From assembly GCF_963921235.1 (NCBI RefSeq), contig NC_086097.1, forward strand, positions 72,852,001 to 72,916,000: DNA of 64,000 bases. Reading direction: 5' to 3'. The position numbers and the translations under genes were made by a program. Within the stretch, counting starts at the first letter, position 1, and each line of letters begins with the position of its first letter. The notes below the pieces were generated by a model, which saw nothing but the letters and a program-made list of their open reading frames with translations, had not been told where the DNA came from and did not search any database. The DNA is from Mobula hypostoma (lineage: Eukaryota). This document shows, one piece after another, positions 1 through 64,000 of this stretch.

Positions 1-43
1 AATGGTGGAGAGGTGAGAAACTTTAATGATAATTGATTGATGG

Positions 44-430
44 ATTCAAAGCTCAAAGGAAATTTATTATCAAAGTACATATATGTTACCAAATACTACC
101 CCGAGATTCATTTTCTTGCAGGTATTCACAGATTAAGAAAGAAATACAATAGAATCAATGAAAAACTACACACAAACGGCGACTGGCAACTAACCAATGT
201 GCAAAGGAAGACAAACTTTTCAATTATAAACAAACAAATAAATAAATAGCCAAATAAATAAATAAATAGGTAAATAATGCACAGAAAGTCAGTTATAGCG
301 CACTTGAAATTGAGTCTATAGATTATGTTCAGTGTTGTAGTAAGTGAAGTTGTCCACGTTGGTTCAGGAGCCTGATGGTTGAAAGATCGTAACTGTTCCT
401 GAACCTGGTGGTATAGGACTATACTCAGCC
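44..430 (-). mobile_element. 3' end fragment of a Rex1/Babar- or L2-type LINE
   Basis: Reverse complement ends in ...TACTTTGATAATAAATTTCCTTTGAGCTTTGAA, the same tail type seen on + at ~32520 and ~63650 next to Rex1-like coding remnants. Confidence 0.5.
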
Positions 431-931
431 TTTGCAAGCTCTGACAGTTCTGGTCCTTCACCTTGGGTTGCCTTCAATGTCAGCAATATTACTTGAGTTG
501 CTGTTGCATCTTTAATGCAACAAATTAATATTTCACAGGAACATTTACTAATAGTCATGGAAGAAGATATTGGGGCCTTTGAAACTGAACCCTTGAGAGA
601 ATAACTTAAAAATAGACAGAATGGAGAGTTTAGTGAGAGAATTCCAAACTTAGTGGCTTGATAAAGACACTAAACGCAGAGCCATCAGCAGTGAATAAAT
701 TAATTATGGAGATGTCCAAAAGGCATGAATTGGAAATATATTGAAGGGTTTGGGGGTCTCATGAGATTTTAGTGATGAGATGACGTAAGAATTTGGAAGG
801 GAAGATAAGAACATTAAAATTATGGTGTCGCTGATGTAGTTGGATTATGGGTGAACAGGACCTAGTGTAAGTTGCAGTAGGGGTAGCAGGATTTATGAAG
901 AGTTAGACAAACTGAGTCTAGATACAGAACA

Positions 932-1440
932 TCAGGAGCAGCGGGCTGGCTGCTGGCTGTGTGTCCAGAGACCTGAGCCTTTCTGGGGCCGACTCTCTGG
1001 GCGCAGAGCTCGGAAAAAGCGATGCAACAGACTTTTATCATAAACCAGCAAGTTGTTTGTTATATCTCCCCTCTCGTTGAGAAACAGGGACACCTCTTTT
1101 CCCATTATTAGGGAGAGAGAGAGAGCCTGTGGTATGTCGATCACCAGGTGAATGAGTAGCTTTTGGGATAGTGCAAGTCTGTGTCTTTATTAATGCTTTG
1201 CTGCACTTTTCAGTGCTCGGTGGAGGGCGCCGATGCTTTTTGGCTGGTGGGGGAAGGCATTGTTGCTTTGTTGTTGCTTATGTGTGGAAGAGGGGAGCTG
1301 GGGGGTTCTTTGGGGTTCTAACATTTAACTGTCATTCATCCTTTGGGGCACTCCTCTGCTTTCATGGATGTTTGCAAAGAAAAAGAATTTCATGATGTAT
1401 ATTGTATACATTTCTCCGACATTAAATGTACCCATTGAAA
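932..1440 (+). mobile_element. non-autonomous LINE-tail element (L2/Rex1-like 3' end)
   Basis: Ends ...CATGGATGTTTGCAAAGAAAAAGAATTTCATG...ATTAAATGTACCCATTGAA, resembling the tails at 21550-21630 and 23560-23660; no coding capacity. Confidence 0.4.
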
Positions 1441-1459
1441 CCAAGATAGAAAGAAGAGC

Positions 1460-2445
1460 AATACACACGAAATGGTGGTGGAACTCAGCAGGCCAGGCAA
1501 CATCTAGAAAAAGGGTACAGTCAACATTTCAGGCCGCAACTTTTTGGCAGGACCGGAGAAAAAATCTGAGGAATAGATTTAAAAGGTGGGGGGAGGGGAG
1601 AGAGACACACAAGGTGATAGGTGAAACCTGGAGGAAGAAGGATGAGGTAGAGAGCTGGGAAGCTGATTGGTGAAAGAGGCAGAAGGTCATGGAGGAAAGA
1701 AAGGGGAGAAGGAGCAACAGAGGGAGGTGATGAGTGGCCAAGGAGATAAGGTGAGAGAGGGAAAAGGGGATGGAGAATGGTGAAGGTGGGGGGCATTTCT
1801 GGAAGTTTAAGAAATCGATGTTCATTGCATCAGGTTGGCAGCTACCCAAATGGAATATAAGGTATTATTCCTCCAACCTAAGTATGGCCTCATCTCAACA
1901 GTGGAGGAGGTCATGGATGGACATATTGGAATGGAAATGGAAAGTGGAATTAAAATGGGTGGCTACTGGGAGATCGTGTTTGTTCTGGTGGGCAGAGCAT
2001 AGGTGCTTGTCGAAGCGGTCTCCCAATCTACATCGGGTCTCACAGGAGGACACACCGGGAGCACCGAACACAGTATATGACCCCAACAGACTCACAAGTG
2101 TTGCCTTACATTGATGGACTGTTTGGGGCCCTGAATGGTAGTGAGGGAGGAGGTGTAGGGGCAATTGTCACACTTGTTCTGATTGCAAGGATGAGTGCCA
2201 GGCATACAGAGATGAATAGACAGGAGAGTCACGTAGGGAGCAATCCGTGCTGAAAGCAGAAAGTGGCGGGGGGGGGGGAGATGATCAGTGTGGAGGTTCG
2301 AATGGACACGGGAGTCAGGCAGGGAGTGATCCCTGCAGAAAGCGGGGTGGGGGAGGGACCACAACTTCCTGCCTGGCTGGCTGAGTTCCTCCAGCATTTT
2401 GTTTGTGTTGCTCAGATTTCCAGCATCTGCAGATTTTCTCTTGTT
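1460..2445 (-). mobile_element. Penelope-like element, 3' part (GIY-YIG endonuclease remnant) with inverted terminal repeat copy
   Basis: Minus-strand peptides KCDNCPY, CETRCRLGDRFDKHLCS...DLPVATHFNS and GSCQPDAMNIDF match the C-terminal GIY-YIG region of Penelope-like elements. 1460-1503 is the reverse complement of ~2365-2410. Confidence 0.75.
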
Positions 2446-2565
2446 CCAGATAGAAAGAAGCTGCTGATGACACTCTTCAATCAATCACTGTCAACTGAAA
2501 CAGAATGAGTTGCCCTATACTCCTTTCCACACTGGTTACAGAAAGCCTGAGCACAGATGAAAGAA

Positions 2566-3060
2566 ATAAAGAAAACCTACAGCACAATACGGGCCCTTCA
2601 GCCCAAAATACTGTGCCGAACATGTACTTACTTTGGAAATTACCTAGGTTTACCTATAGTGGTCTATTTCTAAGCTCCATGTACCTATCCAAGAGTCTCT
2701 TAAAAGACCCTAATGGATCCGCCTCCACCATTGTTGCTGGCAGCCCATTCCATGCACTCACCACTCTCTGCGTAAAAAAAACTTACCCCTGACATCTCCT
2801 CTGTACCTGCTTCCAAGCACCTTAAAACTGTGCCCTCTCATGTTAGCCATTTCAGCCCTGGGAAAAAGCCTCTATCAGGTCACCTCTCATCCTCCGCTGC
2901 TCCAAGGAGAAAAGGCCGAGTTCACTCAACCTGTTCTCATAAGGCATGCTCCTCAATCCAGGCAACATCCTTGTAGATCTCCTCTGCATACTTTCTATAG
3001 TTTCCACATCCTTCCTGTAGTGAGCTGACCAGCACTGACCATAGTATTCCAAGTGGGGTC
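2566..3060 (-). mobile_element. CR1 LINE 3' fragment
   Basis: ORF 2852-3052 EYYGQCWSAHYRKDVETIESMQRRSTRMLPGL...LGLFSLEQRRMRGDLIE is CR1 ORF2 C-terminus; the 3' UTR closely matches 13460-13760. Confidence 0.85.
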
Positions 3061-6000
3061 TTTCTTTCTTTTCAAATCTTTTTATTGCATTATAATCAGT
3101 TAAATGAACATATCAATAATAACAATACCAAGATAACAGGATTACAATAATAGCAATCATATATACAAACATAAGTTCCAAAATCATATTCAATCAGGTC
3201 CTCCCAATCTCTTGATAATTGAAACCAAAAAAAAGTTCGAAAGATTTGTTCAAGAAAAAAAACAAAAACCCCCTAAACTAAATAGAAAACAAAATAGAAA
3301 AAAAAACTGAGCTGCCATAATTTGTCAATTATAATTATTCTGTCCTTGACTCCGTTCCTCCTTCCATACACAATTAAATATTAGGAAAAAGGGTTCAAAA
3401 AGAAAATCAGCTTAAGTCATATGTATGGAAATATTGAACAAAGGACGCCCAAGTTTCATTGAATTTAATCGAGGAATTAACCGTGCTACTTCTGTTTTTT
3501 TATATAGGTTTAAACAAGCTATACTTTGAGAAAACTATTGAAGTGTAGTAGGGGGATCAAAATCTTTCCATTTAAATAAAATGGATCTTCTGGCCATCAG
3601 CATAACAAATGCTATCAAATGGCAAGCTGAAGATGATAAATAATTAGAATCAATCATTGGTAATCCAAAAATTGCAGTAATAGGATGAAGTTGTGAATCA
3701 ATATGTAAAACTGCTGAAACAATATCAAAGATGTCTTTCCAATATTTTCTCAAAGGAGCGCAGGGTTAAAGAAGCAACCTCAGAGCTACATCCGTCACAC
3801 GTAGGATTTATATGGGAATAAAAACGGGCTAGTTTATCTTTTGACATATATGTTCTATGAACCACTTTAAATTATATTAAAGTATGTCTAGCACACATTG
3901 AAGAAGTATTAACTAATTTAGGAATCTTTTCCCGTTCTTCTATGGATATATTTATTTGAAGTTCTCGTTCCCATTCATTCTTTATTTTGTCAAATACCCC
4001 TGAAGGGATTTTCATGATCAAGTCGTAGATAATTGGTATTACACTCTTTTGTAAGGGGTTTAAACTTAAAATTTTTTACGTAATATCAATTTGATGTGAC
4101 ATCAGAAAGGTAGGCAAAGTAACATTCAAAAAATTTCTAATCTGTTGATATCTAAAAAAAAGTGTGATCTAGGTAAATTGTATTTATTAGATAATTGTTC
4201 AAAAGGCATAAAACAGTTATCCATAAATAAATCACAAAAACAGTTTATTCCTTTCATTTTCCAAAAAAGAAAGGCTTGATCAATTCTGGATGGCTGAAAA
4301 GGGTAAATTTATTCAAATCAAAATATTTTCGAAATTGGAACCATATTCGTATTGTATATTTAATTATTGGGTTAGTAATTTGTTTGTTCAATTTAGTAAA
4401 TGCAAAGGGGAGCAAAGCCCCTAAAATAGACGCCAGTGAAAATCCTTGCACAGACTCACGTTCAAGATTTAACCACCTTGGACTTTGGGTTTTATCTGAC
4501 TCTTGGGTCCAAAATGTTAAATTTCAGATATTAATTGCCCAATAGTAAAATCTAAAGTTTGGCATCGCCAAACCACCATCCTTTTTGGATTTCTGTAAAT
4601 ATTTCTTACCCAACCTGGGATTTTCACTCTGCCATATATATGAAGAAATTTTAGAATCAATAATATCAAAAAAGGATTTAGGAATAAAAATTGGTACTAC
4701 CTGAAATAAATAAAGAAACTTAGGTAGAACTTAGGTAAAAATTAGCCTTGAATAGGTCTTGATGTTTCTTAGTAATTTTAACCCCTAAATACATAAAGTA
4801 TTCTGTAGCCAATCTAAATGGAAAATTTCTGTAAATTAAAGTTTGCGTATCTAATGGGAATGACTGGCTTTTCAAAATTTAGTTTGTAACCAGAAAAGCT
4901 ACTAAATTGAGCAAGTAATAAATTTACTAAAGGAAGGGATTTCTCTGGATTAGAAATATATAACAACAAGTCATCTGCATATAGTAATATCTTATATGTT
5001 TCATTGTCGGGAATAATGCCAAATGTTATTTGATGAGTCTCGAAAAGCAGTTGCCAAGGGTTCTAAAGCAATGTCAAATAGTAAAGAGCTTAAAGGACAG
5101 CCCTGCCTAGTACCATGAAAAAGCCGAAAAAAGGGAGATCTCTGACTATTTGTAACTACAGAGACCAAAGGTGTTAATTTAATCCAGGATATAAATTTAG
5201 GACTAAAATTAAATTTCTCAAGTGTATTAAACAAATATTTCCATTCAATTCTGTCAAATGCCTTCTCAGCATCCAATGAAATAATACATTTTTGGAATTT
5301 TAGGTGAGGAATAATAAATAACATTCAATAATCTAACATTAAAGTATGAGTAACAATTTTTAATAAATCCTGTCTGATCTTCTGATACAATTTTGGGCAA
5401 CACGTCTTCCAATCTAATTGCTATTATTTTAGGAAGAATTTTAAAATCTACATTCGACAAAGATATTGGTCTGTATGAAGCACATACAGTAGAGTTTTAA
5501 TCTTTTTTTAGAATTAAGGAAATTGATGCTTCATAAAAGGATTGTGGTAATTTGCCTATCAATAAAGCACCTTTAAAAATTCTACTTAACCAAGGAGAGC
5601 GTGAGTCAGAAAAATGTTTTAAAAATTCTGCTGTAAATGCATCCATACCAGGAGCTTTACCGGAGTTCATTGAAGAAATTGCTTTCTGTATTTCTTCCTC
5701 CATAATCAGTGTATCTAATAGTAAATATTCATCAGATGATAGTTTGGGGATATTCAATTTCCCTAAGAATTCATGCATTATAGCAGTATTGTCAGGGAAT
5801 TCTGACTGATATAAAGAGGTATAGAATTCTTGAAAAGATTTATTAGTCTCATCATGGTCAACCATAAAATTGTCATCCTGTTTACAAACTTGAATAATCT
5901 GACATTTAACTGAAACGGGTTTCAATTGATTGGCCAATAATTTCCCCTATTTATCACCATGTATATAAAATTGAGATTTAGTTTTAAGTAACTGGTTTTC

Positions 6001-6890
6001 AAAAGGAGATGTTAATAACAAACTATGTTGCATCTGAAGTTCAACTCTCTTTTCATAAAGCTCCAGATTGGGAGTAACTAAATATTCTTTATCAATTTCT
6101 TTAATCTTATCAACCAATATACAGATTTCATTATTGGTTCACTTTTTTAATCCAGCAGAGTATGAAATAATTCGTCCATGAATATATGCTTTAAAAGTTT
6201 CCCATTATATCTCGTTGGAATTTCCTTCAGTGGAGTTAGTTGAAAAGAAAAAAGCAATCTGTTCTTTGATGAAACTATCAATCTTTAAGTCTCGAAGTAA
6301 GATCAAGTTGAACCACCATTGTCTAGTTCTAAAACTTACATCAGCTAATTTAATTGATAATTTCAAAGGTGCATGATCAGAAATAGCAATTGCATCATAG
6401 TCACAAGCAGTGACAGATGGTACTAATCGGGAGTCAATAAATATAGAAACACTTTCACCTTTGCAGATGAATTAGAATGAAACTGCATGCCCTTCCAAAA
6501 CCAAAAAAAAATGTTGATTGTCCTCCTTCTTCACATGAGTCTCCTGTGCAAAAATAATCTGAGCTTTCAGTCTATGAAATATTTTTTTAAATTTTTCATT
6601 TAATCAGATGGTTCAAACCATTAGTATTCCATGCAACAAAATTAATAGTCTTATCCATTTTCAATGAGTAAATCATATAGTGTGTAAAAGGTTAATCCTA
6701 CTGCAGGGAAATCATGTTCCCAGAAAAAGGAAAACAGGTCAAAAGAGGAACCAGAAGTCGCGGCAGTCAGACATATTTGTAGTTTCAGGTCAGCCCAGGG
6801 AGAACAGAAAGGAAAAAGAAGACACACCTCCCCCACCCTATAAGATCCGGAAACTAGCCAATAGACAGCTAGAAAGCAAACTATACTAAC
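3061..6890 (-). mobile_element. L1-clade LINE, decayed ORF2 (EN-RT-Cys) with A-rich tail
   Basis: ATG at 6658 gives MDKTINFVAWNTNGLN (APE start). Other motifs: SGKAPGMDAFTAEF, DQTGFIKN, ISLDAEKAFDRIEW, GTRQGCPLSSLLF, LYADDL (~4968-4986), PTCDGC (~3790). T-rich + strand at 3061 is the tail. Many stops and frameshifts. Confidence 0.9.
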
Positions 6891-7312
6891 AAGTTCAATG
6901 ATTGTCACTTATCATAGGATTGGTGAGAGCTATACAGCCAAGGAGAAAGGCAGATGGCAGCTTCTATTACACCTGAAAGGTAGTGATGAAGGAGAGTATA
7001 GGATTCAAGTGGTCTGTAACACATGAAGTGTGCAGTGCCAATCTCTTCTAATGGGCACATTCCCTGTTCCAGTTAGAATGCCATGCTGATCCCCATATTT
7101 CACCACAAGGTGGTCCTATCTGTCATCCTGGCCCACACAGCACCAATTGTTGCACGCAATCTCTTCGCACAAAGTTGTGGGGCTTTTCATTGTTGCAAGA
7201 ATGTCATAAGAAGGCAGGAATTCATGTTAGATTCCCAGTAAGTAAGGCCTATTTATTATGCCAGGTTACCAGTATAGAATAAGAGCTGGTAATGAATCTC
7301 CTTACACGTAAA

Positions 7313-8180
7313 GAGATCGAAGATGGCTGCATGCTCTGTTGGAGTGGCCCCTCCACATCCAAACAAAGATGTAACTGTTTGTCCTTTCTGTCTTTTATGT
7401 GATCACAAGACACTGTTGGATATTGAGACTATCGAGTGCTGCAGGCCTGTCCCGCAGATGAGTTGCTCAATAATGGTGGAGCTGGACTTGTTGCGTGTTC
7501 TGTTGCCACCCAAGGAGAAAGGCATCAAAGGCAGTGCGTAGAGGTGTAGAGGGGTTGTGCAGTCCAACTTACGGCACAAATGATTGTCTTGGACATTTTT
7601 CTTGTGATCACAAGACCCTGTTGGACATTGGTAATGTAGAATACTGCAAGTCCAGTTCCCTGGTTTATTGGTAAGACTTGGCTTATTGGTAAGACCGACA
7701 ACGGGAGAGTGACATGGCCTTGGTCGTTGCACAGACTAGGTCCTCATGTCACAGGATCGTCTGTTGCAGCCGCCCAGGAAAGGATTCGCTGGAGGTGCTG
7801 TAGGAAAGAGCTGGGGTCCATGCTGGGTTGGGCACTGGTCCCCCCGTCTGTGCTGCCCTCTAGTGTTCACACGGTGGATGACAAGCTGGACTGCATTTCT
7901 CTGTGGCTGCACTAGCACATGTAGAGTACTGTTGCATGATCGTTCTTGCTGAAACATGGCTCCGGGACAGCATCCTATGCACCATCAAACTCCAGGACAT
8001 GACATCAGGAACTTAGGCTATATATTTTATTTGTGAAAATGTTTTTTTCTGCTTTTGTAACTGTATGTACTGTGTGATTGTTGGGACTGTGTTTGTACCT
8101 TAGCCCTGGAGGAACAGTGTTTTTGTTTGAACTGTGTTCATGTGTTTGGCTAAATGACAGTTAAACTTGAACTTGAACTA
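7313..8180 (+). mobile_element. internally deleted Rex1/L2-type LINE (5' end + EN start joined to 3' tail)
   Basis: Starts with AAGATGGC; encodes SVHTVDDKLDCI...CCMIVLAETWL (~7860-7962, APE N-terminus); ends in an (AACTTG)n tail at 8164-8179. Confidence 0.55.
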
Positions 8181-8280
8181 ATGCCTCCATTTAGCACTGA
8201 TTCCTTGGAAGTCTCCTGAGCACAAAACATGGTCCTGGTTTACTGATGTCAATCTCTCTAATTTGTAGATTCCTATTTCT

Positions 8281-11200
8281 AGCGGCCCAATCAGCAGCGG
8301 GAGCAGTGCACGGCAAAACAGGTTACTCGCAGGTCAGCGGTGCTCAAGGAGAGCTTTGTGGGCATTCGGTGTCATTCCAGTGGCCAAATCAGCAGTGGGA
8401 GCAGTACAGAGAGGAGTAAATAAAAGTACAGAAGAGGCAAGTGGAGCAGCCATTGTTAGGAGTGGGCCAGTGGTGAGAGTGCAAGTGTCAAGCTTTGGCT
8501 CGGAAGAGGTGTTGCCTCTGGATAAGTTGTCTGGGTCAAGTTTCCCTTTTTCTTACTGCGTCAAGGGTACTTACAAGTGTAATTTAGTGTAATTTAAGTG
8601 GTCGTTGTGTGTTCTTCATGCCAGATGTTGGAGTCTCCCAGGGAACAATATCTGCATGAAATGCATCCAGCTGCAGTTCCTTGAAGGCTGTGTTAGGGAT
8701 CTGGAGCAGCAACTGGATGACCTTTGGCTAGTACGGGAGAGTGAGGAGATCATCAATCAGAGTTACAGGGAAGTAGTCACACCTAAACTGCAAGAGGCAG
8801 GTTGCTGGGTGACAGTCAGGAGAAGAAATGGGATGGTGAATAGCCAGGTAGTGCAGAGCACACCTGTGGCCATTCCCCTCAATAATAGTATACCATTTTG
8901 GAAACTGTTGTTGGGAGTGACCTCTCAGGTTGTTGGCACTCAGCATGGTCCATGGTGCAGAAATGAAAGAGGGAGAAGAGTGGTAGTGATAGGGGACTCA
9001 ATTGTCAGAGGAACAGACAGGAGGTTCTGTGGACATGAATGGGACACCCAGATGGTATGTTGCCTCCAGATGCCGGAGTCAGGGAGCCCTTGGATCATGT
9101 CCACAGCATTTTGAATGGGGAGTGAGTGAAACCAGATGTCTTTGTGCATATTGGTACTAATGACACAGGAAGGAAAGCAAAGAGGTCCTGAAGAGAGAAC
9201 TTAGAGAGCTGGCAGAAAGTTGAGAAGGAGGAACTCCAGGGTAGTAATTTCTGGATTGCTGCCTGTGTTGTGCACTGGTGAGGGTAGAAACAGAAGGATT
9301 TGGCAGATAAATGTGTGGCTGAGAAGAGGGCGCAGGGGGCTGTGCTTCAGGTTCTTTGATCATTGGGATCTCTTCTAGGGGAGGTATGACCTGTACAAAG
9401 GGGACAGGTTGCACCTGAACGCGAGGGGAACCAATATTCTTGTGGGCAGTTTTGTTAGAGCTTTTGCGGAGGGTTTAAAGTAATTTGGCAGGGGGATAGG
9501 AACCGAAGTGAAGGGACTCAGGATAGGATGGATGGTAAAAAAACAAAAATAGGGTGCAGTCAGACTGGCAGGAAAGGCAGACTATGATAGGACAAAACTG
9601 CAGCCAGCAAGGTGAGTATCTGTGCATTAGGGACGCAGAATCAAAAAGGGTAGCAAATACAGTACTCAAAGTGTTATATCTCAATGCACTAAGTATAAGA
9701 AATAAGGTGGATGATCTTGTTGCACTTTTACAGATTGTCAGGGATGATGTTGTGGCCATCATTGAATGGTGGCTGAAGGATGGTTGTAGTTGGGAGGTAA
9801 ACGTCCACGGTTACAGGATGTATCAGAGGAATAGAAAGGTAGGAAGATGGGATGGCATGGTTCTGCTGGTAAAAAAGGCATCAAATCAGTAGAAAGCTGT
9901 GACATAGGATCGGCAGATGTTGAATCCTCGTGGGTTGAGTTGAAAGACTGCAAGGGTAAAAAGACTCTGATGGCAGTTATATACAGGCCTCCAAACAATA
10001 GCTGGGATGTGGAATACAGATTACAATGGGGAAATAGAAAAGGTGCGTCAAAAGGGCAATGTTATGTTAGTCACGTGAGATGTTAACATGCAGGTCGATT
10101 GGGAAAATAAGGATGGTAATGGATCTCAAGAGAGTAAATTTGTTGAATGCCTTTGAGATGGATTTTTGTCGTTGAGGCTACTGGTGGATTAACTACTGGA
10201 TTGGGTGTTATGTAATGAACTGGAGGCAGTTAGAGAGGATAAGGTAAAGTAACCCTTAGTAGACAGCGATCGCAATATAACTGAGTTCAACTTAAAATTT
10301 GATAGGGAGAAAGTAAAGTCTGATGTAGCAGTATTTCAGTGGAATAAAGGAAATTACAGTGGGAAGAGAATGAAAATAGTCAAAGTAAATTGGAAGGAGG
10401 TACTACCAAGGATTACAGCAAAGCAGCAATGGCATGCGTTTCTGGAAAGAATGAGGAAGGTACAGGATAGATGTATTCCAAAACCAAAGAAATACTCAAA
10501 TGGCAGAATAGTACAATGATGGCTGACAACAGAAGTCAAAGCTAATGTAAATGCAAAAGAGAGGACACACAACAAAGCAAAAATTAGCGGGAAGATAGAG
10601 GACTGGGAAGCTTTTAAAAACCTACAGAGAACAACTAAAAGAATCAATAGGAGGGAAAAGAAGAAATATGAAAGCAAACTAGCAAACAAAATTAAAGTGT
10701 ATAGTAAAAGCTTTTTTCAAATATATAAAAAACTGAAAGAGAGATGAGAATGGATATAAGACTGCTAGAAAAAGAGGCCGGAGAAATAAAAACAGGGGAA
10801 AAGGAGATGGCAAATGAATTAAATGAGTATTTTGCATCAACCTTCACTGTGGAAGACACTTACAGTGTGCCAGTGGTTGAAGGGTGTGAGGGAACAGACG
10901 CGAGTGCAGTTACTTTTACAAGGGAGAAGGTGCTCCAAAAGCTGAAAGACCTAAGGGTAAATAAGTCACCTGGACCAGATGAACTGCACCCTAGGGTTCT
11001 GAAAGAGGTAGCGGTAGAGATTGTGGAGGCATTAGTAATGATCTTTCAAGGATCATTGAATTCTGGCATGGTTCTAGAGGACTGGAAAATTGCAAATTTC
11101 ATTCCACTCTTTAAGAAATGAGAAAAGCACCAGAATAGAAATTATAGACCAGTAAGCCTGACCTCAGTGGTTGGGAAGATGTTGGAGTCAATTGTTAAGG

Positions 11201-12895
11201 ATGAAGTAATGGAGTACTTGGTGACACATGAAAAGATAGGACAAAGTCAGTTTGGTTTCCTTAAGGGAAAATCTTGTCTGACAAACCTGTTGGAATTCTT
11301 TGAAGAGATTGCAAGTTGGATAGATAAAGGGGGTGTAGTGGATGTTGTATATTTGGATTTTCAGAAGGCCTTTGACAAGGTGCCACACATGAGGCTGCTT
11401 GCCAAGTTAAGAGCCCATGGTATTACAGTAAAGTTATTAGTATGGTTAGAGCATTGGCTAATTGTTAGGAGACAGCGTTTGGGAATAAAAAGGTGCTTTT
11501 CTGGTTGGCTGCCACTTACTAGTCGTGTTCCGCAGGGGTCAGTGTTGGGACAGCTTCTTTTTAAGCTGTATATCAATAATTTAGATCAGTGGTCCCCAAA
11601 CTCTGGGCCCCAGACCGACAGCGGGCTGCGAAGCATGCAGGGACCAGCGGTAGCTGGAACGCACCCAGCATATCTTTAAGAAAAAAGCCGAAATAAACAA
11701 GCTAATTAATTAGGTGCCGCCCAGCACGTAAGTGTCGGCCCAGATCAGAGGCGACGCAATTGGCAATCGCCTCTGATCTGGGCTGACATTTACTTGCCGG
11801 GCAGCACCTAATTAATTAGCCTGTTTATTTCAGCTTTTTTCTTAAAGATTTGCTTTGTGCGTCCCGGCTACCATTGCACCCCTGCATGCTTCGCAGCCCG
11901 GAGGTTGGGGACCATTGATTTAGATGATGAAATAGATGGCTTTGTTGCCAAGTTGACAGATGATACAAAGATAGGTGGAGGGGCAGGTAGTGCTGAGGAA
12001 ACAGGTAGACTGCAGAAGGACTTAGACAGGTTATTAGAACAGGAGGAAAATGGTAAATGAAGTAAAATGTTGGAAAATTCATGGTCATGTATTTTGGTAG
12101 AAGAAATAAATGTGCGGACTATTTTCTAAATGGGGAGAAAATCCAAAAATCTGAGATGCAAGTGGACTTGGAAGTCCTTGTGCAGACCACCCTAAAGGTT
12201 AATTTGTAGGTTGAGTCAGTGGTGTGAAAGGCAAATGCAATGTTGGCATTCATTTCAAGAGGTCTAGAATACAAGAGCAAGGATATGATGCTGAGGCTTT
12301 ATAAGGCACTGGTAAGGCCTCACCTTGAGTATTGTGAACAGTTTTGGGCCCCTCATCTGCATAAAGATGTGCCGACATTGGAGAGGGTTCGGAGGAGGTT
12401 CACAAGGATGATTCTGGAGGTGAAAGTCTTATTGTATTGTATTGTATGAAAAACATTTGATGGCTCTGGGCCTGTACTCGAATGAATTTAGAAGGATGAG
12501 GGGGTTCTCATTGAAACCTTTGGAATGCTGAAAGCCTAGACAGAGCAGGTGTTGAAAGGATGTTTCCCATGGTGGAGGAGTCTAGGAGAAGAAAGCACAG
12601 CCTCAGGATAGTGGGGCATCCATTTAAAACTGAAATGTGGAGAAAATTCTTGAGCTAGAGGATGGTGAATTTGTGGAATTTGTTGCCACAGGCGTCTGTG
12701 GAAGACAGGTTGTTGGGTGTACTGAAGGTGTAGATTGATAGGTTTTTGATTGGTCAAAGCATCAAAGGTTATGGGGAGAAGGCCGGGCAGTGGGGCTGAG
12801 AAGGAGAGAACATAGGATCAGCTATGATTGAATGGCGGAGCAGGCTCAATGGAATGTCTTAATTCTGCTCCTAGGTCTTATGGTCTTATGGTCTT
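8281..12895 (+). mobile_element. near full-length CR1 LINE (ORF1 Zn-finger/esterase + ORF2 EN-RT), decayed
   Basis: ORF1: CMKC, VVVIGDSIVRG, VHIGTND. ORF2: LYLNALSIRNK, YRPPN, SPGPDELHPRVLKE, YLDFQKAFDKVPH, PQGSVLG, LTDDTKIGG, RPHLEYCEQFW. (TCTTATGG)n tail at ~12873-12893. Confidence 0.92.
11587..11917. mobile_element. palindromic hAT-type MITE (331 bp)
   Basis: Termini CAGTGGTCCCCAA / TTGGGGACCATTG. Perfect 8-bp TSD ATTTAGAT (11579-11586, 11918-11925). The two halves are inverted copies around ~11760. Interrupts the CR1 RT. Confidence 0.92.
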
Positions 12896-13254
12896 TTTTC
12901 TCTACAGTTTTTTTGAAACAATGGCGTTACATTAGCCAACTTCCAATCTACAGGAAATGTTCCATAATCAATAGAATTTTAGAAGTTAACAACATATACA
13001 ACATTTTTTTCTATACTAGTGTTCTGGCATGCAAATTACCAGGCTAAAGAGATTTATTAGCTTTTATTCCCACTAATTTCTACAGCTCTTTAACCTCCTC
13101 ACATTTCCTTTGGCTCTTCCTCTTCATTCGACTCTGTGTCTGGGATCTGGGTTATTTTGTATCTTGTTCTGTGAAGATAGAGACCAAGTATTTGTTTAAT
13201 TGCTGTTCCATCTCTTTGCTCCTCATGACAAAGTCTCCTATATGTGATGGCATT

Positions 13255-13460
13255 CACCATAGAAAATAGAACAATGCAGCAAAGTAATGCATGCTCACCT
13301 CTATAAATCTACTCCATGTGTTAATCTAACCCCTCTCTCCTACATAGCCTATAACCTTCCATTTTTCTTTCATGCACATGCCTATCTAAAAGTCTCTTAA
13401 ATGGGTAGAATGTATCAGCCTCAACCACCACCCCCAGCAGTGGATTCCAGGCACTTAGCA
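13255..13460 (-). mobile_element. older CR1 3' tail, resuming at ~17650-17790 after a nested CR1
   Basis: ...ACCACCCCCAGCAGTGGATTCCAGGCAC (13445) continues as ACCATTCTCTGTGTAAAAAA (17655), the usual CR1 3' region read on the opposite strand. Confidence 0.55.
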
Positions 13461-16400
13461 TTAGAAACAGAAAACCTACAGCACAATAGAGGCCCTTCAG
13501 CCCACAAAGCTGCGCCGAACATGTACTTACCTTAGAAATTACCGAGGGTTACTCATAGCCCTCTATATTTCTAAGCTCCATGTACCTGTCCAGGAGTCTC
13601 TTAAAAGACCCTATTGTATCCGCCTCCACCACCGTCATCGGCAGCCCATTCCACGCATTCACCGCTCTCTGCATAAAAAGACTTAACCCTGCCATCTCCT
13701 CTTTACCTACTTCCAAGCACCTTAAAACTATGCCCTCTCACGCCAGCAATTCCAGCTCTGGGAAAAAGCTTCTGACTATCCACACGATCAATGCCTTTCA
13801 TCATCTTATACACCTCTATCAGGTCACCTCTCATCCTCCGTCACTCCAAGGAAAAAAGGCCCAGTTCACTCAACCTTTTCTCATATGTCATGCTCCCCAA
13901 TTCTGGCAACATCCTTGTAAATCTCTTCTGCACCCTTTCAATGGTTTCCACATGCTTCCTACAGTGAGGCGACCAGAACTGAGCACAGTATTCTAAGTGG
14001 GGTCTGACCTGGGTCCTATACAACTGCAACATTACCTCTCAGCTCCTAAACTCAATCCCATGATTGATGAAGGTCAATGCACCGTATGCTGCCTTAACCA
14101 TAGAGTCAACCTGCACAACAGATTCTAGTGTCCTATGGACTCAGACCCCAAGATCCCTCTGATCCTCCACACTGCCAAGAGTCTTACCATTAATACTATA
14201 TTCTGTCATCATATTTGACCTACCAAAATGAACCACCTCACACTTATCTGGGTTGAAATCCATCTGCCACTTCTCAGCCCAGTTTTGCATCCTATCGATG
14301 TCCCGCTGTAACCTCTGACAGCCCCCACACTATCCACAACACCTCCAACCTCTGTGTCATCGGCAAATTTAGTAATCCATCTCTCCACTTCCTCACCAAG
14401 TCATTTATAAAAATCACGAAGAGTAGGGGTTCCAGAACAGATCACTAAGGCACACCACTAGTCACTGACCTCCAAGCAGAATATGACCCATCTACAACCA
14501 CTCTTTGCCTTCTGTGGGCAAGCCAGTTCTGGATCCACAAAGCAATGTCCTCTTGGATTCCATGCCTCCTTACTTTCTCAATAAGCCTTACATGGGGTAC
14601 CTTATCAAATGCCTTGCTGAAATGCATATACACTACATATGCTTCTCTACCTTCATCACTGTGTTTAGTCACATCCTCAAAAAATGCAATCAGGCTTGTA
14701 AGCCATGCTGACTATTCCTAATCATATTATACCTCTCCAAATGTTCATAAATCCTGCCTCTCAGGATCTCCTCCATCAAATTACCAACCACTGAAGTAAG
14801 ACTCACTGGTCTATAATTTCCTGGGCTATCTCTACTCCCTTTTTTGAATAATGGAATAACATCTACAATCCTCCATATCCTCCGGAACCTCTCCTGTCCC
14901 TATTGTTGATGCAAAGATCATCGCCAGAGGCTCAGCAATCTCCTGCCTCGCCTCCCATAGTAGCCTGGGGTACATCTCGTCTTGTCCCGGTGTCTTGTCC
15001 AGCTTTATGCTTTCCAAAAGATCCTGCACATCCTCTTTCTTAATATCTACATGCTCAAGCTTTTCAGTCCACTGTAAGTCATACCTACAATTGCCAAGAT
15101 CCTTTTCCATCGTGAATACTGAAGCAAAGTACTCATTAATTAACTCTGCTATCTCCTCCAGTTCCATACACACTTTTCCACTGTCACTGATTGGTCCTAT
15201 TCTCTCACATCTTATCCTCTTGCTCTTCACATACTTGTAGAATGCCATGGGGTTTTCTGTAATCCTGTCCACCAAGGCCTTCTCATGGCCCCTTCTGGCT
15301 CTCCTAATTTCTTTCTTAAGCTCCTTCCAGCTAGCCTTATAATCTTGTAGATCTCTATCATTATCATTACCTAGTTTTTTGAACCTTTCGTAAGCTCTTC
15401 TTTTCTACTTGGCTAGATTTACAACAGCCTTTGTACACCACGGTTCCTGTACCCTACCATCCTTTCCCTGTCTCATTGGAATGCCACGCAAATATTCCCT
15501 GAACATTTGTCAAATTTCTTCTGTACATTTTCCTGAGAATGCCTGTTCCCAATTTATACTTCCAAGTTCCTGCCTGATAGCCTCATATTTCCCCTTACTC
15601 CAATTAAACACTTTCCTAACTTGACTGTTCCTATCCCTCTCCAATGTTATGGTAGAGGAGATAGAACTGTGATCCCTATCTCCAAAATGCTCTCCCACTG
15701 AGAGATCTGATACTTGACCAGGTTCATTTCCCAATACCAGATCAAGTATAGCCTCTCCTCTTGTAGGCTTGTCTACATATTGTGTCAGGAAACCTTCCAG
15801 AGCACACCTAACAAACTCCACCCCATTTAAACTCCTCGCTCTAGGGACATGCTAATTGATATTTGGGGAATTAAAATCTCCCACCACAACAACTCTGTTA
15901 TTATTACACCCTTCCAGAATCAGTCTCCCGATCTGCTCCTCGATGTCCCTGTTACCATTAGGTGGCTTATAAAAAAAAGCACCCAGAAGAGTTAATGACC
16001 CCTTCCTATTTCTAACTTCCACCCACAGAGAGTCCCATAGACAATCCCTCCTTGACTTCTTCCTTTTCTGCAGCCGTGACACTATCTCTGATCAACAGTG
16101 TCATGCCCCCACCTCTTTTGCCTCCCTTCCTGTCCTTTCTGAAACATCTAAAGCCTGGCACTCAAAGTAACCATTCCTGCCCCTGAGCCATCCAAGTCTC
16201 TGTAATGGCCACAACGTCATAGCTCCAAGTACTGATCCATGCTCCAAGTTCATACACTTTGTTCATAATACTCCTTGCATTAAAATATAAAAATCTCAAA
16301 CCATCTGTCTGAGTGCGTCCCTTCTCTATCACCTGCCTATCCTCCCTCTCGCACTGTCTCCAAGCTTTCTCTATTTGTGAGCCAACCGCCTCTTCCTCTG

Positions 16401-17642
16401 TCTCTTCAGTTTAGTTCCCACCCCCTAGCAATCCTACTTTAAACTCTCCCAAATAACCTTAGCAAATCTCTCCGCCAGGATATTGGTCCCCTGGGATTCA
16501 GGTGCAACTCGTCCTTTTTGTACAGGTCACTCCTGCCCCAAAAGAGTCCCCAGTGATCCAGAAATCTGAATCCCTGCTCCCTGCTCCAATCCCTCAGCCA
16601 CGCATTTATCCTCCACCTCACTCTATTCCAATACTCACTGTCACATGGCACAGGCAGTAATCCTGAGTTGACTACCTTTGTGGTCCTGCTTCTCAACTTC
16701 TGTCCTAACTCCCTGCAGACCTCCTCCCTTTTCCTGCCTATGTCATTGGTACCAATATGTACCACGACCTATGGCTGTTCTCCTTACCATTCTGGATATC
16801 ATGGATGCGATCAGAAACATCCTGGACCCTGGCACCTGGGAGGCAAACTACCATCTGTGTTTCTTTCCTGCATCCACAGAATCGCCTGCCTGACCCCCGA
16901 ACTATAGAGTCCCCTATCACTGCTGCCATCCTCTTTCTTTCCCTATCCTTCTGAGCCACAGGGCCAGGCCAGACTCAGTAACACTGTTGCTTCCCCCAGG
17001 TAGGCCGTTCGCCCCAACAGTACTCAAGCAGGAGTACTTATTGTCAAGGGGTACAGCCACAGAGGTACTCTCTAGCATCTGACTCCTGCCCTTCCCTCTC
17101 CTGACTGTTACCCACTTATCTGTCTCCCCAGGCCCCAGTGTGACTACCTGCCTATAGCTCCTTTCTCTCACCTCCTCACTCTCCCTGACTAGATGAAGGT
17201 CATCAAGCTGCATCTCCTGTTCCCTAACATGGTCCCTTAAGAGCTGCAGCTCGATGTACCTGGTGCAGATGTGGCCGTCCGGGAGGCTGAGAGACTCCAG
17301 GACTTCCCTCATCTGACACTAAGCACAGGACACCGGCCTCACACGCATTCTTCCTACCTGGCCTCAACCCATTTTCACCAAAGCCCTGTTGAGCCAAAGC
17401 CTTTCGACTCTGTCTTCCTCTTCTCAGTCGCCCGCTCCTCCGGTGCCTGCTCTATAAGGTGTCTCCTTTTAAACTCTTCTCTCTGTTCTCACTGGCTGAC
17501 ATCCATGCGCTTATGCAGTCGTGCCCCGATCAAACCGCTGAAGAAATAACCGTCTCCCTTTAAACTTTTCTTGCTGTTCTCACTGGCTGACATCCATGCG
17601 CTTGTGCAGTCATGCCCCGATCAAACCGCTGAAGAAATAACC
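13461..17642 (-). mobile_element. near full-length CR1 LINE, decayed
   Basis: ORF1: HICTRY, AAVIGDSIVRG, CLPGARVQDV, VHIGTNDIG, DELHLN (SGNH esterase). ORF2: VVVGDFNSP, PTRGEAILDLVL, TPGQDEMYPRLL, FSKAFDKVPH, RPHLEYCAQFWSP. Confidence 0.92.
17461..17642. repeat. tandem duplication of a 91-bp unit at the CR1 5' end
   Basis: GTCTCC...CTGTTCTCACTGGCTGACATCCATGCGCTT...CCCCGATCAAACCGCTGAAGAAATAACC occurs at 17461-17551 and 17552-17642. Confidence 0.9.
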
Positions 17643-18503
17643 TTCATCGAGCTAACCATTCTCTGTGTAAAAAACCAGTATTGCCTCTGATATCACCGCT
17701 AAATTTTCCTCCAGTCACCTTAAAAAGAATGTCTTCTGGGATAAGGAATTGCTGCCATGGGATAATGATGCTGGCTGCCTACTCTACCTCTGACAGACTA
17801 TCCAATGTATTTCTTCTTGCCAATTTATAGCAGCTTCTGCAGTCTGCTTTTTATTTTCTGTGAAAGTTTGAAACGAATAAAAGTCTGAATGTAGTGGTTA
17901 TGTTCCCAGACCATGGTGGCTCTGGACTTTAAAACACCAACATTGACAGAAGGTCATGGAAAAGGCCAGCAGCAGCTCGAAATTTATCACCATGTTTCCA
18001 GATAAAGGAATACAAAGTGAATGCCTCAAATGATTTTGTGGCATTCCTAATATGCATTACGAAGTGACTGTCTGGGCCATGATCTTGGCTACTATTCTTT
18101 TGTCAATTAGTTGGCAGAGCTTCTCCACTACATTTTGTTTTGATCATCCACAACCTTTACAATACAGAGCTGAGAGTGCTTGGACAATGCTCAGGCTCTC
18201 TGAGTTCTTGGGGAAGGGATGTGTCATATCTTATGAGGGCTTTATCCAGGATGCAAGGCAAACCTTTTTCTTTCAAGATAAGTACAGTTTTTCTGCAATT
18301 CCAGCAAGCATTTATCAGGGGCTCACCAGACAGCATACCATTAAGTAATGCATGTCCAACAATCTTGCCTGATGTGGGTAAAGGGTCATTTTAACTTGAA
18401 AACCACAGCAAAACTGCAAATGCTAGAAATTTGAATTAAAAGCAAAAAGTAATGCAAATATTGGTCATGTTAGGCAACATCTGTGAAGAGGGCAACAGTT
18501 AAT

Positions 18504-20795
18504 TGTTACGCTTTGTAGTTTCAAAACGTTAAACTATTTAAAAGGAAAAGACAGAGAGTCCGAAATGCAAGTCTTAATTTGATCTTTTCTTTAAGTGAAG
18601 CATGCACATATTATGTGGTAGTTTGATGACGTATGCAATTCACGGATTCTTACACATAATCCATAATGAATTATTTAAATGAACAGGAGTGCTCAATCAA
18701 ACAATAATTATACAACATTACTCAAATTACTGAATTACTAAATTATGAATGACTGAAACTGCTGCTCCAGTATCCAATTCCACTTTAATTAATCTGACAT
18801 TCACTTCTGATGTAAGCTTATCTATTTTCACCTTGTAAATTTCAAGACTACTCAGTTCCGTGTCACCCTCATCGTTATCAGATTTTTCATCAACAGCATG
18901 CAACTTAGTGCGCTTGTCAAAACTGCATCTTGACTTTTTTTTTCTCTTCTCTGTGCAGTCCATTCATTCTTGTCTGCCTGGCATACTCTCTGTACATGTC
19001 TTCTTTGTTTTATTTTCTACAAGTTTTGCCTGTAAACCTGCAATGGTCTGGTATATATACGAGTCCCTGCCACAACAGTAACACAATTTGTTCGGCCAGA
19101 CCAGTTTCTGTTTAGATTTTGTTCATACTCACTTCCATTTCTGACTGCAAATCAATTGTATCTCTGTCTGCAGTTTCCTTTGATACACCTATTTCAACTT
19201 CTCTTTTAAATGTGTGTTGTGTTTCAGTTAGACACTATTTTGAATGCTGTGTTGTAATATTCCACAAACTAAACAATCTCTTTATTATCATTAAGCATTA
19301 ACAAACTGACAATGCTTAATCTCTTCAATTTAGCCACATATGCTGAAATGGACTCCCCTTCTTTTTGATTTTGCTTATAAAACCTAAAGCATTCTGCAAT
19401 CAACAATGGGTTCAGTTCTAAATGTTCCTACATTACTTTTATAATATCAGCAAAGCTAATTTCTGCCGGTTTTGATTGGAGCATTGAAGCAAACTGGATG
19501 CTTTTAAACTGAATGAAGTCAGCAAAATTGGTACTTGTTTCTCATTGGCTATTTCATTTGCTTCAAAATACTGTTTAATTAGTTCAGTATATATTAGCCA
19601 GTTAGCCATTGAGCAATCAAGCACATCTATTTTTCCAATGTAGCCACCCATTTCTGAGTATTTAATGATTATTATCACCGGAGAACTATGAACCTGAGAA
19701 TTTCTTCCTTTTTCTGCCTTTTTTAAAAACTCAACTGTTTCTGCATGTGCTGATCTGTCCTGGGACCCCTGCTCTTTGTGATTTTAATAAATGACCTGGA
19801 TGAAGAGGCGGAAGGATGGGTGAGTAAGTTTGCGGATGACACGAAGATTGGAGGAGTTGTGGATGGAGCTGTAGGTTGTCAAAGGTTACAAGAGGATGTA
19901 GACAGGATGCAGAGTTGGGCAGAAAAGTGGCAGATGGAGTTCAATCCGGATAAGTGCGAGGTGATGCATTTTGGAAGGACAAACCAGAAGGCTGAGTACA
20001 GGGTTAATGGTCAGAGGAACCTTGGGGTTCAAATCCATACATCCCTCAAGGTCACTGCACAGGTTGCTAGGATAGTTAAGAAGGCCTATGGGATGCTGGG
20101 CTTCATGAATAAGGGGATTGAGTTCAAGAGTAGAGAGGTCATGTTGCAACTCTACAAATCTCTGGTGAGACCACACAGAGTATTGTGTTCAGTTCTGGTC
20201 ATCTCATTATAGGAAGGATGTGGAAGCTAAGGAGAGGGTGCAGAGGAGATTTACCAGGATGTTGCCTGGATTGGGAAACAAGACTTATGAGATAAGGTTA
20301 GCAGAGCTGGGACTTTTCTCTTTGGAGCGTAGAAGGATGAGAGGGGACTTGATAGAGGTCTACAAGATTAGGAGAAGCATAGATAGGGTGGAAAGCCAGT
20401 ACCTGTTTCCTAGGGCATGAATAGCAAACACCAGAGGGCATGTCTACAAAGTTAAGAGAGGGAAGTTTAGGGGAGACATCAGGGGTAAGTTTTTTTTACA
20501 CAGAGGGTTGTGGGTGCCTGGAGTGACTTGCCAGGGATGGTGGTGGAGGCTAAAACATTAGGGGCATTTAAGAGTCTCTTGGACAGGCACATGGATGAAA
20601 GAAAAATAGAGGGTTACGGGGTAGTGTGGGTTTAACACTTTCTTTTAAGGAATATATGGGTCAGCACAATATCGAGAGCCAAAGGGCCTGTACTGTGCTG
20701 TAGTATCCTAGAGTCTAGTGTCTAATGTGGTAGCATGATTATATATATATACACACACACACGATTACTCTAATATTTCTGAAATAAATATTAAT
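18504..20795 (-). mobile_element. decayed Ty3/Gypsy LTR element (gag-protease remnant), split by a CR1
   Basis: Gag N-terminus GKIDVLD...NWLIYTELIKQYFEANEI (19439-19678), knuckle CYCCGR (~19070) and protease IKVELDTGAAVSVI (~18750-18790). LTR-like segment starts TGTTAC at 18504, with related sequence at ~20722-20795. Confidence 0.7.
19750..20722 (+). mobile_element. 5'-truncated CR1 LINE
   Basis: SVLGPLLF, SKFADDTKIGG, WQMEFNPDKC, LERRRMRGDLIEVYKI; short tandem tail TCTAGTGTCTA at ~20710. Confidence 0.9.
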
Positions 20796-20984
20796 GTTTC
20801 AGTTTGACGACTCGAGAATTGTAGAGTCATAGAACACAACAGCATAGGATGAGCTCCTTTGGCCATTCTAATCTGTGCTGATCTATTAATCTGCCTAGTC
20901 AAATAGACCTGCACCCGAACCATAGGCTTCCATATCCCTCTCATCCATGTATCTATCCAGATTTCTCTTAAATGTTGAAATGAC

Positions 20985-21633
20985 AATTTGCTGTCTCTGA
21001 GGGAGTTCAGTGACGCTGGGAGCAAAGTGTGCGGCCTGGAGACCTGGAGGCAGAATGCGAGCCCCTGATCGGCTCCATTGCTTCTCTCTGATTGAGGTGT
21101 TGAGCAAGACTGAAGTCCACGAGGGTGAGAGTGGAGGGCGGGTGAGTGCTCGGCACCATCTGCCTGCACCTGACCGGCCTTTCCTCTCTTCTCGATAGCT
21201 GCTGTTGGAGGAAAGTGCAGGAGTCTTGGGTTCCACATTGCAAGGATTGATTGGTGATGCTTGTGTCTGTGGACTCATTTTGGGGGACTTTGAGGTTCAT
21301 GTTGCATGTACTTCTGTTTTCTGGTGATTCTTCTTTTTTGCTGTTTTTGAGCAGTTTAATCGGGGCGCACCAGTGAAGACTGGACTTGCAGTCTGCAAGT
21401 GGTTAGCAGCGCAGCACTGAAGTAAATGGAATACTCCTGGACTCTTGGCTTGACGTTTGATATTCTATGTGCTCTTCACTTGCTTTTTGCGGTTTGCATG
21501 ATTTGTTCTTTTCCCAGGCATTGGGTGTTTGGTGTTTTGATTGAATGGGTTCCATGGCATTTCTGTACTTTGTGACTGCCTGCAGGAGGACAAATCTCAG
21601 AATTGTGTTCTGATATATGTACTTTGAATCTTT
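20985..21633 (+). mobile_element. non-autonomous LINE-tail element inserted in CR1 3' region
   Basis: Ends ...CAGGAGGACAAATCTCAGAATTGTG...TACTTTGAATCTTT; the flanking CR1 sequence (GTTGAAAT | CGACTCCGCATCCACC) rejoins across it. Confidence 0.55.
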
Positions 21634-23439
21634 AAAATCGACTCCGCATCCACCACTTACACTGACAACTTGTTCCACACTGTCACCATCCTCTGAGTGA
21701 CGAATCTCCCCTCTTGTTCCCCTTAAACATTTCACCTTTCACCCTTAACCCATGATCTCTAGTTGTATTCCCACCCAACCTCAATGGTAAAGGCCTGCTT
21801 GCATTTACTTTACGTATAGCCCTCACAATTTTGTAAAACTCTATCAAATCTCTTGTCAACTTTTGACATTCCAGGGAACAAAATAGTAATTTATTCAACT
21901 TTTCCCTTTAACTCAAGTTCTCAAGTCCCAATAAAATTCTTGTAAATTTTCTCCGTACTCTTTCAATCTTATTTCTGGTTTTCCTGTAGGTGGGTGAGAA
22001 AAACTGAACACAATGCTCCAAATTAGACCTTACCAATGTTGTATACAATTTCAAGATAATATCCCAACTCCTATATTCAATACATTGATTAACGAAGGCC
22101 AATATGTCAAAAGCTTTCTTTACAACCCTATCTACGTGTGACGCCACTTTCAATGAATTATGGATCTGTGTTCCCAGATTCCACTGTTCTACTGCACTCC
22201 TCAATGCCTATCACTCACTATGTAAAACCTACCCTGGTTGGTCCTCCTAAAGTGCATCACCTCACACTTGTCTGCATTAAATTCCATTGGCTATTTTTTA
22301 GCCCATCTTTTCAGCTGGTCCTGATCCTGCTGCAAGCTTTGATAGTATTCCTCACTGTCCACTACACCCCCAATCTTGGTGTCATCCATAAATTTGTTGA
22401 TCCAGTTTGTCATATTATTATCCAGATCATTAATATGGATGACAAACAGCAAGAGACGAGACCCAGCACCAATCCCTGAAGCATACCACTAGTCACAGTT
22501 CCGAGAGGCAACCATCTACAACTAATCTCTGGCTTCTTTTACGAAGCCAATGTTTAATCAAATTTACTACTTCATTTGAATGACAAACAATTGAGCATTC
22601 TTGGCCAATGGGACCTTGTCAAATCCCTTGATAAAATCCATGTAGACAACATTCACTGCCTTTCCTGGTAACTTACTTGAAAAATTCTACAAGATTGGTT
22701 AGACGTGATTTACCACGCAAAAAGCCATGTTGTCTGTTCCTAATCAGCCCCTGTCTATCTGATTACTTATATATCCGATCCCTTAGAATACCTTCCAATA
22801 ACTTTCCCACCACTGATGTCAGACTCACTAGTCTATTCATAGAACTATTCTAAAGCAGTGGAACAAAACTGGCTATCTACAATCCTCTGGCGCCTCACTC
22901 ATGGCTAACGATGTTTTAAATATCCCTGCTAGAGCCCCTGCATATTCCACACTAGCCTCCCACATTACCTGGCCCTGGGGATTTATCCACCCAAATTTGC
23001 CTCAAGACAGCAAACACCTCCTCTTCTGTAAACTGTTTAGTGTCCATGACCTCGTTGCTACATTGCCTCACATCTATAGGCTCTGATTCCATCTCTAGAG
23101 CAAAAAAATAATTTCAGATTTCCACCCACTTATTTCAGTTCCACACATAGATTACTACTCTGATATCCTAGAGATCCAATTTTGTTCCCTGCAATCTTTT
23201 TGCTCTTAGTTTTCAGTACCTGTAGAAGTCTTTAGGATTCTCCTTCACCTTGCCTGCTAGGGTAACGTCATGTCTTCTTCTAGCCCCCCTAATATTCTTC
23301 TTAAGTGCTCTCTTGCATTTCTTATTCTCCTCCAGTACCTGATTTATTCCTGCCTGCCTACTCCTGCTATGAACTTCCTCCTTTTTTTTAACCAGGGCCT
23401 CAATATCACTCAAAAACAAAGGTTCCCTAAACCTGTTGT

Positions 23440-23665
23440 CCTTGTTATTGTGGCTGTTTTTTGTTGTGGGTGAGCAGGGATTTTGGGGTCCATGAGTTTA
23501 GTTTTGTTTCTTTTCTCTTTCATACCGGTTGGGGAGGTGGGGTGGGGTTGATTTCTTTCATCAGCACCCATGGTCTTTATGTGTTTAATGGCTATGTGGA
23601 GCAGAGAACATCAGAGTTGGATTATACATGCTTACTTTGACAATGAAATGAACCTTTGAACCTTT
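23440..23665 (+). mobile_element. short L2/Rex1-type 3' tail fragment
   Basis: Ends TACTTTGACAATGAAATGAACCTTTGAACCTTTG, the same tail family as other fragments in the window. Confidence 0.5.
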
Positions 23666-23739
23666 GCCTTTTATTTTGACAGGAACATACAAATTTGCTA
23701 CTCTCAGAATTTCATCTTTAAAGTCCTTCCAGTTACCAA

Positions 23740-24576
23740 TGTTACGTACCCCGTAACTGGGTTGCCAAACCAGCAGAAATGGATCACTCAGTTGGAGTCT
23801 GGAGTACTAGAACTAAGAAAGTTTTATTAAAGAAACAAGCAACACAGTAATCGAAAGGATAATAAATGCAACAATTCAACAATGATAACCACACATGTGC
23901 ACAGAATTAAGATAACAGCATCAATCAAGCTCTATCGTTGTCTAGGGGTAAATGACCAATTTCAAAATGACTCAAAGTTCAGTTCGCAGTAATCGTTGCC
24001 ATGGCGATGGACAAGGTGGGGGAAGAGAGACAGAGAGAACAACTCATCATTCAGCACAGCTTCACTCACAGACCAGCGGGATGGCTCACAACCAGCTTTT
24101 GGGCAGGTCCTTGGTGATGTCACCTGAGGTCACCGACTGTGACCCCTCCTCCAGATGCGGTCGATCCTCTGCAGTGAACCCGGCACCCAGGCAAGGGCGG
24201 ACACACACCGGGTTCCCGCTGATCGTACATTTCCACCCTTGTCGTTGTCTGGGACTTCTCACCCACTCGTGAGAAGCGCACCGCTTCCAGGGTCTCGTTA
24301 CCTCGGGTGGCGTGTGTCTGTCTTAGCGAACCTGTCCCTTTTTATCCCCCTGCTGGGGTATCGCCTGTCCATCACTTCAAACAGTTCAGGGTTCAAAGGA
24401 GGGGAGCCGCTCCAGACAGCTCTTCCTCCCACATCCCTTCATTACACATCTCCAGACGCTGCTCCATTGTTCCTTATCTCTCCTTCCCCTGAGGGCAGGT
24501 GGCAGACCAACTGCTGATGCCACTGATGCTAGCCCAGGCCAGCAAACATCTTAATTTTATGTGTATTCTCGTAACA
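23740..24576 (-). repeat. 3' LTR
   Basis: Direct repeat of 27689-28525 (offset 3949), TG...CA ends. The only difference I found is 24229 A versus 28178 C. Confidence 0.95.
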
Positions 24577-24589
24577 CTTCCCCCCTTTA
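24577..24589 (-). promoter_or_regulatory. polypurine tract
   Basis: Minus strand reads AAAGGGGGGAAG immediately before the 3' LTR. Confidence 0.85.
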
Positions 24590-24748
24590 AGGATTTTTAC
24601 CGGGAGGTAAAAATTACAAACATGACTACATTATCTGATACATACACAATATACATCTTTAACAGTTATTTAGCTAATACGGAGAATTTGAAGCTGTCAA
24701 CACCTTGACAGACAGTCATCACATTTTCTGTTCCTTTTACACGTGTTA

Positions 24749-27589
24749 TTAATAATCCCTTAGACCAGGCTCCAACTCAGCAAACTTCATAGTGGCCAAA
24801 AACACTGATGAATTGCGACCAATGTAACCTCTCATTTGGTTTTGTCCCGGACCACAATAACAAGGGTCGTCCCATTCCGACTCAGTTTTCTCTCGCAAGG
24901 GCTTAGTAGGAGGGGGACGGGTATTGACCGCAGAGTTATTGCAAAACTTCCTGCAGTACCCCACCATCTCCAAAAGCCTTCTGAGGGCCCTCTTGTCTGT
25001 CGGGGTTGGGAGGTCAGCGATAGCCTGCACTGTAGCTTGCATCACTGCCAGCTGCCCCTGTGTCACCACAATTCCCAGGTAAGTGACATTCGTGTGGCCG
25101 AATTCATTTTTTCCAAGGTTCACTATCAAGCTGGCTTCAGACAGCCGTGTTAAATTGCCAATACACACCTCTGTGTTCATCAGCCCTTTAGTCACTGAAT
25201 TACTCAAAAAATATGGGTGTTGTTTACTTGGCCGCCCTATTGTAACCGACATAACCCAACGTCCCAGTTCTTTGCATTTCCTCGGGACAATCAAACACAT
25301 GGGTGCGAGTCGTTTAATTACTCCTTCGGGGATTAAGGGATAGACCTTATCAGTAGACCTGGCCAAAACAATAGCCTTCTCCCATCTGACCGATCCCATC
25401 CTAATCTTTTCAAAATGGTTTTTTCCTCTTATCAAGGGGCCCCTAGCTTCATTGATTTCCACGCTAACACCGACTAGGTTTGTTAGCATATCAAAAGCCG
25501 GTGACCGTCTCAGTTCGCGTCGGTCATGATCAATAACATTTTTCCCCCTGGGCAGCCGGTAACTCTCTTTCATGATTCCACCAACTGTTTCCTCCAGCAC
25601 CGCAAAATGTCCACCGGGGGGTACCTCGTGGGCCATGTTAAAAACCTCATCCCCATAACTCTTTTGCACCACCCCCCATTCCTCATCTGCGGGTACTGTA
25701 CTTGATTTCCCTTTCTTCTTTAGCACTTCCTCATCCGCACAATAGCTTGTCAAGGTTGTGTCAGAGAGAGCGGTCTCGGCAAAAACCATCAGCCCCTCGT
25801 CTCGCTCCTGCGTCTGCACAAATTCTTTCCTGGCTACTGCTACGTCCGTCCCAGCTCCCTCACTACCTCTTATCTCACTACACCCTGTCTCATACAAGGT
25901 TGGCAGAAATGTTTCAGCCAAATTCACCATCGCGGGCGGGGCCTCCATGCTGGCAGGCTGACCCGTCAATCTCACGACTGGGAACACGATTCCTCCGGCG
26001 ATGTCATTACCGAGCAAGACTTCCACGTCTTTCATCGGTAATTCGGACCTCACCCCAATCGTGACTAGTCCAGAGACCAGGTTGCTCTGTAAATGTATCT
26101 GGTGCAAAGGGACTGACTCTGTCCCTTCCCCAACACCTTTGACCTCTACCTCCCCAGTCTGGGTCTCTGAGCTAAACTCTAATACACTCTTCAGTATTAG
26201 TGACTGACACGCTCCCGTGTCTCTCCAGATCCGCACTGGAACTGGTTTTAACCTCTTTTTCACTGACACCAGTCCGGCCGAGATAAACCTCTCGCGCCCT
26301 TCCTGGACTTTTTCAGACCTGTCCTTCCCTAGCGGTTCGCTTAACAGCTCAATACAGCCATTCAAAATTTCCGCTTTTCCTTTCCCCGTCTCCTTCCTTG
26401 GGGCAAAGCACCTGGACGCAAAGTGTCCGACTTTCCCACAATTATAACAGACGACCCCAGGAGACTTCCTACCAGACTGCTCCCGGTCTACCTTATCCTT
26501 TTCACTAGTCCCCGGCTTACTTTCTGACTTTTCCGGTGGACTCCCCCCGCCGTCCTGACTACCCTTCTGGTAGCCTTTACTCGGGGCAAACTTCATTTTA
26601 TGCGTCAACGCATACTCATCCGCTAACTTAGCAGTTGCGGCTAACGTGGCTGCCTCTTTCTCATCGAGGTAGGGTCTCATACCCTCAGGGACACAACCTT
26701 TAAACTGCTCAATCAGAATCAGCTGCAGCAGTCTGTCATAATCCCCCTCTACCCCCTTCGAGGCGCACCAACGCTCACAACATGTTTGCATCTCGCGAGC
26801 AAACTCCAAATACGTGCGGTCCCACTGCTTCCTCACATTCCGGAACCTCTGCCGGTATGCCTCCGGGACCAACTCATAAATCCTGAGGATGGCCTCCTTC
26901 ACCACCTCATACTTCTGGGCATCTTCCGCGGATAAGGCGGAGTAAGCTTGTTGGGCCTTCCCTTTCAGTACACTCTGAAGTAAGACAACCCACTTATCCC
27001 TCGGCCATTCCTGACTTATAGCTACTTTTTCGAAGTGGAGAAAGTACCGATCCACATCGGTATCGTCAAATGGGGGAACCAGCCTAACCTCCTGGGTCGC
27101 CCGGAACCCTCCACCTTGGTTCGGCACGAGCCCCTGCTCGGCCCTTATCTTTAACTTCTCCAGCTCAAATTCCCTTTCCCTCTGTTTCTCCTCTCTCTCC
27201 AACTGTCTGTCCCTCTCTCTCTCTTCTCTCTCCAACTGTCTGTCCCTCTCCTGCCTTTCTAACTCTCTCTCTTTCTCCTGCCTTTCTAACTGCTTCTCTT
27301 CGTGTTCTAACTGCCGTACCCGGAACTCGTGCTCGAGTCTCAGTTTTTCAAGCTGTACCTGTACCGCGTCTCCAGCAGGTTTTTCAATAGACACCTCCCC
27401 CAGCTCACCTTGGGGAAACACACCTTTAGATACATAGTGCTCTACAATAGCTCTGTGTATCTCCTCTCTCCTCATTGTCGACTTCACCTTAGCAAGATTC
27501 ACCCGTTTTGCCACAGCTATCAATTCCGATTTCCTGGCATCCTCTAATGCCTCCAAGGTCGGCGCCTTTATAAATTCCTCAACCTCCAT
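24749..27589 (-). CDS. gag-pol: Gag-protease polyprotein with degenerate IN/RT/RNase H remnants (946 aa)
   Basis: E/R/Q coiled coil (aa 80-150); capsid/SCAN-like region VPPF..YFLHFEKVA..WP..ELVPEAYRQRFR (aa 170-330); CCHC knuckle CYNCGKVGHFASRC (381-394); protease RDTGA (456-460) and LLGNDIAG; IN Zn-finger remnant AHEVPPGGH (653-661); RT remnants QHPY, EVCIGNL in place of YxDD (809-812), NLGKNEFGHTNVTYLG, LRRLLEMVGYCRKF. Confidence 0.9.
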   Translation of the reverse strand: MEVEEFIKAPTLEALEDARKSELIAVAKRVNLAKVKSTMRREEIHRAIVEHYVSKGVFPQGELGEVSIEKPAGDAVQVQLEKLRLEHEFRVRQLEHEEKQLERQEKERELERQERDRQLEREERERDRQLEREEKQREREFELEKLKIRAEQGLVPNQGGGFRATQEVRLVPPFDDTDVDRYFLHFEKVAISQEWPRDKWVVLLQSVLKGKAQQAYSALSAEDAQKYEVVKEAILRIYELVPEAYRQRFRNVRKQWDRTYLEFAREMQTCCERWCASKGVEGDYDRLLQLILIEQFKGCVPEGMRPYLDEKEAATLAATAKLADEYALTHKMKFAPSKGYQKGSQDGGGSPPEKSESKPGTSEKDKVDREQSGRKSPGVVCYNCGKVGHFASRCFAPRKETGKGKAEILNGCIELLSEPLGKDRSEKVQEGRERFISAGLVSVKKRLKPVPVRIWRDTGACQSLILKSVLEFSSETQTGEVEVKGVGEGTESVPLHQIHLQSNLVSGLVTIGVRSELPMKDVEVLLGNDIAGGIVFPVVRLTGQPASMEAPPAMVNLAETFLPTLYETGCSEIRGSEGAGTDVAVARKEFVQTQERDEGLMVFAETALSDTTLTSYCADEEVLKKKGKSSTVPADEEWGVVQKSYGDEVFNMAHEVPPGGHFAVLEETVGGIMKESYRLPRGKNVIDHDRRELRRSPAFDMLTNLVGVSVEINEARGPLIRGKNHFEKIRMGSVRWEKAIVLARSTDKVYPLIPEGVIKRLAPMCLIVPRKCKELGRWVMSVTIGRPSKQHPYFLSNSVTKGLMNTEVCIGNLTRLSEASLIVNLGKNEFGHTNVTYLGIVVTQGQLAVMQATVQAIADLPTPTDKRALRRLLEMVGYCRKFCNNSAVNTRPPPTKPLREKTESEWDDPCYCGPGQNQMRGYIGRNSSVFLATMKFAELEPGLRDY

Positions 27590-27663
27590 TTCTGCTGTTT
27601 GTCTTTTCTTTCTTTCGGGAATTTTAACCCAATCAATTTACTCCGTCCCAAATTTAGCGTTCA

Positions 27664-27685
27664 AAATCGCGGACGAGAACCCCAC
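27664..27685 (-). promoter_or_regulatory. primer binding site, tRNA-Pro-like
   Basis: Minus strand TGGGGTTCTCGTCCGCGATTT, 4 nt inside the 5' LTR; resembles the tRNA-Pro PBS TGGGGGCTCGTCCGGGAT. Confidence 0.75.
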
Positions 27686-27688
27686 TTA

Positions 27689-28525
27689 TGTTACGTACCC
27701 CGTAACTGGGTTGCCAAACCAGCAGAAATGGATCACTCAGTTGGAGTCTGGAGTACTAGAACTAAGAAAGTTTTATTAAAGAAACAAGCAACACAGTAAT
27801 CGAAAGGATAATAAATGCAACAATTCAACAATGATAACCACACATGTGCACAGAATTAAGATAACAGCATCAATCAAGCTCTATCGTTGTCTAGGGGTAA
27901 ATGACCAATTTCAAAATGACTCAAAGTTCAGTTCGCAGTAATCGTTGCCATGGCGATGGACAAGGTGGGGGAAGAGAGACAGAGAGAACAACTCATCATT
28001 CAGCACAGCTTCACTCACAGACCAGCGGGATGGCTCACAACCAGCTTTTGGGCAGGTCCTTGGTGATGTCACCTGAGGTCACCGACTGTGACCCCTCCTC
28101 CAGATGCGGTCGATCCTCTGCAGTGAACCCGGCACCCAGGCAAGGGCGGACACACACCGGGTTCCCGCTGATCGTACCTTTCCACCCTTGTCGTTGTCTG
28201 GGACTTCTCACCCACTCGTGAGAAGCGCACCGCTTCCAGGGTCTCGTTACCTCGGGTGGCGTGTGTCTGTCTTAGCGAACCTGTCCCTTTTTATCCCCCT
28301 GCTGGGGTATCGCCTGTCCATCACTTCAAACAGTTCAGGGTTCAAAGGAGGGGAGCCGCTCCAGACAGCTCTTCCTCCCACATCCCTTCATTACACATCT
28401 CCAGACGCTGCTCCATTGTTCCTTATCTCTCCTTCCCCTGAGGGCAGGTGGCAGACCAACTGCTGATGCCACTGATGCTAGCCCAGGCCAGCAAACATCT
28501 TAATTTTATGTGTATTCTCGTAACA
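27689..28525 (-). repeat. 5' LTR
   Basis: Direct repeat of 23740-24576; adjacent to the PBS and followed on + by TSD CCAA. Confidence 0.95.
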
Positions 28526-30191
28526 CCAACTACATATTTGCCAGAAAACAGCCTGTCGCGATCCACACTTTCCAGATCCTTTCTGATACCATCAAAATTG
28601 GCCTTTCTCCTATTTAGAATCTCAGCCCGAGTACCAGACTATCCCTTTCCATAATTACCCTGAAACTAACAGCATTATTATCATTAGATACAAAGCATTA
28701 CCCTACACAATCTTCTGTCACCTGCCCTGGCTCATTCCCTAATAGGAGATCAAGTATTGCACTCTCTGTAGTTGGGACTTCTATGTACTAATTCAGGAAA
28801 CTTTCCTGAATATATTTGGCAGACTCTTTGCCATCCAGCCCATTTACAGTATGGGAGTCCCAGTCAATACGTGGAAAGTTAAAATCACCTACTATCACAA
28901 CATTATGTTTCTCGCAACAGTCTGCGAACTCTCTGCAAAATTGCTCCTCTAAGTCCTGCATACTGTTGTGTGATCTATTAAATAATCCCATTCATGTGGT
29001 CATACCATTCTTGATCCTCAGTTTTATCCATAAAGTCTCACTGGATGAGCTCTCCAGTCTGTCCTGACTGAGCTCTGTCATGATATTTTCCCTGACTAGT
29101 TTCCCTCCTCTTTTAATCCCTTCTGCTCTATCATGTCTAAAGAAAATGGAACTCGAAAATATTGAGCGCCAGTCCTGCCCGTCCTGTCTCACTAATGCCT
29201 ATGATGTCATAATTCCACATACTGATCCATGCCCTAAGCTTTTCCCCCTTTCCTACAATACTCCTTGCATTAAAATATACACAGCTCAGAACGTTAGTCC
29301 CATCATGCTCAACCTTTTGATTCCTGACTTTGTATGTAAGTTGGAAAATCTTTCTCCACAACCACTCCACTATCTGTTCTGGTGCTCTAGTTCCCATCCT
29401 CCTGAAACTCTAGTTTAAACCCCCTGCATGGTCCTAGCAAAGCTTTTCACTAGGATATTAGCACCCCCCCCACCCTCCATGTCAGATACAAACCATTCCT
29501 TCTGTACAGGTCCCACCTATCTTAGAAGAGAGCCCAATGATCCAACAATCTGAAGCCCTCGCTCCTGCCCCAACTCCTTAGCCTTATTTTAATCTACACA
29601 ATCTTCCTGTCTCTGGCCTCCTTAGTAAGTGGCATGGATAGCAATACTGAGATCTCAACTCTGGAGGTCCTGTCCTTTAACTTGGCACCTAACCCACTTT
29701 GCAGGATCTCGTCACCACACCTACCCATGTCATTGGTACCGATGTGGACCATGACCTCTGGCTGTTCACCTTCCACTTAAGAATGCTGTGTACATGATCC
29801 TCAATGTCCCTAGTTCTGGCACCCGGGAGGCAACAAACTATCAGGGGATCTCATTCTCATCCATACAGCCTCCTTTCTGTTCCCTTAACCAATGAATCCC
29901 CTGTCACTACAGCTCGCCTCTTCTCCCCACCCCTTCCCTTCTGAGCCACAGAGCCAGACTCAGTGCCTGAGACCTGACCAGTGTAAAAGAGGGTAAACAA
30001 GTTGCATAGAGTAGGAGGGATGAAGAAAGATGCCTGAGATACCAAGGAAACCAAGGTAGTTCAGATGATGTAATTTTCAGTTTTGCCCAGTCAATAGGGC
30101 AAATATAGGAGGGATGGGCAGGAGCTGGGAGATACAAAAGTTTGAACAACTTTTACATTCTGTATCTTGCAGTTACACTATATTTGAACTG

Positions 30192-30495
30192 GGTGCCTCA
30201 GTAGCATAATGGTTAGTGCAATGCTATTACAGCTCCGGGCGTTCCAGAGTTTGGAGTTCAATTCCAGCGCCATTCTATAAGGAGTCTCTGCACGTCCTCC
30301 CCATGGAATGCATAGGACTTCCTCGGGTGCTCTGCTTTCCTCCCACAGTCCAAAGGTGTTCCGGGTAGGTTAATTGGTCATTGTAAATCGTCTCATGAAT
30401 GGGGTTAGAGTTAATTGGGTTTGTTGGCAGTTCCTGGGGCAGAAGGACCTACTCCACGCTGCGTTGTTAAAATAAAAATAAATAAATAAATAAAT
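30192..30495 (+). mobile_element. tRNA-derived V-SINE
   Basis: A box TAGCATAATGG, B box GAGTTCAATTCC, V-domain-like GGGTGCTCTGCTTTCCTCCCACAGTCCAAAG...TTAATTGGTCATTGTAAAT, (AAAT)n tail. Confidence 0.8.
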
Positions 30496-31099
30496 GTTTT
30501 AAAATTTATTTTCCTCCATCCAGCTGCCCTTAGTTATCTATTTACATTGGCACTAAAATCATTGAATAAGCCTGATATTCATTCTCTCCAGCCTGCCGCT
30601 CTCTACATCTTAATCACAATTCTTTTTCCCTTCCCGAGTTCTGATGAAGAGTCATTGATTTGAAATTATTTTAACTTTTTCATTGCCAGTGCACAATAGG
30701 CACCAATGCAAACCACATTGAGAAGTAATGTCAAAGAGTTAATGCAGCATAGTAGTGGCTATTTGGTCTATCCGTTCCATGCTGGCTTTTTGTAGATTAA
30801 TCCAAGTAAGCTCATATCCTTGTCCTTTTTTTTTGCTAAATTCTTATCTAGTTTCCCTCTGAAATCATTGGCTGTCTTTCCTGTTGCAGGCAGCAAATTC
30901 CTGACTATTGTAAAGATCTCTTCCACCTCATTGATCTTAAAACAGTGCCAGCTTTTCATTGTCTACCTTAGATAAACTAGTACTCATGCATTTCTATTAA
31001 ACCTACCTTAAACTTCCAAGGAAATCACCGTAGCTTCTTAAGTCACCTTGTAGTTAAATTCCTGGAGCAGTTCTGATAAAGATATTTTCATCAACAATA

Positions 31100-31310
31100 G
31101 AATATCTTGGAAGCACTCTCCGGATCAGGCAACATTTCTGAAAAGGCTAATAAAGTTAATGATTCAATGGAGCACCTTTCAATCTTTGAAGGGTCTTCAA
31201 ACTGAAAAGTTGACTCTGTTTTACTTTCCATGAATGATGTCAGACCTCTTGCATGTTTCTTGGATATTTTGTATCTTTTTCAGATTTCCAACATCTCCAG
31301 ACGTATTTTG
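31100..31310. mobile_element. decayed Penelope-type terminal repeat pair in inverted orientation
   Basis: The left arm (GATCAGGCAACATTTCTG) resembles 1480-1510; the right arm ends CAGATTTCCAACATCT like 2412-2430. Confidence 0.45.
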
Positions 31311-31429
31311 ATCTTGGTCTCTAATCCTTCTGAGGTGTAGTCATCAAAATTAGTTCTAGGACTCTAGTACTTGATTAGAATTTGAGTTTCAAAATAATTT
31401 ACCTGCTTTTGTTCTCTCTTTGTCCACAA

Positions 31430-31880
31430 TCAGTGAGGATAGACAGCAATGCCTCTGCCATGTTTATCCATCTTTCTGGTGCTCCACAAGGCTACATCCT
31501 CAGCCCTCTGCGTAACTCCCTGATCACTTATACCTGTGTATCCAGATACTGATCTAACTCTGTCTACAAGTTTACAGATGACACAATTGCAGTGGGCTGA
31601 ATCTGAAAAACAACCTTTTGGCATGGTGTCATGACAATGCCTTTTTCCTCAAAGTCAGCAAAACAAAAGAGCTGGGCCATTGTGTACATCAATAGTGGAG
31701 GTTGAAAGTGTTGAAAGCTTCAAGTTCTTTGGAATAAACATTATGAGTAACCTGTCCTTGTCTAACCATGTACACGGCACAGCCATGATTGCTCACCAAT
31801 GCTTTTGCTTTCTCAGGACGTTAAAGAAATTTGACGTGTCCCCTTTGACCATCACAATCTTTTATTGATGTACCTTGGAA
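31430..31880 (+). mobile_element. Rex1/Babar-type RT fragment
   Basis: GAPQGYILSPL, YKFTDDTIAVG, VESVESFKFFGINIMSNLS, CFLRTLKKF. Confidence 0.7.
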
Positions 31881-31885
31881 CTTAA

Positions 31886-32125
31886 TGTTGGCTATGGTGA
31901 TTTATAATCTGCTATTACGATATAGGGTTTGTCTAGTATAAACTGACAAGCTTTCTAAATTCCAACTACAATTCCAAATGATTCGTTCTTGATTGCGCCT
32001 GCTCTTTATTGGATTCCAGGAATAGAAAGGACTTCCCCTACTCATCATCCGTCACATGACATAATGTTACAGTTACACTGTGACTAGACACATGACATGC
32101 TAGCTGTACCTTGCACATAGTAACA
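31886..32125 (-). mobile_element. possible solo LTR
   Basis: TGTTGGCTATG...CATAGTAACA imperfect inverted ends and AATAAA on the minus strand (~32005); no clean TSD. Confidence 0.35.
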
Positions 32126-32289
32126 TACTCAATATGGGCAGCCTGGTCCTGCATTTATCGAATGTTCGCTTTCAACCTTTACTCTCTCTTTCACAGCCTT
32201 TTTTCAATGTGATATAATAATCTAAGCACTGACACAAGATCAGGAAGTACTTGAATCCCTGAGCATGACCTCAATTCGTTATAATTTCA

Positions 32290-32540
32290 GGTTTTGGCAC
32301 CTTGGTTATTGCCTGAACTTTAAGGACTTCTTATCTCATGTTCTCGCTATTTATTGCCATTTATTTATATTTGCATTTGCAGTTTGTTGTCTTCCTGCAC
32401 TCTGGTTGATCTTTCATTAATCCTGTTATAATTACTATTCTATAGTTTTGCTGAGTATTCCTGCACAACAATGAATCTCATTGTTGTATATGGTGACTTA
32501 TATGTACTTGGATTATAAAATTTATTTTGAACTTTTACTT
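32290..32540 (+). mobile_element. Rex1/L2-type 3' tail
   Basis: ...ATGAATCTCATTGTTGTATATGGTGACTTATATGTACTTGGATTATAAAATTTATTTTGAAC matches 63600-63665. Confidence 0.6.
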
Positions 32541-35299
32541 TTGATGGTTATAGCCTTTTGGCATCAATATTCAAACAAAGCCACACTCTTGACATTGCGA
32601 AGTTGCATTTGCTTGACTTCACCTTCATATTGTGCTCAGGTAAACTTCAAAACTCTTTCTCAGTAGCTTGGTCAGAATTTATTCATTTATCAGTATGTCT
32701 CAATTCATAAGGCACAGTCTAAAAGAACACCAAAATTCCAATACACAGTTGCTTGTGAATCATCTTGCCATCTTTCTGGATTCTTAACCCGAACAGCTTT
32801 CAACTATTTTAATTACTTTGAATTAAATTAATCTTCCAGTTTCTGCAGAACATCCTTTAAAAAAACAATCTATCACTTAGTGTTGTGCAAGAAGATTTGT
32901 CACCTTGCCATATGCTTTTTTTTCCCCAATCTCCCATTAGGAATATTGCTCTTTTTGATCATATATCACATTTCATTGCCTCTCTTCAACCTCGGGATGT
33001 CAGACCATTCATTAATCCAATATAAAAGCTGAATCATTCCCAAGGTTAGTCATGCACTCCTGATATAACCAATCATACTAGCTGCATTATCCAATTCCAA
33101 TTCAACAATGGCATAGCTAATAGTCCTGAGGTGAGTCAGTGCTGCTGTCCCTTGACACTGTGCTGTGAACACAAATATAGGCCTAGGGAAAAAGAAATCA
33201 CCTTTGGTGGTGCAAAGTCACCTAAAAGTAAGGGACGTTCGTCTTCTTTAAGACTCATGAAGAAATGTTGCCACTTTCATTGTGAATTTGCTTTTGCAAA
33301 GCCATTACAACACAATGTAAGATAATGATTTACTTGCAAGCCAACACCTTTAAACTACTTGCACATTAAGTTTTCAAGCTGTGAGTTTGAATGTTTCAGA
33401 CTGAATGTGGCAACATGATATTGCTGCAAATCCGACACACTATATGAATCTGCCGTCCAATCTGGATCACAGTGTGAACGCATTCATGGAAACAGGGTTA
33501 TAGAACTTACATGACACAGTTCATTTAAATAAAAATGCCAAATAAAAAGAGAACTTTTCCCCCCAAGACTCATCCATCTTTCATTGACTGTCCACTAGAA
33601 GCAGAGTTTGCTTATTTTTCTCCGTCAAACCCCATGATAATTCTGAAGTTTTTCAACCTCTAGCTAATCTTTTCTATTTTGAGGCTAGATGTTTTGTTTC
33701 TCTCGTCTTTGTAAGTAACCAAACTCTCAACGCTTTCGTGAGGCATTTATCGTCTTTATCTGAGAATTAGATTCAACTTCACTTTCACAACATTAAACTG
33801 CCATTTTAGAATTTAACAATGTTGGTTTGCCATTTCCCATTTCTTCACAGCCAGGTGTAATTTAACATCTGTGCATTGGACTTGAACAAGTTCTTTATTA
33901 GGAACAATTCTGTCAGTGCAAGAAGATCTGTTAACTTGGAATGTCATTCATTTTTGTGATATTTATATGTCCCAGCAGGGGTATGATAGTGTGTTCATAA
34001 TGCTGGAAAAATTACTTTGAAAGTAAATAAGTCCTGATGATTCTTTAGAAAGCATATGAAATTTTAGTTTAGTATTGCTGCTAATTATTACAACATAACA
34101 ATGTTTAATTTTGCTCTCCCCCCCCCCCCCCCATGTACCTATGTGATCTTCCATTCTGTTACTTGGTTGAGGTTCTCAGCAATTTTTTTTAATATAATGT
34201 TTCAATGAGCAACAATAAATGCACATTCACTGCTTAGTGCTATAACCTCATTTTCCAAATTCTTCTGTGGTACCGGATTATTTGTCCCAAACTTCCATGA
34301 AAAGAGAATTGCTGATGATGAAAAGTTTTATCTTGTATTTTGCCTGAACTATAATGTTAGCATGAAACACCAACATTGAGAGCCAATCTGGAAAATATCA
34401 GTATCGTTAAATTAACAAATGGTGAAAGGTACAAGTATATTTTGGGATTTCAGTTGACACAGGCAGGGATCAAAATATTTGCGTGTTATCAGTCTCTTGA
34501 AATAGAAGGAACTTTAGGGAGAGCAGTAAACACAGTTTCTGGTAGTTTTGTTTGGGTTTGACTAACAGAAATGATGGCATGCAGTAAAATAAGTGTGAAG
34601 TACACCAGCAGGGAATGTGCCCCTGTAGTTTCTCCAGAGCTATAGATCAAAATTATCCGCAGAAAAGCAAGATAAATTCTGCACATATCATACTTTATAC
34701 AGAGATTGCACATTCAGCAGAGATATAATACCTGTCCTCATTATTATTTGAATTTATTATTTTTCAATAAACTAAATTTAGAACAAACACTCAGTATCAT
34801 TTGATTTCCAGTTTTATTAATATTGATGAATATTTCAGTCATTAAAGCAATATCAGCTAGTAATTACTATTTACTAGACCACTCAAAAAAACACCTTTGT
34901 GCCTTCTTTATCCTTGGGTTCAGCCAATCTTAAAAATTCACATTGTCTTCACATCTTCTTGTTTGCCTCCAGTCTTAAGTTGGATCATCCATATCTAATG
35001 CTATTCCTTTTATTTCTTTTTGCCTTTTCTCCAGGCTTATTTATCTTTCATATGACAGTCCTCTTCCTACCTCTAGCCCCTCAGTTGGAATAAACTTTCC
35101 TGCATTTTCATCTTTTTGCTTCTGCCTAAATGCTGGAGACTGAAGCACACTTGAGTTGTTCAATCAGCAAAATGTTTATTACCTGATCTGTGGATTGAAA
35201 TCTGACCGAAGAACAACTTAAAAAAAATACAGCATGTGTTTTAATGGAACTGTCTCACAAATAGATCTGATTTTAATCTCCTGTGCATCAAAGTGGAGC

Positions 35300-36065
35300 T
35301 TGTATATCTTCTTTGTGACCATGCAGGTTTCCTCCAGGTTTTTCAATTTCTTCTTACAGGTCAAAGACCTGTTGGTCAGTGTGTTAGTTGGCTAACACCT
35401 TGAGGTGAGTGGCAAGTGAATTGTGGAGTCAATGGGAATGTGAGAGAGGAAAAAGAAAGTCAGAGGGGGATAAAGCAGGTGAATTAGATTTCTGGCTTTG
35501 CTCTAAGTTAATGAGGACAGTTGAGATTTCATCTGAAATGTTTTGTCCAGTGTTAGTCTCCATTTTATTAAGGAGGGCTGTAAATGCACTTGATAAAGTC
35601 CACCAGACTAATACCAGAAGCAGGTAACAGGAAAGAACAGAGTAGATTTGCATCTGCTCAAGTTCAGCAGAGTGAGAGATTATTTGGCTACAAACTGCAA
35701 GATGAGCATTCTTGATTGGGAATGTAGAGAGGATACTTATGGAAAAATCCAGCACTAGAAGGCCTGCTTAAAAATAATCAAAGCACTAAAAGGTCTGCCT
35801 ATAGCTGAGATGACATATTCTTGCTTACAGTTTAACAGTTATATGCCTTTCGAACTCCCTTCCTCAATTTGTGGTAATCTAATTTAATGTAGAGTCTTTG
35901 AATATTTCAAGGGCAAGGTAGATAGATTTTTGATATACAAGGGGTGAAATGTTACAGCAGATATTCTAGAATGCACAGTTAAGTTTATAGTCAGATCAAC
36001 CACAATCTTATCAGATGGTGAAGAATTCTTGAAAGGCCAAGAGGACTATTCCTACTCATACTTGT
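35300..36065 (+). mobile_element. old V-SINE remnant followed by old CR1 3' remnant
   Basis: CATGCAGGTTTCCTCCAGG...TCTTACAGGTCAAAGAC at 35320-35370; CR1-like 3' GAATATTTCAAGGGCAAGGTAGATAGATTTTTGAT and GGCCAAGAGGACTATTCCTACTC. Confidence 0.5.
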
Positions 36066-38011
36066 ATGTTTGTGTGTTCTTATCATTCACTATTCTTTTT
36101 CTCTACACTTAAAGTTCTTCCTGATGAAATACACTTCTGTTAATTTTGATGTAGTCTCCCAGATCTCTTCCACCTGTTCACCTGCTTTTTTTTTTATCTC
36201 CCATGTGTCAACTATTTTATTCAAGTATTTTCTGACCACACAATACACTTTGAAATATCGCAAGATGTAATACACAATCCCTAATTTCATAATACCACAC
36301 AGTATTATGGGCATTACTCAAGTGAGAGTTGATAGCACCTACGTTTTTCAAAATCAGGTTAAATATCACTCACATATGTCATGAAATTTGTTACTTTGTG
36401 GCAGCAGTAGAGCAAAAAAAGTGAGGTAGTCTTCATGGGTTGGTTCATTATCTGTTCATAAATCTGACAGTGAAGGGATAGAAGTTGTTCCAAAAAAATC
36501 GAGTATGTGTCTCCAGGCTCCTGCAGCTCCTCTGATTATAGCCATGAGAAGAGGGCATGTCCTGGGTGATGGGGTTCTTAATGGTGGATGCTGCCTTTTT
36601 GAGGCCTCAGCTTTTGAAGATGTCCTGGACACTGGGGAAGCTAGTGTCTGTGATGGAAGGGGCTGAGTTTGCAACCTTCTGTAAGTTTTTCAGATCCTGT
36701 GCCGTGGCCGCTCCATACCAGATGGTGATGCAACCAGTTAGAATGCTCTCCACAGTACATCTGTAGAAATTTTGTTGGAGCTTTTGGTGACGAACCAAAT
36801 CTCCTCAAACACCTAATGAAATATAGCCACTGATGTGTCTTTGTGATTGCATCAGTAGATCTTCAGAGGTGTTGACACCCAGGAATTTGAAACTGATCAC
36901 CCTTTCCACTGCTGATCCCCTGATGAGGACTGGTTTGTGTTCCCTTGACTTCTCCTTCCTCTGGTCAACAATCAATACCTTGATCTCATCGACAGCAAAT
37001 ACAAGGTTGTTGTTGATACACCACTCAACCAGCTGATCTAGCTCACTCTTGTACACCTCATCACCATCTGATATTCTCCCAACAACAGTTGTGCCATTAG
37101 CAAATTTATAGATGTTTGAGCTATGTCTAGCCATATATTCATGGACGTTGAGGGAGTAGAATGCGTGTGCTGGGCATGCATTCTTGAGGTGCACCAGTGT
37201 TGATTGTTAATGAGGAGGAAATGTTCTTGCCAATCTGCACTGAGTTCCAGTTGCAGAGGGGGATATAGAGAACCAGGATTTGAAGCTTGTTGATTAGAAC
37301 TGAGGAACACCAAGTTGTAATCAATGAGCAGTAGCCTGAGCTGGTATTGCTTTTGTTCAGGTGGTGTAGGGCCAAGTAGAGAGCAAGTGAGATTGTAGAT
37401 CTATGATGGCAGTCAGCAAGTTGCAGTTGATCCAAGTCCTTGCTGAGGCAGGAATTGATTTTGGTCATGATTCTGGTCTTTACACGGCATCGCAGTAGAT
37501 GTCAGTGCAACTGGGTGATAGTCACTGAGACAGCTCACCCTGTTTTTCTTGGGCACTAATATAATTGACACCCTTTTGAAGCAGTTGCAAACCTCGGACT
37601 GATGCAGGGAAAGATTGAAGATTTCCTTGAACACACCCGCCAGATGGCTGGCACAGGCTCCCCACCAGGTACACCATTAAGACTTGACACCTTGTGAGTA
37701 TTCACCCTCTTGAAAGATGTTTTAATGTCCGCCTCCGAAACAGAGATCACAGGCTCACCAGATGCTGCAGGGATTCCCACAGATGTAGTTTTATTCTCAC
37801 TTTCTATGCATGCATAAAAGACATTGAGCTCACCTGAGAGTGAAGCATCACAGTCATTCATGATGTTAGGCTTTGCCTTGTAGGAAATATTGGCCTGCAA
37901 ACCCTACCAGAGCTGACGTCTCTAACCGCAATCGGAATTGTTCTTTTGCTCTTAAAAATTTTCGGTAGGGCATACCTGAATAGTTCTGCATCATCAGTCT
38001 TGAATGCCACA

Positions 38012-38303
38012 GATTTTTTTTAATGTATTTTTATTTTAGAAATACAACACAGAACAGGCCCTTCTGGCCCTGCGAGCCACACCCCTGATTTAATCCCAGC
38101 CTAATCACAGGACAATTTATAATGACCAATTAACCTACCAACCGGTAGGCCTTTGGACTGTGGGAGGAAACAGGGGTACCCAGAGGAAGCCTATGCAGTC
38201 AAGGGGAGAACGTAAAAACTGCTTACAGACAGCAGCGGAAATTGAACCTGGGTCACCTGTACTGTAAAGCATTTTGCTAACCACTACAGTACCATGCAGC
38301 CCC
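38012..38303 (-). mobile_element. tRNA-derived V-SINE
   Basis: Reverse complement gives GGGGCTGCATGGTACTGTAGTGGTTAGC (A box), GGTTCAATTTCC (B box), CTGTTTCCTCCCACAGTCCAAAG and an A-rich tail. Confidence 0.8.
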
Positions 38304-38364
38304 ATCTAGCCCTCAGCAGACTGCACAAATCCTAGTTCATCCATAGCTTTTGGTTTGGGTGTGC

Positions 38365-39585
38365 TCTCAAAGGCAGTAACTGTGAACCTTTTCAAGTTAG
38401 ATCAGGAGTAAAACAGGGATGCGTGATTGCCCCAACTTTGTTCACCAGTTTCATTGTGACAATCATCCACATTATCAAGGATGACCTACCCCCAGGAATC
38501 GAAATTGTCTACAGAACAGCTGGCAGACTTTTCAATCTTGCCTGTCTCAAGTCCAAAACAAAGACATCCATGAGTTTCCTCATCGAGTTCCAATAGGCAG
38601 ATGACAACAGTGTTGCAGCTCTTTCAGAAAACCACCAACAGATTCTGACTGCCTTCACCATGGATACATAAAACTTGGACTTACCATCAATTGCAAGGCT
38701 CAGATCATCTATCAACCGTCACCAGTTGAGACAAATTGGATAGAACCATCAATTCAACTTGGCGAAACATCCCTGGAAAATGTGGACTACTTTCCATATC
38801 TTGGAAGTCACCTCTCCTCCAATGTCAACCTTAATGACGAGATCCATCGTCTTAAATGCACTGGAACAGCTTTTGGATGTCTCCGAACAAGTCTTTCATG
38901 ATCGTGACATCCAAACAGATGCCAAAATGTTAGTGTACAAAGCAGTGGTAATCCCAACGCTCCTGTATGCATCATAAACCTGGACAACATACCGACGTCA
39001 TCTGAAGGCACTTCAGAAGTTCCATCAATGCTGTCTTCAAAACATCTTAAATATCAGCTGGGAATATAGAAGAAGCAATGTCAGTATGCTAAATGAAGCA
39101 AAAACAAGCATTAAAGCCTACGTCATCAAGAACCAACCAATGTGGAGCAGTCATGTTGTTCGGATGAAAGACGAACGTCTGCCGAAACAAATCTTCTACT
39201 CCCAGCTTAAAGAAGGCAAACGTAAAAGAGGCGGACAACAGAAGAGATTCAAAGATGTCTTAAAAGCCAACATGAAGAAATGTAACATCGACATCAACAA
39301 TTGGGAAATCAATGCCAAGGACAGGAAACTCTGGCAAGCCATCATCCGAGAAGGAACAGCAACTTTCGAAGCCAACAGATGTGCAGAATTAGAAGAAAAG
39401 AGAAGAAAATAGAAAGACAGCAACAACAAAGCCCAATCTGCCATCTGGAACTACCCATCCTGAATGCAGAAGAACTCAAAGCCAAGATTGGACTCATAAG
39501 CCGCTTGAGAGCCCTTAAGTAGATCAACAGAACGAAGACCATCATCCTTGACCTCAAGGGACAGCCACGATGACGACAACGATGA
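38365..39585 (+). mobile_element. 5'-truncated RTE (BovB-like) LINE
   Basis: SGVKQGCVIAPTLF, EFQ*ADDN, YKAVVIPTLLYAS, HVVRMKDERLPKQIFYSQLKEGKRKRGGQQKRFKDVLK; (GAC/GAT)n tail at ~39568-39585. Confidence 0.88.
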
Positions 39586-42112
39586 AGTCAGTGATGACCA
39601 CGGCATATTAATTCCCTAAATATTGTCCAATCCACAGATTCAAAGCAGTCCCCCACCTCCCTCAACCATACCTTCATGGTCCTCACCACTGGTGCTGGAG
39701 TTCAGTCTCTGCCTGCATGCTGAGAGTAGAGGTACAGCCAGGTGATCAGGCTAGCTGAAATGGCACGATAGGTGTTCTTGATGGTGCTGTAACAGTGGTC
39801 AACCCTGCTGTCTCCTCTGGTTCCACAGGTGATATGTTGATGGGAGTTGGTCAGAGATTTCTGCAATCTGGCCTGATTGAAATCCCCTGCAATGATCAGA
39901 AAGGTATCAGAGTGTACTGTTTCTTGATGGCTGATCATGGTACTCAGCTCCAGTGCCTGCCTGACATTGGTTAGGGGTGGAATGCTACCAGGATGACGGC
40001 GGAAAACTCTCCTGGCAGATAAAATGGATGGCACTTCACCACTAGATGCACCGATCAGATGAGCAGGACTGAGACAGAACCACTACATCTGTGCAGCATG
40101 ATGAGTAAATAATGAAGCACACTTCACCCCCACTACCTTTAAGAGACTCAGTTCTTCTGGCCATGCAGTGGATGGTGAAATCCTTGAACTGCAGTGCTGC
40201 ATCCAAAATGGGAACGGTGAGCCACGTTTCTGTGAAGCAAGGTACACAGCATTTCCTGATGTCCCACTGGGTCTGCAATTTTCCCGAGACTGTACATTCG
40301 CCAGCAAGATAGTAAGAAGTGAAGGGTCTAAGGGGGTTTCAGTCTTATTTGTAGTCAGTGTGCTTTCTTAAAGGGAAACTGCACTCACAAACTGAGTCTG
40401 CAGGCCAGGGTTCATCATTTGAGGATTGATAGATTTTTTTTTAAAACAACTAAAACATGAAAAAAAATTACCCTTAAGTGTTTGTGTCCCAGTGTAATGA
40501 AACAGAAAGATATATCAAAGTAACGCATTCTGTATTAGCAATCTACTGTAAGTAGCAAGTGTGTGCACCCCTTTCCATTCAGGTAAATGTTTGAGGAACA
40601 CTCAATTCAGTGTGAAGCCTTGGAGGACCAAACAAGTTCTCCAAAAAGATCCTTGATAATGGCACACATCACTAATTTTCCTTATGCAAGGTTTACATTA
40701 TTTTGATAGATAGACACAGACTGTTTATCAGGAGGTAATACACAGCTTAAGGAACATTTTCAAACATTATTACCTTGTGCCCAATGAGTAAAGACATGCA
40801 CATCACTCCTTCAAATCAAAGTGACAAAGTTTCCTGGATTCACATGGTGTGTTACTGAACGTGATCAAATTTTTTAAAAAATCAAATAACATTACTATAT
40901 TCTTGCAGCCACAAAGATGGGGTTTGATAGTGATTATACTCTTGGTTGGGTCAATGACAAAAAGGAACATTTATAAAAATTGTGATAGCTGTATTGAACA
41001 CAAAATAAATTTTATAAAGATAATCTCCCCCACCCCCTGTCACTGGCTCTATGGGTTAGCAAATTGCCTAGTCTAGTGTTAAGACACAAGACTAGTTTAA
41101 AGCTTTTTCTTTGCTGGATCATTAAATTTATTCTCAAACAAAATACAAGATAGGTTTGCATAACTAGTTCTATTGATCTTGGGATACAAAATGAGGGAGA
41201 AGTAAAATCTGGCAGGGATCTCAGACAGGACTCTAGCCAGTGATTGTGAAATCATCTCTTCTATCTTAGTACAAAAAGACATTCAGTCAAAACATCAAGG
41301 AGTTTTGGGCACATGGACTCCACCATGAGTTAGGTTTTCAAATGGGAAAGGTTGATCTTTTTCACTTAGAGAGATTCTTCCAGTCTCCCTCTTGCCCAAC
41401 TAGCTTCTTTTGACTTTTTTTTTAAAATCAGTTTTGACATCATTAAGTCTATATCACCTATGATACCTAGTAGGATCTTGGTAACTTTTAAACTACTCAA
41501 TAACTTCCTAAACAACAAAAGCCTTAGAGACATGGAGTTCTTTCCCAAAACCTCATACAGTCTCAGCAGAAAATAAAACCAATCAAGGTATATCAGAGCA
41601 GGCCCAGTCAAGATTATCACTTAGACAGTGATTTAGTTTCCAGAGAAATGGGAGTATTTGAGATCCGCAATAATAAGACTCATTATCTAAATGACACGGA
41701 CTCAGTTTGCTCCTAATCTAATTCTCTGGCATACTTATTACCTTTTATTGTAGTCTATTTTCACAACGGACACCTTCTAACCTTATATCTTGCAACCATC
41801 TCATATTGCTAAATGGACACATGTCCTCATCTTGTTGGTAGGCACCTGAATGTCAATATAGCAAATCCCTTGCTTTCAGAGAAGGGCCTTAATGTTCTCA
41901 CCATACACACAAAATGCTGGAGGAACTCAGCTGGCCATGCAGCATCCTTAATGTTCCCTTAATGTTCTCCACAGGAGATGAAAGATCTGTTATTTATTCA
42001 TATGACCAACTCACATTCTAACTAAAGGTTTAATCAAAGGGCCTCCAGTCACTTTTTACAAAGATAGGACCAAGGGCAAAGTTTAATGGTTTACTTATTT
42101 TCCTATGGATCT

Positions 42113-43400
42113 TGTCACAAAGGTGGGGGTGTTGGGAGCAGACCCAAATGCAGACACTGAAGTACCAGGAACAGGACTAGGATGCAGGACCTGGGCTAGG
42201 ACATGGACAAGAAACAGGGAACCCAGACAAGGAAACATGAACTAAGAGCCTGGGCTTGGGAAAGCGGGACCAGGACTAGGAACCATGAACTAGGAGCCTG
42301 TGCTTGGAGTCCGAGCCAGAGACTGGACAAGGACCCAGAACCTGGGTCTTGTCTCAGGCTCGGACCCCAGAACCAGGCAAGGATATGACATGGCTACAGG
42401 ACAGGACAAGGCTGCAGGCTGGGGTCTTGAGGCTTGAGGCTGCAGCCTGGGAACTGCACATCAACCAGCAGGTTGCTCCCAGGGAATCTGATAAGACAAA
42501 CCATCCCACCACATTCAACCCCAAGGCTACTTATATTCCAAGTCCCAAGATGGGAATCAGGTGCCTATGATTAACCCAACCGAAACAAGGGACAGCTAGA
42601 AGATGAGTCCTTCGAAAATCCAGGACTCATCTTTCACACAACGCTAACATGAGACTGGACAGTACATAGACAGAGCTGGGACATATCCTTAGACAAGCCA
42701 GGACTCAACTTTATCTCCACACCAAGGTGGAACAGATCCATCCATCAGGTAACAGCAGAATAGCCAGACTTACCCAACAGAGGCAAAGACAAGACAAGAC
42801 AGGTCCCCCTGCAGGGTAACAGCAGAACAGCCTCACTTACCCCACAGAGGCAAGGACAAGACAAGCCAGATCCCCCCCACAGGGCAACAGCAGAATGGCC
42901 TGACTTACCCCACAGAGGCAAGGACAAGAAGATACAAACACTGAAGAATAGACAGTCCATCTCTGCATCAGGGTTGCTCCGAGTCACAGTTACAGCCAGC
43001 AACCTCAGCTGGCTACAGAAACAGCCGGATCCCTACCTAGCTCAGAGTGGCTGACAGCCACTCAGCTAGCCTGGGAAACAGCCAAATCCATACCACAAAG
43101 ACAGCTCCAACTACCAACAACAAGGCTCCATGAAGTGGTGGTTCTCCAACACAGTCTAAAGCTGGCAAGTGACCTCTCTAGCCTTCCACCAGCAGGTTGC
43201 TCCCAGGGAATCTGATAAGACAAACCATCCCACCACATTCAACCCCAAGGCTACTTATATTCCAAGTCCCAAGATGGGAATCAAGTGCCTATGATTAACC
43301 CAACTGAAACAAGGGACAGCTAGAAGACCCGGAGTCCTGAGTCCACGGACCGGACTGTGAACCGGAATGCGGACTTCACGGACCAGACCATGATAGTACC
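42113..43400 (-). mobile_element. LTR-like element with internal tandem and dispersed duplications
   Basis: Starts TGTCAC and ends CATGATA+GTACC (PPT-junction-like). A ~140-bp block is duplicated (42465-42604, 43187-43326); three ~65-bp units at 42745-42930; ~50-bp units at 42218-42315. Confidence 0.55.
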
Positions 43401-44919
43401 AAGAGCAGATTAACATTTCTGCAAGATTCACAAACAATATTTTAGGCCTCCTCTCACCATTAAACCATTTCCCAAAGCCAAGACCCTCCTTAACCTTCAG
43501 CAGTTATCCAATTTCCAAAGATCAGTCCTTTGGTAACTGCCTGCTTGACGTTCTGGTGTGCACCCACCAGACAGATGTCACTTTAAAAGGTCTGTGTGGG
43601 AGGCTGTTTTAAAAACTCAGGAATTAGAACCTTTGATGGTTCTTGTAGCTGAGGTTTGTAATCTGTTTTTGGATTCTTCACCCACCTAACTGAATCATGG
43701 GTTTATAATTGAGGCTTAATAAGCCCAGTCATCCTTGTGAACGCAAGAGTGTTTGTGAGGTTTTAATGCCCATGGAATTTGCATGAGGTGCTCACAGTCA
43801 GGAAATCAACTAAACTATTCTCCTGACAAATTTGAGCAGAATGTATTTAGCTTAAACAGAATAAATGAAAGCTCAAGACTACATCCTATACTCCCTCTCC
43901 ATCACCTCCTCACCACCATCCCCCCCCCGCCACCCCCCCCACAACAGTCCACCTCTTGCATTATGCATTGTGCTGTCTCTCAAGCTCTTGCAAAATGTAT
44001 TTATTATTTTCTATGCATTCCATCTGCTGGGGAGCCTCTATTTTGCTGTCTGATGCTGAGTCTGCCTTCCATATGGGAAAGAGTAAGAGAACTTCAACAG
44101 TTCAGACAAGTGACAGCCCTGCTTGTGGGCTTCATCCTTATCCTTCTCTGCGATAAAATTGCTTGAGAATGTATAGAGGATAAACCTCATGGCAGGAGAG
44201 CAGAAAATCCAAATGACTGGTCCTACTTTTAGAAATAGTTGTGTTATCATCGCCACAAGTTGTCTCCTTGCTCCAAAGACTCTGGAAAATGAAAATTAAG
44301 GAACTGAAATCTCTCCCATACCATGAATTATTCACCTCATTAATTTGTTTCATTGTCGCACAGAGTTCTCTTCCCTCGTAATTTAAATTCAAAGCATGAG
44401 TATTGCCATCTGGTAATTGCCTAGCTTTTTAACTGAGTTACATATCACTACATGGGATTTCTTTTCAGATAGTATTGCATGAAAGATTTTATGATCGCTG
44501 TAAAATGTTAAGGCTCAGCAAGGTACCAGATATTAGAGTCAAGACAATAAATTTGGAGAGAGCTAACAAGCTCAGTTTTACATCGAACTGAGAAAAGGTT
44601 TTGCATGGCCTTTTCATGGAGTGGCTGATATCTGGTTTTCTCTCAGCTCCACAGATCTCATTCGGCCTAATTTTCTTGGGCTTTGACTATTAATTTTACC
44701 AAAAATGAAGCAGCTTCAATGTTTGATACTGTTTTCATTGAGAAACCAAGTTTAAAATCCAGGCGAAATCATACAGGAGTGTTAGATAAGAAATACCTGA
44801 AGATTATCAACTTAGCCATTTATAAGAATCTTTGCCTCCCACAGGGCTCACATATTTCATTTCCTTTTTGTTATTGTTACCAGAATCTATTTCAAATATT
44901 ACAAGTACAGAATGCAGAT

Positions 44920-45392
44920 GAACAGAGTGAGAGAGCACCACAGCACAGAAACAGGGGCTTTGTCCCAACTAATCTGTGCCGAACTGTTACTCTGGCAAGT
45001 CCAATTGACTCACACCAAAGCCATAGCCTTCCTTACCCCTCCCATCCATGTACTAATCCAAACTTCTCTCAAATTTTGCAATCCAATCCGCATCCATCAC
45101 TTCTGCTGGCAGCTTGTTCCACACTCGCACCACCCTCAGAGTGAAAAAGATCCTCCCCCTCAACTATTTCACCTTTCACCTTTAACCTATGATTTCTGGT
45201 TCTAGTTTCACCCAACCTCACCGGAAAAAGTCTTCTTGCATTTACCCTATCCATACCCTTTATAATTTTGTACAACTCTATCATGTCTCCCCTCATTCTC
45301 CTATGCTAAATGAAATAAAGTCCTAACCTTTTTAACCCATCCATTTAACACAGTTCCTCAAGTCCCAGCAACATCCTTGTAAATTTTCTCAA
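44920..45392 (-). mobile_element. CR1 3' fragment
   Basis: MRGDMIELYKIIKGMDRVNARRLFP...TRNHRLKVKG. Confidence 0.8.
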
Positions 45393-45655
45393 CTTCTTGA
45401 TATTAATTCTGAATTTGCTTTTTCATTATTTCAAATTTGATTTGCCTTAACTTTAACTGATAATAATTTTCCAGGTCTACCATTTGATTGCCATGATCTA
45501 CAGGCCTTCTTTTAGTCACTTCTTGCAATGTTACAGCTTCTCCATAATCCGCTTCGCAGCTCTTGTTTGTACTTCCAGCATGAGCTCAACCACATACGAA
45601 GATGTACAGCATACAGTCCAAATAAAGCACAACTTTGTGTTTTCCCTCTCTAGAT

Positions 45656-45735
45656 CAGGGGTTCCCAATCTGGGGTCCAAGGACCTCTTGCTTAATGTTA
45701 TTGGTTCATGCCATAAAAAAGGATGTGAACCTCTG
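45656..45735. mobile_element. 80-bp hAT (Charlie-like) MITE
   Basis: CAGGGGTTCCCAATC...GTGAACCTCTG with degenerate 8-bp flanks CTCTAGAT/ACTTAGAT; same family as 54686-54765. Confidence 0.7.
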
Positions 45736-46695
45736 ACTTAGATTATAGCCTCCGCAATCTCCAAATAAAATACTTTACAGTTAGCGTGTTCTGGCCTTTG
45801 GACTAGGTTGAGAAAACATTTGCTAGAATGGGACCAGGAATGAGGAATTTCTGTTACAAAGAGAAAAAGAGAGCAGAGAATATCAAGCAGTAACTTGCCG
45901 ATTCCGGACAATTTCATAAATTACATAATGAAAAACTGTTCCTATTCAATGAAGACATAGAAAGCTTTGACAAAGAAACAGTAGGTACCAGAAGAAAAAT
46001 ATTTTCCATGCAGTGACTGATATTTTTTAATTTATTTGCAAGCCTTCCAAATTTACCTGCATTGTAACAACTAACGCACTCCAAACTATATCATAGTACA
46101 TGGCATACTTCAGCACAGGTCTGAAGGCAAGGACAGAATGGATGCCAAAAGCCTAAAATGTTTCTATGAGGTGAATAATTGTTCTATTTTGGAATACACT
46201 GACTGTGAGGGTGGGGAAGATTGATTCAATCATTGTTTTCAAACTGGAAGTGGATAATTGTTAGAAGGGAACTAGTTAGCCAAATATGGAACAGTTACCA
46301 TAAGGTCTATCTTGACAACTGCTCAAAAAAAAGACTCAGTGGGTCCATTGAGCTATATCATGCATCAGCTCTGTGCTGGCTTGTTCAGGATTCTATTTAC
46401 CAAGTTGTTTACGCTTCTGTCATAGCTGGACTTAATGGAGACAGATGGATTTTAAGAACCTAAGGATTTTATGAGGGGAGAAAGTCTACCAAATGTGTCT
46501 GAATAGTAATAGACACTGCATTTCAACACATGCCCTCGTGTGAGAAGCGCTCTTAGATAGCCCCAAGATATGCAAAAATATTTCTTTTGAATGCATGACT
46601 TTCGTCACTAAGATAGGTATACTTGGTATCATAGAATAAAATATATCAGTGAAGAACTGGTACATGACAAAGATTAGGGAATACACAAATTATTA

Positions 46696-46895
46696 CAAGT
46701 TCTCCCCAGTTTACAAACACCCAACTAATGAATAGCCCATAGTTGCAAACAAGCATCTGTGAGACTAGCAGGATGGATTTGTTCGGTGCTGCACGGCTTC
46801 TAAATACTAGGAACTCTGCTCATGCTTACATTTTTGGCTTGTGAACTGTTTGGGTTGAAACCAGTTCACAAAAAAATGGACCTGGGGAGAACTTG
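46696..46895. mobile_element. Tc1/mariner (Tigger-like) MITE, 200 bp
   Basis: Perfect 14-bp TIRs CAAGTTCTCCCCAG / CTGGGGAGAACTTG flanked by TA on both sides. Confidence 0.8.
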
Positions 46896-47499
46896 TAACA
46901 AAGATACTGAGGTTTGTTTACTTAAATTAGGGCTGCATTAAGAATCACATTACTAGTAGATGTAAAGTAAAAGAATTGTCTTTCATTTCAAAAGTACATG
47001 TATCCTGAGGTAGTCTCAGCATATTTATAATGCAGGGAATGCCAAAGCCACTTTTCCCACAGCCCAGTCCCAGAATTAGCAGATCATTCACATCACTAAC
47101 ATTGTTAGAGGATGAATATCAGGCAGAAAGCTTGCTGAATTTCACAAGGCCAGCTTTTCTGCTGAGTTTTGTTTACATGCAGTTTGAGAGTGCAGGGTGA
47201 TAGGGCAGGATTTGTTCACAACCAAAGCGAGCCAACAAAGCTTCTGAAGGACAGCTGCTCACTGTTGAAGGCAAGATCATTTGCTGTGTATTTAATACTG
47301 AAGGAATCCTCCAAATCTCAGGTGTGCAGTTTTCAGTAATTTGTGGCTGCATTCAATAATGATTCCTTGGAGGGAATGCTTCGGAGATTTAACAAAGAAA
47401 TCTGAAAATCATTGGTGTGAAAAAGATTCCACAAAGCTAGATATGCAAGCTGCAGTTATGGAGATAATGAGTGAATAACTGAATACAATTGCCTTGTCC

Positions 47500-48570
47500 T
47501 AACGGAGGGAAAAGCACAAAAAATTGAAAGTCACCAAACAAAGTGTGGTACCCAACAAGGTCATGCGTTTCAGTAAGAGAATATCTAAGTGGAGAGACTG
47601 CAAATGGAGTACAGAGGGATCTAAGTGTTCTTGCACAGGAAATCCAAATGATGGCTTGCAGGTGCAACAAGTAGTGGCAAATGGTTACAAAAGGATTAGA
47701 TTTTAAAATTGCGAAGTATTGTTGCAGTTGTACAGGGTGTTGATGCGCCAACATCTGGGGTAGTTGTGTGGTTCTCTGATCTCAGAGAGGACGTATTAGC
47801 ATATGAAGCCATGGGAGGAGGTGTTGGATGGTCGAATGAGCACCTGGTGCTGTTGCATATCACATGTCCTGGTTATGCAGCCACTGACGCCAGGCAGACA
47901 GACTGTAAAGAGTATTGATAATGGCTGGGGTCACCCATCTTGTAAAGACACTGCCCAGAAGAAGGCAATGGCAAACCACTTCAGTGGAAAAACTTGCCAA
48001 GAACAATCATGGTCAAAAGTTTATGATAGCCAACGTCAGATGACATGGCACATCATGATGATGATATTAGCATTGGAAGCAGTTTAGAAGAGATTGACCA
48101 GGCAAATTCCTGGGACGAGTGAGTTGTCCTATCAGGAAGAATTAAAATTTTCTATCCCTTGGAATTTTGTACAATTAGGTGTGATCATATTGAAACATTG
48201 AAAATCCTGAAGGAACATGACATAGAAGAGTTTGAAATGCTTCTTCTCAAGGGAAAGTCTTGAACAAGAGGAGGCAGATGCAACATAAGGAGGCTGTTAT
48301 TGAAAACACAGGTGCAGAGGAACTTATTCTCACTGATGGCAGTAAACTGGTAGAATTCACTGCTCTGAGGCTGTGGAGGCTTGATGATCACTGAAGGTAA
48401 TTGAAAAGGTGGCTGACGAATATTTGAAAGAGAAACAAATTGGGAGTTAGGGAAAACTCGTAAAGAAGAGGTAATAAGTTCAGGGACAGTGTAACCATGG
48501 TTCTATTGAATGGGCAGACAGGGCTGAGGGAAATGTGAACTATTCCCGCTCCTAATTTCTTATGCATGTT
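47500..48570 (+). mobile_element. old CR1 3' remnant
   Basis: Degenerate VLLQLYRVLMRQHL, QRRLTRQIPG, DHIETLKILKEHD and a CR1-type 3' UTR. Confidence 0.6.
47810..48064 (+). mobile_element. short RTE-type SINE/LINE tail insertion
   Basis: Contains AAGAAGGCAATGGCAAACCACT and an (ATG)n tail; 16-bp TSD TATTAGCATATGAAGC (47794-47809) / TATTAGCATTGGAAGC (48065-48080). Confidence 0.7.
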
Positions 48571-50599
48571 CTTGTGCATGTAAAGATTTGATGTCACAGG
48601 CTCAGCTTGTGTAAGAGTTTCTTTCCTACACTCTTGAGGGAAAATGAACAAAATATGCAATAAACACTCTGTGGCACTCATCACACAATGCAGATATAGT
48701 AGGAGGCTGTTTTCAAAGTATACTATTCATTGAATTCTCTTGTTTTTGTTCAAGGATCTTTGGAAGGTAAATCTAAGTGTTCTCTTCCAAAGAGGTAAAG
48801 GTCGTTCTGATAGATTGGCACGTTTTGAAGAACTGTTTCCCCCAAAGTGACAAGGTTGCTAATGAGTTCTTTATGTGCTAGTTTGGTCACTGAGCATATC
48901 ACAGTCATATCTGTGAGGAGAGTAAGATGCTGCCTTTAGAATTGGTAAAAAATAAAAACTGCTATGACCCAGCCATTCCTTGAAGATCACAATAAAACTT
49001 GTTTAGCGATATTAACCTTTAGTCACATTTACCATTGTCAAACTCTCAATAGTTTTATGAAGTATTTGAAAGGATTTAAATCCATTAGTTTATTTTTTTT
49101 CCTTGTGGCATCAAGCAGCATAGAATATTTATCCTATGCCATCAGCTGGAAGACAGACAGAAGATTATTATTGAATATAGACATGTAGAAGATTATAATT
49201 GAACACTGTGAGATTAGGTTAATCAACTTCTATTTTTTGGCAACTTGTTTACGTTTATTTTTATAACAAGCTTACTTGAAGTGTTAATCTAGAAATTGGT
49301 TTGCACTGCACATTTGCAGAAATGTATCTGCAGTAATGGTTCATTAGACAAATCTAATGACCACAGGAAATTCGTTCCATAAGATCATCAGTTCCCAACC
49401 ATTGTGTGGGGCACATGAGCTGTGTCTTGGGAGATAACGTGCAGATCCCTGAAGATAACAAAAGGTGGCTTGTTGAACCACTGGCACTAGGCCAACGGTA
49501 ATTCTGAAGTGAATGGGTGTGGCGGAATAAATATCAAGCAGATTGAGGAGAAACAATGCCTCTGACTCCAGGCAAATAAGAAAAAAAGTTCCATTTATCA
49601 CTCTGCCATCAGGTGGACCTTTATTGAAATGTTGCTGTTGGCCGTTACACCAGGGAAAATTAATCACAGTGCCACTTAGGGTTGTAGTCAACTGAAAACC
49701 AGTTTTGAATAGGGAAATGACTCAGACATTAGGTCACCAAACTATCAATGTGATGGTCTAATAGGCCTGATGCAAGTTTCAGATAGGTCCATTATCTAAT
49801 TGCTGTAAGTTTACTGAATATGGCCTACAATATCTATGCAGCCTGGATCTTTCTGGACCCGAAGTTTGTACCAAAGACCAATACCGCACAATCCAGTTTC
49901 TGCCCCATGGTTTGATTTGTACAATTACTTCAGGCAGATGCAGTACCAAGTAAAGATTTGGTGAAAAGTCAAAATAATGAACTTACTAGCCCCAGCTAAT
50001 TAAGTTTTGTAACTGAGGGGGCTTAAAGAAAAGACTTCAAATGTAATCGCTGTGATCCATCCAAGTAGAAAATGATTCCTTTCATCTGGATGATCAAAGT
50101 GATCCTAATTACTAGAAACATTCTCGTTTCATTGTATAAGTCTTTGAAGAGCTACTGATACTTCTTCCAGTGCACATGCAGAACATTCATGCTTCACTGC
50201 AGTGAAGATTTTATTATCCACAAGTGGCAGATTATCCCAAAGTCCTTTTTGAAGAGATCCTGACCATTTTTGGTATTAACATGAAAGAAATTATGACCTT
50301 GAAAAGCTTAGCTTCCTAGATAATTCTTGGGTTTAATCAGGAGAATCTCACAATTCAAATGCTACTTTACATTCTGAATTTATTGATTTGACTGACTGGT
50401 GAAATTTAATCAACAGCAACGATCACTTGATCCAAAAGGTACGTTGCTTGATGAAATAATTCTCTATATTCAGACTATGATTTATCCAAGTTGAGGTATT
50501 CCACAAGAAAAGCTTATGGTTTAAAAATGTCTGTCTGATACCACTGACTGTGAGGTTAATAGGCCCAAGCACAATTTATGAGATAACTCTAATATCAGG

Positions 50600-51330
50600 T
50601 TTTTCCTAATGCTGAATCAATTCTAATAGCCAACAAGTGATGATATCAAGATTATTAAAGAAATAGCATTCTCCTGTAGCTATATTCTCTTATTCAGATC
50701 AGCCTTTTCACATTAAAGCCAAGACATTAATGAGTAGGCTTCAAAAAACTATTAATAGAACAAGGCTGATGATTAAGCTAATGTGATTACATCCCCAAAA
50801 GAAGAATTGAAATGGTAATAGTAGAGGTTCTTAAATATTAAATGATATAAAATAAAAAACTGAGAAAATACATAAATGTGATAAAACTAAAATACAAAAT
50901 TAAGAATTTACAATTATGTAATTATTTAGTGTTGGGCATGTGACCAAGTGGTTAAGGCGTTCGTCTAGTGATTTGAAGGTCACTAGTTCGAGCCTCAACT
51001 GTGGCAGCGTGTTTGTGTCCTTGAGCAAGGCACTTAATCACACATTGCTCTAGTCTGTGCGAGGAGTGATGCCCCACACAGACTTCCAATCTGCACCTTG
51101 TAAGGCATGAAAATGCCCGACGCAGGCCTCTCATGGTCTGCGTCGACGCTCCCCCCTAAGGTTACCAAGGGAAAGCTTCTAGGGGAGAATTTGCGAGGCT
51201 TGTCTTTACTACCAAATTATGACCAGTTGTACATTAATGTTAGGTAGTCATGGCTCATGGTGGTAGTCTAGGTAGATGACATCTTAATTGTTAATCATGT
51301 GATTTAGAGTACAAGATAACTATACGAGAT
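50600..51330 (+). pseudogene. possible very old integrase core + RT remnant
   Basis: PVAIFSYSDQ (50673-50702), in-frame LHPQ (50787) and VV*VDDILIV (51263-51292); weak. Confidence 0.3.
50934..51157 (+). mobile_element. tRNA-derived SINE
   Basis: A box TGACCAAGTGG, B box GTTCGAGCC, then the TGTGTCCTTGAGCAAGGCACTTAA core typical of fish SINEs. Confidence 0.8.
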
Positions 51331-53179
51331 TAAAAACTAATGAATGAATGTTTCTATTAGGTAGCTTCAAAGAATATGTGTTTATGGAAACATTTTGTGA
51401 TAGAAAGGATCCCAAGTCTCCATACTTGCATTCCTTAGCTGCAGCATATTTGAGAAAGACCAGAAGTGTAATCAAAGAGGCAGGCTCTGAAATGTAGGAG
51501 GGAACATGTAAGATGAAAGGGTTTTGAAGGAGAGAATTCTGAAGAGTATAACTATGACACCTAATGGCAGAATGGAAACAGCAGTGGACTCACAGAGAAA
51601 AATCAAACTGGGACATGAGATTACAGAAGGAAGTGGAGTAAGCCCAGCAGCAAGAGGATTTACAAATAGTGATTGTGAAAATTAACGTTGCGAAGATGGA
51701 GGGCAGCCATTTCCGAAATACAGAGCAAAACATCGCAGCAATTTATCAGACAATATTTGACTCTGGAACTACTGGGAGGCTAATAGGGTTGCTGTCTAAA
51801 AGTTTAGTGAAACAGATAAGGTATCAGAAAGAAAGAAGTAGAGAGGTAGAATTTATTCCATTTTTCAGTAAGTTCTCAATGTGGTAACATAAGTGCATGG
51901 AATTCTGCTTCTGAAGTGAACGGAACCAAATTTCATGTACAATGGTCAACAGATTTCTATCCTGTGGAGGTTAGTGTAATGAACACCCAAGTATGCATGG
52001 CTATGACCAGAGGTAAAACAATTAAATTCAAGTCTGATTAGTGTGTTCAGAATCAGTGAAGTACAGATATCCCAGAGAGATCCAGGTCCAGAGAGATGGC
52101 ATTCTCTTAATAATTGTAAGTTAACTTCCAGCTATATTCATTATTTAGTTTCTGGTCATAAATGGGACCCGGTCTTCAGTACTTAATGTAAGTGGAAAGC
52201 AGTAGTCAATTTAAAGTTGAAAAACACAGTTTTGCAAGCAAGCACTGTATATCGCTTAGGATCTTGGCCACAGCACCTGTCTTATTGCCGAAGAGGTGCA
52301 GTATAAGACAAGGATTTTTTGATTTGACTTGTTTCAAGTACAACAATGTTGGCTAAGTTGTTCAATTCAAGGAAGCTTGCACACAAGATGGAGACAATCA
52401 CTTAGTACATCAAAAACTGATCTATTAATAAGATGGAAAGTTTACAAAATCAGCGAAGTTAGCTTCACAATATTAATTGTGGGTACTTGGGATCTCTGTC
52501 TACAAGAAGCTTTTAGACCACTTTTGTTAAAATGTATCTGAAAGAATATCACGTGTGTGAGAAGTCCTCCAAATGGCAAAGAAACTGTATAAATGTAGAG
52601 AACGGTTCAGGCTTATTAGAAATGGGGTAAGAAACATCAAGAAGCATGGAAGAAACACAGGACGAACAAGAATCCATTCCTCTGCCTTCAATATTTGTGA
52701 CAGACATCATTTGCATCATAGGTATGTCTTTTTAGACAACAGGAATTGTATCCATGTTTTGGAAATCCTTTGTGTTTTAAAAATGGTTTGTAATTCGCAA
52801 ATCTTTAATAAGATAGAAATCATCGTAGTTTTAAATGTGTTTTAAGAATGTTGTTTGGAATTAGAAGTACATCACTGTAAATAAATGAACTGTATTTTAA
52901 ATTATTTTGTTAGCAGGTAGTATCTTATTGGTGGGGGGGGGGGCTCACCAGTCAAATATTGGGTATTGGCATTGAAACTCACCATGGAGAATAAACAGGG
53001 AAGTGGCCCAATCTTTGAAGATTGGGTCATTACAGTATAACCTTCCTTTAATGAGGGTACTCAAGACTATTTATATCTGATAAGGCTTAAGGTCTTCAAT
53101 AGAGTTTAGAACTTCACTGTCAACAATTCCAATACCATCACTGAATAAACTCTAGACTATCATCGAGACAAAATGATCA

Positions 53180-55430
53180 GAACAAAATTGAAACATATTT
53201 GTGCAAATATTATGACCATATACATCAATATCCTAATCACTGTGGGATGGTTGATATTGAATCAACTAAATTAGGATGCAATCTTTTCCCACGCCAGAAA
53301 GAGTGGCATATTACTGACTATAAGGAAAACAATCCCCAGAAAACTGCAGATTCCCTCTATAAACAAGATATTTTTGATAAAAGAACATTCCTGATTTAAC
53401 TTGCCCATGTTTGGTGCAGCAAACCCTGATGGACAATGGTGATTGGTCATCGACTACATCATCCTAAATAAAAACACAGAACTTGTCGTGGCCCAGAAAC
53501 AGGTATTATAGCAAATAGACTTATAAAAACTTTACATGGATCTAGCTAATGGTTTCTGGTCACCCTCACTTTTTGAAAGTGACAGACATTACACAGCCTA
53601 AAGCACCCAATAGCTTACAATGTCAGTGGACCAGATTCCCACAAGGTTTTTTAGAATACTGCACCAATATTTTTTGCAGGAGTCTTTCAAACTCTACAAG
53701 GAATTCCAAAAGTTTGTGTGTATGTTGATGATGAACACACAGATTCACTGGACACAGATTGAAACTGACATTAAAAGATCGACAGACAGAAGCTATGTAA
53801 TTAACATTAAAGATCTCAACCCTGTCATACAAAAGTACATTTCCTAGTTTTGACAATTACTAATCAGGGACCGTGATTTAACCCCTGAATTTAGACAAAA
53901 GTCTCTCAAGTGGGATATCCAATAACCATAAAAGCCTTGCACTCAACCCTAGGCCTATTGAACAACGCCAGAGCTTTCATACCTGACTATGCTCAATTCT
54001 CAAAATCATTATACATTAGATGTTCACCGAAGAATGAAAGCTCCTTTGTTTTTACCGCAGGAGATTATGAGGCACTAGAGAAATTGATGATTGCAGTTCA
54101 GCAAGGAATAGAGCTCTGGACAAAAGACCTAACAAAACTTTTTCTTCTGCAAATTCATGTTGCTCAAAATTTGCAGTGGCCTTCTGCTATAATGAGAGAG
54201 AAGAAACACAAGCTCCCATGCACTCTGCCTCATAGCATAGTTTCACCCCAACAGAACAGAAATGTATTGCCTTACAATGATATCTTACTATGGTTATTCT
54301 ATACACTTGTAGTAAGGTCACTGCAAGAGAATAAACCAATTATTATACAAACAGAAACTGTGACTTTGAAAAATGATAGCAAATTAGCTACCATAACTCG
54401 ATATGGGAAATGGGAAATACTTTTACAAGACAAAACATTAAAATGGGAATACATTCCTGAGAACTATGACTTACAATAGTTACCTGTTATGGAGAGTGCA
54501 GAACCATCTTCTCCAAGACCCAATGTAACATGACATCCTTTAGAGCACTATTCTCAAATATGCTACTGGCATGGATCAGCAATCAGAATATAACTATAAT
54601 CCCTGCTCTTGATTGTAAAAGGGCATTTTTTTATTTATCAGAAACAGAATTTGAATAACGTGAGTTGCAAGCACATCCTTTAGGACAGGGGTTCCAATCC
54701 TAGGGTCCATGGAACCCTTGGTTAATAATATGGCTCCATTGCATAATAAAAGTTGGGAACGCTTGCTTTAGGGAATCGTGCAGCTCAGTTTGCAGAGGGA
54801 GGCTAAAGCCCTTGAATTATGTCTAAGACTATAGAACCATACTTGACTGACTCGGATTATGTTAGGAATGCTGTAAAAATCAGATCTCTCATCTGATCAG
54901 CTACTGGATGAGAACACACCGAGGTAAAGTGCTACCACATTTGTCCATATGAAAGAATATTTTATGAACTACTATTGACTCGACCATTAGCATGGGTGTT
55001 ACATGTCCCAGGACATACTGCAGGTCTCCTATTCATCTGTGGTAATAAGCCAGTAAAACAAGCTGTCAGAATGGACTTTACTCCAATAAGAGAGGCCAGG
55101 ATTTTGGAATGAACTCAGTAATAAGGAAAAAAAACAATCAGGATAATGTTTTAGCAATTCTCCGAAACAATACTGAACCCAATCTCAAAGCATTTCCAAC
55201 ACTGTACAAATAAGAAGCTGATGGTGAAGGTAAGGTTTGGGTTTGCAGCTCCAAGAAGGATAAAAAGCAAGTACAAGTAGAAAGCATTGATTCAAGAAGC
55301 CTAACAAGGACTTGGATCGAATCATGATGGTAGACAAGCTACTGATGCGAAATTAGCCATGTTATACTGGTGGCCTAACATGTTGAGTGATTCTAAGCAA
55401 TTTATTGCAATTAGTAAAGATTGTTAGCCT
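53180..55430 (+). pseudogene. pol: endogenous foamy-like retrovirus pol (RT-tether-RNase H-IN N-terminus), decayed
   Basis: In order: HQYPNHCG..RQKEWHI..DSLYKQ (53199-53399); PMFGAANPDGQW*LVIDY (53404); DLANGFWS (53539); WTRFPQGF (53627); GIPKVCVYVDD (YVDD 53721-53732); LHSTLGLLNNARAFIPDYA; RYGKWEILLQD; HPLEHYSQICYWHGSAIR (~54534-54587); PLG|NRAAQFAE; LTDSDYV; HVPGH..GN; HDGRQATDAKLAMLYWWPNM (55323-55382). Confidence 0.88.
54686..54765. mobile_element. 80-bp hAT MITE inserted in the foamy-like RNase H
   Basis: CAGGGGTTCC...GGGAACGCTTG with TSD CTTTAGGA (54678-54685) / CTTTAGGG (54766-54773); removing it restores HPLGNRAAQFAE. Confidence 0.85.
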
Positions 55431-55439
55431 TGAAGATTG

Positions 55440-57533
55440 TTGAAGATGCTGGAGAGGTGGTGATGGGGGAACAAAGAAATGGTGGATGAACTGAATAAAT
55501 ATTTTGCATCAGTTTTCACTGTGGAAGACACTAGCAGTATACTGGAATTTCAAGAATGTCAGGAGGCAGAGGTGTGTGGAGTTGCCATTACTAGGGAGAA
55601 GCTTCTTGGGAAACTGAAAGATCCGAAGGTAGATAAGTCATCTGGACCAGATGGTGTACACACCAGTGTTCTGAAAGGGGTGGCTTAAGAGATTTTGGAG
55701 GTATTAGCAGTGATCTTTGAAGAATCTCTAGATTCTGAAATGCTTCTGGAGGACTGGAAAATTGCAAATACCACTCCACTCTTCAAAACGGAAGAGAGAC
55801 AGAAGAAAGGAAATAATACGCCAGTTAGTCTGACTCAGTGGTTGGGAAGATGTTGGAATTAAATGTTAAAGAAGTGGTTTTGGGGTACTTGGAGAAACAT
55901 AGTAGTCAGGCTGGTTTTCTGAAGAGAAAATCTTGTCTGACAAATCTATTAGAATTCTTTGAAGAAATAATAAGCAGGATCGACAAAGGCAAATCGCGAT
56001 GGATGTTGTGTACTTGGATTTTCAGAAGGCCTTTGGCAAGGTACCACACATGAGGCTGCTTAACAAGTTAAGAGCCCATGACATTATAGGAAAGATACTA
56101 GCATGGATAAAGCATGGACTGCTTCTTTTTACTTTATATGTCAATGACTTGGACAATGGAATTGATGGCCTTGTGGCCAAATTTGTGAATGATACAAATA
56201 TAGGTGGAGGGGCAAGTAGTTTTGAAGAAGTTGAGAAGCTACAGTAGAACTTAAACAGATTAGAAGAATGAGCAAAGAAGTAGCAGATGGAATATAGTGT
56301 CGAGAAGTGTATGGTCATGCACTTTGGTAGAAGAAATAAAAGCAGAGTTTTTTCTAAATGGAGCGAAAATTCAAAAATCTGAGCTGCAAAGGGACTTGGG
56401 AGCCTTTGTGCAGGATTCCCTAAAGGTTATTTTGCAAGTTGAATCTGTGGTGATAAAGACTAATTCAATGTTAGCATTCATTTCGAGATGACTAGAATTT
56501 AAAAGCATAGATGTAATGTTGAGGCTTAAAAAGCACTGGTGAGGCCTCACTTTGAATAATGAGAGCAGTTTTGGCCCCCTTATCTCAGAAACAAAAATAA
56601 TCCTGGGATTGAAAGGCTTGTCATATGAAGAGCATTTGATGGCTCTGGGCCTCTACTCACTTAAATTCAGGAGAATGAGAAGTGACCTCATTGAATGTTG
56701 AAATGCCTCGATACAGTGGATGTGGAGAGGATATTTCCTGTGGTGGGTGAGTCTAAAGCCTGATTTATACTTGTGCGTACGGGCTACGTTGTAGGCCTGA
56801 TTTATACTTCTGCGTAGCCCTACGCTGTAGTGAGCATGCGTTGTTGTGTCTGCGTCGCTCTGCAATTCACCGCCAAAACATTAGTAGGCGGTGGGGTTTC
56901 TATGCCACTGTGTTGAGTTTCTTCATGAAAGACATGGACGAGGAAATGCACTTCAAATATTTTCGGATGTCAGCGGGTAGATTTGACGATTTGGTTCATC
57001 ATCTCCAACCATTTATTTCGCATCAGTGTACAGACATGGCGGAGAAAAGCAACCGGAAATGCAATGCTACCAAGCGGACCAATCACAGTTGTTACGGTCT
57101 GCGTCACCGCGACACGTGAGTTACTTTTTTGGGGAGGTGCACATCACCCTACGGCATAGGGTGCGGCACAGGGTACGCAGTACCCATGGCGTACATTTGA
57201 CGCAGAAGTATAAATCAGGCTTAAGACCAGAGAACACAGCCTCAGAATAGAGGGGTGTCCATTTAGAAGAGATGAGGAGGGATTTCTTTAGCCAGAGAGT
57301 GGTGAATCTGTCCAATTCATTGCCACAGGTGGCCATGTAAGTCAAATCATTGGGTATACTTAAGGCGGAGGTTGACGGATTCTTGATTAGTCATGGCATG
57401 AAGCAGTATGGGGAGAAGGCAAGAGTTTGGGGGTGAGAGGAAAAATGGGTTATCCATGATGAAATGGTGCAGCATACTCAATGCGCCAAATGGCCTAATT
57501 CAGCTGCTATATCTTAAGGTCTTAGGGTCTTAT
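55440..57533 (+). mobile_element. 5'-truncated CR1 LINE inserted in the foamy-like provirus
   Basis: ELNKYFASVFTVED, SSGPDGVHTSVLK, YLDFQKAFGKVPH, FVNDTNIGG; tail TCTTAAGGTCTTAGGGTCTTAT. Same subfamily as 8281-12895. Confidence 0.9.
56757..57221 (+). mobile_element. non-autonomous PIF/Harbinger element with transposase fragment
   Basis: TIRs AGCCTGATTTATACTT / AAGTATAAATCAGGCT; TAA TSD (56754-56756, 57222-57224); internal peptide MDEEMHFKYFRMSAGRFDDLVHHLQPFISHQCT like the Harbinger transposase N-terminus. Confidence 0.85.
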
Positions 57534-57539
57534 AAAATG

Positions 57540-58680
57540 AAACTGTTTTCATCCCTGGTCAACTGATAAGTCCAATAAGCATTTTAGAGATTTTAGTCCC
57601 GTAGAGTATTGTATCTAACCAGGTTTCCTACTTGTCCCTAACCAAACAGTCATGAATAGATTGTGCTGTAGTGCAAATAATACCTGACCACAAAAATTCA
57701 TTCAGAATTATTGGTGTCCTTACGAATTCAATTTTATTTCAGACAGACTTTGAATACAAGTTGAAAAATGGGGAAACAAGCCTATGATAAATGTTACTGT
57801 TGGAGACCTGTTGATAATGCTGAATTTTGAGGTTGCACTGATAACATTACTCCACAAATAGGCAATGTTACATACACAGACAAACCTTCAATTAAGGCTG
57901 AGTAGCTCAGTCAGATAGTATTATCATCAGCAGGCAAAAAAAAAAAGCAATTTGGCCCTTAACAATTTTCATGACATTAAAAAAAATATATTAGAGTAAA
58001 ACTGCCTGTAAAGCCACGCCTTAACAGTGTTCACTCACATAATAACATTGATGTGATCTTTCATTTCACTCCGAAGGTAGAAATTTCTGCTGACAGGAGT
58101 TGTTCATTCATACTGTAATCAGAGGTTTTTATCACTTTTTAAGGTTTATAGAGGAAGTGACTCTTGGAGTAATCTGATTAGTTAATCTGTGTTGCGAATC
58201 TCAAGGCACGATCCAGGTTTAAGGAACGATTTATGATGGATGCAACAAGGAATATTCTAGAAGGGCTTGGTATTTGTCCACAAAGCTGAGTCAAATCAAA
58301 ATAATATTTCTCTGTATAGTATGACAGTAACTGAACTGATACAATCAGACAAGCGAGTCACCTCCTTTTACAAGTTTCCCTGCAGACTCAGACTAAACCC
58401 TTGACTGGCTTAACGCTAGAGGTGAAACAATCGCTAAGACCTTTCCAGCTGTTGCAAATTTAGCTTCTGCAGCAGCAAATATAGTTTCTTGTAACACACA
58501 GATGTAGCTGAACATGACTACATGGTAACTCTTTGCATGTAGTTTCAAAGGGAATCCTCAAATATTTCCTTTTAGGACTACTACAGCTGAAACCCACAGT
58601 CGCAGCCATGGGTAAGCAATGTTGTTTTAAGATGCTTAATTTATAAAGTCAGTGATATTAATTTACATTCAAATCCACTA
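57540..58680 (+). pseudogene. env: foamy-like env remnant (internally deleted; mainly TM subunit)
   Basis: Collinear peptides LSQI (57906), NNFHDI (57961), LSTKLSQIKI (~58275), RQASHLLLQVSL (~58348), TLDWLNARGETIAKTFPAVANLASAAANIVS (58397-58489), SKGILKYFLLGLLQLKPTVAAMG (58545-58613), LIYKV (~58636). Confidence 0.65.
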
Positions 58681-58737
58681 ATGGAGCCCAACTCATGGAC
58701 CACACACATATTTCGGTACTATGCATAATAACGTCTG

Positions 58738-59112
58738 AACACAACAGAGAATCTGGAACTCAGCATTTGTCAAGCAGCACTGATGGCAGGAAAGGAATCG
58801 CAGATATTTTGAGTCAAAACTCTGTATAAGAACTGAGAATGGAGAGAGAAGATAGTCAATATAAAGAGGAGAAGGGGAGTGGTGAGGTGATAGGTGGATT
58901 GGCACCATCTGTATACCTCTTGAGACCTGACCCAACAGTCCCTTTCTCTGCTTTATACTGGCCATCTCCCTTCTCCACTTTCAGTCCTAATGGAGGGTTT
59001 TGACCTGAAGCATTGTCAATTCCTTTCCTCCCACAGATGATGCTCAACCTAGTGAGTTGGTCACATTTGGTTGTTGCTCCAATTCCAGTGTCTGAAATCT
59101 CTTGTGTCTCCA
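58738..59112. mobile_element. inverted pair of Penelope-type terminal repeats
   Basis: Left arm (GGAACTCAGC...GGAAAGGAAT...GAGAGAAGATAGTCAATATAAAG) is approximately the reverse complement of the right arm (CTTTATACTGGCCATCTCCC...ATTCCTTTCC...GTGAGTT). Confidence 0.6.
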
Positions 59113-59354
59113 AAGCCTATGTACATGTATTTAACACATCAGTTTAAAGTTCCAATATTATTGTAAGTGGTGCTCTGTTCATAACCTGGACTTTGCAGTC
59201 ATACTCAAGTTTTGCCATTGTTACTCAAAGAAACCAACAATTGTTTAGAATTTTCACACATATGGTTCAACATACCATATCAGGATAGACTGTTCACAAT
59301 TGTCTATAATTAAAAATAAAATAAAATCACTTTATGGCATCAATCTAGGTTTCT

Positions 59355-59572
59355 CACAACAAACTGTCTGCTGGAGGTATTCAGTGACTCGAGCAGCTTC
59401 AGTTGGAGGGAAAGGAATTGTTAAATGTTCCTTTTAAAACACTGCATCAGGACAAGATGCAGTTTTTCAATTAGTAACCTCAATAATACTTCCCCTTGCT
59501 GCTGAATTTGTTGAGTTTGTCCACCAGATTGCTTGTTGCTCTAGACTCCGGCACCTGCAATTTCTTGCATCT
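59355..59572. mobile_element. second inverted Penelope-type terminal repeat pair
   Basis: ACAACAAACTGTCTGCTGGAGG...GCAGC versus GCTGC...GTCCACCAGATTGCTTGTTG, followed by a CCGGCACCTGCA tail. Confidence 0.5.
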
Positions 59573-60199
59573 CTAGGTTTCTAGAACCCATTACAAAATA
59601 TTCTATTAGACTTATACTGATGTCTCTATGAGCTATTAACAATGTACTCCACCCAAAATATGACTCAGCACACCATCTAAAACACTCTGGTTATCTACCC
59701 TATTTATGCCATTCATGATTTTATATACCTCTGCCAGGTGTTGCCTGGCCTTTGATGTTCCAGAGAATACAATCCTAGTTTATCCAACCACCTTGTAGCT
59801 AATACTTTCTAATCCCTGCCATGCAGATTGCCAAAACTTTGTTAATTTTTTTCAGTCTTTGGTGAGTACGGTGACTATGATAATCACAAATGTCAGGCCA
59901 ATATGAGCTTCTATAAATTATCTAATAGCTGTATGAGTTAATACAAGGCAAACATTATATTTGAATTTGTGGGCCATAAATGTAAAAGATAATCTGGCAC
60001 CTGCTAATGATTGAGTTTGTCCTTGCTCTTTCAATGTTGGTAGCATTTTTTGCTCTAACTTTCTGAAAGTGCGGACTGCTATTCTAATACGGAAGCAGGA
60101 TTTCCAGGATTGGCCTAATCTGAATAAGACTGAATTATCTCCAACCAATCAGATGACAAGTAAAGAGTAAGAGAGAGGGTAAGTGCTATGAATTAATTC

Positions 60200-60907
60200 A
60201 TTATACATCAGTATATAAAAGGGAGATTGAAAATCTGGTTGAATGCTGTTATACATTTCAAATGGGTTTCTGTCCATGTTGGGATTGAAGGAAATGAGGT
60301 GGCAAATATACTTGACAGCAATCATTTAAAATTAAGGATATAAATGTAGCGGTGCCTTTGCACAAAGGGGAGATGAAGTCCATAATTAAGAAATATATTC
60401 ATTGACTGTGGCAACAAAGTTGGGATCAGGAAAAGAAAGAATGGCATTAATATAAAACTCAGAGGATGGTCGGAACTCAACTGGGTGATGGGAATAAAAA
60501 GAGGGAAGTAGTTATACTAACGTGTTTACATATTGGACATACTCGGTTGAACAATTCCTTGTTCAGAATTAATATGCATGATACGGGCATTTGTAGGGAG
60601 TGCACTTGTCAAGAAATGGTGCAGCATATACTGTTTGAATGCATATCCTTTGAGGTGCAAAGGAGACATTAATTGCTAAATTGAGAGCTTTGGGACAGAC
60701 ACAGTTTAAAATGGAAAGTTTGTTAGGATATCACTGTCATCATAATGTATACAACTCTGAAAAGCTTTAGACTTTGAGGTTTTTTGAAGAGGGGAACTTA
60801 GTGGGGAAAGTTCCTCTCTTTGCTCCATGCTGCAACTTAGCAGGTGGCAGTAATGCACCTTATGTGGGTTTGCCAACCACCATTAAACTTAATTAGAAGA
60901 AAAAAAT
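60200..60907 (+). mobile_element. I/Nimb-clade LINE 3' fragment (RNase H end + CCHC)
   Basis: FKWVSVHVGIEGNEVA, WQQSWD, TCLHIGHTRLNNSLF..GICRECTCQEMVQHILFEC; 3' end GGTGGCAGTAATGCACC...AGAAGAAAAAAA. Confidence 0.8.
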
Positions 60908-60959
60908 CATGTCGAATGGTACCATAACAAGATAGCTAATGTGGTTTTGTTATTTTAGA

Positions 60960-62800
60960 AGCCTAACATCAGTAGTGGGAAAGTTATTGGAAGGTATTCT
61001 AACGGACTGGATACATAAGCATTTGGATAGTCAGAGACTGATTAGAGATGGTCATCATGGCTTTGTGCATGGTAAGTCATGTGTAACCAATCTTACAGAG
61101 TTTTTCAAGTAAGTTACCAGGAAAGTGGTTCCTTAAGGTTGTTATAATGGGGATGGTAATGGGGACAATTTCCCACTACCTATTATATAGCTTCTGCCTC
61201 AAATCGCCTCTGGAAACCAAGTGTGGCTTAGCTACCAAGTCTGCTGAAACCATTTCTGCTGACAGGAGAAGCAGCAAAGGCAGGTTACTGGCACCTTAAA
61301 AACCAGTCGCTTTGGGCAGATGGGGCTTCTCAGCCATGATTGGCAACTCATCTAGGAGAAGGGAAACTCTGATCTCAAAGCTCCGCTGCCCTGCGGCTAT
61401 AGCCACTCATGGGGAAGGCTTTGGGAGTAAACCCAAGGGAAAAATTCAGAGCTGGAGTCCCTAAGGCAGTCTTACTTTAAGTTTAATGTTGACTGGCAAC
61501 TCCTGCAATGCTGCTGGTACCAAACTGTATCAATGTCTGCCATTCCACTGGGTTTCTTCAGATGTGTGAAGATGGGGAACTTGCTACACAGGCAACAGCT
61601 TGCTCTGCATATCACACTACACAGGCTTGCATATCTAGACAGCTAGGACACAGTATCCATGGTCAGCTCTGACCGACGGAGGCCCTCACTCACTCACACC
61701 AGCAAGGTTGATGAAAGAAAGGCAGTGGATGTTGTTTACATGGACTTTAATAAGGTCTTTGACAAGGTCCCTTTAGTCAAGAAGCTTCAGTCACTTGGTA
61801 TTCAAGATGAGGTAGTAAATTGGATTAGACAGGGATCAGTCCTGGTTCCATCGTTGTTTGTCATCTACAGTATATCAACATCAGGATGATAAAGTGGTTA
61901 GCAAATGTGTTGATGACACCAAGATTGGGGGTGTAGTAAACAACAAAGCATCTTATCAAAGCTTACAGCAGGATCTGGACCAGCTGGTGAAGTGGCCTGA
62001 AAAATGGCAGATGGAATTTTATACAGACAAGGGCAAGGTGTTGCACTTCAGTAGGTCCAACCAGGGTAGGTCTTACACAGTGAATAGTAGGGCACTGAGG
62101 AGTGTGTCAGAATAGAGAGATCTGAGAATCCAGATTCATAATTCCTTGAAAGCGTCATGGGTGGATAGGGTCATAAAGAGAGCTTTTGGCGTATTGGCCT
62201 TCATAAATCAATGTATTGAGTACAGGAGTTGAGATGTTATGTTGAAATTGTATAAGACGTTGTTGAGGCCTAATTTGGAGTATTGTGTGCAGTTCTGGTC
62301 ACCTACCTGCAGGAACGATGTCAATAAGTTTGAAAGACTGCAGAGAAAGTTTACGAGGATGTTGCCGGGACTTGAAGCCCTGAGTTATAGGAAAAGATTG
62401 AATAGATTAGGACGCTATTCCCTAAATCAAAGAAGACTGACTGGGGTGGGGGGTGAGATTTGATAGAGGTATACAAAATTAGGAGGGGTATAGGTAAGGT
62501 AAATGCAAGCAGGCTTGTTCCACTCATGTTGAGTAAGAGAGAGGAACTGGAGGTCATAGGTTAAGGGTGAAAGCTGAAATGTTTAAGGGAACATGAGGGG
62601 GAGCATCTTCACTCAGAGGATGGTACAAGTGTGGAATGAGCTACCAGAGCAAGTGGTAGATGTAAGGTCAATTTCAGCATTTAAGAGAAATTTCGATAGG
62701 TAAATAGGGAGGGGTATGGGGAGTACGGTCCGGGCGCAGGTTGTTGGGAATAAGCAGGTTAATTCATTATGGGCTAGATAGGTCAAAGGGCCTTTCTGAG
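60960..62800 (+). mobile_element. 5'-truncated CR1 LINE with deletions
   Basis: VVGKLLEGIL, HGFVHGKSCVTNL, YMDFNKVFDKVP, CVDDTKIGG, RPNLEYCVQFWSP. Confidence 0.85.
61127..61698 (+). mobile_element. SINE-like insertion in CR1 (probably RTE-related)
   Basis: Flanked by degenerate TSD ACCAGGAAAGT / ACCAGCAAGGT; (CTCA)n tail; the CR1 reading rejoins across it. Confidence 0.6.
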
Positions 62801-62809
62801 TGTTGTTGT

Positions 62810-63670
62810 GATCTGTGACTGTAACATCAACTTCTCACTTAAAGTCAGCAACAAAGACTGTGGGAGAAAGAAGCTGGAAGTCCATGAGCCAGTGCTCATT
62901 GGGGGATTGGGATTAGAGAGGCTCAGTAACTTTAAATTCCTTGGCATTATGGTATCAGAGGAGTTATCCTCAAACCAGCACGTAAGCATCATCATAAGGA
63001 AGGCATGACAGCACCTCTGCCTTCTTAGAAGTTTGCGTAGAGATCAAATAAAACATTAACAGACTTCTACATTTGCACAATGGAGAGTATTCTGTCTGGT
63101 TGCATCGTTGGAAACACCAATGCCCAGGACCAGAAAAGCCTACAAAAAAAGTATTGGATACAGGGCTGTATCAGTCACAGGAAAATCCCTTTGCAATATT
63201 GAAGCTATTTACAAGGAGCACTGCCATAAGAAAGCATTATCCATCATCAAAGACCCCTATCATCCAGGCCATCATCCTTCTCGCTATTAACATCACAAAG
63301 GAGGTACATGAGCCTTAGGTTCCAATGACCAAGTTCAGAAACAGTTATTATCCTTCAACTATCAGGTTCCTGAACCAGCATAGATAACCTCACTCACCTT
63401 AATGATGAACTGACCCCACAACCTAGAGACTCACCTTCAAGGATTTTATAACTCATGTTTTTAGTATTATTTAGTTACTTTTTTCTTTACTATTTGCACA
63501 ATTTGTCTTCTTTTGCACATTGGTTGTTTGTTAATCTTCGTTATTTATAGTTTTTCATTAAGTCTAATGTATTTCTTTATTTTCCTCTAAATGCCTGCAA
63601 AGAAATGAACCTCAAGGTAGGTAGTATATGGTGACATATACATACTTTGATAATAAATTTACTTTAATCT
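62810..63670 (+). mobile_element. Rex1/Babar-type LINE 3' fragment
   Basis: HEPVLIGGLGLERLSNFKFLGI, FYICTMESILSGCI, ALSIIKDPYHPGH; tail TACTTTGATAATAAATTTACTTT. Confidence 0.8.
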
Positions 63671-64000
63671 CTAAATATCGAAACAACTATCAAAAGAGAA
63701 GAACTGGAATGCAAGAAATGATTTTTAAAAGGGGAGGGGCAAAGGGAAAGTTTGAAGTAAAATCTTTATCTTCCAAATATTCAACAGGAATTAACAAATT
63801 AGTAGATGAGACATTTCAATTATAGGCAGCACATTTAGATCATTGCAAAAATACTTTCAGACTGCTGATTGAGGTTGAATCAAATATATAACCCTTAAAT
63901 GTCACCATGACAGACAAATTCTAGTCAACTTGCTGTCATGAATTTAGTTCTTATCTGCCATTCAACGACAACTTCAATGTGTTTAGCAATTTTTAATATG

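Follow-up and report, generated by a model that had tools for sequence, protein, structure and literature searches.

The window, a stretch of 64,000 nucleotides from Mobula hypostoma, holds a decayed, internally deleted provirus of the foamy clade, larger than the sequence-only reading of this DNA had described. Taken alone, the window copy is a commonplace decayed insertion that shows no sign of function. In its sister copies gag and pro share one frame that is interrupted by an amber codon, and the arrangement of the reading frames suggests that the polymerase was probably made by readthrough of this stop at the end of gag. The combined account of a dead, deleted foamy-clade provirus, whose family colonized the germ line in a single old burst and made Pol by amber readthrough, is the one that we somewhat favour.

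A foamy-like provirus in the window

The sequence-only reading had listed Pol motifs seen across frameshifts. All nine that we searched were found where it had placed them, spread over three frames (one was searched minus its first residue, which spans an insertion). A frameshift-aware comparison, proposed in the same reading, was made with a profile built from reference foamy Pol proteins and gave a foamy Pol alignment with a score of 312, versus at most 33 in controls (29–33 for four shuffles, 27 for the reverse strand). Positions 140–600 of FFV Pol align to 53235–54587 of the window, with 140 of the 440 matched residues identical (32%), 8 stops and 9 frameshifts. The longest open stretch matched only foamy PR-RT structures in the PDB (five, best E 3.5e-5). 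The tether noted earlier is present and is followed by a second RNase H, and env lies 3′ of pol, the arrangement by which Retroviridae are recognized (tether background in PMC7947760). The parts of the provirus and its insertions are as follows.

52115–53141, forward strand: 5′ LTR without the initial ~110 bases; TATA box at 52588, AATAAA at 52880, terminal CCATCAC
53142–53150, forward strand: deletion joint; primer-binding site, gag and protease absent, so that the LTR abuts RT
53150–54050, forward strand: reverse transcriptase, interrupted by stops and frameshifts; YVDD at 53721 (motifs, PDB, profile alignment)
54050–54440, forward strand: tether (degenerate first RNase H), corresponding to FFV ~425–551, PF17919/PF17917 region
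54555–55100, forward strand: RNase H, broken (motifs, profile alignment); first catalytic position non-acidic in the window copy
54686–54765, no strand assigned: 80-bp MITE in RNase H, bounded by terminal inverted repeats; target duplication of 8 bp
55323–55424, forward strand: integrase zinc-binding domain (PF17921, E 9e-6, above the Pfam cut-off); remaining integrase absent
55430–57530, forward strand: LINE fragment (ORFs, weak RVT_1, E 0.006), occupying the place of the integrase core and of 5′ env
57532–58489, forward strand: env remnant, covering part of SU and stopping just short of the membrane anchor, 73% to sister-copy env

A genome search with a 1.9 kb upstream query (4184 candidates, 40 scored) found a sharp-ended repeat of ~1.03 kb. 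Since this repeat stands on both sides of pol in sister copies, it is the LTR. The orthologous LTR in species D and G has 113 additional letters at its 5′ end. Sister copies carry 700–2800 bases at the position of the window's deletion joint, and contigs of species D and G also span that joint. The MITE, presumably hAT-like, has a family of its own (708 candidates, 40 scored at 82–88%) and is missing from the sister copies of the provirus. The LINE fragment, which we take to be CR1-type going by its RT motifs, has very high depth in the comparison with other species' contigs; within it, 56757–57230 is a different insert with near-repeated ends. In the env remnant, positions 362–392 of the foamy Env profile score 47 versus a shuffled maximum of 24. 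No 3′ LTR was found within 20 kb beyond the window end. The window copy would be one that later lost gag and protease, gained the MITE and the LINE, and decayed neutrally.

Upstream of the LTR, coding-like DNA at 51200–52105 was considered as a part of the element and rejected; it is single-copy flank with fairly long stop-free stretches, and a Pfam search of it gave no match. A young SINE-like repeat of ~207 bp (50950–51157, copies 93–96% alike) lies close by and is missing at the orthologous site in species D and G, which makes it a lineage-specific insertion.

Pol belongs to the foamy clade

Among the 32 matches returned by a search of 1.84 billion proteins, the top three were P0001, a Scyliorhinus torazame protein (P0002) and FFV Pol. 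The lower-ranked matches were of Gypsy type. Together with an in-frame gag stop like that in the gamma-, epsilon- and snakehead-type layout, they are what speaks for a Ty3/Gypsy element or a non-foamy retrovirus (snakehead-type, lokiretrovirus or gamma/epsilon), an assignment that is very improbable and already largely refuted by the following results.

A foamy clade that includes the copies received an SH-aLRT of 100 in a quick tree of 44 rows and 100/100 in trees of 24 and 21 rows built from RT plus tether (LG+G4), the trees being without teleost, coelacanth, amphibian, ERV-L or published shark foamy sequences and the copy frames being read with a foamy-derived profile, which could slightly favour a foamy placement. 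The AU test rejected a grouping of the copies with Gypsy (p 1e-91) and with L206 (p 4e-49), a sequence of 10,688 bases that is presumably a snakehead retrovirus. Both L206 and the 'NYNRIN-like' proteins, which we take to be lokiretrovirus-like, fall outside the clade of the copies. The foamy Gag domain of the sister copies, their foamy primer site, LTR ends and 4-bp duplication, and the tether with its second RNase H also stand against a non-foamy origin. Trees, AU tests and protein matches thus bear out the earlier view of the element as foamy-like and retroviral rather than Gypsy; a grouping of Pol with Ty3/Gypsy or non-foamy retroviruses, which that reading had named as a refutation, was rejected for Gypsy and for L206. 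The membership of the family's Pol in the foamy clade is supported.

The nearest named row in the tree is the catshark protein (89/86), with a path of 1.5 changes per site; because of this long branch the window family is at least a distinct family. This protein (GCB66461.1) is annotated as a PR/SET-domain protein fused to a foamy RT-tether and is probably a chimera produced when gene prediction took in an intronic ERV. A histidine at the first RNase H catalytic position was considered as a trait in common with it and discarded, four sister copies reading D (2) or N (2) there. P0001 is an apparently intact foamy-like Gag-Pol, a single frame of 1687 aa with no stop, encoded on a contig of 10,956 bases (Logan); the frame comprises Gag, PR, RT, RNase H and IN, making it a candidate for a living or very young foamy-like virus with fused Gag-Pol. 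Word-based protein searches with the window read and with the gag alignment gave no match, nor did a search of a phage collection. A Gypsy- or loki-type pol remnant (L021, E02) that is unrelated to the family lies ~4 kb past the 3′ LTR on the opposite strand.

Foamy-like ERVs of sharks and rays were already known before this family. Cartilaginous fish endogenous foamy viruses (CFEFV) were reportedly described by Wang, Chen and Cui (2023, J Virol). CmiFLERV is a foamy-like ERV of a cartilaginous fish (PMC5512871), and 293 elements are reported from the small-spotted catshark in PMC10699275, the source of ERV-Spuma.0-Sca; all three resemble the window family in being foamy-like ERVs of cartilaginous fish, or of probable ones. 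Amphibian foamy-like lineages are treated in bioRxiv 2020.12.18.423569. Such elements being in print, the suggestion that this one might be undescribed is weakened.

Anatomy of the family

A pol query of the genome, the search for paralogues that the sequence-only reading had recommended, yielded 291 candidates (40 scored), with long matches 70–77% identical. The window element is thus one copy of a large family, which weakens the earlier description of it as rare. Complete LTRs measure 1078–1153 bases and end in the terminal inverted repeat TGTGATGG...CCATCACA; both LTR ends were present in 11 of 20 solo candidates. A target duplication of 4 bp fitted best (mean match 0.64 versus 0.24–0.36 for 3, 5 and 6 bases), with at least three of the four bases agreeing in 6 of 11 cases. 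The pattern of LTR end plus primer site matched 35 times in the genome and never in the control. The primer site matches the foamy Lys site and stands two bases past the LTR, as in FFV, and the leader is common to 26 of the 30 primer-site loci. A purine tract with a G run precedes five of the nine located 3′ LTR starts. Two LTR variants differ just past the TATA box (equivalent to 52620–52640 of the window): one has an ATG plus a consensus donor, and the other, found in most gag-less copies, lacks this pair.

Four of seven gag pieces from sister copies contain Gag_FV_central (PF20672), two of them above the cut-off (best E 6e-10). This Gag has an Arg-rich end and no Cys-His box, its last 220 codons being free of any Cys column. 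Foamy_virus_ENV (PF03408) appeared in two of nine env pieces, below the cut-off (best E 5e-4); the env pieces show a hydrophobic leader as well as a basic, cleavage-like motif. Neither the gag nor the env pieces matched anything in the PDB. Genome searches with PF03408 and PF03539 (the Spuma A9 protease family) were uninformative, having found no match while their controls were equally silent. In some copies ~1.7 kb of shared sequence without a family match lies between env and the 3′ LTR. A frame of 201 aa in one copy (L002; Atlas 0.95, trypsin-like clusters) was rejected as a join of the leader and gag frames in that copy only, with Pfam empty.

The family is foamy-like in most cis signals and genes. 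With exogenous foamy viruses (PFV/SFV, FFV, BFV, EFV) it has in common the Pol clade, the central domain and the two C-terminal features of Gag, the position of the Lys primer site, the purine tract with a G run before TG, the 4-bp duplication, the long LTR and, less surely, the leader and cleavage-like motif of Env. It differs from them in an env region of ~2 kb versus 2.96 kb, in a Pol that is ~30% identical to theirs, in a gag that lacks an in-frame AUG, and in the single frame of gag and pro, which is broken by an amber codon and offers pol no AUG. The start codon of its own, in a frame other than that of gag, by which pol is strictly recognized in Spumaretrovirinae, is thus not found in this family. 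Teleost foamy-like ERVs, going by excerpts of PMC5210030 and PMC5512871, are similar in the Lys primer site, the GGGTG-type border of tract and LTR, the 4-bp duplication and the missing Cys-His box; unlike them, the family has a Gag of ~580 codons (versus >1100), no ORFs seen between pol and env, and a genome of ~9–10 kb.

The gag-pro junction

Stop counts per alignment column in 39 copies revealed one frame from the leader to RT, with two alignment slips allowed for. In only 3 of 722 codon columns did half or more of the codons read as stops. Two of these columns are CGA codons decayed at CpG. The third, at the gag/pro boundary, reads TAG in 17 of 28 copies, TAA in 3 and CAG in 3, and is the sole majority-stop column that such decay leaves unexplained. 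It lies 26 codons 5′ of the catalytic Asp of the protease and in frame with it; the 26 codons contain one ATG in total among all copies. The stop is common to the full-length and the deleted gag-bearing classes.

In gag, columns 64–600 (more than 170 codons) are free of in-frame ATGs, the first standing at about codon 275 and columns 600–690 being outside the scan. Because of this long stretch, we infer that gag was started at a non-AUG codon or from an LTR exon joined to it by splicing. Gag-Pol would then have been made by readthrough of the in-frame TAG. Single in-frame stops 5′ of DTG between gag and pro are also a feature of gamma- and epsilonretroviruses, snakehead retrovirus and XtERV-S. 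Readthrough of in-frame gag stops is reported for gamma-, epsilon- and snakehead-type viruses, with a separate start in foamy viruses (excerpts of PMC13517186), and for XtERV-S (excerpts of PMC8278194). L206 has one such stop. Unlike these viruses, the family is foamy-type in Pol, Gag and cis signals, and apparently also in Env. A literature search that covered neither Wang, Chen and Cui 2023 nor supplements turned up no foamy-like ERV for which readthrough is described.

Several observations speak against readthrough: the RNA downstream of the stop folds weakly (mean z −0.81 in 16 copies), an AG of suitable phase follows the stop, P0001, the closest relative that is intact, reads from Gag into Pol without a stop, and gag, too, lacks an in-frame ATG. 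The second of these bears on splicing as the route to Pol. Here Pol would have come from its own spliced mRNA, as in foamy viruses (PMC7828637, in part), an AUG-bearing LTR exon having been spliced to an acceptor just past the gag stop, whose in-frame position would be coincidental. An upstream AUG exon is needed anyway for a gag without an in-frame AUG, and an LTR exon used for gag could also have served pol. The window LTR has an ATG with a consensus donor 30 bases past the TATA box, and AGs of matching phase occur at the start of gag and after its stop. The latter, 6 codons past the stop, has the right phase for a spliced pol mRNA, and a start there would put the catalytic Asp about as far in as in foamy Pol. 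Against this, AGs of the required phase are common, the candidate ATG and donor are exact in only 11 and loose in 20 of 61 LTR pieces, and by chance the stop would be in frame only one time in three. In addition, pol stands in another frame and overlaps gag in seven of seven exogenous foamy genomes. Weighing these points, we regard a spliced pol mRNA as rather unlikely.

P0001 and the CAG codons bear on another explanation, namely that the ancestor had a single Gag-Pol frame, as in that 1687-aa relative, and that the amber codon was a defect of the source element, whose gag-bearing copies were mobilised by an unseen helper. CAG stands in 3 of 28 copies, and defective classes were clearly amplified. 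However, three CAG are close to the expectation from neutral decay of TAG, full-length and deleted gag-bearing classes alike carry the stop, and a virus must make more Gag than Pol. A defective source is accordingly improbable.

Separate translation of Pol is a textbook mark of foamy viruses. If readthrough of the amber codon is the true route, the separate-Pol trait postdates the split of this lineage, and readthrough is likely ancestral. A fuller scenario is doubtful as a whole and is put forward tentatively: a basal foamy virus of cartilaginous fish, as yet unpublished, that may have made Gag-Pol by amber readthrough and started Gag from an LTR exon, with a separate pol mRNA arising later and complementary gag-less and RT-less variants spreading.

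Deletion variants

Among 13 primer-site loci followed past the branch point, ten continue into gag and two into protease, and one is interrupted. In the gag-less class, the start of gag (~110 codons) is joined in frame with the protease site at a microhomology of 5 bases, a joint found at 17 distinct loci under strict scoring, including seven of the ten best pol paralogues. In the gag-bearing class, the sequence breaks off after the protease Asp and the RT active site is missing, with its two joints found at 12 and 14 distinct loci; the samples of both classes are biased by the queries, so that proportions cannot be drawn from these counts. A further common deletion, from inside the protease to the RT thumb, was seen in L134, L146 and L151. 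The classes are not clades in the DNA tree, and an attempt to assign the window copy to one of them failed, the tree being star-like.

Variants with fixed joints that were amplified beside full-length elements are known from cattle ERVK D-type, IAP I-delta-1, ETn/MusD and RecKoRV (PMC10924933, in part). Unlike those, one class of the family lacks most of gag and keeps RT, RNase H and IN behind the gag-protease fusion, and the second keeps gag and lacks the RT active site. The variants may have arisen by template switching, and, with the known defective ERVs as a parallel, intact viruses could have supplied proteins in trans to both. The family would then be an old case in which defective variants outgrew their helper.

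Age and spread

A DNA tree of 34 copies is star-like, with end branches of 0.10–0.17 (median 0.14) and none of 31 inner branches starred. Shared variants fall on the three codon positions in the numbers 72/73/64, with no excess at the third, and this test gave no signal of selection on replication. Star tree and codon positions together point to one burst from near-identical sources followed by neutral decay; the germ line likely acquired the copies in a single old burst.

Nine comparisons of LTR pairs gave K2P distances of 0.16–0.27 (0.20–0.22 for the three longest). Orthologous loci, which the sequence-only reading had proposed to look for, were found as contigs of species B, D and G that bridge flank and LTR and differ by ~2% (B) and 6.5–9% (D, G). 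The insertion is accordingly roughly three times older than the split from D and G. With rates in PMC4422223 (in part), a distance of 0.21 corresponds to ~48 million years at mammalian and to ~480 million years at shark rates, the latter implausibly old; the true age likely lies between the two. Low shark mutation rates are given per generation only in the part of PMC10587355 consulted. The family would put a lower bound on the age of foamy-like viruses in this group of hosts, and common insertions could be used as phylogenetic markers.

Elsewhere in the window, 24749–27637 on the reverse strand contains an open frame of 962 codons with SCAN and zinc-knuckle domains, followed by protease/RT-like text. 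It is a fairly young Gypsy-type element.

Follow-up and report, generated by a model that had tools for sequence, protein, structure and literature searches.

The analysed stretch of 64 kb, here called the window, holds the remains of a retroviral element in which a degraded foamy-type pol (53008..55424, + strand) is followed by a 5′-truncated LINE (55440..57531, + strand), by a region that very probably represents a dead, broken and partly deleted foamy-virus env remnant (about 57556–58696, + strand) and, just after it, by a palindromic interspersed repeat (58773..59044). The pol remnant retains part of the protease, the reverse transcriptase (RT), the connection/tether, RNase H and the integrase N-terminal zinc-binding domain; it was colinear with positions 53–861 of a foamy Pol profile (264 bits), the integrase core being absent. 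Its best PDB match was foamy Pr125Pol (E 6.8e-13; next non-foamy chain, E 0.84), and Pfam recognized Integrase_H2C2 (E 1.8e-05). Its decay shows in 12 stops across 682 aligned codons and in 18 places where the frame breaks or jumps. The RT scored 122–138 bits with 14 foamy RTs, 81 bits with a sequence (L044) that we take to be, probably, snakehead retrovirus and at most 44 bits with others. It grouped with foamy viruses, on a long branch, with support of 100/100 (10 foamy rows) in a tree that used 23 of 41 rows, near-duplicates and a long Gypsy row being left out, and that held no loki, ERV-L or fish foamy rows; a quick tree of all 42 rows gave an SH-aLRT of 87 for the foamy grouping. Word-based searches with pol pieces, and a search of viral contigs with the pol open reading frame, found no match. 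The foamy gag profile scored at chance on 51300–53100 and 49500–51300 (35 and 51 of 100), and gag is either lost or too diverged. Tas and Bel2 profiles were likewise at chance on 58650–60500 (34 and 29 of 100), no accessory gene or 3′ LTR was recognized beyond the palindromic repeat, repeat searches of the window found no LTR pair for the element, and the window had no Rfam match; the element seems to be cut off after env.

The env region was mapped against a profile built from the Envs of 16 mammalian foamy genomes, their env being confirmed as PF03408, using a frameshift-aware aligner of our own that chains strict local pieces in order (jump cost 10 as the main setting; several settings were tried). 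A preliminary description had assigned 57900–58680 to the transmembrane subunit (TM) of a foamy-type Env. By our alignment the remnant is larger, starting ~350 bases further upstream with pieces of the surface subunit (SU), and these are its strongest signal. The first, a putative piece of the receptor-binding domain (57556..57657, + strand, profile 363–396), is an ungapped run of 34 codons with one stop; it scored 28.3 bits, the best among ~128,000 places in the six frames of the window, and hhalign gave E 1.9e-05 for the piece alone. Five of the nine columns within it that are invariant in 12 foamy Envs are identical, including the sequon Asn, and its N-x-T sequon stands at the invariant Asn column (PFV 391), where foamy Envs carry the conserved N8 glycosylation site. 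A further SU piece (57765–57845, + strand, profile 425–450) shows the conserved Cys/Trp spacing in the chain alignment, where the 434–450 part scored 7.7 bits, a level reached at 36 places in the window; the chain also places a weak piece of profile 498–512 within 57765..57892 (+ strand).

Further along the chain, 57931..57984 (+ strand, profile 564–581; 12.6 bits, best in the window) corresponds to the SU/TM cleavage region and the start of the fusion peptide, with a basic stretch at the place expected for the furin site and no intact R-x-x-R left. A TM heptad-repeat A piece follows (58036..58053, + strand, profile 614–619; 16.7 bits, best in the window; hhalign E 0.022). At 58054..58067 (+ strand) the diagonal, defined as window start minus three times profile position, changes from 56194 to 55680, which points to a deletion junction of ~170 codons (profile about 620–795); profile 626–795 scored at or below the shuffle mean, the central TM being missing. 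Beyond the junction, a TM ectodomain piece (58068..58115, + strand, profile 796–811; 11.1 bits, reached at 3 window places) shares its diagonal band with the C-terminal pieces, 58068–58544 forming one 19-base band of diagonals (profile 796–954). Within it lie the candidate heptad-repeat B and membrane-proximal helices (58274..58501, + strand, profile 871–944, three frames), which contain the third to fifth of the seven peptides listed in the preliminary description. The last two peptides fall in the putative membrane anchor and short tail remnant (58518..58696, + strand, profile 946–983), whose pieces scored 6.0–10.1 bits each and are of uncertain register, ~50 bases off that band. With the long leader peptide, which in foamy Env bears a second membrane anchor and a Gag-binding motif, missing at the LINE, the remnant by this map keeps traces of each Env part except the leader.

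As one chain, 57532–58700 scored 60.0 bits against the 16-Env profile. Shuffled sequences averaged 37.5–37.8 ± 5, and none of 1,000 (0/300 and 0/700) reached the score; nor did any of 104 tiles taken elsewhere in the window, while the reverse strand gave 38.8 bits and the reversed profile 39.2 bits. The result was robust to jump costs of 8 and 12 (0/300 shuffles at each). Gumbel estimates put p at 0.0006–0.006, which is not overwhelming, and the p-values of the env tests are somewhat generous because several settings were tried. Tested separately, 57532–57900 against the SU profile and 58260–58700 against the TM end (profile 861–987) were each equalled by 0/500 shuffles, and 57900–58680 against the TM profile by 5/500. 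When matches were confined to a narrow band at jump cost 10, the scores were reached by 0/500 shuffles for SU, 4/500 for cleavage region and heptad A, 7/500 for the TM end and 405/500 for the TM middle; the TM C-terminus fell to 26/500 at jump cost 12, and cheap jumps were not discriminating (23, 6 and 150 of 150). Strict single local alignment of the region was matched by 1/250 shuffles. Foamy Gag, Pol and integrase profiles on the same DNA were at chance level (44, 13 and 41 of 100 shuffles). Plain hmmsearch and tblastn of foamy Env against the window reached best E values of 0.043 and 0.032, and the best Env match of the plain profile search in all six frames of the 64 kb (E 0.043) lay at 57550–57654, directly behind the LINE end. 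An Env alignment search brought back 32 proteins, each a foamy Env of mammalian type (47–100% identity), with no distant relative among them.

All seven peptides of the preliminary description are present in its span, on the + strand, in the order given and in three frames (57906, 57961, 58274, 58347, 58397, 58545 and 58636), and the reference motifs that it gave really occur in prototype foamy virus Env (L016, P0001). Its pairings of the two fared unequally. The five C-terminal ones are in register with the profile (diagonals 55661, 55665 and 55667, then 55716 and 55720); among them is the 31-residue ungapped match, which none of ~128,000 six-frame places surpasses for its profile stretch (16.6 bits), weak as it is alone (hhalign E 0.064). 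LSQI and NNFHDI, on diagonals 56127 and 56098 (7.9 and 9.2 bits), were probably mis-paired, because the 16.7-bit match at heptad A must precede the motif assigned to 57961; the NNFHDI stretch (57931–57984) appears to be a better match to the SU/TM cleavage site and the beginning of the fusion peptide. A rival map, which we consider very unlikely, has an env of the same retrovirus but takes the earlier pairings as right: the noted span would open with the start of TM, heptad repeat A would hold both LSQI and NNFHDI, and chance would explain the SU matches upstream. Those two pairings do lie on nearby diagonals, and a permissive alignment threads 57575–58650 through TM 626–976 without large gaps; however, this threading was dropped after shuffle controls, since such settings were not significant on the env region (40 and 19 of 250 shuffles). 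The map also conflicts with the matches at 58036 and 57931, and it would leave to chance the SU part, where the signal is strongest and the PF03408 match lies. The claim of a foamy-type Env remnant after pol is supported as to foamy env, but not as to TM only, and the middle of TM is absent; and its place, downstream of pol on the same strand, is as described except that a 2.1-kb LINE intervenes.

Could the region instead be an unrelated medium-copy repeat or host DNA beside the LINE, no env at all, whose peptides in three frames look like Env by coincidence? Every blind whole-frame search was empty, as this would predict: no open frame of at least 100 residues overlaps 57900–58680, 12 and 15 whole-frame readings matched no env family in Pfam, PF03408 included, whole env frames had 0 matches among 1.84 billion representatives, and a PDB sequence search with env readings gave nothing relevant (top matches NPR4, glycine cleavage H and canavalin, all E > 0.1). 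Base composition, too, does not set the region apart from its flanks, and short motifs drawn from three frames match easily. The profile search proposed in the preliminary description passed only marginally: PF03408 was the sole Pfam family matched by the 57556–57657 piece, at best with 12.1 bits (E 0.041) against a gathering score of 27 bits, on one 40-residue piece that was chosen after the fact and lies outside the span then noted, and phmmer with the 57556–57657 piece recovered none of the PDB's five foamy Env sequences. A score below threshold is what one expects once a gene has been broken into short pieces; it lowers the formal family claim. Chance would, however, have to account for the chain score, three separate region scores and the PF03408 match of the SU piece; the region is moreover repeated at pol's level, with a sharp fall of depth in the flanks, and upstream, separated from it by nothing but the 2.1-kb LINE, a foamy pol runs on the same strand. 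We therefore regard a non-env origin as highly improbable.

Equally improbable, in our view, is an env from a related non-foamy lineage, a lokiretrovirus or a teleost-type foamy-like virus, whose likeness would reflect a shared fusion core only. The RT tree lacks loki and fish rows and shows the window RT as a long branch, and the part of the lokiretrovirus report available to us groups foamy and loki RNase H together (PMC7947760). Against this, the best match falls in the receptor-binding domain, for which the available text on foamy Env structure gives foamy viruses a distinct fold (PMC9988990), no fusion-protein Pfam match (PF00523) was found with single frames or pieces, and the five host classes given for lokiretroviruses, in the portion of the source consulted, omit cartilaginous fish (PMC7947760). 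The excerpted account of teleost foamy-like env detects no similarity to foamy Env in it (PMC5210030). A foamy-virus env remnant remains the preferred reading.

The LINE between pol and env, on the + strand with an RVT_1 domain, probably inserted after the provirus; we presume it to be CR1/L2-like. It is 72–76% identical to another copy at 10795–12895, and its summed depth of 1e5–1e6 comes with loose ends at 57524. Where it sits, the element lacks its integrase core and the 5′ third of env. Two contigs of organism E (X11; 89% and 84% identity) cease to match at 55430 and 57561 and continue into different sequence, behaving as copies without this LINE would; no contig in the four runs joins pol to env across it. 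Nested in the LINE is a small high-copy element (56751..57227) with 28-nt terminal inverted repeats (93%), whose empty sites, joints that skip ~470 bases, were seen in 4/4 runs. The palindromic repeat after env, an inverted repeat with 112-nt arms (71% complementary), coincides with a rise in depth, and a related fragment lies near 59404–59453.

DNA contigs of four runs, from four organisms other than the window's own, were matched at 80% likeness. Summed depth in X8 rose from 55–62 in the 5′ flank to 603–1688 in pol bins and 1056–1906 in env bins, a pattern repeated in X9 and X11, and the differing X8 contigs at listed places numbered 11–38 over env and 2–16 over pol. Clearly, env is repeated at about pol's level, as expected for one family, summed depth not being a copy number. 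Contigs of single-copy depth match the element and its flanks at ~98% (organism B) and 93–95% (C and E). In B and in E one contig crosses the env end into the next repeat, none spanning the whole locus, so the locus appears common to the window's species and three others, and a shared locus gives a minimum age of the insertion. At ~58060, contigs of both B and C continue with no added sequence, so the gap in TM is probably older than their split. From the stop density and the contig identities we infer an insertion several times older than the A–C/E split, probably tens of millions of years old or more, which is a rough figure. No RNA run was listed as containing the stretch, a result that is neutral as to expression.

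Other repeats share the window. Summed depth in X8 at 52500–53100 was 16,000–22,000, ten times that of pol, in a stretch that overlaps the start of the protease region and has no second copy in the window; it may be an LTR or leader that numerous non-autonomous derivatives have in common, or an independent repeat at the place expected of gag. A very high-copy short repeat at 50940–51150 (depth near 1e6 in X8) reads like what we assume to be a tRNA-derived SINE. On the − strand, 23739–28526 is a young LTR element: two 839-bp repeats (99.9% identical) flank a 962-residue open frame that has SCAN and zinc-knuckle domains, a protease-like part and a truncated RT part, without a full pol. It resembles a SCAN-bearing Gypsy with an internal deletion, presumably Gmr1-like. 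A cluster of short tandem and direct repeats at 42168–43327, with a 143-nt pair (98% identical, 724 apart), is possibly a small young LTR-like or non-autonomous element. The window also carries many LINE fragments of one or two families, 63–83% identical to each other, and the only open frames of at least 170 residues in 1–45000 are three LINE-like frames and one Gypsy frame.

This copy is inactive, as its stops, frame breaks and two large losses show. We propose that an exogenous foamy (spuma) retrovirus integrated into an ancestral ray germ line and gave rise to a multicopy endogenous family; that the LINE came later, ~2 kb of provirus (the integrase core and the env 5′ third) having gone at that place; that a second deletion would have removed the TM middle before species A, B and C split; and that the copy has probably decayed neutrally since and makes no protein. 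The preliminary description saw support for an infectious foamy-type virus, which we find for the ancestor, as an enveloped virus, only. In the available text of two structural reports, the foamy Env trimer is cleaved into leader, SU and TM, its receptor-binding domain engages the cell, and heptads A and B of its TM form a six-helix bundle that fuses membranes, with a core related to paramyxovirus F (PMC11468914, PMC9988990); one of them, as far as consulted, describes the receptor-binding domain as its own fold and N8 as the only strictly conserved SU glycan, which holds that domain folded (PMC9988990). By analogy, the ancestor's Env quite likely worked like the known foamy Env. As in the solved foamy structures, furin-like proteases would have cut the trimer of the living virus into leader peptide, SU and TM, the SU receptor-binding domain, held folded by the N8 glycan, would have bound the cell, and the TM heptad regions would have refolded into a six-helix bundle, fusing the membranes.

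No marker of old retroviruses decays faster than Env, which has so far mostly escaped detection in fish; an env with mammalian-type landmarks in a ray indicates an element derived from an enveloped true foamy virus. The record of the receptor-binding domain would then reach deep into vertebrate history; what is known would be unchanged in kind, this copy being without function. More tentatively, and with the balance of probability against it, the ray foamy virus may already have had a tetrapod-type receptor-binding domain with the structural N8 glycan, a similarity that the teleost foamy-like viruses lack. If so, the domain would date to the jawed-vertebrate common ancestor, unless a jump between host classes brought it in. 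The dozens of copies, whose fixation would predate the divergence of several ray species, would then offer the oldest form of this F-protein-like entry machine for comparative study. Our literature search, which took in the likeliest source, a 2023 paper by Wang, Chen and Cui (J Virol), by title only, found no paper on an elasmobranch foamy receptor-binding domain.

The paper by Wang, Chen and Cui reportedly describes an endogenous foamy virus of cartilaginous fish, covering sharks and rays. Likened by title only, its elements are endogenous foamy viruses of sharks or rays, as here, and very possibly belong to one lineage with ours. Mammalian foamy Env (PF03408; PFV, SFV, FFV, BFV and EFV; PDB 8OZH, 8RM0, 8RM1 and 8AEZ) presents the same succession as the remnant, in which the SU piece carrying the N8 sequon comes first and a basic stretch in the cleavage region, heptads A and B and a putative anchor come after it; about 365 codons here stand for about 620. 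The mammalian pol order of protease, RT, RNase H and integrase is that of the window element. Unlike mammalian foamy viruses, the element has a broken env, no intact cleavage site and no detected gag, tas, bel2 or LTR, and its RT is very distant from theirs, at about 33–37% identity. The teleost foamy-like elements DrFV, AciFLERV and PpERV carry a foamy-like pol and then an env-like gene in which, according to the excerpt available, neither BLAST nor HMMER detects similarity to foamy Env (PMC5210030), whereas the window env is similar to it, weakly. Lokiretroviruses are alike in their retrovirus-like pol and an Env with a class I fusion core, but in the part of the source consulted that Env is F-like (PF00523), a family unmatched here, and cartilaginous fish are not among the hosts listed (PMC7947760). 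Within cartilaginous fish, partial accounts describe CmiFLERV of the elephant shark as foamy-like with only pol detected (PMC5512871) and ERV-Spuma.0-Sca of a catshark as a foamy-like pol that groups with ray-finned fish elements (PMC10699275). Both, so far as those accounts go, share a foamy-like pol with the ray element, which differs from them in having env pieces that resemble mammalian foamy Env. The ray element is best placed as a further member of the already known endogenous foamy viruses of cartilaginous fish, and possibly as a copy of an already named lineage.
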